A DNA stretch of 64,000 bases from Octopus sinensis (lineage: Eukaryota). The stretch covers positions 83,948,001 to 84,012,000 of the forward strand of contig NC_043001.1 of NCBI RefSeq assembly GCF_006345805.1, read 5' to 3'. Positions 1 to 64,000 of the stretch are shown one piece after another. The position numbers were made by a program, and so were the translations under genes. The first letter of the stretch is position 1. Each line of letters opens with the position of its first letter. The notes under the pieces were generated by a model. That model was not told the origin of the DNA. It saw only the letters and a list, made by a program, of their open reading frames with translations, and did no database searches.

Positions 1-693
1 TTATAAGAACTGTGATGAAAAAGAATTGTGTATACATTTTAAAAATCTTCTGATCGGAAAACACTTTATAGACTTTCGTGATCTCTTTTCTTTTACTAGT
101 AAATATCAATACTAGCAAGATTCGTCAGTTTCATTCTCAGCTGGAAGTTCTGAAGGTGAACAATAGAGGAAAACCAGATGACATGAAAGTACCAGAAGGA
201 AGTTGTTCTGCAAAGGAAAATGTAATCAAAATATTGGGTTGTCCGGAAAGTTCGTGCCAATTTTTAAAGGAATGTAAAAGATCAATAAAAACTTGCCATT
301 ACATTTTTAATCAACCAAATATGTACTATTTTGTTGCTAGATGCGTCTCCATCTTTGCTTTAACTAGAAAATACCCTCTTCTCAGAATTGAGGTGGTTTC
401 ATGGCAAATAATTCATCAAGGTAGCTTTTTACGTCATCCAAGGAATTGAAATGTTTACCATTAAGACTATTCTGCAGAGACCTGAATAAGTGGAAATCCG
501 AAGGAGCAATATCTGGTGAATATGGAGGGTGGGGTAACACATCTCAGCCGAGCTGCAGCAATTTTTGTCTGGTTTCCCAAAGCATCAAGTGCCGAAAATG
601 AACTTTATTATCTTCCATTTCAAACGGTTACAGAATTAACACAGGAACTTAAACCTGCTTCCACGAAAAGATAGCTTAAACTGTGGTCTAAAT

Positions 694-2355
694 TTTTCAA
701 CTATTTTCAAACAAGATGATGGTCGTGAACCTCCTCCATTTGATAGATCGGTACCTCCAATGCTTCGATTAGTCATCACACGGGACGAAGTCAAACGTGT
801 TATTCAAGGCCTCGATGTCAACAAGGGTCACGGCCCTGACGGCATACACCCACGGGTTATCAAAGCGTTGGCTCCGGTCATCTGCGAGCCCTTAACACGA
901 CTATTCAATATGTCATTGGCGACGGGTGTTATACCTGCAGACTGGAAAACAGCGATAATCTGCCCAAGTTTCAAGAAAGGGAGCCGCGAAGACCCGCTTA
1001 ACTACCGACCGGTTTCCCTTACATCAATAATCAGCAAGATGTTCGAAACCATCCTTAAGAAAAGTATGATGCTCCACCTCCTAAACACAGCCTCTATCTC
1101 TGATTCCCAACACGGCTTCGTGCCGAAGAGATCATGCTTGACCAACTTACTAGTAATGGAAGAATTGGTGACGCGCATCCTCGATGATAGTGATGCTGTT
1201 GACATCGTTTTATTGGACTTTGCCAAAGCTTTTGACTCGGTAAACCACCGCCTATTACTTGTCAAGCTTCAAGCATATAGTTTCCATCCGGATATTATAC
1301 GATGGGTTGGTGCCTTCCTCTCAGATCGCTCCTTCCAAGTCCAAGTTAATGGTTCGCGGTCCGACGTCTCCAGTGCGAGCAGTGGCGTGCCTCAAGGTTC
1401 AGTGCTTGGGCCCTTGTTGTTCTTAGTCTTCATAAATGACTTGCTCGACGACCTCACGCAACACACCCTTCTATTTGCCGACGATATCAAACTGGTCGCT
1501 CCTCGCGGTAATATAGAGGATCTTCGTCGATGCCTCCACCAAATTTGGAAGTGGTCTAACGATTGGGACCTGTGTCTGAACGTGTCAAAGTGCTGTCATC
1601 TGCCTGTCGGCTCTACTCCTGCAACTCAACTTGATTTCGAGCCGGGTCGTCTGCTGCTGGAGAGGACCGATCAGGTAAAGGACCTGGGTATCTTGGTGGA
1701 TTCCTCCTTTTCGCCTTCGGCCCAGTGCGTCCATGCTGCCAACAAAGCACGCGGAATTCTGTTCTTGATTCGACGGTCATTCGGAATGCTCACAGCAGCC
1801 ATATTCCTACCACTCTATGTCACGCTGGTGAGACCCATATTGGAGTATGGGATTCAGGCCTCTTCTCCTTATCTCCTCAAAGACATACAGCATCTCGAAA
1901 GAGTCCAGAGGCTGGCTACCCGCATGGTTCATGGTCTCAAAAATTTGTCCTACGAAGAAAGGCTGAGGACGCTCGACCTTTATTCTCTTGAAAAACGCCG
2001 CCGCCGTGGTGATCTCATTCTCGCCCACAACATTATAAGCGGAAAGTGTAACCTCTCGAAAGAGCTGTTCTTCACTCCTGCTCCAGAGCGTCGGCTGCGG
2101 GGTCATTCCGAAAAGCTCTACCTGCGACGATTTCATCTCAATCGAAGGAGAGGAGCTTTCTCCGTCCGGGTTGCGGATCCGTGGAACAAGCTGCCGGACG
2201 AGATGGTGAAGATGCCGACGACCGCTTTGTTCAAAGCCTCCCTGGACCTCAAGTGGCCTGAACTCTTTACATGAACACCACCCTGTACTTAACTCCATGT
2301 CCCCCTACATGGCCTTGCTATTTGCTTTTGAGCCAAATTAACTAACTAACTAAAT
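694..2355 (+). mobile_element. 5'-truncated CR1/L2-group LINE with short 3' UTR and (TAAC)n tail
   Basis: RT ORF, 3' UTR 2275-2338, tail TAACTAACTAACTAA at 2339-2353. CTAAAT at 688-693 and 2350-2355 is a candidate TSD or microhomology. The mariner sequence resumes on both sides. Confidence 0.9.
760..2274 (+). CDS. LINE ORF2 reverse transcriptase plus C-terminal domain (endonuclease lost by truncation)
   Basis: Stop-free 504 aa with non-LTR RT motifs YRPVSLTS, QHGF, LDFAKAFDSV, GVPQGSVLGPLLF, FADD and DLGI, and a CR1-type tail LERVQRLATRM...SYEERL..LDLYSLEKRRRRGDLI. Confidence 0.93.
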   Translation: MLRLVITRDEVKRVIQGLDVNKGHGPDGIHPRVIKALAPVICEPLTRLFNMSLATGVIPADWKTAIICPSFKKGSREDPLNYRPVSLTSIISKMFETILKKSMMLHLLNTASISDSQHGFVPKRSCLTNLLVMEELVTRILDDSDAVDIVLLDFAKAFDSVNHRLLLVKLQAYSFHPDIIRWVGAFLSDRSFQVQVNGSRSDVSSASSGVPQGSVLGPLLFLVFINDLLDDLTQHTLLFADDIKLVAPRGNIEDLRRCLHQIWKWSNDWDLCLNVSKCCHLPVGSTPATQLDFEPGRLLLERTDQVKDLGILVDSSFSPSAQCVHAANKARGILFLIRRSFGMLTAAIFLPLYVTLVRPILEYGIQASSPYLLKDIQHLERVQRLATRMVHGLKNLSYEERLRTLDLYSLEKRRRRGDLILAHNIISGKCNLSKELFFTPAPERRLRGHSEKLYLRRFHLNRRRGAFSVRVADPWNKLPDEMVKMPTTALFKASLDLKWPELFT

Positions 2356-3165
2356 GGAAGAGTAATCAAATCCTATTTTATGGACTCCACCATGTTCTAA
2401 AATAAGTCGAAAGATAAGCTACTATAAATCGGCACGAACTTTCCGGACAACCCAATACTTCAGAGACAAATCTGAATGAAAATAAATCATTGTTAAAAAC
2501 GCTGGCAGCACAGTAAAAATGACAAATGTTTCATTATTTACTATTTCTGAATTTAACTTCTGTGTGAATTGCTTGGGGAAACATAGACTGTAACAAGTAG
2601 ATTTGCAATAAATATTCTATATAAAAATGTTCAGCAGATATGTTGGATATGTGAAACACTAGCAATAAGAGGGAAAATAGAAGAATGACAGCGAAGAGCA
2701 CGGTATGCGGTTTCGGTGGGTTTACGTAAAAAGTCGTCGTAAATTGATCGAACTCAGCCTGCTTTATGACGATTATTCTTGATTGAAAACCTACTTTATC
2801 TCTGATCCACCTGAGGCTGCTAAGCGAATGACTAAAGCATTCATCTCTGCATATCCTTTTATATTTTCACGTACAACTAAATTCCATAAAAATCAAAACA
2901 CCCCAGTAATTGGTGTACAACTGTGTAGAAGTGCATCTTATAATATCCCGAAATCACCATCCACTGGAAAGTGTTTATCCAACATTACATCGTCTGTAAC
3001 ATTAAAAAGGTAAAAGAGACATAATGTGCAGATTGCAAGTTTCCGTGCCTCCCAGATTTCAACAGAACATTATAAACACCATTATATTTGCTGTTTATTT
3101 TAACTTTTAAATCTTTGCTTCTTGCACACAAATATGCTTCAAATCATTTGTGACTTCGGATTTAC

Positions 3166-3394
3166 TCTCTTTTACTTGTTTCAGTCGTTTGACTGTGGCC
3201 ATGCTGGAGCACCGCCTTTAGTCGAGTAAATCGCCCCCAGGACTTATTCTTTGTAAGCCTAGTACTTATTCTATCGGTCTCTTTTTCCGAACCGCTAAGT
3301 TACGGGGACGTAAAAACACCAGCATCGGTTGTCAAGCAATGCTAGGGGGACAAACACAGACACACAAACACACACACATACATATACATATACT

Positions 3395-3440
<46 letters not shown>

Positions 3441-3671
3441 CATAATACATACATACATATATATATATATACATACATAATACATACATATATATATATA
3501 ATATATATATATATATGCATACATAATACATACATACATATATATATATATATACATACATAATACATACATATATATATTATATATACATACATAATAC
3601 ATACATATATATATTATATATATATACATACATAATACATACATATATATATATATATATATACATACATA

Positions 3672-3704
<33 letters not shown>

Positions 3705-3712
3705 CATACATA

Positions 3713-3743
<31 letters not shown>

Positions 3744-4220
3744 CATACATAATACATACATATATATATATATATAATACATACATATATATATATATAT
3801 ATACATACATAATACATACACATATATATATATACATACATAATACATACATATATATATACATACATAATACATACATATATATACATATATATATACA
3901 TAATACATACATATATATATATACATATATATATACATAATACATACATATATATATATACATATATATATACATAATACATACATATATATATACATAA
4001 TACATACATATATATATATACATATATATATACACAATACATACATATATATATATACATATATACGACAGGCTTCTTTCAGTTTTCGTCTACCAAATCC
4101 ACTCACAAGGCTTTGGTCGGCCCGAGGCTATAGTAGAAGACACTTGCGCAAGGTGCCACGCAGTGAGACTGAACCTGGAACCATGTGGTTCGTAAGCAAG
4201 CTACTTACCACACTGCCACC
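3166..4220 (-). mobile_element. tRNA-type SINE (family B) with its internal (TA)n/(TACA)n expanded to about 690 bp
   Basis: Matches copies at 7160, 30909, 46356, 59132 and 61950; microsatellite at about 3380-4066. Confidence 0.85.
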
Positions 4221-4807
4221 AAAAACTTCTATACATACAATCTCACAAGGGTTTCTGAGAAAGCTTCTTTCACCAAACTCTTACGCAGCAGAAGTATGTA
4301 AAAGTGCCATAACACGTTTGGTGCCTTGTTCAGTGTGCTATAGACTGGAAAAGTTTTTAAATCATTGCTCTAGAATAAGCCACAAGTATAGCAATCTTAA
4401 TGAAATTGCCAATTACTCACATTCAAATATCTCAAGTAATGGAAGACCATGTAAACCATCACATCATTCACAGAGAAAAATATATCAGATATTTGCTCCC
4501 CTATGTGATCCGCTATTGGTCTATCGCATTCAAGAATCCCGTTGAAAGCAATATTGTTAAACTTGCCTTTAGGAAAGCTTTTGAATTGCCTGGCATCAAA
4601 GCCTTCTGGTCATTTTGTGTGTGTTTGGGGTTCATTCCTCTCTAGCATCTTCGTTATGAAGATCATTGGATGATATGCTAAGTATAACAATTCATTCTGT
4701 TCTTATACAACCTACTACTTCCTCCACAATCCAACCCATAATAAACCACATTTCTACACAAATGGTGCCACTGTTTATTCGCCTTTATGTCGATATATAA
4801 ATATTCT

Positions 4808-5110
4808 GTGGAGGCGCAATGGCCCAGTGGTTAGGGCAGCGGGCTCGCAGTCGTAGGATCGCGGTTTCAATTCCCAGACCGGGCGTTGCGAGTGTTTATT
4901 GAGCGAAAACACCTAAAGCTCCACGAGGCTCCGGCGGATGGTGGTGGCGATCCCTGCTGTACTCTTTCGCCACAACTTTCTCTCACTCTTTCTTCTGTTG
5001 GCCTGCCCGCTTAGCCAGTGGGGTGGCGTCATTTGAAGGCTAAAACAATGCGAAGCACATTCTGTCCAGCGATGTGTAGCAACATCTGATAGCATGGTTG
5101 GTCACGTGAT
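4808..5110 (+). mobile_element. tRNA-derived SINE (family C head GGCGCAATGGCCCAGTGGTTAGGGCAGCGG)
   Basis: A-box/B-box-like head (TGGCCCAGTGG...GGTTTCAATTCCC) recurs at about 24495, 32908, 33708-34030 (-), 48577 and 55295. Confidence 0.8.
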
Positions 5111-5346
5111 CACGTGATAAATATTCTATTTGAATGTCCAACACATCAAGCTCACGATGTCTCGAAACGTTCCCAAAGGTCAGAAACTGTCTCTTTTTAT
5201 ATGAATAACTCATAAATGGTATAACCTTTAAACTTAAAATATCCACTGAAATACATTAAAAAATAATTAATTTTGGCGCCAAGTTTATTTGATTATTACA
5301 TATTTCAATATCACCAAGCATCATGAGATATAATTTAAACGGCTTA

Positions 5347-5682
5347 CAGGTAGGTAACTAATTTATGCTTGGTTTACTCTATATTTTTATACAAGTTATC
5401 GTCATGGCTTGGATGTGGCCCGGCTCCTTTGTGTTTCAACAGTTTTGGGCCAAAACGTTTACATAAGGTCGTGGGAGTTTCTTCTCTGAAGATCTATTAT
5501 TCAGCTCTCCCTAACATTTCTTACTAGACTGTCCCACTATAGATATCATGCAGTACACACTTTGCACTATCTAACCATCAAATGGTATGCAGTCCTTCTG
5601 TAGATTATTACATATCTCATGATGCTTGGTGATATTGAAATAATAGATATTTATTCGACTCTGTTATCAATTTATATTACGA
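5347..5682 (+). repeat. Near-identical duplicate of ITIH-like intron sequence (6311-6561 plus 6757-6827)
   Basis: Direct sequence identity including the donor CAG|GTAGGT; preceded by an inverted copy at 5301-5345. Confidence 0.9.
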
Positions 5683-5752
5683 CTAGCAGTATCGCCCGGC
5701 GTTGCTCGGGTTTGTAAGGGAAATAACTATATAAACATTTTTAGAGAGTTAC
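5683..5752 (-). mobile_element. Helitron 3'-end fragment
   Basis: Minus strand reads ...CCCGAGCAACGCCGGG(hairpin)CGATACTGCTAG|T, the same family as 54725-55121. Confidence 0.75.
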
Positions 5753-5860
5753 ACAGAGAGCAAAATGAAAGGAGTTACAAATATTTTTAAAATTCTAAAA
5801 TAATTTTAGTGATTTTTTTCAATGTTGTTTATATTTACTTAATTTTATTGTCGATTGTAG

Positions 5861-5971
5861 GGAAATTGATGGAAACGTGACTGTAGGAGAAGTAAAAGAA
5901 AAATCAGTTGCTAAAAATATTTACGATCATGCCGTTGAAACAGGGCAGAGTGCTGGATATATTGAAGTCAA
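5861..5971 (+). CDS. ITIH-like exon (VIT domain)
   Basis: TGTAG|...|GTAACG; EIDGNVTVGEVKEKSVAKNIYDHAVETGQSAGYIEV. Confidence 0.88.
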
Positions 5972-7321
5972 GTAACGTATTATTTTCCTCATATTTATTA
6001 ATCTTAGTATTCTAATTACTATATCTTCAAAATAATTTGCCTCTTTTTCTGTCATTTTCCAGACACCGCTTCACAAATGTCTTTGATATATCTGTTAACG
6101 TTGAACCCCAAAAGGATATAGTTTACAATTTAACATACCAAGAACTTCTGACACGACAAGACTATAAATATAGGCACGTTATTCATTTGTCAAATGGTGG
6201 AATTATTGATGACTTTTTAGTTGAGGTTTTCATTACGGAACCTCAAGACATTATTGATTTGTCTGTACCTGAAATTATAGGTGATATATTAATGAATATC
6301 ACGGATAACACAGGTAGGTAACTAATTTATGCTTGGTTTACTCTATATTTTTATACAAGTTATCGTCATGGCTTGGATGTGGCCCGGCTTCTTTGTGTTT
6401 CAACAGTTTTGGGCCAAAACGTTTACATAAGGTCGTGGGAGTTTCTTCTCTGAAGATCTATTATTCAGCTCTCCCTAACATTTCTTACTAGACTGTCCAA
6501 CTATAGATATCATGCAGTACACACTTTGCACTATCTAATCATCAAATGGTATGCAGTCCTTCGTTAAATACTGTACTGTCTTACAGTAATAAAATGCTGC
6601 TTACGATATAGTTAATGTGAAGATGCCCTGCGCTGACATAACGTTACTCGCCCAAGGTAAACATTAATTCTGCCGCTGTTCGCTTTACATTGTTACACAG
6701 TTAATATGACACTGTTCTGTAGTCGACATTAGATAGTCCATGAAGCCGTTTAAATTATATCTCATGATGCTTGGTGATATTGAAATAATAGATATTTATT
6801 CGACTCTGTTATCAATTTATATTACGATGTTTGTTTTTCAAACAGAGCTAGATTCTGCTTCAATTGAGTATACCAGCAGTAGAGAGGTTTACATCAAATA
6901 CAGCCCAAGTCGTAAACAGCAAGAAGAAATTTCAGACAAAGATGGCGTTGCAGGCTTACTCAGAGTGGAATATAACGTGGATCGTCAAAATAATTCAAAT
7001 TTGATATACGTAAGATAATTATTTTTATGATAATTTCTCATCATGCTATTGTTCAATCTTATGAATGTATCACCATCATTTCTTCAAAACAACATATTCT
7101 GGAAAAAACTATAACTTTATCAGTTACAATGAATCATAATTATATTATAGTTGTCTGTAGGCGTAGGAGTGGCTGTGTGGTAAGTAGCTTGCTTACCAAC
7201 CACATGGTTCCGGGTTCAGTCCCACTGCGTGGCACCTTGGGCCGGTGTCTTCTTCTATAGCCTCGGGCCGACCAAAGCCTTGTAAGTGGATTTGGTAGAC
7301 GGAAACTGAAAGAAGCCTGTC

Positions 7322-7377
<56 letters not shown>

Positions 7378-10300
7378 ATATATGTATGTATGTATATGCG
7401 TGTATATGTTTGTATGTCTGTGTTTGTCCCTCCAACATCGCTTGACAACCGATGATGGTATATTTACGTCCCCGTAATATAGCGGTTCGGCAAAAGAGAC
7501 CGAATAGAATAAGTCCTGGGGTCTATTTGCTCGACTAAAGGCGGTGCTCCAGAATGGCCACAGTCAAATGACTGAAACAAGTAAAAGAGAAGCGTTATTA
7601 ACTTCATGTACAACAAATTGTTTTTATTTATTCTTTCTTTACCTTTTCCCTTTCTGTCTCTTTCCCTCTCTACCTTTCACTCACTCACACTCTCTCTCAT
7701 ATTTGAGTGTGCTCATGTTTCCATATTTCTATGTTAGCACGCCGGGCGAAATGCATAGCCGTATTTCGTCTGCCGTTACGTTCTGAGTTCAAATTCCGCC
7801 GAGGTCGACTTTGCCTTTCATGCTTTCGGGGTCGATTAAATAAGTAGCAGTTACGCACTGGGGTCGATATAATCGACTTAATCCGTTTGTCTGTCCTTGT
7901 TTGTTCCTTCTGTGTTTAGCCCCTTGTGGGTAGTAAAGAAATAGAAATAGGTATTTCGATCGTCGCTACGTTCTGAGTTTAAATTCCGCCGAGGTCGACT
8001 TTGCCTTTCATCCTTTCGGGGTCGATAAATTAAGTACCAGCTGCGCACTGGGGTCGATCTGATCGACTGGTCCCTACTCCCCCAAAATTTTGCGCCTTGT
8101 GCTTAGAGTAGAAATGAATATTAGTTAAGGGTAAGCCAATTGGTATTCATACCATTCTTAAGGGCATTACATTTGCCTAAAATACCACGTGGTAGGTTCG
8201 AACCTGGGACCTTGTGATTACAAAAATTTTCTGAAACGTCCAGCCATACTTCAACTACTTTTTGAGGAAACAATCTGAAATCGTATGGAATATGATTAAC
8301 TTAGCGTCAGGCCAGTAACTAGGAGTTATTTGAAACCTGTTTCATCCAATACTGCGGTACATTGAACACAGAGGAAGCGAGAATTATCTGAAATTACTAC
8401 ACTAAACTGATACTGAGCTACGTTAAGTATTTATGTATTTCCGATAAATTGGGTTACTCTGTTACTCTATGTCTTGTCAGTAAATTTGGTAGACATAAAA
8501 TATATGGACGTCCACCGCATGCATGCATGCATGTATGCATGTATGTATGTATGTATGGAATGTAGATAACGAAAACTATGTCACATTTTAAACCTGAGAA
8601 AAGTTTTACATTGTTCTACTGTTCCGCAAACAGACTGTATTTGTAATGTGCGAGTCGGTTGATTTTGTTTTTTCTGAAAATCCAAGCTTATAGAGGCTTA
8701 CGGTTAGGCATTTACCAGACTGACCAGCAATTACCAGACTGACAGTTAGACATGTATGTATGTATGTATGTATGTACTTATACATATTGTGACCCCCTTC
8801 GGTCATGAATGACCATGGTATTGCACCTAGAAAGTTACCCTCCGAGGCACAAGTCTGGGCAAAGTTGTTTATGGAAGACCAGCAGTCGCCCACGCATACC
8901 AGCTTCCCCTCTCCACGCCACCGATGTTATCCAAGGGAAAGACAAAAGCCGATACAGCTTGGCACCTGTGACGTCGCAGCTCATTTATTAACGTGCAAGT
9001 GGCTGCGCACTCCACCGACACGTGTGCCCTTAACGTAGTTCTCGGGGAGATTCAGCATGACACAGAGTGTGACAAGGCTGGCCCTTTGAAATACAGGTAC
9101 AACAGAAACAGGAAGAAAGAGTGAGAGAAAGTTGTGGTGAAAGAGTACAGCAGGGTTCGCCACTACCCCCTGCGGAAGCCTCGTGGAGCTTTTAGGTGAT
9201 ATATGCGATATAGTTTCAGTCTTAACATTACCATCTATATTTGTAATAGACCATACTAAATATTAGATGGGAAACTTTTCTGTGAACTATTAAGTTAAAC
9301 CGTCATTAACGTTTTATTCCTCCACCTTCCGCTCTCAAATTTCCAGGCATCTGATGGCTACTTTGTGCATTTCTTCACTCCCGATTCCTTACCAAGTCTT
9401 CCAAAGCACATTATATTTATGCTTGATGTCAGCGGATCAATGTATTGTTGTAAAATTGGACCCCTGAAAGAAGCTATGGAAAATATCCTTGATCAACTCA
9501 ATCCAGAGCTTGATGCATTTCTCATTGGAAAATTCAGTAGTGATGTTTCATGGATGATGGACAAATTTTTAATAGCGAACAATACTAACAAAGAATTAGG
9601 CAAAAATTACATTAAGGCACTCCAAGCCGATGGATGTAAGTTAAAAATTTATTTCTTATATTTATGTACACAAGTCTCAAACTGTTTCTCCATGTTATAT
9701 TTCATTACAATTTATTATAACATTTATTATTATAAAGTTTAATGCAGCGAGCTGGCAGAATCGTTAGCACGCCGGGCGAAATGCTTAGCGGTATTTCGTC
9801 TGCCGTTACGTTGTGAGTTCAAATTCCGCCTAGGTCGACTTTGCCTTTCATCCTTTCGGGGTCGATAAATTAAGTACCAGTTACGCACTGGGGTCGATGT
9901 AATCGACTTAATACCTATGTCTGACCTTGTTTGTCCCTTCTATGTTTAGCCCCTTGTGGGTAATAAAGAAATAGGTATTTCGTCTGTCTTTACGTTCTGA
10001 GTTCAATTTGCGCTGAGGTCGACTTTACCTTTCATCCTTTCGGGGTCGATTAAATGAGTACCAGTTACGCACTGGGGCCGATATAATCGACTTAATCCGT
10101 TTGTCTGTCCTTGTTTGTCCTCTCCGTGTGTAGCCCCTTGTGGGTTGTAAAGAAATAGGTATTTCGTCTGTCTTTACGTTCTGAGTTCAAATTGCGCTGA
10201 GGTCGACTTTGCCTTTCATCCTTTCGGGGTCGATTAATTAAATACTAGTTGCGCACTGGGATCGATCTAATCGTCTGGCTCCTCCCCACAAATTTTAGGC

Positions 10301-13300
10301 CTTGTTCATATAGTAGAAAGGATTATTATTATAATAAAGTTTAAGGCGGTGAGCTGGCAGAATTGTTAGCGCGCTATCATTATAAAATTTATTTTATTAA
10401 AACTTTTATTAATAACCCTAATTCTTTGAGTTACAGGCATTCTGTTATATTTTTCTCTGTGTGTATATGTAATTTTACTCTTGTTTCAGTTACAAATATC
10501 AACTCTGCTCTCCTTCAAAGTATAGAGAAACATAAACCTGCTCTAACCTCTACAAAGAAAAGTATCATCATCTTTCTCACTGACGGAGATCCAACTGTAG
10601 GAGTCACTGACGTCGAAATTATCAAGAAAAATGTCAGAGAAGCTAACGAACAGATTTCATTATTTGCCCTTTGTTTCGGAGAAGACTGTGACAGTAAATT
10701 TCTTCGTGAGGTTGCCACGGAAAATGGGGGCTTCAACGGGAAGATCTACGTAGACTCTGATAGTAGTCTCCAATTTGAAAATCTCTATAAAGAAATATCT
10801 AGCATTTTATTAAAGGACATTACGTTTGTTTACTTAGATGGTGCCGTTAATACTAGTTCTACATCATTTAGCAACTACTTCAAAGGATCAGAATTAGTTG
10901 TTTCCGGTGTTTTGTCGCAAGAATACCTATCGACCATAAAAGTAAATTTAACAATGACAAATTTTTGGGGTCGTGATAACGAAATATTGGAACTAGAATT
11001 ATATGGAGATGACTTTACCATATACGATGACGGTTTTTCACAAAATTCCAGTTTGACTAGTATTCAGTCATTTTCTGAAATTACCGAAAAGACTTATGCT
11101 TACATCACCTTGCAGCAACTTCTCAAGAAAAACAGAACAGAGGAAGTGCGACATGATATTCTTAATTTGGCTCTAAAGGTGAGTAAAAAGGATGTTATAA
11201 TTAGTTATTTACCTATATTTAAAAAATAAAATGGCTTATATTAATTATATTAGTTTAAATTAATTAGTTTATATTAGTTATCGTCATCACAGATTCATAC
11301 AAATCATTCAACCGACAAATCAGCCAATATGTATCTTAGTTGTTATTATTTAAAGATTCTAAGGCGGCGAGCTGGCAGAATCGTTAGCACGCCGGGCGAA
11401 ATGCGTAGCGGTATTTCGTCTGCTGTTACGTTCTGAGTTCAAATTCCACCGAGGTCAACTTTGCCTTTCATCCTTTCGAGCTCGATAAATTAAGTACCAG
11501 TTACGCACTGGGGTCGATGTAATCGACTTAATACCTATGTCTGTCCTTGTTTGTCCCCTCTATGTTTAGCCCCTTGTGGGTAATAAAGAAATAGGTATTT
11601 CGTCCGTCTTTACGTTCTGAATTCAAATGCCGCCGAAGTCGACTTTGCTTTTCATCCTTTCGGGGTCGATAAATTAAGTACCAGTTACGCACTGGGGTCG
11701 ATGTAATCGACTTAATCCATTTGTCTGTCTTTGTTTATCCCCTTTGTGTGTAGCTCTTTGTGGGTAGTAAAGAAATAGGTATTTCTTCCGTATTTACGTT
11801 CTGAGTTCAAATGCCGCCGAGGTCGACTTTGCTTTTCATCCTTTCGGGATCGATAAATTAAGTACCAGTTACATACTGGGGTCGATCTAATCGACTGGTC
11901 CCCCCCTCCCTCAAAACTTCAGGCCTTGTACCTATGGAAGAAAGGATTATCTAAAGAAAAACAAAAGGCAAAGTTGGACAAAATTGAACCAATATGAACG
12001 AAAGTGAATAATCTATTACCTTTATTCTAGCACTCTACGGCTTTAGCTATTTTCACAGCTCTTGAAGCTGATAGTTGCTACCTAAAATATACAAGCAGTG
12101 AAAACGTAGAAATATGATGTCGATGGTGGAGCGTTTGAATTGCATCTATTACATTCACGTATTGTTTTCATTTTAATATCTCTGTTTCACTAAATGCCTA
12201 ATTTTCTTCTTTGTCACAGTATAATTTCGTAACTCCATTAACATCAATGGTTGTCGCCAACTCAAAAGTAAAAGAACATTTTTTTGAAGAAGGTAATTTT
12301 TTTTCATTCATACCATTTTAAACTATTTTCATAAACTTCTTGTTGAAAGGAATTAGCCATGATCGTTTATCTCATAAAACTTAAAAGTACGAGGGGATGC
12401 TGAAAAGTTCCTGGATTTTAAGGGTGTCGTGAAAGGCCTGGCTTTTACAGGGTTCTTTTACAGGGCTTAGGAAAACTGAAGGACCGCTGCAATAAGTGTG
12501 TGAATCTGAGAGGGGAATATGTTGAATGAATAATTTCAGCAGCCCCTCGTATCTTCATTCTACTTTATATCATATCGTATCCCCTATTGCCATGATCTTC
12601 AGCTAGATATAAAATGTACAGATATGCATGATAATTTGGAAAATTAGGTGCTAAAGTAAAGTTCCTTCCCGAGTCATACCGACTTATAAGGGTTTCTAAT
12701 ATTGCGAGAAAAGATCTTGTAATAGTTTTTACAAGATCTCATAAAATTATTTGCTTTTTGTTTAAGTAACTCCTGAAGTTTCTGCGTGAGGCAAAGCATC
12801 TCTGATATTTATTTCACTTTTTCTGCTTACTTCTCTTATTCTAGCATCTTAATGTTCTCCAACAAATATATTATTACAACCCATTTCGGAGCTGTTGCTC
12901 AGCCTTAGTATTTTTATTTATATTCTTTGCACTATAAAAAGTCTGACCGAAGTATTTTCCTATCTCTTTTCTTAATGACAGTACATAACTACTCCGTCCA
13001 CATCATAACGATCTATTTCAGTAAATCTGTCTTCATCACTTCAACTATTAACTGCAGAAAGCTGTGACTAACGATGGAGAGATAGGCAACTTATTAAAAC
13101 AGTTCTTTATTCTTCCCATAGTTTTCCTTTTTGTGTTCGCTGTTCTTCTTTAATCAAACTTCTCTGAGGTGAGAAAGTATTATAATTGATAGTAAGATAT
13201 AATTACATTGTACGTGCTATGCAATATCGCAATGACTAATTTCATAATTTATTGTGACAATACATAATATTACATTAATTGTACTTTAGACTGATCCAGC

Positions 13301-14154
13301 AAACATTTTCATCTAATTACTATCTTAGTCTGTATCATACTGATACAAATAAAGAAAACCTGTATTTATGTAATTGTTTTAAAATTTATATGAGTTTTCC
13401 CATTATAACTGATACCACTGCTGGCACAGTTTTCACTATATTACTATGATTTCATACTATAAATTTTATTTCCAGATTAACCATTATTATTTCAATTGTC
13501 AACAATGTATTTCTCTTCCTTTGTAGAAACAAAACAAATTCCGCGACGTAAGTATATTCACATTTGACTTGTTTAAAATAACAATACTCTATGAACTCTT
13601 GCTTTCATAATCCATTTCAAGTCATGCATGAAATAAACAACTTTTGTTTTTTATTCTGTAGCTTTGGTTTTTTTATTCCGCGTATTACTAGTAATGTCAT
13701 TTTGATTGAGCACAAAACCATTTATTTTATATAGAAGTGATACAGAATATCGAAGCGACTCTAGTATATTACTTGTACTTATTTTATCGAGCCTATGAAG
13801 ATATAAGGTGATACCTGCACAATGAACTCGGCTGAGACCCCAGAACCATTTCACTCGTGGTTTATAGTCCCGCAAATCGGCATTGTGCGAATACTGAAGC
13901 AGAATATAGACGAGCTGACTATTCTTCGTATGCTTTGCATAATGCAAGATGCTAGCGGCTCACATGAGGCCTTATCTGTAGAGTTTATTCCTAACAAGCA
14001 CTCTTGGTAAAGGACTTTAAGAAATTGTTCATAATCCTTGAAAGTCCTCTAAAAGAGATGACAGAGATAACACTGTCGTCGAAACTCTGAAATTTTCCCG
14101 TGTCAACCATATTCTCTAGTAACCCTCTAAGAATACGCGGGCTGACGTCCCCTA

Positions 14155-14187
<33 letters not shown>

Positions 14188-17100
14188 AACTAATAATAAT
14201 AATAATAATTGCACTGGAACATATGCCGTCAGTATGATATTCCGCACCCTAGGAACTGGTATGAACACCATCCAGAGCCAGTCACTGAGGGAGAGAATGT
14301 TACCATTCTATGAGATTATGAAATACATTCAGACAGGCAAATAAATGATAACAAAGCTGATATCGTCATCAAAAACCTAAAACAAGAAACATGCCGGTTA
14401 ATTCATATCACAGTACCTACTGATAGAAACATCTCAACAAAAGAATTTGAAAAACTGTCGAAATATAAGGACTTTGAGATTGAGATAACTAGGACGTGGC
14501 AATTAAAAGCCAAAACTATCCCTGTTGTAGTAGGTGCCCTGGAAATGATCAAGAAAGGCACTGACACATTTTTTTTACCAGATCTCTGGGAAACCAACAG
14601 TCTATGAAACTCAAGAAGTTTCTCTCCATCTAGTATATACGTGCCTTAGGTCTCTGCTTGAGACCCAATCAGAACATGAAATAAAATGCAATTCAATCGG
14701 AAAATGGTAATAATAATAATAATGATGATAATAATAATAATAATAATAATGGTCTCAAATCTTTGCACAAGGCCAGCAAGTTCGGGGGAAGGCTACGTTG
14801 ATTACATCAACCCCAGTTTACGTCTGATCAAACTGTAGTGCGTACTTTTCCGCTTTCTGGGAAGGGACGCGTTCCGCTGTTCAAGTGCTCCATTTGTTGT
14901 CAACACCCGCTGAATGTAGGACTGGGCATGCGCTGAAGTTACGACATCTCCAGCACTTCCTTGACGATGAGCAGATGTGGTCACCTTTTGTTAGACTCGC
15001 TCTTCCGCAGCTCGTCTCTTTGACAGTTGCAGTTCTGGATCAAGCGTAGACAGGTACTCACAGCCCTCTGAAAGCCGGTCAATGTGGTCAGTGGAAGTTC
15101 CACTTTGGCATTTTATTGAGAGTTAGCGGCGAACAATGTGAAGGCGCATGACTCAGTGGTTAGAGCATCGAGCTTACGATCGTGAGGTTGTGAGCTCGAA
15201 TCCCGGACCGGGCTGCGTGTTGTGTTCTTGAGCAAGACACTTTATTTCACGTTGCTCCAGTTAACTCAGCTGTAGAAATGAGTTGCGATGCCACGGGTGC
15301 CAATCTGTATCGGCCCTTGCCTTTCCCTTGGATAACACTAGTGGCGTGGAGAGGGGAGACCGGTATGCATGGGCGACTGCTGGTCTTCCATAAACAACCT
15401 TGCCCGGATTTGTGCCTGGGAGGGTAACTTTCTAGGTGCAATCCCATGGTCAGTGTCGTGACCGAAGTGGGGCCCGACCGAGTGGCGAACAAGTGCATGA
15501 CGAGAATCAACTGGTTAGTGTGTTCCGGAGGACTTTCGGGCCGGGGCCCATAGATAATTTTCAGAAATTCATGGCTTGTCAGTACTACCAGGTAAATAAA
15601 CTCCACAGGCATGAAAGCGCCGTCAGCCAGGCTTGCCCGAAATGCACACAGAGCGACAAAACTCTTCTGCATGGTTTCGTTTAATGTCCAAGCATTGCTG
15701 ACTCGTGGGTTTATGTCGAACACCTGTTATCATGTGTAAGGCAGATGCGGCTATCAGCAGATTCCATTGTGAAGATCGTCTCGCCGCCTTCTTCTGGTCG
15801 GTGTGAGGGGAGGGGGGCAGATACTGCTTATTTCTTTGGTGATCTTAGCGAATGAGGTTGCATGGTGGACCAGATTGAAAAGGCTGAAGACAGATACTCT
15901 CCTCTTTGGCTAAGAGCTCATCAGCTTCTTCAAGTTGCACTTGAAAAGGAAGGTGAGGTTAGAGAGGAATGTGTTGCTTCCAGGCAATTTTATTGTAAGG
16001 TGGGTGAATGTTAGCAAGAATGATCTGCGCGAGTGGACCCACTCTAAGCATGCGCCTGTAGATTGAAGGAAGATGATGTGGAGAAGGCAGTTGATAAAGC
16101 CTTCATCGACTTTATCAAGTCCCACTTAGAAAAAAAAGTAAGGATGGAGAAGGTAATGCTGCTCTCTGTATTTTTGTTGAATGGTAAGTGAATGTGGTGG
16201 GTACAGCCCGTGTGGATGGTCCTACTCTCAGCAAGCAACTGCAGGCATGAGGGATTGAAGAGGAGAATGTTGCCTGCCTGAAGTGCCCTTGGCAATCAGG
16301 ATATCAAGGATATATGGGTTTCCCTAATTTTCCTAGGTTACTGCTCCCCACTTTTGGTGATTTTTTTCTTCTTTAATATCTAATTGTTAATTGTTATTGT
16401 TTCATTGTTCACATGTGTTTCTACGGGACTCCCCATAATCTAAAATTCTAAGTCGAACTTATAAAAACAGTTAAAATCCAATGAATATTTTTTTAGATTT
16501 ACGTTAACATAAATATCTATATATTTGATTGATATTTACATATCTTCATAATACTTTTTTTTTATTTTTTCAGATCACGTGCGATTTAGTAAGTAGATTA
16601 CTACTTCATATCAAATTCACATTTATAATTTTGCATTTAATAAATGTCTTATTTATAAATTTATATGTAAAATAAGAATCATTTCACTCTAAAGACACAC
16701 CTGCATCTAGAGTCCATGGAATGGAAATAAAATTCGGTGTGTTTTAGAAGAAAATCAGAAATTCTTGACAAAATATCTTCATTGGTTTATCGTGAGAATA
16801 AAAGCAAATGTCTTTAAAAGTAAAAAGGTAAAATGCAATCTTTTATGTGTGTTTATTGGCAGTAAGTAAATATTATTCTTTGTAGAATAAAGGCTAGAGA
16901 ATGTATTTAGAACCACATGTTTGTGCAGATGGAGATATTGAGTTCCCCAAGCTGTTACCACTGCTGATATTTTCTTTAAATCAAAATACATTACATTCAT
17001 TTTAATTTATCGATATCCTGGACCTCTGGTCCTTGCTCATGACGAAACAGATATTAATACAGGGTTGAAACAAGATACGTGTTTATTCGGATTTGAGTTT

Positions 17101-18194
17101 GCCGGCTGACAACAATAGTAATGGAATGTAAATGCGCCAAACGAATTCCTTGTTATTCGATGGCTGTTCTGTATTGATAGGAAGATTTTCCTATGAAGCC
17201 ATTTGCTTCTCCCAAAGCCATTTGGTGTGCTGACTGTTTTTTTTTTTTTTTTGAGAAGAAAAAACCCCGAAAAAACGATCTTTGATAATTATTCTGCTTC
17301 TGTTTCAAGGTTTATTACTCCGCCACGTTCTCGTTGGTAACCTGTGAAATCCAGTTATTTACTCGTCATCCAAATTAGATAATATACTGTTCATTTGTAT
17401 TTTTTTTTCTTTAAGAAAACGAATTAAGAATCGTGTTTTTAAAACTAAGTTAAAGAAAAAATAAAATAATCTTTATATTTTTAACGGCTTCTTCAACAAA
17501 TACACCCTTTTTAAACGTTTTATTTGTAACTGTCAACAGTATTTTTCATGGTGGACCATATATAAGTGATGACTGCTCTGTTGTTGGACGGTTTATTCTA
17601 GCATTCATAGGCCACTTTTTACATTTGCTTGGTTATCTGAGTAAACTACAATATATATCGTACCCACACAGCATCATGCACTATATTTGTACGTTGATAT
17701 ATTTCGATATATGTGAAGTAAATATTTTTATATTTAATACTCTCAAAACTATATGAAAAATCTATTATTTTTAGACATACGTTAACATAGTTTTATATTT
17801 GATATGTTCATAACAATATAAAATCTTCATTGCTTTTTCAGAACCCCACAGAGTAGGTAAGTAGACTCTCTCTTCATACCATTTATTTTATGTATATGGT
17901 AAACTAAAGCAAGGCAATCTTGAGAGACGCACTCGTATCTAGACTGCATTGAATTAAAATCTGGTTTCTTTTGTTTAGTTGAAAGAAAGCTGACCATTTT
18001 ACTCAAATAAGTTTTCGGTGGTTCTTTGGAAAGTATGAAATTTAAATTAAAAAGTTTTTATTGAGATGAAAATATTTTTTTATGACGAGTTAAAATACAT
18101 AATTATATAAATGTATGCGTACAAATATATATATATATATATATACACACACATATATATATACACACACACACACATATATATATATATTTAT

Positions 18195-18226
<32 letters not shown>

Positions 18227-18267
18227 TTATACACACACACACACATATATATATATATTTATACACA

Positions 18268-18327
<60 letters not shown>

Positions 18328-21300
18328 GCACAAAGTACGAGGCTAATACCAAGCTCCTGTTTAATGGTTATTCCCCAAAATGCTTTTAACTAACTATACA
18401 GATTGTTTTTTATTTCTCTTAATATTTACTAACAAATGGTTAACAGAGAAGACCTGCTCTATCCAATTTAAGTTACGTTTTGTCTTTATTTTGTCTTTTT
18501 GAGGGTGGAAATGCTTCGTTATTTTACTTGTCCATATAAAGCATCATAAATATCTGAACACCTGTTTCATTAATATTGATTTCTTCATTAAAAAATTGTA
18601 GAAAATCTCTTAAACGCAAAAATTACGTAATATTTGGTCTTTTGGTAATGCTTGTTCTATTTTACCATATAATCCCGATTCAAGATTAGTTATTTTATTC
18701 AGACACATCTAATATCGATCTAATATTAATGTAGCGGCTTTTTTTTTTTTGTTTACTGCAAATCAACCAAATTTGGTTAAACTGTTTTTAATAGCTAGAA
18801 TATGAATAACTTATCAAATATAATATTTTAACTAAAGACATAATTATATTCCAAACAATTTTTACAAATTCTATTATGAAACAAAAATATCACAAGAGCA
18901 TATTGTAGTATCTTATATTGTACACGTTTCAGTCATTAGTCTACTGCTATGCTGGGGCACCACCTTAAATAATTTTTAGTCGAATGAATCGACCCCAGAA
19001 TTTAATATTTCTTTTTAAGTCTGGTATTTATTTTATCGGCCTCTTTTGCCGAGCCACTAAGTTGCGGGGAGATAAACACACCAACAGAGCGTGATTGTGC
19101 CGACAATGTTTTATGGTGCAGATACGTGGGGGATGAAAGATGTAGAAAGGGGGCAACTAGATGTGTTTGAGATGAGATGTCTGAGGGCTATGGTTGGTGT
19201 GACACGGATGGACAGAATGAGGAGGTACGAAGATGAGCCGGAATGAAAGAAAAACTAACAACTAAATTGGATAGAGGGAATTTGAGGCGGTTTGGCCACA
19301 CGGAGAGGATGGATGAGGAGCGGATGGTAAGAAGGGTGATGAAGGCTGAAGTGGTAGGCAACAGAACTAGAGGCAAGCCTCGGTTTGTGTGGATGGATGG
19401 AGTGAGGAAAGCTTTGGTGGTTAGAGGTGTTGGAGTGAGAGAGGCAAGAGAGTTTATAAATGGCAGGAAAGCTTGGAGAGTGTTTGTGGATAGATGAGTG
19501 AATTTTGATGTTGCTCAAAGGGGTACAGAACCAGTATGGTGTGGCGGGGGTAAACCTGCATATGCTGTCGGGCCTCACTGCTGATATTGGGGGTTTGCGT
19601 TCTATGCCTTGAGCCGAGCATAGAACTGGGCTCGCCTCTTTGAGTTTGGGAAATGAACGGAATGCCTGCTGTGTGTCTTGCTGTGGCTACCCCCTCCTAG
19701 AAAAATAGGGAATAGGCCTGGATATATGATATGATATGATATGGTATGATGTGGTATGATGTGATGTGGTATGATGTGGTATGATATGATGTGGTATGAT
19801 GTGGTATGATATGATGTGGTATGATGTGGTATGATATGATGTGGTATGATATGATGTGGTATGATATGATGTGGTATGATATGATGTGGTATGATATGAT
19901 GTGGTATGATATGATATGATGTGGTGTGATATGATATTTTAGATTTCAGATATATTTTTGCAATTTTTTAATATAATTTGAATTTAAATATTATATTAGC
20001 CACAACACCGCCAGTGACTGTTCCCCGATCAACAAGACCCCCACGAAGAACTCCACGAAAACCAGTGCCAATCCTTCCACATATTCCTGGTAAGAAAACG
20101 CGTTACATTTATTTACTCATTTTAAAAATGATACCTTTTTGCTTTTAAACATGTTTAATTCTTTATCGAGATACTCCAACCAATATATTGACACATTTGT
20201 CATGAATAAATGTTGTAAAGAGTTCAATATTAAAAATGAGTCAGCAACTTTCATTTCTGAAATTTAAGATGTAAAATTTAAAATTATTCTTCGCACTCCT
20301 TCGTCAATTAATACTGATATATTAAAGAATTTTGTATGTGATTTGTATTGAATGGTGGTAATGCTGCGCGCTACCATCGACACTATTTTCTTCAAGATTA
20401 TTTTATCTGTTCACACATTCGACACCCATCAGACAGTTTAGGCTTTTTAAAGCAACTGTCCAATGTTAAGCTCTTAATAAATCTTTTGGGATGGTTTATA
20501 ACTGTAGCCGTTATCCCAACATTAATATGCGTATCTCTTATGTTAATATAAACGTTTTTGTTTCATAGTAAAGCTTCATATCGAAATAAGGTATCTAGGT
20601 ATATGGCACAACCAAGATGATCAATTATTTGTTTATAATAAATTATCATAATTTATTTCTAAATATGTTAATGGCTAGTACACTTTACGTTGTCGAGCGG
20701 TTACTGTTTATATCTCATTCAGAGATTTATTGATGCTTTGTTAATGTATTATAATCAAGGTATTTAGTTATTAGGAAGCTGAATATTCTGTTAGTTAGTT
20801 CACCTAAGTTACTAATTAATTAATCATTAAAAAAACTCTTCTATGGAAATTTACAGTTGATTAACCTATTTTGAAACGAACAGAGAAAACTTTGTATCTT
20901 TTCTATATCATTATGGAATAAGGCGGCGAGCTGGCAGAATCGTTAACATGTCGGACAATAATGCTTAGCGATATTTCGTCTGTCTTTACGTTCTGAGTTA
21001 AAATCCTATCGAGGTCGACTTTGCCTTTCATTCTTTCGAGATCAATAAAATAAGTACCAGTTGAATACTGGGGTCGATGTAATCGACTTACCTCCTCCCC
21101 AGAAATCCCTGGCCTTGTGCCAAATTTTGAAACCAATATTATCATGGGATATAAATTCCATAATAAATTTGTTTCGTAGCTTTCAGTTCGAGTAACAGAA
21201 AAGGGCGGATTCTTTTCTTTTACAAACTTATTAATAGTTCAAATATGCTTAGGGTACGCACACATTACTGTTTTGCGTTTCTATTAAGTCTTTTCTTTTA

Positions 21301-23359
21301 GTATTTCATTAATAGGATCTTTTCGGTTTGAACGGCAGTTTTTTCTAGCGGTGTCATATGAAATTGTCACCCATAATTATGACCCTAGTATCGATCTATT
21401 GCATTTCAATATGTTTTAGGGTTAGGGTTGGGGGGAAGGGTATCTTTTTTTCTTCACAAATGTAAATAAACCCAATCTGTTTCTTAAACGAGGGACATAT
21501 TCATACGGCACAGAATGTTTTTTTTATCTCAATAGACGTCAGTGATTGGTTGAAATTGCAGAAATTGAAGAAAAAAACAACAAATATCTTACAAACTATA
21601 GAATTTTCTCAATAAAGCCAAGAGAAAAAGATGTTTTATAAACACATTCTACCAGTATACGAAGTTTAAAATTTTTTAGTTACCTAGAAATTATGTTAAA
21701 AACTGTCGTTCAAACCGAAAAGATCCCATTAATAAATATGCGTACCACCATATGTGTATGAGTGTGACTGTGATTTACTCAGTGAAAATACATGAACATA
21801 TTTAATTTACATTCACATATTTTATTAATAGAAAACTGCTACGTTTGGAAATCATTTCTATTTGTTTTACTTTGTATTTCTAGCCATTTTACTAAAGCCA
21901 TTAAATTGCGAGGCAGAACTGTGTTTCACTGATAGTATTCAATGCAGAAACCAAACTGATATTGTGCTTTTGGCTGACAGAGCAGCAAGTAAGTGATTCA
22001 CTATTGTATTATATCTATCGAAATATAACTTGCCATTGATATATTTTCCACGACAGAATGAAATATTTCATGCGTTTTGCACAGGATTTTGTTGTTCTAT
22101 TTGCAATTTATTGAAGAGAGTGGCGTCAAAGTTGTTTAGTATTGGTTTCAAATTTTGGCACAAGGCCAGCAATTTCGAGGAAGGTAGTAGTCAATTACAT
22201 CGACCTCAGTGCTCAATTGGTATTTATTTCATCAATCCTGAAAGGACGAAAGGCAAAAGATGACCTCGGTGGAATTTGAACTCAGGAGGTAAAGAGAGAC
22301 GAAATGCTGCTAAGCATTCTGCCCGGCATGCTAACGACTCTGCCAGCTCTCCACCTTCAAATTTTCACAATATTAAGAACTACGTTGTACTCACCTTTAA
22401 TACTTCATGTGCAATTTAATGGATATTTAAATATGTAATGCTATTTATCCAGTATTAATCTATGCAGTGTCACATACCCCAAATCATAACAATGGAACTG
22501 CATAAACTATATCGCAGTACCGAAATATATAATATAACATAAGCTGTATTAAAATACGTGATACCTTATACGATATCATGGCAGAGAATTTGGTAACACA
22601 TAATGTATGTTCATTTCATTTGCATATATGAGAAAACAAAGACGATATGAAAAATATAATTAAGATTTGAATTTTCATAACATACACACTGCTTCCAATT
22701 CTAATTTTTCTAAATAATATATAATATTTTTGTGTTATATAAGAATTATAATTTAGGCCTTTAGAATTACAGCTGAAGTTTAGTATTGTCTCTCGAAAAA
22801 AATATCTGTATAGGTGTTATGTAAAGAAGTGTTTACTACAAAAAACTTGTAAGGAGATAATCAAACAAACTGTAATCCAATGCAAATTAGATAATTAAAT
22901 ATGATTCCAAGAGATGAGTTTACGAAGTGTGCTATGGAGATCCTGATGGTAAGTTATCAGGAACACAAGGAATTGTATTGAGTAGGTTTTAAAGTATCAA
23001 AGGATGATATATTCCAAAAGCAATTTGATGATGAAAGCAAAAAATAATCAGTATAGGATGAGGATATAGAGATTAAAGTTTTTAATTATATGTGAAATAA
23101 CATTTATATTCCATTTCATTGGAATGTAATCACACACATTGTAAAATAACTTATATACAGGGGAGTGCTGAAAAGTTCCTGGTTTTGGGGAAAAGAAAAT
23201 GCAGGAGGATCAGTCAATTATGCTTTTATTCAACCTGTTCTCTCAAATTCACATACTTATTACAGCAGGCTTTCAGTTTTTCTAAACCTTGTAAAAGAAC
23301 TTGGAAGGTTGGGCCTCCAAGCAATACCCCTAAAGCCATGAAGTTTTCAGTAGCCCATC

Positions 23360-23397
<38 letters not shown>

Positions 23398-23583
23398 AAA
23401 GTTTACGAAAAAAAAAACAAAAGACGATGACAAGTGGTGTACAAAACAAACAGATATATTAGTATAGCGCTCAGGAATAGAAAAAGTCTTTTACGTTTCG
23501 AGCCTACGATCTTCTACAGAAAGGTACACAGAAAAAACAAGGAGAGAAAAAAATGTGTGTAGTGGCTAACGATCTATCATGGC

Positions 23584-23635
<52 letters not shown>

Positions 23636-26280
23636 CATGATTGACTGCTAGCTCCAAAAGTTTTTTTTATTCTCTCTCTATTTATTTCCTCGTGTTCCTT
23701 TCTGTTGAAGAGCGTAGGCTCAAAACGTAAAAGACTTTCTCACCTTCCCGAGCGCCAAATTAACACACCTGCTTGTTGTTTATACACCCGTCTTCGTCTT
23801 TTATTTTTCTGCAAATGTCAACTGTATATATTAACTTATGTATTTTATTTTAATATAATCTTACGTATATATTCTCTTTATTTTACAGAAATATATATTT
23901 ATGGCCAAGTGAGAAAGGTATCAGACACTAATTGTTTAGAAACTCTTGATAGAGTATTTGTAAATATCAGAAACAGAGTATCTGAATTTACTCCTGAATT
24001 TTTTAGAATAAGAGGTAAAATTTATGAAGGCAACATTCTGGAAAAAGTTCATCTCAAACTGGGAACATTCGTCCGGTTATTAGTATCAATTCAGAAAACT
24101 GAAAACTCTGAAAAAGTTATTTTCTTGCATTTTAAAATATACAGGAGCTTTATTGAACCCAAAGGAATTCTGAGTAAGTAATATTTCTTTTCTTTCTTTC
24201 TGTTTTTTTTTTGTTTTGTTTACAATTAAAGAAAATTCTTTGGTTGTATTAGATGAGTTTTCATTAGCATATAAACAGGAGGGCTATGAAAGTATTAATT
24301 ATTAATGACGAAAGAAATTAAAGAAGTGCTAAAAGTTTTAAAAGAGCTGTACCGTATCCACTCTATATTAATGCAATAATTTTAAGTATTAAATTAATAT
24401 TAATTAAAATTGGTTTCAAATTTTAGCATCAACCTCAGTTTTCAGTTGGTAATGAAGGCAAGGATGAAAGGTAAAGTCAACCCCAGCGGCAGTGGGGGTG
24501 CAATGGCCCAGTGGTTAGGGCAGCGGACTCGCGGTCGTAAGAACGCGGTTTCGATTCCCAGACCGGGCATGTGAGTGTTTATTGAGCAACAACACCTAAG
24601 CTCCACGAGGCTCCGGCGGAGGGGTGGGGGTGAACCTCACTGTACTCTTTCACCACAACTTTCTCTCACTCTTTCTTCCTACTTCTGCCATAAAGTAGAG
24701 GAACCATGCTGAAAATCACATTGGTGTCGTAAATTTTCAGACTCTAGTCTAGATTACGAATCTTCTGTACCCCAGGATGGTTCAGCTCTCCACCCGTTAA
24801 AAGCCACCGTTTACGGAATGAAAATAACAACGTAGCTTTCGCGCCCGTGCAACCGCCAGTCTATCGCGTGTGGAGGGTGGATCTTCAAGTTGCCAAGCTC
24901 ATTCTTAGTAGCTTAGAGTAGGCTCGAATTAGAAATTATTCTTTGTGGCTAATGGCGTGAGTCCTGATTAGAAGAAAACCTCAGCGGCATTTGAAATTAA
25001 AACCTAAAATCGAAAGAAATGCTGCAAAGTATATTTTCCCGGTGCGGTTATGATTTTGTTAGTTCGCTGCCTTAATTTCAATTGAAATACTGGCTTCATA
25101 TTTTGGAACAAGGCCAGTAATTTCATCGATCTCAATGCTCAACTGATACTGATTTTGTCGACTCCGAAAGGATGAAAGGCAAAGTCGACCTCTGCGGAAT
25201 TTGAACTCAGAACGTAAAGACGGATGAAATGCCGCTAACGTTTCTACCAGCTCGCCGCTTTAATTTCAACTTAAATATTTGACATCAGTTGTATAGAGTG
25301 ACACACAACCATTTTTAGTGACGTTTGGGATATTCACTAATTGACCATTTATGTCTTCTGCTATGGCTGCAATGTGAAGGCGCATGGCTCAGTGGTTAAA
25401 GCGTCGAGCTTACGATCGTGAGGTTGTGAGCTCGAATCCCGAACTGGGCTGCTTGTTGTGTTCTTGAGCAAGACACTTTATTTCACGTTGCTCCAGTTCA
25501 CTCAGCTGTAGAAATGAGTTGCGACGTCACAGGTGCCAAGCTGTATCTGCCTTTCCCTTGGATAACACTGGTGACGTGGGAGGGGAGGCAGATATACATG
25601 GGCAACTGCTGGTCTTCCATAAACAACCTTGCCTGGGGTTGTGCCTGGGAGGGTAACTTTCTAGGTACAATCCCATGGTCTGTGTCGTGACCGAAAGGGA
25701 GTCTCAGATATAGATGCAATAAACTTCCTGTAGGAATATTTTTGCAGAACAAATACTACATTCACATCAAAAGGTATAAGATGTCATAAAACAAGTTAAT
25801 TTTGAAACATAAAGACATGTTTTCTAGCCATTTTTACAAAATATTTTTAGTAAATGAATAACTGTTTTACATTTTAAAACGAAAAACTAAATTTGATACA
25901 CATACAAGACGCGTGAAAAACAGTTAAAAGAGTATTAAAAATTATTTTTTGGTATTTTTTCATGTTGACTCTTTGTTTATTACTACAATTATATGAAAAC
26001 TTACATAAACATCTATTATATTTTCTATGTTAATTCAATCTTCAAAAGTATATTAAAGGGATGTATGATATTTAAAATAAATTGATTCCAAGATTCGCTG
26101 TCTAATGAAGATATATTATTAATTTGTTAATACGTTTCCATTTCAGGTGATTATGTAAAAAACTTACACTGTACTAGACAGTCACCGAACCAGATAGTTT
26201 TGTCTAATAAAGTGACTGCTTTTCATAAAGTCAAGTACAAAACCATCATTAGACGTTGGAAAAGATGTTTTAAAATGTGA
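5861..26280 (+). CDS. ITIH-like: Inter-alpha-trypsin inhibitor heavy chain-like protein (VIT-vWA-linker-C-terminal domain), 5'-incomplete. Exons: 5861-5971, 6063-6313, 6846-7009, 9347-9635, 10490-11178, 12220-12292, 13527-13547, 16574-16588, 17842-17856, 20000-20089, 21884-21988, 23889-24173, 26147-26280
   Basis: All introns are GT-AG with compatible phases; summed length 2242 nt = 1 + 747 codons ending TGA. Motifs: VIT (EIDGNVTVGEVKEK..A...Y..AV..GQSAG; F.ISVNVEP..Y.LTYQELL), [43 protein letters not shown]. Confidence 0.88.
6063..6313 (+). CDS. ITIH-like exon (VIT C-terminal part)
   Basis: TTCCAG|...|GTAGGT; HRFTNVFDISVNVEPQKDIVYNLTYQELL... Confidence 0.88.
6846..7009 (+). CDS. ITIH-like exon
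   Basis: AACAG|...|GTAAGA; LDSASIEY...YSPSRKQQ...GVAGLLRVEYNVDR. Confidence 0.85.
7160..7589 (+). mobile_element. SINE family B, near full length, with internal (TA)n
   Basis: GGAGTGGCTGTGTGGTAAGTAGCTTGCTTACC head, (TA)n core, and ...GACTGAAACAAGTAAAAGAG end. Confidence 0.85.
9347..9635 (+). CDS. ITIH-like exon (start of vWA domain)
   Basis: TTCCAG|...|[38 protein letters not shown]. Confidence 0.9.
9743..10320 (+). mobile_element. SINE family A with head-to-tail triplicated ~180-bp body
   Basis: GGCGAGCTGGCAGAATCGTTAGCACGCCGGGCGAAATG head, then three TATTTCGTCTG...GGGGTCGAT units. Confidence 0.85.
10490..11178 (+). CDS. ITIH-like exon (vWA domain and downstream helices)
   Basis: TTTCAG|...|GTGAGT; TNINSALL...IIFLTDGDPTVG...LFALCFGEDCD..FL..VATENGG...FSNYFKGSELVVSG. 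Confidence 0.92.
11364..11948 (+). mobile_element. SINE family A with triplicated body
   Basis: Same architecture as 9743-10320. Confidence 0.85.
12220..12292 (+). CDS. ITIH-like exon
   Basis: TCACAG|...|[18 protein letters not shown] is a hallmark ITIH motif. Confidence 0.88.
12390..12549. mobile_element. Mariner-type MITE
   Basis: TA|CGAGGGGATGCTGAAA ... TTTCAGCAGCCCCTCG|TA imperfect TIRs with TA TSD. Confidence 0.75.
13527..13547 (+). CDS. 21-nt micro-exon (E-TKQIPR)
   Basis: Polypyrimidine tract TTTCTCTTCCTTTGTAG| and consensus donor |GTAAGT; phase 1-1. Confidence 0.7.
14209..14707 (+). mobile_element. 3' end of an R4/Dong-like (restriction-like endonuclease) non-LTR element
   Basis: Decayed translation LHWNICRQYDIPHPRNWYEHHPEPV...KADIVI...ITVPTDRNISTKEFEKLSKYKD..IEI...W; (TAA)n on both sides. 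Confidence 0.8.
14835..16030 (+). mobile_element. Decayed L1/Tx1-like LINE 3' region, split by a SINE at about 15137-15470
   Basis: FRFLWEGRVPL...QHPL..GLGM; C-terminal Zn finger CPKC...LH...CP; FFKLHLKRKVRLER. A related fragment lies on - at about 45725-46140. Confidence 0.7.
16574..16588 (+). CDS. 15-nt micro-exon (H-HVRF)
   Basis: TTTATTTTTTCAG|ATCACGTGCGATTTA|GTAAGT; phase 1-1. Confidence 0.68.
17842..17856 (+). CDS. 15-nt micro-exon (K-PHRV)
   Basis: GCTTTTTCAG|AACCCCACAGAGTAG|GTAAGT; phase 1-1. Confidence 0.68.
   Translation, partial: NPTE
19085..19937 (+). mobile_element. RTE-clade LINE 3' fragment, 3' UTR and tandem tail
   Basis: VPTMFYGADTW...FEMRCLR...; LRRFGHTERMDEERMVRRVM...GNRTRGKPRFVWMDGV; tail satellite at 19721-19937. 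Confidence 0.8.
19721..19937. repeat. 5/10-bp period minisatellite (ATGAT/GTGGT)
   Basis: Tandem GATATGATGTGGTAT units. Confidence 0.9.
20000..20089 (+). CDS. 90-nt Pro/Thr/Arg-rich linker exon
   Basis: TATTAG|...|GTAAGA; TTPPVTVPRSTRPPRRTPRKPVPILPHIP; a GC-rich island in an AT-rich intron. Confidence 0.8.
21315..21726. mobile_element. MITE with ~29-bp TIRs and 8-bp TSD (Merlin-like ends)
   Basis: TIRs GGATCTTTTCGGTTTGAACGGCAGTTTTT and AAAAACTGTCGTTCAAACCGAAAAGATCC; TSD CATTAATA at 21307-21314 and 21727-21734. Confidence 0.85.
21884..21988 (+). CDS. ITIH-like exon (start of C-terminal domain)
   Basis: TTCTAG|...|GTAAGT; ILLKPLNCEAELCFTDSIQCRNQTDIVLLADRAA. Confidence 0.78.
23395..23586 (-). 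mobile_element. ~200-bp repeat with hammerhead-like core, bounded by (TA)n
   Basis: Minus strand CTTT-CTGTAGA-AGATCGTAGGCTC-GAAA-CGTA-AAAG; related to 23631-23829 and 27384-27598. Confidence 0.6.
23631..23829 (+). mobile_element. Second copy of the ~200-bp hammerhead-like repeat, head-to-head with the first
   Basis: CTTT-CTGTTGA-AGAGCGTAGGCTC-AAAA-CGTA-AAAG, then the shared CC(C/T)GAGCG downstream motif. Confidence 0.6.
23889..24173 (+). CDS. ITIH-like exon (C-terminal domain)
   Basis: TTTACAG|...|GTAAGT; 285 nt open, IYIYGQVRKV...LHFKIYRSFIEPKGIL. Confidence 0.8.
26147..26280 (+). CDS. ITIH-like probable last coding exon
   Basis: TTTCAG|GT GAT...; open to TGA at 26278-26280 (...RRWKRCFKM*). 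Confidence 0.65.
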
Positions 26281-26330
26281 GCGACAAGAATGAGGTTGTA
26301 TCTTGATTTAATCTAAAATAATCTTTCACA

Positions 26331-26380
26331 TTAGGATTGCTATGATGTAGAAATATATTAATTTGATAAATACACCGATA

Positions 26381-26434
<54 letters not shown>

Positions 26435-27330
26435 ATATTATCGGTGTATTTTATCAAATTTTTAATTTTTCTTTCTTCTTTTTTTGGTTTTGTTTGTCTC
26501 AGGTCTTCTATACTTAATTTAAGTGCTCGTTGGATCGCACTGTCTATTAGGGGCTGTGGATAATTTCTATTTATGAGTGTAGTTCTAAGATAATATATAT
26601 ATATATTATCGGTGTATTTTATCAAATTAATATATTTCTACATCATAGCAATCCTAATGTGATAGACTCCAAGCAGTACCTACCCTTTGATTCATGCCAC
26701 CCAAGACACACTAAAATAAATGTCCCTTTTTGTTTAGCTAGAAGGATTTGCACCATAATATCAGACACAAACACCCGACACACACGTCTCCAGGAACTTA
26801 GAACTACACTCATAAATAGAAATTATCCACAGCCCCTTATAGACAGTGCAATCCAACGAGCACTTAAATTAAGTATAGAAGACCTGAGACAAACAAAACC
26901 AAAAAAGAAAGAAAAATTAAAAACCCTTCCCTACATCTCTACACACAACCCACTTAACAATGAGGCCTTCAACACCATACTAGAAAGCACAGCCCTACTA
27001 AAGGGAGACCCAAAGATGAACCGGATCCTCGAAACACACACCATCATTAAAAGTAAACGCCAACCAAAATCCTTGAAAAAAATTTTAACCCAAGCTAAAC
27101 TGCACTCAACATCAACCACAAAACCAGCAGTTAGAAAATGTGGAAAGCTTAACTGCGGAATCTGTGTCATCTTGGTAGAAGGAATAAAGGGTGCATTATG
27201 CAATCTTCTCATCAAGAAAGAAAAGGAGCCTCTCTCAACAACAAGATGAGAAGATTGCATAATGCACCCTTTATTCCTTCGGAATGAAAATATGCTGTCT
27301 TCGAAACATGTGTCGAGAGTAAAGGAATTT
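26331..27330 (+). mobile_element. Penelope-like element fragment (RT thumb and linker) with rearranged inverted ends
   Basis: ORF 26659-27249: DSKQYLPFDSCHPRHTKINVPFCLARRICTI...NRNYP...LPYISTHNP...SKRQPKSLKKILTQAK...KCGKLNCGIC. Inverted copies lie at 26331-26657, and an inverted repeat at 27178-27279. Confidence 0.8.
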
Positions 27331-27383
27331 TGTTAACATCTTCGTTCGACTCCATTCTTTCATTTAATCATATATATATATAT

Positions 27384-27598
27384 TCAAAATGTGACCGCGT
27401 GTGTACCGTTGGCGATTTTTTCCTCCGTATTTCCCTCCTTGGATCTTTCCTTTTCCTATGTTTCTGACGAAGAGCTCCGCCCGAAACGTTAAATCCTCCT
27501 CCTCTTCCTTTCCTTTCCTGAGCGTCAAATAACACTATACTTTCTCCACGTCCTCGCGTTATTGTGTTTTCTCTTTGTGATTTCGTGTTTGGATTAAC
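27384..27598 (+). mobile_element. Third ~200-bp repeat copy with canonical CTGACGA...GAAA core
   Basis: GTTT-CTGACGA-AGAGCTCCGCCC-GAAA-CGTT-AAAT at 27460-27494; (TA)n on both flanks. Confidence 0.65.
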
Positions 27599-27817
27599 TA
27601 TATATATATAATGTTCGTTTTTGTGTTCAATTATAATGAAAAAAAGTTTTACTCCAATCTGATGGGTTACCTTATACTTTTCTAGAGTACAAATTTATTA
27701 ATCTTAAACAAGAATATTAGTGACAGTGACTTCGAAGTTTCGGCCAGCTAAGCCCTCGTGGGACTGCTGTTCAAAAATTCGAAGTCACTGTTAACAATAT
27801 TCTTGTTTAAGAACAAT

Positions 27818-27900
<83 letters not shown>

Positions 27901-27953
27901 CATATATATATATATACATATATATTGTTATATATATATATACATATATATTG

Positions 27954-28036
<83 letters not shown>

Positions 28037-28037
<1 letters not shown>

Positions 28038-29306
28038 TGGGTCGAATCATAAATAGTTTCCGTTTTTTGGAGGTAAATTGTAACGATGCAATTCGAACTT
28101 CAATGGTTTTAACTGAAATTGAAGCTACCGTTTTCAAAAGAGCCTTGCCTTTCATTCATATTTAAACAGTGAAAGCGTGCACGTCATAGTTTAATATCAA
28201 GTTTCACTCCGCTAAAATGAATGAACTAAAAGTGCATATTTGACATGTGATATTGTGGGCGTTGAAGAATGGGGGAGGAGGAGGAGGAGGAAACACAACA
28301 GAAACAAGTAAGAAAATATGCAGTGTTTATGGCCAAGGTGTTGTTACTGAACGGCAAGTGCGAAATTGGTTTTTCAAAGTTTCGTTCCGGAGCGTTTTCA
28401 TTGAGAGACAACTCAGACCATGATGCTCATCAGACTTCGATCAAGAAACTGTAAGCGATTTAGTGGAATTCAGTCCTCGTAAAAATACTCGGGAATTAGC
28501 AATTGACCTCAATACATATCAATTCATCATCTGTCGCTACTTGGAAAAGGTAGGAAAAGTCAGCAAGTTGGAGTATAGGTTCCCCATACTCTTAGTGAGA
28601 AGAATAAGGAAGATCGCATGTCCATTGTGACAAGTCTTCTTCCAAGACAGAGAAATTACCTGCTTCTCAATATCATTACAGGTAATGAAAAATGGGTCTT
28701 TTATGACAATATTCAACGCAAAAGGCAGTGGATTGACAAGGATAAATTCACTTTGACCTACCTCAAAGGCTGAGCCCCATTGAAGGAAGGTTGTGGTGTG
28801 TCTATGGTGGGATCACCGCAGTTTTATTCATTTCGAGTTTTTAAACTGCAAGCACTAAATGTCAACTTATACTCTCAACAGCTGCGATGTGTGCATGAAA
28901 ATCTTTTAAGAAAATACCCTGCACTCGTTAGTAGGAGAAACGTTGTGCTTCTCTCCGATAACACAAAACCACATTCAGCAAGAATCGCGAAGGATAAAAT
29001 ATTGGATTTGGGCTGGTTTTCTCTACCCCATCCACCACATTTGTCAGACCTTGCATCAACTGATTTCTATCTTTTTCGCTCTCTACAAAATACTCAAAAT
29101 TCCTCAAGAAGATCAGGTGAAAATATATGTGGAAAACGTCTTTATGTCGAATCTAGGGGAATTTTACTCGAGAGGAATCAAAAAGCTACATGATAAATGG
29201 TAAAAGATCATTCAAAATAATAACAAATTGAAAATAATTCTTTGTAAAAGTTTTTCATGAGTAAAGGTGTTTAACAAAATCAGAAATTATTTATAACTCA
29301 ACCCAA
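28037..29306 (+). mobile_element. Full-length but degenerate mariner transposon (transposase pseudogene)
   Basis: TIRs TTGGGTCGAATCATAAATAGTTTCCG and CAGAAATTATTTATAACTCAACCCAA. Decayed motifs: VPHTL, ITGNEKWVFYDN, LSDNTKPH, LPHPPHLSDLASTDFYLFRSLQN, RGIKKLHDKW. Confidence 0.92.
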
Positions 29307-31832
29307 TATATACATATATATATATAACACCAAGTAAGTTAGGGGTTGTGGATCCAACCCACTAAGGGATAATATTTATCCAATATACTGTTGGTATAAT
29401 ACCCAAATTATTAATACACAAGTGTTTTTAATTGCAATGCAATTAACTTATTGTATTAAATGGGTGAAGGCAAAGAAATATTTACCATTAATTTATAATA
29501 CAATTAAGAAAATGGTGAAACAATTTAGTTGGTTTATCAGCTTTGGGATATTAGAATGTTGACTTATGTTGAATGTTGAATGAAACTAAATTGTTTCACC
29601 ATTTTCTTATTTGTATTATATATATATATATATATAATACACTGCTATTGATTATTTATTTAGATATTATATTATATTGTTTTATACACATATATTAAAT
29701 TTAATGATTAATAAATTAATTATAGAACTCCTCTACACACATATTGTTAGTTCATATCTCAAGAGAATAATTTTAAATTGTTACACAAATCTGGAGGACG
29801 GAGTACATTTTTCTACAAATGTTTGTTCGAAGTGAAAAGATTATATACAAGTCACTCATGTTTTCCAACTGTCTAATAAATATCTTTTGAAATTAACATT
29901 AGAGTTGTTACTGTTTTTGTTGTTGTCAGCACTGATTAAGCAGTCTATTAGTAAAGGTGTTCCATCCGTGACCATCCCATCTTACCTTTAAATATAGTAT
30001 ACCTAGGAATATATTATTCAATGTGTTCTTTCAATGAGTTAGTAGAGTGTGCTTTGAGAGAAAGTACGTTACTCTCTCGTATGTCTAGTAGTGGCTTTTT
30101 TGGCTAGATCGTCACGATTTAGAATTGTTTTCAAATGAAGGTAATTTATTTTCAACCTAGCTGGCAACAACAAACTTTCTAATACATAATCTGTTTCTGT
30201 CTCAGCAAAGTTGAAATACTTTAGTAAAAGGCGAAAGATTTATCCGCTCGGAGTGAGGAGACACCAGAGTTGAAATACTTGTGTCATTATTTATGTCACA
30301 AATATTGTCTTTTTTGTCTGATGCACCATTGTAACATAGACAAATATACCAACAAACAGTTACACGACTGACATACGAAACATTCATTGACATCAGCTCA
30401 AGAAGAAAACCACACGTATTTATAGATTTTTGAAATAGGAATAACCCACTCTATATCTTATTTCTTTATTGCCCACAAGGGGCTACACACAGAGGGGACA
30501 AGCAAGGACAGACAAACGGATTAAGTCGATTATATCGATCCCAGTGTGTAACTGGTACTTATTTAATCGACCCCGAAAGGATGAAAGGCAAAGTCGACCT
30601 CGGCGGAATTTGAACTCAGAACGTAACAGCAGACGAACTACTGCTAAGCATTTCGCCCGGCGTGCTAACGTTTCTGCCAGCTCGCCGCCCGAACCCTCTC
30701 TATATCTATTATCCTAATCACTGTTTTTGAATGTCCGTCAAAATATCGGATTCACTCTCAATGCAGTTCATGAGCTTCCTTCTCATAATCTGTATACATC
30801 TGCTTTTACTACAACATACTGAACCCTCCCATGCATCAACGATTGTTCGATTATTTCTCATTCAGCATAGAGCTCATTACATCGTTTTATTCAAAATTCG
30901 TACACATAGACGTAAGAGTGGCTGTGTGGTAAGTAGCTTGCTTATCAACCACATGGTTCCGGGTTCAGTCCCACTGCGTGGCACCTTGGGCAAGGTTCTA
31001 TAGCCTCGGGTCGACCAATGCCTTGTGAGTGGACTTGATAGACGGAAACTGAAAGAAGCCCATCGTATATATATATATGTGTGTGTGTGTTTGTGTGTCT
31101 GTGTTTGTCCCCCGAGCATTGCTTGACAACCGATGCTAGTGTGTTTATGTCCCCGTCACTTAGTGGTTTGGCAAAAGAGACCGATAGAATAAGTACTAGG
31201 CTTACAAAGAATAAATCCCGGGGTCAGTTTGCTCGACTAAAGGCGGTGCTCCAGCATGGCCACAGTCAAAATGACTGAAACAAGTGAAAGAGTAAAGAGA
31301 GTAATCATGACTTCGTGTGGTTTGTTTTACTTTTCACACGACAGGGACCAAAATGTTAGTAGTATCGCCTACCTGGCCTGTCTCTTGACATTTAAAGCTC
31401 TAAAACAACGTTTTACTGTGACGTCGCAGGATCTAATTTCTTGGGACAATCTGAATATTGCATTATCTAATCAAGACAACATACAACACATTGTTCTAAT
31501 CTAATACATAACATGCTCTCCTTCCTGAATCTTCTTGTACACTGAATCAATAAGTCGGAACTCCACTCACTTCTACTTAAGCTTAAAAAGCCATTAATGT
31601 GTGCTTCCATTTACTTCTGGGCATCCAATAATCAGCTGATATTTTATACAGCGCAGAGTCTGCAAGTCTTCTCACATCCCTAATTGCAATCGGTCAGATT
31701 TTCTACGTCTTTCTTAAACAGTTCATAACATAGCAAAATCTTTACATTTAATACTCCTGCATGTAATGTCTCTTCATCAAAGACAACTTTATAAATAACA
31801 CTCTTGTAGTTAAATCAACCACATCAATCATA

Positions 31833-32062
31833 TTGGGTTGTCCGGAGAGTTGAGTTCGTGCCGATTTTTAAAGGAAAGAAAAGGTTCAATAAATACTTGC
31901 CATTACATTTTTAATCAACCAAATATGAACCATTTTGTTGCACAATGCGTCTCCGTCTTTCCTTTAACTTGAAAATACCCTCTTCCCAGAATTGAGGTGC
32001 CTGGGAGGGTAAGTCGAAAGGTAAGCTACTATAAATCGGCACGAACTTTCCGGACAACCCAA
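31833..32062 (-). mobile_element. 230-bp mariner deletion derivative (MITE), same family as 234-2455
   Basis: Identical TIR type with TA flanks; the interior matches 260-400 and 2403-2455. Confidence 0.88.
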
Positions 32063-32907
32063 TATAAACAGCAGAACGCCACTTCGTTGCCCAATTCAAG
32101 TTCAATAGTTGCTGCATACAGTGGCTTGCATAGGAAAAATTCTATGATCATTTGAGCCGAATATGATAACAGATTCTGATGGATTAACTTCCTTATTTCC
32201 AAACAGTGTACTTTCAAATTGCTGTTAAATGTAATAAACCATTCAACCAACCAACCAACCAACCAACCACTCCTCTCCCAATTCTATCTCTGAGTCTAAA
32301 TCCCAGCTTGTAAGATTATGCATTTTGTTACATTTTCGAAAAGGTAATAACTTCTCAGTGGAGGCGCGTGGCTTAGTGGTTAGGGTGTCAGCACCATGAT
32401 GGTAAGATTGTAGTTTCGATTCCTGGACCGGGCGACGCGTTGTGTTCTTGAGCAAAACACTTCATTTCACGTTGTTCCAGTCCACTGGCAAAAATGAGTA
32501 ACGCTGCGATGGACTGGCGTCCCGTCCAGCTCGGGAACTTACAAACGCCATAGAAACCGGGAAACCAGGCCCATGAGCCTGGCTAGGCTTTAAAAGGGCG
32601 CATTTATTTATTTTTTTAAATAACCTCTAACTCTGTTATTTTTAGCCTATTGTCTCGCTTTATGAAGGAATCAACTGAGACTTTGAATTTGCTTCCTCAG
32701 TTAATGACATTGGGCACATAAAATAACGATAAAGAAATAATTGTTTTACAACCCACACCTTTCAGGAAATCTGAACCATACACATACACGAAGCATGCGC
32801 ACGAACACACATACACACACGCACAAATACACACACATACACGCCCACCTGCCACACTCCCTTTTTCTCCCTCTCCCTATTAAATACATTCTCCCTCACG
32901 TCCACGT

Positions 32908-33215
32908 CAATGGCCCAGTGGTTAGGGCAGCGGACTCGCGGTCGGAGGATCGCGGTTTCGATTCCCAGACCGGGCGTTGTGTGTGTTTATTGAGCAAAAA
33001 CACCTAAAAGCTCCACGAGGCTCCGGCAGTGGGTGGTGGCGACCCCTGTTGTACTCTTTCTTCACAACTTTCTCTCACTCTCTCTTCCTGTTTCTTGAGT
33101 AACGCTGCGATGGACTGGCTTCCCGTCCAGCTTGGGGGGAACACATACGCCACAGAAACCGGGAAACCGGGCCCATGAGCCTGGCTAGGTTTGAAAAGGG
33201 CGACGTTTATCGTTT
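32908..33215 (+). mobile_element. SINE family C variant
   Basis: tRNA-like head; an inverted near-copy lies at 33708-34030. Confidence 0.8.
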
Positions 33216-33672
33216 TTTTTTTTTATCACAGCCACATAAATATATAAATACATAAATTTTGAAGAGAGAAAGAGAGAGGTCTAAAGCAGAGATGGCGTAG
33301 GGATGGTATGTCATTGATGTGGTGGCGGATGGGGACGAAAGGATTTTGAATACGCGTAACTGATTGATTAGCCGAACAGTTAATCAAACAATCGATTAGT
33401 TAATTAATTGAATAGTTAACCAATTAACAAATAGAATATAAAGATTTGAAATAGAAACAGTATGTGTATTTATTACTGGCATAATAAAACTGGTTTCAGA
33501 ACATGATGAATCTTGCAAATCAAATACGAAGACATACACACACACACACACACATTCTTTTATCCGGTTCACCTCAAGGCTGTGTCCATACTGGGGCACT
33601 GCGAGTATCATCACCTTTTTAATGGACATTGTCATGAGGTTGGCTTTCCTGGATCGCTTTTAAACAAAGGAC

Positions 33673-33703
<31 letters not shown>

Positions 33704-33707
33704 CATA

Positions 33708-34030
33708 AAAATCGATAAACGTCGCCCTTTTTAAGCCTAGCCAGGCTCATGGGCCTGGTTTCCCGGCTTCTGTGGCGTATGTGTCCCCCCCTCCAGCTGG
33801 ACGGGAAGCCAGTCCATCGCAGCGTTACTCAAGAAACAGGAAGAGAGAGAGTGAGAGAAAGTTGTGGAGAAAGAGTACAACAGGGGTCGCCACCACCCCC
33901 TACCGGAGATTCGTGGTGCTTTTAGGTGTTTTCGCTCAATAAACACACACAACGTCCGGTCTGGGAATCGAAACTGCGATTCTCCGACCACGAGTCCGCT
34001 GCCCTAACCACTGGGCCATTACGCCTCCAC
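33708..34030 (-). mobile_element. SINE family C variant (inverted partner of 32908-33215)
   Basis: Reverse complement matches along its whole length. Confidence 0.8.
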
Positions 34031-34067
34031 ACATACATACATACACCACATTAACAGCGACACCGAT

Positions 34068-34745
34068 AGGTTTTATGCAAGACAAAGTGATGGCGGTAAA
34101 GGTATAAGGTCAGTCCAAACAGCCTTTGAATGTCTCATTGTATCACCCAAACAACAACTGCTGGACAGTAAAGAAAGAAATGCATAATTTTCCATGGATA
34201 CTCAAAAGTGAGAGCAACAACATATTTAGAGCTAGAGAAGAACTCCTGTACATGTACACTGAGAATATACGTGTCTCATGCGATCCACAGGAGGCTGGAC
34301 TGGTCTACCTAGACAGAAGCTTGGAAAAGAAGCGCGTATCGAACCAACAAAAACAAAGCATGTATGCATAACCCGTAAGCTAGAGGACAAAGACATCGTT
34401 GACAGTAAGAGTAACCTCTCCTGGACCAGTGATTGTTATTACACCCAGAAGGATATGCCTTCGTTAGCCAGGAGCAGGAGATTGCTACTAAATACCTAAT
34501 AAACATGGGCGACAAAGATACCACAAAACCCCCTCACTGTGATAGAAAGTGTCCGTTCTACTATACTTGTGTGGAAGATAACACCTACGTTATGAAAAGC
34601 TGTCCCGAAATGTTTACGAGATACTACCTGCCCCTGAGACATGATATGGTTGCAGAGACTATTTACAATGCTATCTGCAGAAAGGATTGCTCTGTTGTAT
34701 ACATCAAAGGCATCTCAGAATCAGCATGCATTCACGCCTTAGATA
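34068..34745 (+). mobile_element. Old R4/Dong-like LINE fragment (RT thumb to Zn knuckle)
   Basis: RFYARQSDGGKGIRSV; EGYAFVSQEQEIATKY...DRKCPF...EDNTYVMKSCPE...YLPLRHDMVAETIYNAIC. Confidence 0.7.
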
Positions 34746-34747
34746 TG

Positions 34748-34995
34748 TTGGTAGGTAGGTAGGTAGGTAGGTAGATAAAGAAAATAGATAGATAAATAGA
34801 TAGAGAATGAAAGAAAGATAGATGGATAGATAGATAGATAGATAGATAGATAAATAGGTAGGTAGGTAGGTAGGTAGGTAGGTAGGTAGGTAGATAGATA
34901 GATAGATAAAGAAAATAGATAAATAGATAGAGAATGAAAGAAAGAAAGATAGATAAATGGACGGATAGATAGATAGATATTTAGATAGATAGATA
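34748..34995. repeat. Compound (TAGG)n/(TAGA)n microsatellite with a duplicated ~110-bp unit
   Basis: Visible tandem structure. Confidence 0.85.
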
Positions 34996-35931
34996 TGCTA
35001 TCAAATATCTCCTCGATTTGTATGTATGAATTTTTAGGAAATTAAAAGTTATGACCAGTCATAGAGCGACCATTTCTCGTTATATTTTGAGAGTTACTTC
35101 CCTTGCATTAACTTGTCAATTATAACATTAACAAACCAATTTGTTCAGATAGACTACTTACATTTTTCACGTTTCTAAGTTCAAATCAGGATGATTGTAC
35201 AGAATAGCTTTGTAACAACTGAAAATTGATTTCATTTCGTCGTGATGACGGCGAACTGTTGTGAGAGTTGTCTCCCTGTTAAGATGTCGCCCACATTTCT
35301 CACAATTTAGAATTGTTGAGTTGAGAACGAGCCGAGCCGTTGAAGCATCTCGTTATGACCAGAATGAAAGGTGGCAGGCTGACAGTATCATTAAGCTGTT
35401 GGAAGGGTACCTTGCTGTATTAGTTCCACCTCTCTTTGTTCTGATTTCAAATCCCACCAAACCAACCTTTTGTCTTTTATTCCTCGGAGGTCGGTAAAAT
35501 TAAGTACCAGCCTAATACAGTTTTGAAGGTGCAGATCAGTGGTTCCTAAACTTTTTCGGGCTGCTACCCGCTTGACACCCTAGCTCCCTCACTCCTATTT
35601 GCCACCTCAAACGTAAACCATTTTCTGCAACGAATTCAAAACAATTGTATTTTACAAATAAAACTTAAACTAAACTTGAGGAGCAGGAGTGGCTGTGTGG
35701 TAAGTAGCTTGCTTACCAACCACATGGTTCCGGGTTCAGTCCCACTACGTGGTACCTTGGGCAAGTGTCTTCTACTATAGCCTCGGGCCGACCAAAGCCT
35801 TGTGAGTGGATTTGGTAGACGGAAAGCAAAAGAAGCCCGTCGTATATATATATATATATATATATATATGGCGGTGCCCCAGCATGGCCACAGCTCATGA
35901 GCTGAAACTGGAAAAATCAAAAAATCAAATC

Positions 35932-35964
<33 letters not shown>

Positions 35965-36287
35965 AGTGTGTGTGTGGCAAAAACGGCTTAAGTAAATGGA
36001 CCTAATCTAAGCATGTATTTGAAAACTCTTGGCAATCAGATTGACCATAGATCCACGATATTTCTTGATTGACATTTCTTGTATCAAAAGTACTCTATCA
36101 TAGATGTATTTACATATAAAGTAAACTTTTTTTGTATCTCATATGCCCCTACTTTCACTTTCTTCCCATCATCTTTTTATGCATATCCCACACAAATTGT
36201 AGATTGTCCTTGTCATATCTTCCTCATCAGATACCCCAGTGGCAAATAAAAGAAAGCATCATCATCATTGTTTTATTATTATTATTA

Positions 36288-36326
<39 letters not shown>

Positions 36327-36327
<1 letters not shown>

Positions 36328-37269
36328 TATGTTTGACTTTTGCTTTACGTTTTTACAAGTTGGCTCCTAGTCTCACCCAGAGACCTCAAGAGACAACAAG
36401 TTGAAAGTTCATGTTGGTGTTATGCCTAGGGTGCTATATATTTGGTTTTGTACTTAGTGTTGTACTAGTGAATGTCTAAAAATCCATACGAAAATTATGT
36501 TTGTTTTAAAACTTGAGATTACATAGAAAGTATTTTGTGTAGGATATGAGCAGTTCCCATGAGCACTATCTTTTAAATTTCTGCCATTTTTGGGTTTCCT
36601 GGTTTAAAACAAAAATATAAAAAATATCAAAAATTGACTGAAGCATTCAAATTTTAAATGGAAAGACTATTATTGTTCGATATGTGTACACCCATACACA
36701 TCCATCTTTTTAAGTGTGCATGTCATGGGATTCTGCTATCATTCCCAGGGCACCTATGACAAACAGGTATTGTTTTAGTCTTCAGGTTCCACATTTTGCT
36801 GATTTCTATTTCAAGATCTTTATATTTGCTCGGTTTTTGGTAGGCCTTGACAGATACGTTTATATCAATTGGGACAGTCATATCAATGAGGAGGCATGTT
36901 TTTTGTCTGAAGTCTTTCAATATGATGTCTGGCCCATTTACATCTATCGTTCAGTCAGTTTGAATGGTGAAGTTCCAGAGGAGTGAGATGTGATCATTTT
37001 CAAGCACTGGAGGTGGTTTGTGTTCCCACCAGTTTTTATCATGGGGCAAGTCCAGGCTTTTGCAAATTACCCAGTGAATATATTGTGTAGCTCTATCATG
37101 CCTGTTGAGATACTCTGTAGGCACTAGAAGACTGCACTTGGAGACAACATGATCAATGGTTTCATTTTGTTGTTGACATACACGACATGTTGGGCTTCTG
37201 CCATTCTTTAATATGTTAGCCTGGTACTTCCTTGTAGGTAGGCATTGATCTTGAGCTGCTATGATAAAC

Positions 37270-37270
<1 letters not shown>
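36327..37270 (-). mobile_element. R4/Dong-like LINE 3' end between (TAA)n tracts
   Basis: FIIAAQDQCLPTR...CRVC...ETIDHVVSKC...YLNRHDRATQYIHWVICK...WWEHKP...LLWNFTIQTD, then DMTVPIDINVS.K..QK.SKYKDLEIEI; (TTA)n at 36275-36326 and 37269-37317. Confidence 0.85.
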
Positions 37271-37307
<37 letters not shown>

Positions 37308-39673
37308 GTTATTATTCATACAGCAGTAGTATTAATAATTTTGTTGGTTTTGTTTACCAAACATCAAGCTACTCATGTCTTCAGATATCGAGTGCATCTC
37401 TTGAGATTTTAGCTGTATTAAGAAGACATCCTTTCTGTTGATTACCAAATATATTATTATCATTATCATTATTTTTCTTATTGTTTTTATTATAAAGGTG
37501 TCAACCTGGCAGAATCATTAGAGTGTTGGAAAAAATGCAATACAAAGACACAATTTTATGTAAGGGTGGGTTTCAATGTTCTTTTCTGGCATATCTTTTA
37601 TTTATAGCAAGAGGAAACAAAGACATATAAAAAAAAATCAGTCATCGCAGGGATTTAAACTCAAATCTAAAATACATCAAACATAGATACTATGAAGTAT
37701 CAAAACCACTTCTATACCATCTGCACCAAATACTTAAAAAAAAAAAACACCCAGATATGTAATGTTGAAGAAATCAAAAAAATAATAATAATAATGATAA
37801 TAAAATAGCTTTGTTACACACAAACTATAAGACTAAAAATTTAGAATGGAATGGCAAGTGGAAAGTGAAACTGTAACATTCATGCCTTCCCAAAAGACAT
37901 TAGCAACATATACATGAAAGTGTTTCCAAAAAGGAATCAAATTGTGTATTGGACAATTTTGAAATGGAAACTAGAGATTTTGTATAAATTTTTTATTTGT
38001 TTTTCTTTTTAATTTTTTTTTTTTGATTTGTTAGTTGTTTTGGATCTAGTTAAGAATAGGTGGCACAGTTTCAGATACAGTTGAGTCAACTGGGTCCTTG
38101 TGCCATTGTGATATTGTGACACAAAGTGTTGGTGTTGTTAACTACATCACAGCCTTGTGACACAGTGTAAAAAAAATATAATGGCACCATAGCACATAGT
38201 GGAGATGTCAAAAAAAATCAAGATTAATACCATGGCACAAGATTACAGTGAGTGCCACCCACATATCTGAACTATGGCACATTAGGATGGTGTCAGAAAT
38301 AGCACCATGTCACAGTGATACAATGTGAGTGAGTCATAAAAATAAATAACAATTTTGGACAAAGAACATAAAAAAATTAAAATAAGAACGTTTATAGTGG
38401 AAACAAAGCAACAAGACAAAGAAAAAAAGGCAAGAAAAGAACAAAGCAAAAAGAAACAACAATTTTCTCATTCAATTCATCCATTGCAGATTGCCATAAC
38501 AGTCACACTACAGTGTCACAAGTTCAAACCCAAAACAAGTCATTGCTGCTATTTCGTGTTTTTTTTTTTTTTTTTTGGTTTCTCAGAAAATAGCAACATT
38601 TTCTTGCATTTTATTTTTTTTTTCTTCACAGACTACAAACCTCAGGGGACTAGTTCTACACTACTCCCCCTCTCGTGATTACCTCCTCTTCCTCGTCCTC
38701 CTTCTAGTATGCTCGCACGAATGCCACCCCACTCTCCAGGCCGTGGGAGTGAGGGTGGAGTGCTACTGTCACTAACCCAATTAACATATTGATTAACAGT
38801 TAATTAACAAGTATGTACAATTTCTGTTTGAAAAAAAAAAACCAAAAACAAAAGATCCATATACGTTTGTTGTGGCTTTGTTGTCGTTCCATAAACATTC
38901 CCGTTCTTTCACCTCTTATGTGTGTATGTATGCATATGTATGTGTGCGGGTACCTATGAGAGTATAGCACTCTTCTGACTATACTCCTGCATCATTTGTC
39001 CATCTATTCTACCCCTCTTAACTATTCTCTTTCGTCTGTGTCTTAAGCATCCTATTTCATCATTTGTACCTGTATGTCAATGTCCCCTAAACTCCTTTGT
39101 GTCCATACTACAGTAGTCTGAACTCCAGTCTGTTTTACCTGCGTCTATGTATGTATCACTGTCTGTCTGCTTGCCTGCTTGTCAACCTGTCTGCCTGTCT
39201 GTCTCTTCATCTGCCTGAATAACTCCCCCCCCCCAACACCTTTCATGCTGCCATATATTATTTATTTGTTTTGTTTTTTTATGTTTTTGTTGTTGTTTTT
39301 TTTTGTTTTAGTTTCGTTTCATTTTTATTAACGTCCTTCTTCATCTCTGATTTAACAACACTTTCTCCATACCCCCACGCATCCCTGAAATCTGTCTGTT
39401 CATCTAAGTGCAAATGTGGGTTTAAACAACAGTTTACGTTCCTTATGCAACTGCCCACCCCCACGTATCCCCACCCCCCCACCCGAGATAGATGGTGGTG
39501 GTCCTTCAGACAAATGGTTTACTTCGTCATTTTCAAAGACCCTAAATTTTCTAATTAATTGCTTTAATTAATTACTTTTGTTTTCAGTGACTTCATTAGA
39601 CAAAAGGGGGGTGGGACGGGCGGGTAGATAATGAATGGAGCAGGGTGATGATGGGATTGGTATATAATATATA

Positions 39674-39704
<31 letters not shown>

Positions 39705-39759
39705 ATGTATATAATAAAATATATATAATATATATATCATATATATATATATATATGAT

Positions 39760-39794
<35 letters not shown>

Positions 39795-39886
39795 ATATAT
39801 ATTTATACTATAATATAATATGATGTATATATATTATAATATATATATGTAAAATCTTTTGAGACTTTACAAAAGCTAAGCATTAT

Positions 39887-40338
39887 TTACTGCTCCTCTG
39901 ACCGGTTTCTCATTTCGGCCATGACCTGCTCATAAGAAGGGGGTGGTGTTGTGTAGTCATCTTTATCGTTCGTGCAGGAATGGGGATATGGTGGATGACC
40001 AGGGTACTGAGGTGGGAGATCCTTCGGAATCTGGTCAGGAATGTCAGTAACTATACTTGTTGGATCAGTTGATGTCTGCGCGCGGGGCGTGTATGGTGGC
40101 GAGGCCACTCCTGCTGCCATTGCTGCTGCTGCTGTTGGCGCTGTTGTTGTCGACGCATTTGCTGTTGCCGTTGCACCCATTCGCTGTCGTCTCAGAGGCT
40201 GCTGCAGTATGCCAGGTATGAGTAAGGTTTCAGAACTAGCTTCCTGTACCATCTGATGTCTCCTGAGGCATCGACCTATCACTAATACCACAATGGCCAA
40301 CACCAATGCTATAGAGATGCCCAAACCAATCAGTGTAG
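39887..40338 (-). CDS. Membrane-protein last exon (TM helix and cytoplasmic tail)
   Basis: ATTTTCAG| acceptor; open to TAA; lies within ORF 39887-40399. Confidence 0.88.
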
Positions 40339-40848
40339 CTGAAAATATAAAAAAAGGAAAACAGACCAATAATAAGTATCTATAAGAAGATATCCACAAT
40401 TTTAATACTCATCTGATGCATCATTATTATTATAATTATGAAGGTGGCAAGCTGGCAGAATCATTGGCTTGCTGGATGAAATGTATAGGCCTTGTGCCTA
40501 TAGTAGAGAGAATTATTATTATTCAGAGCAGCTGACTGGTTTCCTTGCCAGTGGCACATGAAAAAAATTCAAGCGAGGTCATTGCCAGTGCCGCTGGACT
40601 GGCTCCTGTGCAGGTGGCACGCAGAAAACACCATTTGAGCGTGGTCGTTGCCAGTACTGTCTGACTGGCCCTCATGCTGGTGGCACGTAAAAGAACCCAC
40701 TACACTCTTGGAGTGGTTGGTATTAGGAAGGGCATCAAGCTGTAGAAACTGCCAGATCAGAGTGGAGCCTGGTGCAGCCATCTGGTTCTCCAGACCTCAG
40801 TCAAATCGTCCAACCCATGCTAACATGGAAAGCAGACATTAAACAATG

Positions 40849-40881
<33 letters not shown>

Positions 40882-43800
40882 TAAAATGTGGTAAACTGGC
40901 ATAATTTTTGGCACACCAGGAAAAATGCTTTGCAGCATTTCATCCGTTTTTATTTTTGGAGTTCAAATTTTGCCAAGGTCGACTTTGCTTTCATCTTTTC
41001 AGGGTCAATTAAGTAAGTACCAGTTATGCACTGAGGTAAATGTAATCAACTAGTTCCCTCCCCACAAATTTCAGGCCTTGTACCTTCAGTAGAAAGGATT
41101 AATATAATTATCATTAAAAAGGCAATGAACTGGCAGACTTATTAGCACACCAGACGAAATGCTGCGCCACATTTGGTCCGTCTTTTCATTCTGAGTTCAT
41201 CACTATGTTCTAAGTTCAAATTCCGCTGAGGTCGACTTTGCCTTTCATCCTTATGGGGTCGATAAGTTAAGTAACAGTTGCGTACTGGAGTCGATGTAAT
41301 CGACTGAGCCCCTTCCCCCAAATTTCAGGCCTTGTGCCTATAGTAAAAAACGATTATTATTATTATTATTATTGGCAAACTGTCAGACTCATTAATATTG
41401 GAAAAGTTGTATAGAAAGACGTATAACCTTTCTGTAGAGTTTATAAGGGAATGAAAACATCGTTCTCCTAATTTTATTACATGAATGATAACATGAGATT
41501 TCAGGGGGTAGACTATTGTCTCTTGTTTGGTGAAATCCGAAACACCAGATGAAGACATGTATCAATAAAAGAAACAGCTATATTGAAGTAAGGGAGAGAA
41601 CTAGCCTGCATTCATTTGCTTAACTCCCCTGCTGAAGTAGTTCTCAGTGAAAACCAGATACAAATAAATAAATAAATGCTTGCTCCTTAACCAATTGGTT
41701 TGGGATTTGGTCCAGCGGTACAGAACCTTATACAAGTGTTTTCTACTGTCGGCTGATTAGGCTCTCTAAAGCCTTTTGGGTGAATTTGTCAGACGGAAAC
41801 TGAAAGAAGACCGTCGTATACGATAGGAGTAAATAAGCAACACAATAGTGCTTCCAATATCCATATACAATATGCCTATGCGAAATATTACATATATATA
41901 TTAACATAAGATTGAGGTCTCAATTCCTGGACTGGGCAATGTATTGTGTTCTTGAGCAAGACACTTCATTTTCCATTGCTCCAGTCCACTCAGCTGGCAA
42001 AAGTGAGTAATCCTACAATGACCAGCTTCCCATCCAGTGGGTAGGGTGAATATATAAGCCACAGAATCTGAGAAGCCAGCTATGTGAGCCTATGAAGGCC
42101 CTTTTTTGATAATACAAGAATATGGTGCCAAGTGAACACAACCTGAATAAACCCCAAAATGTAGGTGAGATTTAAGTCGAATGACTAACACTGTTAATGG
42201 TTTATGGTTTTGGAGTGAAGGAACGTGGTTTAGTGGTTAGGGTGTTGGGCCCATGAGCATAAGATCATGAGTTCAGGTGCTGGATTGGGTAATGCAGTTT
42301 GTCCTTGGACAAAGCACTTCACTTTTTATTGCTCCAGTTTACTCAACTAAAGAAATGATTACCACCTTTGTTCTGGTGAAGCTCTATTTACCTCTGGCTG
42401 TCACATCTTCAGTGTTCTGCTGGATCAAACATGAGCAGAGTACCTATGAGCAATGTACCTATGAGCAGAATACCTATAAGCAGAGTATCTATGTCTAATT
42501 ACATCTACATTGACTCCTAAAACAATTAGCAAAGGCATAGCACAATCTACCAAGTCATACTCATTTGTGAGTGATGGCTAAGGAAGCTTCTTGAGTGAAT
42601 AAGAGTGCCTCAATCTGCGAGAGAAAGAGCAGCCAAATTTCCTTCTATTCTCTTTTAAACAGGATGGATACATTCAACAATGTAGTTCTCAACGAGGGTC
42701 CACCTGACCCTTGGGGCTCCTTACAGGATTTTGTTGCTAAAAGTTATGTACAATAAATTGCTTATACTTCTAAAATCACATAATATTTTAACAATTTTTT
42801 TAATGCAATTCCAAGTAATATTTAATGATGAAAATTTAATAGGCTTTTTCAAACATCAAATGGCTATGAGGGTCCATCCAAGGAACATAGGAATCAAAGA
42901 GGTCTATAGGTAAAGAAAGTTTGAGAACCATTGTTTTCGATACACTGTATTTAGATAAAAGATGGGATTCTCATAACAGGAACATCTTTAATCAAAGGTC
43001 TGCTTGATCATCCTGGCTGACAGGGGTCTAGAGAAGAATATCAGCAAAAACAACTGATAGTTGTTGTTGTTTTCCCTTATGTCAAGCCTGATCTAACAGA
43101 TCTGTGATCAAAGATGTGCCAACAACCGTGGCCATCCTGTCTTTTTCTTTTTTCAGCCACAGTGTATACAGAATTACATTATTTAATTAGTCTTCTTTAT
43201 TTTTAAACTGCCAGGGGAGTTTTGACTTAAGGAGGATTTGACTGTTGTTTCTGCCAGTCATGTAGAAGCTTTTTTTTTTAAACATTAAACTTACTGTTTC
43301 TGGCCTGGTGACAGCGTAGAAATCTCTTGGCTGGTCCCATTGTCCTGATATTGATTTCATGATAATATTTTTGAGCATCATTTCCACATAGTTTCTGTGC
43401 AACTGTCTCTGCGCATTCTAGCGATTCTTCGAGATATCTGAAATATTCACAAAAAAAATTAGTGGTTTTCTAACAGAACAATGTTATGCCTTTCCACACT
43501 CCCTCTGTGTCTCTTTCACTGCTTATTTGGTTGTGTGAATGAAGCTGCGTGTATATCCAAAGATTTGGATATATACTGTTTAATGACACTTAGTCAAATA
43601 TGTATGTTAATTATCAATGCTCTCAAATTTAAAATCTTGAATTACTGTACTGAAGAGGAGAAAGAGTGAGTAGAAATATGATATTACATTTTTCACATCT
43701 CTCGAACTCTGAAATGCATACACAGTTGATAAGAGCCAGGTGGATTCATTATTTTTTCTCTTTACCTGCGTGAGTTGTTGAGTATGGCTGCCTGTGAGAT

Positions 43801-46800
43801 ATCTTATGGTAGTAGAATAGTATTTTAACTGCTATTCCTAAATTTTGGTATGTGGTGAAGCAAATTTTGCTGAACCCTAATTATACTCATAATTATAGAA
43901 TTTCTGTATAAGTTTACTGATAATGGTTCTTTTTACATACCGAACTATTTGATAAAATTATTAATTATTAATCAATTAATTTAATGTTACCCTTTATTAT
44001 ATCATCATCATCATCATCGTCATAAATATATATATATATATGTATGTATATATATATATATATATGTATATGTATGATGAGCTTCTTTCAGTTTCAGTCT
44101 ACCAAATTCACTCACAAGACTTTGGTCAGCCCAAGGTGCCATGCAGTGGGACTGAATCCAGAACCACACAGCCATGCCTACACCTATTATGAATAAGAAC
44201 CCTATAAATGTACCAATGTTCTATAACAGTGTGCAAACTTACCTGCAAACTTTCATTTTCATCATGTAATCATTCATCAATCTGACATTGTGTCGGTTGA
44301 CTTTGTACTGAGCATCAATAGAACATTGGCTCATGTGTTCCTTGAAGTTTGCTGATGATGTACATGGTTTGATCTTCATGAGAACTGAAATGCAAACAGA
44401 CACAACTGTATTTCAGCTTGGTCTTGGACATGTGGAACAGCTGTAGTTAAATAGATGAAATTGTTTTTGACACCATCATTGCTACTTCAATATTAAAGGA
44501 AGGACAAAAGAAACAAACAATATAAGACCATGGACTTCACAATATTATCATCATCATTATTGTTTAACGTCCGTTTTCCATGCTAGCATGGGTTGGATCG
44601 TTTGACCGGGGTCTGGGAAGCCAGGAGGCTGCACTAGGCTCCAGTCTCATCTGGCAGTGTTTCTACGGCTTGATGCCCTTCCTAACGCTAACCACTCCGT
44701 GAGTGTAGTAGGTGATTTTTACGTGCCACTGGCACTGAGGCCAGAGGAGGCTGGTAACAGCCCCGATTGGTTGGTGCTTTTTATGTGCCACTGGCACGGG
44801 TATCACAACTACAATTTCCATTTGATTTTTATTTTGATCTTGATGTACTTGACTCAATAGGTCTCCTCAAGCACAGCAGGTCGCCCCATGATCCAAGGTA
44901 AGCACAGCAGGCCGTCCTGCGAGCCATGAACTCACTTCATTTGTTGGGTCTTTGCAGTCACAGCATTTCTCCAGAGGTCTCAGTCTTTCGTCATTGCCTC
45001 TGTGAGGCCTATCATATGATAATAAAATGGATGATGATGATAATGGTGATGACAATAATGATAACGACAACAACAATGATGATGATGACGATGACGATGA
45101 TGATAATAATAATAATGATGATGATGAACTCTCCCAGCAAAGGTGGCATATGGGTATTCAGCTTTTGCCTAACCTGGATGGATGATTTGTTTTATAACGA
45201 TCAAATATATGTGCTGTACATCAGCTCCCTCCCTCCACCAAATCAACATTGCTTGAACAGGTGCACGGTGTACCACATGTCAGGTGTCAAAGTGATTGCA
45301 GAGAAATGTGATATGAAGTGTCTTGCTCAAGAACACAATGCACCACCTGGTCTAGGAATTGAAACCATGGTCTGGCGATCATGAGTGCAACACCTTATCC
45401 ATGAGGCCATGCACCCCCAAATAATAACAACAACAACAACAATAATAATGTCTTCCTTCTTAACCACTAGGGGCTCACAAAAATATTGGGGATGTTACAG
45501 GATGATACAATGTGAGGTTGCATGAAAGAAATGTCAAAGAAAGAATAACAGTAGCAAAGAATGAATTCCAAACAATGACAAGTTCCTCAAAGGATGAGAA
45601 CTTCAAGGGCTATTTTGGAAAGCTCACAAAGCCATGGTTACCATGACTACTAAGGCAAATACCTTCTCTGTTATCCTCCAATCTACAGGCATGTGGCTAG
45701 AGCATACCACTTCCTTTGCACCAAGCTCACCACTCACTTTCACCTTTCAGCAAGAATGCTGGGAGACAGCACTTCTCTCTTCTTTTTAAGTGAAACTTGA
45801 AAAGTTGATGAGAGCTTGTATGAAGATGAAGGTGTCTGTTTTCAGACCTTTCAATCTGGCCTACCACACAAACTCTTTCACTAAATCCACCAGATAGATG
45901 AACATTGCTGGCCCTTGCTGGCCAAAGCAAAGCAGTGGATCAACTTCACAATGGATTCAGCTAAAAGCTGGATCCATCCTACATATATCAGCCAGTGATC
46001 GATATAACTCCACAAGTCAGCAATGGTTGGACACTGGGTGTGTGCAGAAGAGTTTCATTGCTCTGTGTGCCACTTAGGCAGGCCTGGTTGATGGTATGCT
46101 CATGCATGTGAAGTTTATCCTGAATTGGCAACATGCCCACTTATAGCCCAGACTCAGGAAGGATCTTAATCCATTATCCTTTTATCATATCACTGGCACA
46201 AGACCTGAAATTTTTGGCGGTGGTGGTGGGGTTTAGTCAATTATACTGACCCCTGTGTTTAGTTCTTATTTCATTAACCTCAAAAGGATAAAAAGCAAAT
46301 TTGACCTCGATGGAATTTGAGCTCAGAACATAGAGCTGGATGAAATGTCACTAAGTAGGAGTGGCTGTGTGGTAAGTAGCTTATGAACCACATGGTTTCA
46401 GGTTCAGTCCCACTGTGTGGCACCTTGGGCAAGTGTCTTCTACTATAGCCTCGGGCCGACCAAAGCCTTGTGAGTGGATTTGGTAGACGGAGACTGAAAG
46501 AAGCCTGTCGTATATATGTATATATATATATATATATGTATGTGTGCTTGCATGTTTGTGTGTCTGTGTTTGTTCTCCAAACATCACTTGACAACCGATG
46601 CTGGTGTGTTTATGCCTCCATAACTTAGGAGGAAATATCTCATATCCTGGACAGGATACTAAGAGCAAAATTGTATATTTGTACTAATACCACTGAGCAT
46701 TTCACAATTTTGCCAGCATGCCACCATCGGGATAATATAATATTAAAATTCATAATTTAGATCTAACAAGGTGGTCAGCTGGAAGAAGCATTAGTACACT

Positions 46801-47818
46801 GGACAAAATGCTTAGCGGTATTTTGTCTGTCTTCATGTTCTGAGTTCAAATTCCACCAAAGTCGACTTTGCTTTTCATCCTTTCAGGGTCAATAAATTAA
46901 GTACAAGTTGTGTACTGGGGTTGATTTAATCGACTGGACACACCCCCACCAAATTTCAGGCTTTGTGCCTATAGCAGAAAGGATAATTTAGATCTAACAA
47001 ATAGAGGAAGATGGGACAATGAGGAAGAAATATCTCATATCCTGAACAGGATACAAACAGCAATATCGTATATTTGTAGGCAAGATTGTACTAAGTTGCA
47101 TCTTAGTATGTGCATGGTTATGTATGTGTGTGTGGACACATGTATAACTATAGATGAGTATCTGTGTGTGCCTACATCCATCTATATGCATGAGATTGTG
47201 TTTGACTGAGTAAAAAGTCATGGCCGTTGCATGTCACCCTCTCATTAACTTACAAAATATTCATGAAATAGCATGGAAAAATGAACAATAAAATGAGAGC
47301 AATGACAGTGCTGTTGCTGTTGCTACTGCTGCTACTGTTGCTATTGGTGATGATGATGGCGATTATAATGATGATGATGATGGTATAGAGGACAGTGGTG
47401 AAAATGATAGCAATGAAGCGGATTATGAGGTTGATAATGGTAGTGATGGTGGTGGTGGTGGGTTGCATTGATGGTATGATGGTGGTGGCAATGAAGATGA
47501 TGGTGATGATGCAGTAATGACAAATAGAACAATGATGAGGATTATGATGGTAATGATAATGATGATGACGATGACGACGACGACGACAATGATGATGATT
47601 AAGACAATGAGAGTGATGATGATGATAAGTGATGATGTGATGGCTGCAAATGATGATAATGATGATGGTGATGGTGGTGGTGCTATGATGATGATGATGA
47701 AGATGACAGTGGTGATGATGATGGTGATGCAGTAGTGATAGCAATGATCAAGATTATTATGATAATGATGATGGGATGGTGGTGGTGGTGATGTTGATGA
47801 CACCAATGAAAAAGAATG

Positions 47819-47858
<40 letters not shown>

Positions 47859-50800
47859 ATAAATCATATATTAACAATAATGCTCAACATACGCTCAAAC
47901 CCTTCATGACAAATATAGTTGAAAGATTCTTCAAATGATTCCAGAATTTTCTCAAATTCATCCTTGTCCACACATGGTTTCAACTTTTCTTCCACACAAT
48001 CTTTGAAGTTGTAGATTATTCTGCAGAAGAAGAACACACAAATCAAAGAACGATAGTTACGATACTTTATCAAACAAAAATAAATAAGTTGTTACCTGTT
48101 CTAGAAAATGTGTTGAGTACAAAGAAAATTACATAATATAATATAATATAATATAATATAATATAATATAATATAATATAAAAGGATGAAATCCTTTCTG
48201 AGTTATATGGATCAAGCCATTGCAGGATTACACATTTTTGCTAGCTGGAGTAATGTGAAATGAAGTGTTTTGCTCAAGAACACAACGCATAACCCAGTCC
48301 AGGAATTGAAGCCACTATCTTATGATCATGAGTCCAACACCTTAACCACTTAGCCACATGCCTCCACTACATAATATGATGGTGATGGGCTCTCCTGTCG
48401 AAGATGATGTAATAGTGTTCAGCTTTTGCTGAATGACCCGCATAAATGATTTGTTTATAGTGATCAAATTGTATGTACAGTACATTAGCTTACCCACTTC
48501 CTCAAATCTATGTTGTCTGAACAGGTGCACTGTGCACTACACATCAGGTGTCAAAGTGATAGCAACAGCAGCAGCAGTGGAGGTACAATGGCCCAGTGGT
48601 TAGGGCAGCGGACTCGTGGTCGTAAGAGCACGGTTTCGATTCCCAGACCAGGCATTGTGAGTGTTTACTGAGCAAAAACACCTCAGCTCCACAAGACTCC
48701 ACAGGCGTGAACCCCGCTGTACTCTTTCACCACAACTTTCTCTCACTCTTTCTTCCTACTTCTGCCACAAAGTAGAGGAACCATAATGTAACCGACTGTG
48801 GTGTGGTAAACTTTCAGACCCTAGTCTAGATTGCGAATCCTCTGTACCTTAGGATGGTTCAGCTCTCCACCCGTTAAAAGCCGCCGTTTACGGAATGAGG
48901 ATAACAACGTAGCTTTCGAGCCCGTGCAACCGCCAGTCTATCACGTGTGGTGGATGGATCTTCAAGTTGCCACATGCTTTCTTAGTAGCTTAGAGTAGGC
49001 TTGAATTAGAGATTATTCTTTGTGGATAATGGTGTGAGTCCTGATTGGAAGAAGAAGAAGAAGAAGAAGAAGAAGAAGAAGAAGAAGAAGAAGAAGAAGA
49101 AGAAGAAGAAGAAGAAGAAGAAGAATAATGAAGAAGAAGAAGAAGAAGAAGAAGAAGAAGAAAGAAGAAGAAGAAGAAGAAGAAGACTGTCCAATCCAGA
49201 TTGGCACCACCCATAGCCGCAACCTCCGCGGCAATGAACTCACAGATATGCAGGTGAAACGTAGCTCGGCGCTGCCACAACTGGATGCCACCATCGATAC
49301 AGCCATTCGTCAGGCAGTTATTCATCGAATGTTCCAACCATCAACAATTCAACACCCACGTCTGAAGGAAGTCTTCATGAAGAAGCCAGATGAAAGAACT
49401 GAAGCAGCCCTCTCAAAGGCAGACTTCACAGACATGATACGCTTCCATAGTGGTCATCATCCGGCACTCAGGCGGTGGCAAAAGATGGCAGGACGCAGCG
49501 ACACAGATCAATGCAGACTCTGTAACAAGGAGGTGGAATCTGCAGGACATCTCTGGCTGAGATGTCCGGCTTTGATGGTGGAACGCTATATCCGCCAACT
49601 AGGGGCTACACTGGATGAAATGATTCATCTCCCTACCGTGGATCTAGCCCTTCTGAAAGTTATCCTCAGGCACTTGAGGTGTCCAAGAAGAAAAAAAAAA
49701 AAAAAGAACAGCAGCAGCACTGCCATTGCTCTCATTTTATTGTTCATTTTTCCATGCTATTACCTGAATGTTTTGTAAGGTAATGAGAGGACAACATGCA
49801 ACAGCCATGACTTTTACTCAGTCAAACACAATCATGATCATTATGATGAGTCCAACACCTTAACCACTTAACCACATTACCCCCTCTACATAATATAAAT
49901 GATGACGGGCTCTCCTACCAAAGATGATGTATGAGTGTTCAGCTTTTACTAAACGACCAGAACAAATGATTTGTTTATAGTGATCAAATGTATGTGCCAC
50001 ACAATAGCTCACTCTATCAAGTTACCTTTGCCTGGACAGGTGCACAGTGTGCCATACATCAGGTGTTGAAGTAATTGCAGAACAACATGAGGTGAAATGT
50101 TTTGCTCAAGAACACAATGCACCATCTGGCTTGGGAATTGAAACCAGGATCTCATGATCATGAATACTGCATTCTAACCACTAGGCCATGCACCCTTCAT
50201 CATCATCATCATCATTTAACGTCCCTTTTCCGTGCTAGCACAGGTTGGACAGTTCGACCAGGGTCTGGGAAGTCAGGAGGCTGCACCAGGCTCCAGTCTG
50301 TTCTGGCAGTGTTTCTACCGCTGGATACCCTTCCTAACGCCAACCTCTCCGTTTAGTAGGAGGTTGGCAGTGGCCATGATTGGTTGGTGCTTTTTACGTG
50401 CCACCAGCACAGAAGCCAGTCAAGGCAGTGCCGGCAAGTCAAATAATATAGAGTATATAAAAGAATAAATTATATACATATATAACCTATGTAGTAGGTT
50501 ACCGCCCTTGTAGCTGGTGAACTGGTGAACATATAAACTTACCTGTTTATATGTTCAAAATTTACCAGATGATGGTAGGGTTTTGTCATGATGTAATCTA
50601 AGAAAGCATCAATAAACAATACTGCTGAAACAGCTGTTGTGAATTTTGGACCCCACCTATGTTCTCCTCTATGAAGGCACACAGCTTAGTGGTTAGGGTA
50701 TTCGGCTCATAATCGTAAGGTTGTGAGTTCAAAAACCAGTGGTGTGTTGTGTCCTTAAGTAAGACACTTTATTTTAGTTCACTCAGCTGGTAAAAGTGAG

Positions 50801-52790
50801 AAATACTTGTAATTCAAAAGGGCCAGCCTTGTCACACTCTGTGTCATGCTGAATCTCTCAGAGACCTGCGTAAATGGTACATGTGCTTGTAGATTGTTCA
50901 GCCACTTGCACATTAATTTCACGAGCAGTCTGTTCCATTGTTTAGATCAACAGGAACCCTTGTTGTTGCAACTGATGGAGTGCCAGAGAAAATTTACCTT
51001 ATTTCTCTGGAGTTTGAAAAAAAAAATTATGAACAGCCTTAATTAATTTTCTAATCTTACTGGTTTCCCATCAGAGGTGTCTACATCATTGTGATCAATC
51101 CCAGAGAAATAAACAACCAATCTGTTTATAGACTGAACAATTACAGTAGCAACAGAGAACTGGAGTTACTAATTTGCAAACCCCATGTATTCAATGCTTC
51201 ATTTGATATCAACAGTGTGTTAACAGGGAGCTCAGTCCTCACAGTATCAAGGTATGATATAAATGATTTTGGCTGATGCCAGTGCTGCTTGGTTGGCACC
51301 CGTACTGGTGGCACATAACAAGCACCATTCAAGCATGAGTTGATGCCAGTGCTGCCTCACTGGCTTCCCGTGCCGGTAGCATGTAAAAAGCTCCATCCGA
51401 ATGTGGTCGATCCAGTGACCCCTGAATGGCTCCTGTACCAGTGGCACATAAAAAGCACCATCTAAATGTGGTCAATGTTTTCAATTTAACCATACTAATA
51501 AACTCCCTATTTCTAGATCATTTTAAATACAAACCTTTGACTCTACAACATTGTATATAAATTCCCTACTGGGAATGACCAAGTTTAAAAATCTGCTGGA
51601 TCTCACTCATAAGGGAATCTTACATTGCTTATAAACTCTATATTTGGAAGGACGGCGAGCTGGCAGAAACGGTAGCACGCTGGGCGAAATGCAAAGCCAT
51701 ATTTCGTCTGCTGTTATGTTCCGAGTTCAAATTACGCCGAGGTTGACTTTGCCTTTCATCCTTTCGGGGTCGATAAATTAAGTACCAGTTATGCACTGGG
51801 GTCGATGGAATCGACTTAATCCCTTTGTCTGTCCTTGTTTGTCTCCTCTGTGTTTAGCCCCTTATGGGTAGTAAAGAAATATATATTTGGAAGGACTCAT
51901 ATTAAACTCTGTTGGACTTTTGGATTTTATTCAAAGGATATTGGAATATTGCATGTATACCATTATGCCTAAAAATGTATTTACAACTTCAATACCCATA
52001 CATATCTTGCATCTATTTTCTTTCCTCCACCTCACTCTCTATTTTGTATCACATCTAAACTAACTATGACTTAATTTTCCTCTCACACCGTCTCTGATGA
52101 AGGGATATTATTAATTAATATCCTAGAAACAGCTGTAAGAGACCTTCAGTCTATAAATGCTTTAATATCTATACAGCCTTGGTTTTTTTATCTTATTACA
52201 TAAAAAATTCTTATAAATATATATGTGACTGGGTTCTTTCAGTTTCCAACTAGCGAATCCAAGCATAAGGCTTTGGTTGGCCCAAGGCTATAGTAAAAGA
52301 CACTTGCCCAAGGTGCCATGCAGTGGGACTGACCCTAGAACCATTTGGTTGGTAAGCAAGCTACCTACCACACAGCCACTCCTGCACTTATATCTATTGA
52401 TTAAATAAATTTTTGTAAGGGTAGATTGAGCTTCTTAGTAGCAGTAAAAGCAGTCAATTTTATGATGAGGAAAACTCTAAAATTAATAAGAGAGTAAAAG
52501 AGACAGGCTCACAATCACAATTATTAACTTGATACTCTAATAACTGGAAAGAGTTAATTATGATGTTTTGGACATTGTCCATCTGCTGAATAAAATGGGA
52601 AGAGAGGAAGGGAAAAAGAGGTAAAAATAGAAAGGAAAAGTCTAGAGAAAATAGATTTTGGTGAAAAATGTACACAGTTGTTGGTTAGCTCACATGGCAT
52701 ATGTATGTTTATGTATATGCATGTGTGTATCTGTGCATATCTATATGTGTAGCTCTGTGTGTGTGTGTGTGTATTTACGTACGAAGAGTA

Positions 52791-52828
<38 letters not shown>

Positions 52829-53023
52829 ACTGGTGAGAAAGACAAACAGACAGATAGACAAAGCAATTAGATACATACTGGCAAAGTTCCTTCATCTGAC
52901 TACGTGATAGGTTATTGATCTCTGTCCGAAGTAAATCATTAGGATTCATCGAGAATGTAATAGAATCTGTGAGGCAGCTTTGCAAAGTTTCTTCAATGGT
53001 TGAATAGCAGAAAGCATCACAAC
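39887..53023 (-). CDS. Uncharacterised type-I membrane protein: two Cys-rich helical repeats, TM helix, PPxY tail; 5'-incomplete. Exons: 53023-52879, 48020-47893, 44384-44243, 43437-43295, 40338-39887
   Basis: GT-AG sites with phases 1-2-1-2-1; 1010 nt = 2 + 336 codons ending TAA. TM helix LIGLGISIALVLAIVVLVIG followed by RCLRR; tail motifs PPQY and PPSYEQV. Confidence 0.82.
43295..43437 (-). CDS. Membrane-protein exon (repeat 2b)
   Basis: ATTTCAG|...|GTAAGT; YLEESLECAETVAQKLCG...FLRC. Confidence 0.82.
44243..44384 (-). CDS. Membrane-protein exon (repeat 2a)
   Basis: CATTTCAG|...|GTAAGT; LMKIKPCTSSANFKEHMSQC...MKVC. Confidence 0.8.
47331..47857. repeat. Degenerate (GAT/GGT)n trinucleotide tract
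   Basis: Low-complexity sequence; similar tracts at 45030-45125 and 60130-60455. Confidence 0.85.
47893..48020 (-). CDS. Membrane-protein exon (repeat 1b)
   Basis: TTCTGCAG|...|GTATGT; IIYNFKDCVEEKLKPC...FNYICHEGFE. Confidence 0.82.
48577..49186 (+). mobile_element. SINE (family C head, distinct body) ending in a long (GAA)n tail
   Basis: The body matches 24700-24975, where the tail is only GAAGAAAA. Confidence 0.8.
49187..49705 (+). mobile_element. I/Ingi-group LINE 3' fragment (RNase H end and CCHC finger)
   Basis: HSRNLRGNELTD (compare H.GI.GNE.AD); CRLCNKEVESAGHLWLRCPAL; ends in GAAGAAAAAAA. Confidence 0.72.
51480..52215 (+). mobile_element. Deleted Penelope-like remnant with terminal hammerhead-like motif, split by a SINE
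   Basis: TFDSTTLY resembles PLE RT TFDFSTLY. SINE A at 51653-51881 has a 14-bp TSD TATATTTGGAAGGA (51639-51652 and 51882-51895). Confidence 0.55.
52090..52144 (+). ncRNA. Putative minimal type-I hammerhead ribozyme
   Basis: TCT-CTGATGA-A-[GGGATATTA/TAATATCCT stem II]-A-GAAA-C-AGCT-GTA^AGA; palindromic stem III ACAGCTGT. Confidence 0.6.
52879..53023 (-). CDS. Membrane-protein exon (repeat 1a)
   Basis: TTTCCAG|...|GTATGT; CDAFCYSTIEETLQSCL...SQMKELC. Confidence 0.8.
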
Positions 53024-53859
53024 CTGGAAATACACAAAAAAAGAAAAAACAAAATAGATGTTACAAGTTCACATGACATTGAAAAACGTTTATTTCTTTA
53101 TTTGCCCACAAGGGGCTAAACATAGAGGGGACAAACAAGGACAAAGGGATTAAGTCGATTACATCGACCCCAGTGCATAACTGGTACTTAATTTATCGAC
53201 CCCGAAAGGATGAAACGCAAAGTCTACCTCGGCGGAATTTGAACTCAGAACATAACGGCAGACAAAATACCTATTTCTTTACTACCCGCAAGGGGCTAAA
53301 CACAGAGAGGACAAACAAGGACAGACAAAGGGATTAAGTTGATTACGTCGACCCTAGTGCATAATTGGTACTTAATTTATCAACCCCGAAAGGATGAAAG
53401 GCAAAGTTGACCCCAGTAGAATTTGAACTCAGAACGTAACAGCAGACGAAATACCACTAAGCATTTCGTCCAGCGTACTACGGTTTCTGCCAGCTCCCCG
53501 CCTTTATGTATATTGAAAAACATTGAAGTGCAGTATGAGACATTTTGGCATAGAAGTTTTAGCGCTACCTATTTGGTATCACCGATTCAATACATGACTT
53601 ATTTGACGCCGGACATTTTAATGCTTTTTGTCATTTTCAACATAAAAAACATGGATAATATCTGGCTGGTTCAAATGGTAAAGAGCTAAAATATAAAGCG
53701 ATTATGATACTGAGAAATATTTTTTTCTAAATTTCAATTTTTTTCCCCTAAATTTTCATTCCTGCTTGCTTATGTTAATTTGATCATTTTTGATCTTCAG
53801 TTTGTAATCATGCAACAAAAAGAACATCCATCTCTCTTGAACTTTAAAAAAGCTCATAC

Positions 53860-54100
53860 TCTCTGGATCTGAGGACAGCCATGTCCTGCTTTGCCGAATT
53901 TCTTTCCAATGACTTGCCCAGTGACAAATAAAAAGTATATTAGTCACATCATGGATTATGCCAGTTCTACCTGGATTCCAGTCTATTTTACCTCTAACAA
54001 ACCCCACCAACCAGTAAGAACACAACGCTGCACATGTATCATCTCAGGGCTGCCTACAGACCACCTGTACTATGAATCAATGAAAGAGGGCCAGTTCTAA
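53860..54100 (+). mobile_element. Decayed non-LTR RT C-terminal fragment
   Basis: HIMDYASSTWIP...RCTCIISGLP..HLYYE resembles LINE thumb motifs (YAS..W...R.ITG). Confidence 0.5.
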
Positions 54101-54269
54101 GTTCAAATCATATATATATGTATGCATGTATATATATATATATATATATGTACACTTAAACACAAAAAAGAGGTGAGCCATAACAGATTGCCTTACATGC
54201 TAGAAGGACGTTTTGACTGTTCCTTCTAGCATGTAAGGTGATCTGTTAAGGCTCACCTCTTTTTGTGTT

Positions 54270-54323
<54 letters not shown>

Positions 54324-54363
54324 TGAAACTCAAAAGAGGTATAATTTTCCATCCTTCTTTGTA

Positions 54364-54399
<36 letters not shown>

Positions 54400-54724
54400 A
54401 TGTATGTATGTATACGTATATATATGTATACACACACACACACACACATATATATATTGATGTAGGAAATTTGTAAGTCATGCCAATGCAGACACAAAAG
54501 TATAGTGCAGGCTTCTGTTTGACCAGTTCTCGCCAAACCATCCAGCCCATGCTAGCATGGAAGGAGCTTAAACGATGATGATGATTATATATATATATAT
54601 ATATCAAATTAAATAAATACACAACCAAATGAGCTACTAATAGCTTCATGTTTTTATGATACTTGAACAAGCATATTTGTAAAATACACCCTGCATCTTC
54701 AAGCAATCTTTCAGGCTCTATTTA

Positions 54725-55121
54725 TCTTTATATATAAAAGTGAGGTTGTGTGCTGTCTGTCTCCTACGATTTAGATTCCTAACTACTCCCACATTTTGCG
54801 GTGCAGTTTAACCAAAACCGGGTATCTTATAGTCGTGATTCATATCGAGCCCTTCTGGGTATTAGCGCGCGTCTACGATGAGTCTACGATTTAAAAAAAA
54901 ATTTACCATCAATTTTTCCCATTTTTAATGCATTTTTGGCATATATAAGGGAAGTAACTCTCTAAAAATTTATTATTTAAATCTCAAAACGTAAAAAGCT
55001 ACAGTAACACCCCCCCTTTGTGGTTAGCCATATTGAGATGGCTATTATACTTTACATCTCTAAAAATGCTTATATAGTTATATCCCTTACAAACCCGAGC
55101 AATGCCGGGCGATACTGTTAG
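54725..55121 (+). mobile_element. Non-autonomous Helitron, about 400 bp
   Basis: A|TC 5' end (TCTTTATATATAAAA), subterminal hairpin CCCGAGCAATGCCGGG, TTAG|T 3' end (CTAG in the 5683 copy); no TSD. Confidence 0.8.
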
Positions 55122-55134
55122 TACATTATAAAAT

Positions 55135-58100
55135 TGTTATATAGTGAAACTGTACTTACTTCCCATTATAAAGTGGTAGGATCCAGCCATTATAAATAGA
55201 CCTGTAGCTGGTCAACAGAGAAAATCAAGAAGTTCGAAAGTATGTGTAGACTGTGCTGATAGTCATGTTTGTGTTGATATAGAATTATACTGTGGAGGAG
55301 CAATGGCCCAGTGGTTAGGGCAGCGGACTAGCGGTCATAGGATTGCAGTTTTGATTCCCAGACTGGGCATTGTGAGTGTTTATTGAGCAAAAACACCTAA
55401 AGCTCCACAAGGCTCCAGCAGGGGGTGGTGGTGATCCCTGCTGTATTCCTTTACCACAACTTTCTCTCACTCTTTCTTCCTGTTTCTGTTGTACCTGTAT
55501 TTCAAAGGGCCAGCTTTGTCGCACTTTGTGTCACACTGAATCTTCTCGAGAACTACGTTAAGGGTACACGTGTCTGTGGAGTGCTCAGCCACTTGCACGT
55601 TAATAAATGAGCTGCGACGTCACTGGTGCCAAGCTGTATTGGCCTTTGTCTTTCCCATGGCTAACCACATAGGGGAGGGGGTGTTACTGTAGCTTTATAG
55701 CCCCAAGAGATCGTTGTTGTGGCATGGAGAGGTATGCGTGGGCGACTGCTGGTCTTCCATAATCAACCTTGCTCAGACTTATGCCTCCGAGGGTAACTTT
55801 CTAGGTACAATCCCATGGTCATTCATGACTGAAGGGGGTCACAACAACAAGTAATTACACTGTGATACTGATTGGACGTTATAATGATCCAACCTTTTGA
55901 GAATAATAACAGAGTATGACTGGTGGGGGGGTGTACAGTGCCAGATGGAATCATTCTATCAATGACTTTGGAATATAACAATATCTGTCAGAGCAACAAT
56001 CATCATCAACGACTGATATAACACTGGTAAAAGGCCATCTCATAATAGTGGCAATAAGGAAAAACAAATTTACGCGGAGTGAAAAAAAGAACATTCACAC
56101 GGAAAGTTTAAACTAATTCATGTGGAAAATTAAATACTTTGGCAAAAAGAAACAAGAATCTTGTTGTGCAAACTGTGGAAAATCATTAAGTATGGAAGAC
56201 TTGTTAGCTAAGATAGTTTAGTTGCAGAAACAGCAACAATAACAACTCAAGGAACAATGAGAAGAACAACAAGGATTGCAGCAGCAAATAGTAAAACTAA
56301 TGAAGTTGATAACCAAACTGGAGAATACAGTTTCACCTGTCTATGTAGCAAATTCCATAAGTGAATTAAAATATGACCCTGAAGAAGGAGTAACCTTCAA
56401 GGCTTACTTTTGAAGATTTCAATAAATTTTTGAAAAAGAATATCAGGATTGGAAATGAAAACCTATCTAGTGTTAAGAAATCTAGTGACAGCAGAGCATG
56501 AGAAGTATAGTTACTACATATGGCCAAAAAAGTGTCTGACATAAATTTCACTGACACAGTTGACATTTTGTGCAAAATGTTTAGTGAAAAGAGCTCACTG
56601 CCTAATATCAGATGGAAATGTTTAAGCATAGAAAAGAGTGAAGATTTCACTACTTACACAGGCAGAGTCAACAAAGAATGTAAGAGATTTAGGTTAGATG
56701 TGTTTACTCCAGGTTCTTTCAAGTGCTTGAATTTTGCACAAGGATTGACAGATAGAAGTGATGCAGAAATCCGAACAAAAATTCTGTCAAAACTGGAAAT
56801 GAACCAGGATTTGACATTGCAGAAACTGTCTGAAGAGTGTGACAGGATATTAAAATTAAGGCATGACATGGAAGAAATTTAATGGAAAGAGTGTTTCTGC
56901 ATAAGACCAGTGCAAAAATGTTGGAAGACAAATAAAATGTTGCAGAAAAAACAGAAAAAAATCAGGTTGTAGACCCATGTATGGCATGTGGTGGAATGCA
57001 CCTGAAAAAAGATTGCCCATATAAAAAAGCAAAGTGTTTTCACTGTGGGTTTACAGAACATATAAAATTGCACTGCAAAACTAGAATGGTAGGAAAATGG
57101 AAAAATAAATAGTTTGGCAGCAGAAAAAGTTGTGACTACAAAAAACAGAAAATTTGTGAATGTGAAAACTGAAAATACGAGCGTCAGAATGCAATTAGAC
57201 GAGGGAAGTGATATCACAATCATAAATAAGAAAAACATGGGAACAAATGAATAAACCAAAAGTATGTAGTTCAAACAAAATAGCATATGGTGTTACAGGA
57301 GGAAAATTATATTTTACGGGCAAACGTGTTTGTAACATAATGTTCAAAGGTCAAACCAAAAAAAGTGAATGGTTATGTGTTGAAAAAATCCATGAATTTA
57401 TTTAGCACTGAATGTATGGAGAAATTTAATTTAAAGGATATACCCATAAGCGCTTTATGCAATAGTAGTCAAATGATTGAATGAGGTTGATGAACTGAAA
57501 CAAAAAAAGTGATGTGGAACATTGTGCGTGAACTACCAGTAACTTTGGAAGAAATAAAAAGAAATGCGAGAAATGGCAAATTTATTAATGAGATGAAAAG
57601 AAAATTGTGGTCGACAAAAGGAAATAAAAAAAAGGTCTGATGCAAAGAACTGCCAAGATATGAATGTGATGGTGTACTAATGTATGTTCAGAGGGTGGTC
57701 ATTTCACAGACATTACAGAAGAGAATGCTAAAAGAGCTTCATGTGGGATACCCAGGCATCTCTTGAATGAAAGCACTGATGCAAAGTTTAGTATACTGTC
57801 CAAGCATGGACAAGTGAGTTGAAAACCTAGTAAAAGGCTGCAGAAGATGTACACTGTCAGCAAAACTACCAACTACAAAATATGAACCTTGGCTGGAAGT
57901 GAAAATACCATGGTCCTAATTGCATATCGATTTTGCAGGCCCGGTAAATGGATATAGTTATTTAATAGTAGTGGACAGCTACACAAAATGGGTCTGAGGT
58001 CGCGAAGTGTAAATGACCAACCTCGTATACAGTAATAAACTTCTTACATGAGCTGTTCGCAAGATTTGATGTACCAGATATAATTGTCTCTGATAAAGGA

Positions 58101-59111
58101 ACACAATTTGTTTCCTGTGAGTTTAAAAGATTCTGCAAGATATTCATGTTAGAACATAAAACTATAGTACTGTATCTCCCTAGATTGAATGGAAGGCTCG
58201 AACGGTTCGTGGACACTTTTAAGAGAGCTTTAAAGAAAGCTAATAAGGAAGCCATGGACGAGGTTGTGATCCAACAATTCTTAAGGGTATACAGGGTAGC
58301 TCGAAACTCAAATGCACCAGAAGGAAGTTCACCAGCAGAATTAATGTTTGCTAGAAAGGTGAAGTCAGTATTTGATAAACTGCTACCAGTGAATAAAAAG
58401 ATACATGTTAGTAAAGACATACCAAAATTCTTTAGAATTGGTGACAAAAAACTGGCAAGCAATACTGGGAAGAAGGAGAAATTGTAACATACACAGGAGG
58501 AATGAGGTATGGTGTAAGAAGCAGAAATGGAATGGAAAGGAGACATAGAAATCAGCTTAAGGAAAGAGTTATAGAAAAGGAACCAACAAGAGTAGAAATA
58601 CCAATGGATTGGCTATGTGACACTTTTCAGGTTCCAACATCATTACAAGAAGTTGAAACCACGCATACAAGGAAAAGGAGAACACTGAATTCCTAAGAAG
58701 AATCCCTAAGAAGAAAATATATTGAGTATATAAAAAAAGGAGGTGGGGTGAATAAAAGGAATTGATTGTTAAATAAAATAATTAAAAGGAGAGATGTTGT
58801 ATAGTGAAACTATACACCCCTCCCAGTAAAAAGTGGCAGTGGCCAGCCATTATAAATAGACCAGTAGCCAGTCGACAAAAAGAATGTTGAAAAGGTTGAA
58901 AGTACGTGCAGGCTGTGTTGATAGTCATGTCTGTGCTGATATAGTAATTATATGATACTGAGTGAACGCTATAACGATCCAACCTTTTGAGGATATTAAC
59001 ACTGTATGACTGGTGGGGTCGTATAGTGCCAGATAGAATCATTCTATCAATGACTTCGGAATGTAACAATACCTGCCAGAGCAACAACTGTCATCATAGA
59101 CAGATACAACA
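55135..59111 (+). mobile_element. Decayed Gypsy (Mag-like) LTR retrotransposon lacking RT and RNase H
   Basis: TG...CA LTRs at 55135-56023 (SINEs inserted at about 55290-55840) and 58795-59111; PPT AAAAGGAGAGA. Gag ISELKYDPEEGVTF, knuckles CMACGGMHLKKDC and CFHCGFTEHIKLHC, protease MQLDEGSDITII, integrase HIDFAGP...VVDSYTK...VSDKGTQFVS..F...NGRLERFVDTFKRAL. Confidence 0.88.
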
Positions 59112-59131
59112 GTAGCAAAAGAAAGCTTTAC

Positions 59132-59287
59132 AGCGTGGCTGTGTGGTAAGTAGCTTGCTTACCAACCACATGGCTCCGGGTTAAGTCCCACGGCATGGCA
59201 CCTTGGGCAAGTGTGTTCTACTATAGCCTCGGCCCGACCAAAGCCTTGTGAGTGGATTTGGTAGATGGAAACTGAGAGAAGTCCTTC

Positions 59288-59339
<52 letters not shown>

Positions 59340-59580
59340 GTGTGTGTGTATATGTTTGCGTGTATGTGTCTGTTCCCCCAACATCGCTTGACAACCGATG
59401 CTGGTGTGTTTACGTCCCCATAACTTAGCGGTTCGGCAAAAGAGACCGATAGAAATAAGTACTAGGCTTACAAAGAGTAAGTCCTGAGGCCGATTTGCTC
59501 GACTGAAGGCGGTGCTCCAGCATGGCCGCAGTCACATGACTGAAACAAGTAAAAGAGAGTAAAAGAGAGAAAAGAGAGTA
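59132..59580 (+). mobile_element. SINE family B
   Basis: Head, (TA)n core and 3' body as in the other copies. Confidence 0.85.
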
Positions 59581-59929
59581 TATATATATATATATGTATA
59601 TGTATATGAGAGGTTTTCATACAGTTTCTGTGTACCAAATTCACTCACAAGGCTTTGGCTAATCCATGGTTATAACAGAAGACACTTGACCACTGCGATA
59701 TGCAGCAGCATCGAACCTGAAACCATTTGGCTTGGAAACCCTGAAAGCCCCATGCTTATCTTCTGCAGTGGTTGCTATCAGGTTCTAGAAGCATGCAGAA
59801 ATGGACAGAACTGTAGAAATGTAACCGATGGTGGTGCTGAGGAAGAAGACAAGTGTTGTATATTATGCATCAGGAGAGAACAAAAATATTGATGTTGAGG
59901 CTGATGAGGATGATGATGATGATGATGCT

Positions 59930-59970
<41 letters not shown>

Positions 59971-60721
59971 ACACACACATGCACACATGCACACACACAT
60001 AAACTCATATACCCTGGAGCTGTTGGATTCTTATCACAATCAGCTGTCTCTTGTATTTCCTGTTTGATTTATTTGACATTAGTTTCGGATGACCTTCACA
60101 CTCTTAGCTAAGTTGAGAAAAATCCTCACCACCACCCTTACCACCATCGCTGTCGCCACCACCACCACAGCTGCCACTGCCACCACCACAACCATCAGCT
60201 GCAACAGCAGTACTACCACCATCACCACTACAACAACAACAACGATGACCATGACCACCACCACCACCACCACCACAACCACCACCACCACTATCACTCC
60301 CATCATCATCACCAGCATGACCACCAGCAACATCACCATCATCACTAGCACCATCATCATCACCATCATTATTATCATCATCATTATCATGACTACTACG
60401 ATGACTACAATGATGATAACGACCCCACCACTACAACCACCACCACCACCACCATGTTTTCATTCTAATTATAGCTCTTGTTATGCTTATATCATATTGT
60501 TTTTTTCTTTTATTATTTCTATTTGTTTTCTTTTTTTTTAATCATTTGCTGTTATTTATTTTATTTTACTTTAATCTCTTTACTTACTTAATCTAGTTAA
60601 TCTATGCCAGATGAAGCCAGGGTTTTTTTCCTCCGTGTTAGTTAATCTGACTGGCATCTTCTTCAACTTGTTGCAAAGGGATTATTTATTATACATTCCA
60701 ACTGTCAACCAACAAACCATC

Positions 60722-61670
60722 CAGCCAGCCATACACACATACATACATGCACATATATATACACACACTTCTATCCATACATACATATATACATACATGC
60801 ATACATACATACACACATATATATATACACATGTCTATCCATACACACATACATACATGCACATATATATACACACACTTCTATCCATACATACATACAT
60901 ACATGCATACATACACATGTCTATCCATGCATACATACATACACATATATATATATATATATACACACATGTCTATCCATACACACATACATACATGCAC
61001 ATATATATACACACACTTCTATCCATACATACATATATACATACATGCATACATACACATGTCTATCCATGCATACATACATACACATATTTAAATACAC
61101 ACTTGTCTATCCATACAAACATACATACATGCACATATATATACACACACTTCTATTCATACATACATACATGCATACACACACACGTCTATCCATACAT
61201 ACATATACATATACACACACACGTCTATCCATACATACATATACATATACACACACACACACATCTATCCATTTACACATACATACATGCATGCACATAT
61301 ATATACACACACACTATCCATATATACATACATGCATACATACACACACACATTTGTCTATCTATACAAACATACATATACACACGTCTATCCATACATG
61401 CACATCCATACATGCACATATATACACACATATGTCTATGCATATATATATATACACACATCTATCCATACATGCACACATACATACATACACAAATACA
61501 TACATACATGCACACACACATATATACACACATCTATCCATCCATACATACACACATCCATCCATACATACACACATCCATCCATATATACATACATAAT
61601 ACATGCACAGACATCTATTCATCCATCCATCCATTTATACATCCATCCATCCATACATACATACACACAT
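60722..61670. repeat. Compound TACA/TA/CA satellite with recurring CTATCCAT anchors
   Basis: Repeated blocks of about 110-130 bp built from microsatellite subunits. Confidence 0.85.
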
Positions 61671-61949
61671 AAACGTATATGTACATCTTTTATTTTTTGT
61701 CTTTATTTGTTTCACTCATTAGACTATGGCCATACTGGAGCACCGCCTTGAAGAATTGCTAGTCAAAGGAATTGGTCTCAGTACTTATTTTTGTATTTTA
61801 AACCTGCTACTTATTCTATCAGTCTCTTTTGCTGACCTGCTGGGATATAGGGATGCAAACAAACCAGCATTGGTTATCAAGTGGTGGTGGTGGTGGGAAC
61901 AGAGACAGACCTAAAGACACACACACACACATTGATTGATATACATATA

Positions 61950-62400
61950 CCCTTTTACTCTTTTACTTGTTTCAGTCATTTTGACTGTGGCCATGCTGGA
62001 GCACAGCCTTTACTTGAGCGAATCGACCTCAGGACTTATTCTTTGTAAGCCTAGTACTTATTCTATCGGTCTCTTCTGCCGAACCGCTAAGTGACAGGGA
62101 CGTAAACACACCAGCATCAAGCGATGTTTGGTGGGACAAACACAGACACACAAACATACACACACACACACACATATATATATACATATATTGTGTGTGT
62201 GTATGTGTATATATATATCTATATATATATATATATACGATGGGCTTCTTTCAGTTTCCATCTACCAAATCCACTCACAGGGCTTTGGACGGCCCGAGGC
62301 TATAGTAGAAGACACTTGCCCAAGGTGACATACAGTGGGACTGAACCCGGAACCATGTGGTTGGTAAGCAAGCTACTTACCACACAGCCACTCCTGCACC
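61950..62400 (-). mobile_element. SINE family B
   Basis: Reverse complement of the 7160 and 59132 copies. Confidence 0.85.
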
Positions 62401-62424
62401 TATATGTGCATGTATGATAGAGCA

Positions 62425-62700
62425 TGTCTTAAGAGAGAAAAATTGGGTACAAGAGGCATCGGACGAAGTGCACAAGAGAGAAGACTGTATGGTCACGTGA
62501 TGCATATGGACGAGAACAGCTGCATAAAGAAGCGCTGATCTCTAATTGTGGAAGGAACCTGCAAAAGAGGTAGACCTACGAAGATGTGGAATAAAATGGT
62601 GAAATGTAATCTTCGGATGTTGAGTCTCACAGAGGTGATGATAAGTGACCGGGTCTTCTGGCAATTTACTGTGCTTGAGAAGACATTTCAATCTTAGTGG
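62425..62700 (+). mobile_element. Decayed RTE LINE 3' fragment
   Basis: LREK...QERRL.YGHVMHMDENSCIKK...VEGTCKRGRPTKMW. Confidence 0.7.
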
Positions 62701-64000
62701 AATGGTGGTTGTGGCCTAGTAATAGGCGTAGGAGTGGCTGTGTGGTAAGTAGCTTGCTTACGAACCACATGGTTCCGGGTTCACTCCCACTGCGTGGCAC
62801 CTTGGGCAAGTGTCTTCTACTATAGCCTTGGGCTGACCAAAGCCTTGTGAGTGGACTTGGTAGATGGAAACTGAAAGAAGCCCGTTGTAAGGCGGTGCTC
62901 CAGCATGGCCACAGTTAAATGACTGAAACAAGTAAAGGAATAAAGGAGTACTGGTGACATGAGAATGACATCCATGCTAGTGACATGTAAAAGGTACCTG
63001 TACCAGCGATATGTTAAAAAGCACCCGTGCTAGTGACATGTGGGAGGCATGCGTGATGGTGACATGTAAAAAGGCAACCATGCTGTTGACACATAAAAGA
63101 TACCTGTGCCGGTGACACATAAATGGCTCCTAGTGGTTGGTGTTAGGAAGGGCATCCAGCCATAAAAATCAAGCCAAAACAGACTGGAACCTGGTGCAGT
63201 TCTCTGGCTTACCATATCCAGTTAAACTGTCTAACCCATGCCAGCATGGAAAACGGACATTATATGATAATGATGACAATGATGATGATGATGATGACAA
63301 TGAGGATGATGATGATGACAGGCTTCTTTTAGTTTCCATGTACTAAATCCACTCACAAGGTTTTGGCTGGCCTTAGGTTATGGTACGAAACAATTGCCCA
63401 ACGTACCATGCAGTGTGATTGAACTCAGAACTATGTGGTTGGGAAGAAAACTTCTTACCACACATTAGACTATGGCCATACTGGGGCACCATCTTGAAGA
63501 ACTACTAGTCAAATGAATTGGTCCCAGTACTTATTTTTGTATTTTGAACCTGCAACTTATTCTATCAGTCACTTTTGCTGACCTGCTGAGATACAGGGAT
63601 GTAAACAAACCAGCATTGGTTGTCAAGTGCACCTACATATATATATACATACACATATACATAGATAGATACATACATACACATACATATATATAACATA
63701 CACTAACATATATAGTGCATACATACAAATACATCTACATACATGCATATCATAATCATCATTTAATGTCCTTTGTCCATGCTGGCTGGCTTGAGTTGGA
63801 CGGTTAGATCAGGGCTGGTAAGCTGGAAGGCCACACAAGACTCCAGTCTGATTTGGCATGGTTTTCTATGGCTGGATGCCCTTCCTAATGCCAACTACTT
63901 CGAGAGTGTAATGAGTGCTTTTACACACCACCGGCACAAGTGCCATTTAGGTGACACCAGTATCTGCCACGACTACAATTTTTCTCGGTTTGATGGGTCT

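What the first reader, a model, noticed from the sequence alone, without database searches (positions are those of the whole stretch)
13527..20089. Micro-exon cassette (21, 15, 15 and 90 nt) encoding the linker of the ITIH-like protein
Seen: three tiny exons, each with a strong pyrimidine tract, AG and a perfect GTAAGT donor, lie 1.2-3 kb apart. All are phase 1-1 and multiples of 3, and they join to E-TKQIPR-H-HVRF-K-PHRV-A-TTPPVTVPRSTRPPRRTPRKP. The 15-mers resemble each other (HHVRF, KPHRV). Known: symmetric micro-exons allow combinatorial skipping (schistosome MEGs, neural micro-exons), and ITIH4 has a protease-sensitive Pro-rich linker in this position. Inference: a splice-tunable basic, His/Arg-rich linker or cleavage region that automated annotation probably misses. 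This is the strongest candidate for novel biology in the window.
Basis: partly seen in the sequence, partly recalled or inferred. Interest (0 to 1): 0.72.

Follow-up and report, generated by a model that had tools for sequence, protein, structure and literature searches.

The report
Micro-exon linker of an octopus ITIH-like gene
Three tiny exons (21, 15 and 15 bases) plus a 90-base exon really do encode the flexible, proline- and arginine-rich linker of an octopus relative of the inter-alpha-trypsin-inhibitor heavy chains. Public annotations already include them, and related octopus genes build and alternatively splice the same linker from similar tiny exons.

Summary
Exons 13527-13547, 16574-16588, 17842-17856 and 20000-20089 have the stated splice signals. 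All are phase 1-1 and join exon 12220-12292 to exon 21884-21988 in one open frame.

They are real coding exons. The Octopus vulgaris protein CAI9723137.1 (98% identical) contains exactly this peptide. Two O. bimaculoides paralogues and an Argonauta hians homologue build the same linker from 6, 7 and 12 exons of 15-72 nt, all multiples of 3.

O. bimaculoides RefSeq isoforms X1-X5 differ only by skipping 15- and 18-nt linker exons. One of these is homologous to window exon 17842. Splice tuning is therefore supported in a congener, but not shown for this gene.

The two 15-mers are diverged tandem duplicates. Exon bodies differ more than their intron flanks. The window also holds the relic of a lost micro-exon near 18.49 kb.

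The claim that annotation misses these exons is wrong. Cassette splicing of the ITIH linker also appears in oyster, bowfin and hagfish models. I found no paper describing it in cephalopods.

Verdict: a real, ordinary-to-moderately interesting new member of a known kind.

The parts
12220..12292 (+). Conventional exon encoding YNFVTPLTSMVVANSKVKEHFFEE. It ends in phase 1 (donor gtaatt) and is the last exon of the heavy-chain body before the linker.
   Evidence: It is 80% identical in nucleotides to the O. bimaculoides homologue.
13527..13547 (+). Micro-exon 1: 21 nt, phase 1-1, encoding (E)TKQIPR(H).
   Evidence: It is present in O. vulgaris CAI9723137.1 at L003 34088-34108. Its flanks are homologous to the O. 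bimaculoides exons L006 29426 (15 nt) and L004 19027 (27 nt).
16574..16588 (+). Micro-exon 2: 15 nt, phase 1-1, encoding (H)HVRF(K).
   Evidence: The O. vulgaris copy at L003 37128-37142 differs by one synonymous base. Its flanks are homologous to L006 30955 and 33185.
17842..17856 (+). Micro-exon 3: 15 nt, phase 1-1, encoding (K)PHRV(A). It is a tandem paralogue of micro-exon 2.
   Evidence: It is homologous to O. bimaculoides L004 28544-28558 (PNRV, 11 of 15 nt), which RefSeq isoform X2 skips.
16474..16573 (+). Conserved intronic flank upstream of micro-exon 2. It holds TACGTTAACATA, a TTGATAT-T-CATA(A) motif at about -45..-25 that resembles a branch point, and a long T tract.
   Evidence: The function as a splicing signal is inferred, not shown.
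17718..17841 (+). Conserved intronic flank upstream of micro-exon 3, with the same motifs. It is 76% identical to the flank of O. bimaculoides exon L004 28544.
18449..18525 (+). Relic of a lost micro-exon. Both flanks of the O. bimaculoides 18-nt exon (L006 42084) and 24-nt exon (L004 21152) are conserved. The exon body is deleted at about 18491-18492, and the donor gtgagtag has become gagggtgg.
   Evidence: alignment A3. The state is the same in O. vulgaris L003.
20000..20089 (+). Last linker exon: 90 nt, phase 1-1, encoding (A)TTPPVTVPRSTRPPRRTPRKPVPILPHIP(A). It has a weak pyrimidine tract and donor gtaaga.
   Evidence: Its 3' end is homologous to L006 45170 (72 nt), L004 29360 (66 nt) and L005 29389 (39 nt).
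21884..21988 (+). First exon of the C-terminal domain: 105 nt, phase 1-1, encoding ILLKPLNCEAELCFTDSIQCRNQTDIVLLADRAA. It begins at the position of the DPHF motif of other ITIHs.
5861..11178 (+). Upstream exons of the same gene: 5861-5971, 6063-6313, 6846-7009, 9347-9635 and 10490-11178. They encode the end of the VIT domain and the vWA domain, including the MIDAS motif DVSGS. The first roughly 79 codons lie outside the window.
23889..26280 (+). Last two exons, 23889-24173 and 26147-26280 (stop TGA at 26278-26280). They encode the rest of the diverged C-terminal domain.

Best explanation
The window carries most of an intact ITIH-like gene of the Octopus vulgaris/sinensis group. Its intrinsically disordered linker lies between the VIT-vWA body, which ends at FVTPLTSMVV, and a diverged C-terminal domain. 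The linker is encoded by an array of symmetric phase 1-1 exons of 21, 15, 15 and 90 nt.

How the exons are recognised. Each micro-exon has very strong signals: a long pyrimidine tract, CAG or TAG, GTAAGTAG/T, and a conserved upstream motif resembling a branch point. That is what exons too short for exon definition need (inferred).

How the array evolves. It grows and shrinks by tandem duplication and loss of intron segments that carry a micro-exon. This is shown by the mex2/mex3 duplicates, the relic at 18.49 kb, the different arrays in the paralogues, and the Argonauta (15+33)x5 array.

What constrains the exons. The exon bodies are only weakly constrained in sequence, but their lengths are always multiples of 3.

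Consequence for splicing. Because every unit is phase 1-1, any subset can be skipped in frame. This is shown for a congener's paralogue and inferred here. Skipping would change the length, charge and number of Arg/Lys/Pro sites of a 47-residue linker that is 26% Pro and net +10.

Likely role. The linker corresponds in position to the protease-susceptible region of human ITIH4 (function inferred).
For: The exons are real.
- O. vulgaris CAI9723137.1 (P0027, 98% identical) contains ...EETKQIPRHHVRFKPHRVATTPPVTVPRSTRAPRRTPRKPVPILPHIPAILLKPLNC....
- That peptide maps onto exons of 21, 15, 15, 90 and 105 nt in the collinear locus L003.
- With these exons the window yields an open 747-codon frame with VIT and VWA domains.

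The architecture is conserved.
- O. bimaculoides L004 has linker exons of 27, 24, 18, 15, 18, 15 and 66 nt.
- O. bimaculoides L006 has 15, 15, 15, 15, 18 and 72 nt.
- Argonauta L005 has 24 nt, then (15, 33) five times, then 39 nt.
- All 29 linker exons across the four loci are multiples of 3.
- Flank homology links mex1, mex2, mex3 and ex4 to specific O. bimaculoides exons.

The exons behave as cassettes.
- RefSeq isoforms X1-X5 (834, 829, 828, 823 and 823 aa) differ only by PHFSDP, HPNRV or DHLFQQ+HPNRV.
- All 8 skip combinations in the window are in frame and free of stops.

Duplication and loss.

Exon bodies diverge more than flanks.
- Octopus 15-nt class: exon identity 0.35, against 0.60 upstream and 0.53 downstream.
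- Argonauta 15-nt class: 0.71 against 0.84 and 0.78.
- Argonauta 33-nt class: 0.65 against 0.91 and 0.79.

The linker is disordered. AlphaFold2 gives pLDDT below 50 and no secondary structure for residues 597-664 of P0175.

The body is ITIH-like. The best PDB fold match is ITIH1 6FPY, E = 1.5e-53.

The position equals the ITIH4 PRR/PSR (PMC7793589).
Against: - No RNA reads or cDNA of this gene could be examined.
- The O. vulgaris model comes from a pipeline that mixes Iso-Seq and RNA-seq with protein alignments and ab initio calls (PMC10700109). It is itself imperfect: it skips two vWA exons and ends in a different 3' exon.
- Only one O. vulgaris isoform is on record. Near-consensus splice sites would also fit constitutive inclusion.
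- Window and O. vulgaris are 94-98% identical even in introns, so that comparison says nothing about constraint.
- The faster divergence of exon bodies rests on a few paralogues and on ungapped comparison of short, T-rich flanks.
- Any protease-related function is untested.
Confidence: 0.8

Rival explanations
1. Constitutive spacer. The micro-exons are real but always included in this gene. The fragmented exon structure is a neutral by-product of tandem duplication inside a low-constraint linker, with no regulatory or adaptive role.
For: - Only one O. vulgaris model is on record, and it includes all the exons.
- The three micro-exons have near-perfect splice signals.
- Exon bodies look almost unconstrained: identity 0.35 against a composition null of 0.25.
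- ITIH linkers are variable and repetitive across animals.
Against: - Homologous 15- and 18-nt exons are skipped in O. bimaculoides RefSeq isoforms.
- Linker cassettes vary between isoforms in oyster, bowfin and hagfish models.
- All 29 linker exons keep phase 1-1 despite length changes.
Confidence: 0.3
2. Diversifying bait region. The linker is a protease bait like the ITIH4 protease-susceptible region or the alpha-2-macroglobulin bait. Exon bodies evolve faster than introns because of positive selection from changing target proteases, and splicing multiplies the bait variants.
For: - The position is the same as the ITIH4 PSR.
- The vWA domain keeps its MIDAS motif DVSGS...T...D.
- The ITIH4 mechanism depends on cleavage in the PSR plus the MIDAS site. 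The PSR varies between species in the way the alpha-2-macroglobulin bait does (PMC7793589).
- The linker has 11 Arg/Lys in 47 residues.
- Exon bodies diverge more than flanks.
- Peptides of family members were found in the O. vulgaris ink proteome (PMC10142993).
Against: - There are no cleavage, binding or population data.
- Relaxed constraint, together with purifying selection on the flanking splice signals, explains the same pattern.
- Charge and composition differ widely between paralogues, from net 0 to net +10.
Confidence: 0.25
3. Chance or annotation artefact. The splice-like sites are accidental, and the true transcript joins 12292 directly to 20000 or 21884.
For: - The introns are AT-rich and full of T tracts.
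- 15-nt open frames are cheap.
- The O. vulgaris gene model has other errors.
Against: - The pattern is expected 0.01 times and found twice.
- Three independent annotations in three species place homologous micro-exons at homologous flanks.
- Splice sites and multiple-of-3 lengths survive 20-35% flank divergence.
Confidence: 0.03

Closest known systems
Proline-rich / protease-susceptible region (PRR/PSR) of vertebrate ITIH4, and the variable linker of ITIH heavy chains in general
   Same: - The position is the same, between the FVTPLTSMVV motif and the C-terminal domain.
- Both are Pro-rich, predicted disordered and highly variable between species (PMC7793589).
- RefSeq models from bowfin, oyster and hagfish also vary by in-frame linker cassettes.
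   Different: - Here the linker is broken into 15-27-nt exons separated by 1-3 kb.
- There is no sequence similarity to the vertebrate PSR.
- Protease cleavage and inhibition are untested.
- The DPHF consensus of ITIH1-3 is absent.
Schistosome micro-exon genes (MEGs)
   Same: - Symmetric exons whose lengths are multiples of 3, separated by long introns.
- Variant proteins produced by exon skipping.
- Secreted products and fast-evolving exons (PMC4350168; bioRxiv 10.1101/2023.06.21.545858).
   Different: - In MEGs most of the coding sequence is micro-exons and the proteins are small.
- Here only 51 nt of micro-exons, plus a 90-nt exon, sit inside a coding sequence of about 2.5 kb for a conserved multidomain protein.
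- There is no homology to MEGs.
Combinatorial mini-exon cassettes in hinge or spring regions: troponin T 5' mini-exons, the NCAM muscle-specific domain (15, 48, 42 and 3 nt), titin PEVK exons. Recalled from my own knowledge and not checked here.
   Same: Arrays of short in-frame cassette exons encoding an unstructured segment whose length and charge are set by splicing.
   Different: - Different proteins and lineages.
- Those cases have direct transcript and functional evidence.
- Here skipping is documented only as RefSeq models in a congener.
Neuronal SRRM4/nSR100-dependent microexons
   Same: The size range is the same (27 nt or less), and the exons are in frame.
   Different: - Neuronal microexons are strongly conserved in sequence, whereas these are among the least conserved parts of the gene.
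- A UGC motif close to the 3' splice site is present at only 1 of the 3 micro-exons.

Membership tests
[quoted passage not shown] | N-terminal VIT domain (PF08487) | tested here: met
   The window's spliced product matches VIT at E = 2.5e-13 over profile positions 50-111; the first part lies outside the window. The homologues carry a full VIT domain.
[quoted passage not shown] | vWA domain with a MIDAS motif | tested here: met
   PF00092 at E = 2e-13 and PF13768 at E = 7e-15. DVSGS, GFTNIN and LTDGD are present in the translated exons.
[quoted passage not shown] | Conserved [YF]xFVTPLTSMVV motif after the vWA region, and overall fold of the heavy-chain body | tested here: met
   YNFVTPLTSMVV is encoded at 12220-12255. 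The AF2 model of homologue P0175 matches ITIH1 6FPY at E = 1.5e-53, with a target-normalised TM-score of 0.77.
[quoted passage not shown] | C-terminal ITI_HC_C domain (PF06668) | tested here: inconclusive
   Pfam finds no hit in the window product or in four cephalopod homologues. A MAFFT alignment with other metazoan ITIHs does line up P...LCF...LL-D...G-LG-[FY]...C[WF].
ITIH1-3 type (bikunin / hyaluronan-linked heavy chains) | DPHF[IV][IV] consensus, whose Asp is cleaved and esterified to chondroitin sulfate | tested here: not met
   The aligned position reads IPAILL in the window and SPVILI, SPGVLL, RPGIVI and IPGIIL in the relatives. None has the Asp.
ITIH4-type protease-susceptible region | Long, Pro-rich, species-variable segment between the heavy-chain body and the C-terminal domain | tested here: met
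   47 residues with 26% Pro. Predicted disordered in the homologue. Position shown. The human PSR has 17.3% Pro (PMC7793589).
ITIH4-type protease-susceptible region | Cleavage by proteases, followed by Mg2+/MIDAS-dependent inhibitory complex formation | not testable with these tools
   This needs recombinant protein and protease assays.
Schistosome-type micro-exon gene (MEG) | Symmetric micro-exons with lengths that are multiples of 3 | tested here: met
   21, 15, 15 and 90 nt, all phase 1-1. All 29 linker exons in the four loci are multiples of 3.
Schistosome-type micro-exon gene (MEG) | Most of the coding sequence is made of micro-exons, encoding a small secreted protein | tested here: not met
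   Only 51 nt of the 2242 nt of coding sequence in the window are micro-exons of 27 nt or less.
Alternatively spliced cassette micro-exon array | Transcripts that include or skip individual micro-exons | tested here: inconclusive
   Shown for the O. bimaculoides paralogue as RefSeq isoforms X1-X5. No transcript data were reachable for the window's gene.
Neuronal SRRM4-type microexons | High sequence conservation and a UGC enhancer next to the 3' splice site | tested here: not met
   Exon identity among paralogues is 0.35. TGC lies within 40 nt upstream only at 17842.

The most novel reading that the evidence does not exclude
The micro-exon array is a fast-evolving protease bait that is diversified by splicing. 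Tandem birth and death of 15-33-nt exons, exon bodies that diverge faster than their own introns, and combinatorial skipping would together generate a repertoire of cleavage sites for an ITIH4-like, MIDAS-dependent protease-trapping protein secreted by octopods, for example into ink or mucus. If so, the cassette variation seen in ITIH linkers of oyster, bowfin and hagfish points to an ancient, unrecognised principle of this family.
Probability: 0.2. Interest if true: 0.7.

Novelty: new member of a known kind. Interest (0 to 1): 0.42.

Why it matters
The finding gives a clean, checkable example of very short exons (15 nt) in a non-neural, secreted invertebrate protein. Those exons are kept in frame over long evolutionary time while their sequence and number change quickly.

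It links the exon structure of the ITIH linker to the region that in human ITIH4 acts as a protease bait. It suggests that splice-generated linker variation may be common in this family.

For annotation, it shows that the current O. vulgaris model of this gene has the micro-exons right but probably has other exons wrong.

It does not reveal a new kind of mechanism.

Tried and rejected
- Word-index protein searches with the spliced peptide found nothing close. The exhaustive representative search, using the large vWA exon alone, found the relatives.
So were translations containing stop codons.
- I considered that ex4 might be a terminal exon whose read-through gives a hydrophobic, GPI-like tail, as in the invertebrate proteins P0006 and P0008. 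I rejected this because the frame continues through exons 21884, 23889 and 26147, and the relatives match them.
- Pfam did not recognise the C-terminal exons. An alignment was used instead.
- blastn found only a 27-nt match between the mex2 and mex3 regions. A local alignment with shuffles was needed to show the duplication.
- mex1 shows no convincing homology to mex2 or mex3.
- Rfam found nothing in the window at gathering thresholds.
- The comparison with O. vulgaris is too close (94-98% in introns) to show constraint.
- Argonauta introns do not align with the window, except at the upstream exon and at repeats.
- An exact look-up of window isoforms was not tried, because the first roughly 79 codons lie outside the window.
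Full report
**Observation.**
- The sequence at the stated coordinates is as described.
- Exon 12220-12292 encodes YNFVTPLTSMVVANSKVKEHFFEE and ends in phase 1.
- mex1 (13527-13547, 21 nt), mex2 (16574-16588, 15 nt) and mex3 (17842-17856, 15 nt) each follow a 12-13 of 14 pyrimidine tract and an AG. Each is followed by GTAAGT.
- ex4 (20000-20089, 90 nt) has a weaker tract (8 of 14) and donor GTAAGA.
- All four are phase 1-1. The joined peptide is EE-E-TKQIPR-H-HVRF-K-PHRV-A-TTPPVTVPRSTRPPRRTPRKPVPILPHIP.
- The pattern Y5-N-CAG-N15-GTAAGT occurs only at the two 15-mers in the whole window, against 0.01 expected.
- Of the four + strand sites that combine a perfect GTAAGT with a strong acceptor 9-60 nt upstream, three are the claimed exons.

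**Are they real exons?**
- The word-index protein search found no close relative.
- An exhaustive HMMER search with the large vWA exon (window 10492-11178) found P0027. This is Octopus vulgaris CAI9723137.1, 98% identical.
- Its sequence reads ...KEHFFDEETKQIPRHHVRFKPHRVATTPPVTVPRSTRAPRRTPRKPVPILPHIPAILLKPLNCEAELCF....
- Its locus (L003, OX597818.1) is collinear with the window at 94-98% identity, introns included.
- The peptide maps there onto exons of 73, 21, 15, 15, 90 and 105 nt with the same splice sites. mex2 differs by one synonymous base.
- The window therefore comes from O. vulgaris or a very close relative. I could not tell which.
- An existing annotation already contains these exons.
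- With the micro-exons included, the window gives an open frame of 747 codons through to a stop at 26278-26280. It carries VIT and VWA domains. About 79 N-terminal codons lie upstream of the window.

**Conservation of the architecture.**
- O. bimaculoides has two tandem paralogues.
- Paralogue A (XP_014784808-12, L004) builds the linker from exons of 27, 24, 18, 15, 18, 15 and 66 nt.
- Paralogue B (XP_052823892.1, L006) uses 15, 15, 15, 15, 18 and 72 nt.
- Argonauta hians (GAB1598744.1, L005) uses 24 nt, then five pairs of 15 + 33 nt, then 39 nt. A 3.53-kb segment holding four of these exons is duplicated at 99% identity.
- All 29 linker exons in the four loci are multiples of 3 and phase 1-1.
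- Flank homology ties the window exons to specific O. bimaculoides exons:
  - mex1 to L006 29426 (15 nt) and L004 19027 (27 nt);
  - mex2 to L006 30955 and 33185;
  - mex3 to L006 35213 and L004 28544 (11 of 15 nt; PNRV against PHRV);
  - ex4 to L006 45170.
- The same exon thus changes length (15, 21, 27 nt) but always in steps of 3.

**Duplication, loss and rate of change.**
- mex2 and mex3 are diverged tandem copies. About 330 nt of flank align with score 115, against 50 +/- 6 for shuffles. The exon bodies share only 6 of 15 nt.
- Between mex3 and ex4, at about 18.49 kb, both flanks of an O. bimaculoides micro-exon are conserved (L006 42084, 18 nt; L004 21152, 24 nt). The exon body is missing and the donor is mutated. 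This is a lost micro-exon.
- Across paralogous micro-exons, the exon bodies are less alike than the adjoining intron, even after removing the splice-consensus positions:
  - octopus 15-nt class: 0.35 against 0.60 upstream and 0.53 downstream, with composition nulls of 0.25, 0.40 and 0.36;
  - Argonauta 15-nt class: 0.71 against 0.84 and 0.78;
  - Argonauta 33-nt class: 0.65 against 0.91 and 0.79.
- By contrast, the conventional exons 12220-12292 and 21884-21988 are 78-80% identical to O. bimaculoides.
- There are two possible readings. The flanks may be held by selection for splicing signals while the coding part drifts, or the coding part may be under diversifying selection. The data here cannot separate them.

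**Alternative splicing.**
- RefSeq isoforms X1-X5 of O. bimaculoides paralogue A (834, 829, 828, 823 and 823 aa) are identical except in the linker.
- They lack PHFSDP (18 nt), HPNRV (15 nt, the homologue of mex3), both of these, or DHLFQQ+HPNRV. The junction codon changes as expected for phase 1.
- In the window, all eight combinations of the three micro-exons stay in frame without a stop.
- I could not reach any transcript data for the window's species.
- Skipping in this gene is therefore an inference.

**What the linker is.**
- An AlphaFold2 model of paralogue A gives pLDDT below 50 and no secondary structure for residues 597-664, which is the linker. The VIT-vWA body is confident, and its best PDB match is human ITIH1 (6FPY, E = 1.5e-53).
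- An alignment with other metazoan ITIHs puts the linker between FVTPLTSMVV and the position of the DPHF motif. The cephalopod proteins lack the Asp of that motif (IPAILL in the window).
- The C-terminal domain aligns with ITI_HC_C landmarks, although Pfam does not detect it.
- This is where human ITIH4 has its proline-rich region. That region has been redefined as a protease-susceptible region that acts as bait for a MIDAS-dependent inhibitory complex and varies between species (PMC7793589).
- The window's linker has 26% Pro, 11 Arg/Lys and net charge +10. The MIDAS residues are present.
- Peptides of related ITIH-like proteins were reported in the O. vulgaris ink proteome (PMC10142993).
- A bait function is possible but untested.

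**Comparison with what is known.**
- The closest functional analogue is the ITIH4 PRR/PSR.
- The closest structural analogues are the schistosome micro-exon genes and the classical mini-exon cassettes in hinge regions (from my own knowledge).
- The gene is not a MEG, because micro-exons make up only 51 of its 2242 coding nt in the window.
- The exons are not of the neuronal microexon type.
- Variation of the ITIH linker by in-frame cassettes is also visible in RefSeq models of Amia ocellicauda (X1-X8) and Crassostrea virginica. A hagfish protein is labelled isoform X44.
- Searches of the paper library found nothing on micro-exons in cephalopod ITIH-like genes.

**Verdict.**
- They are already annotated. 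The mechanism, an in-frame cassette micro-exon array that encodes a disordered linker, is a known kind.
- What this analysis adds: the octopod-wide conservation of the architecture, its turnover by tandem duplication and loss, the lost exon in this window, and the faster divergence of exon bodies than flanks.
- Interest is moderate.

Noticed in passing
window 18449-18525: Relic of a lost micro-exon. Both flanks of an O. bimaculoides 18/24-nt linker exon are conserved, but the exon body is deleted and the donor is mutated. O. vulgaris shows the same state.
   Followed up: yes
L003 (O. vulgaris) against window 6846-7009, 9347-9635 and 22413-22502: The annotated O. vulgaris protein CAI9723137.1 (552 aa) skips two vWA-coding exons that are intact in the window. 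It ends in a short alternative 3' exon (ILIYAVSHTPNHNNGTA) instead of continuing to 26280. This is either a mis-annotation or a truncated isoform.
   Followed up: partly
window 19725-19935: Minisatellite of 15- and 25-nt period (TATGATATGATGTGG, about 8-13 copies). It ends 65 nt upstream of the weak acceptor of the 90-nt exon.
   Followed up: no
L005 19228-25635 (Argonauta hians): A 3.53-kb tandem duplication at 99% identity carries four micro-exons (33, 15, 33 and 15 nt). It is either a very recent expansion or an assembly artefact.
   Followed up: partly
Proteins P0084 and P0185-P0190 (Amia ocellicauda), P0191-P0196 (Crassostrea virginica), P0074 (Myxine glutinosa, 'isoform X44'): RefSeq isoforms of ITIH genes in distant animals differ almost only by in-frame cassettes of 9, 12, 13 and 37 aa in the same linker. 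Exon sizes were not examined.
   Followed up: partly
window 640-2271 (+), 58017-58484 (+), 19237-19494 (+): Transposon remains. There is an open 544-codon reverse-transcriptase frame (RVT_1, E = 7e-33) and a weak integrase-core fragment. A frame resembling the tail of a LINE element lies inside the intron between mex3 and ex4, but it has no Pfam hit.
   Followed up: partly
window 15134-15466, 25370-25703, 8793-9035 and others: Repeated element of about 330 nt with a tRNA-like 5' part, probably an octopus SINE. Copies are present in several introns and at other places of L003. Rfam gives no match at gathering score.
   Followed up: no
window 5354-5714 against 6318-6800: A segment of intron sequence is duplicated around the exon 6063-6313, giving near-identical open frames at both places.
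   Followed up: no
L004 and L006 (O. bimaculoides CM046605.1, 108.21-108.31 Mb): Two ITIH-like paralogues lie in tandem. The second (XP_052823892.1, 1050 aa) has a duplicated VIT region.
   Followed up: no
window 47867-48091 (-): A 75-codon open frame on the minus strand (..FKDCVEEKLKPCVDKDEFEKILESFEESFNYICHEGFERM..) looks like an exon of another gene. It has no Pfam match.
   Followed up: no
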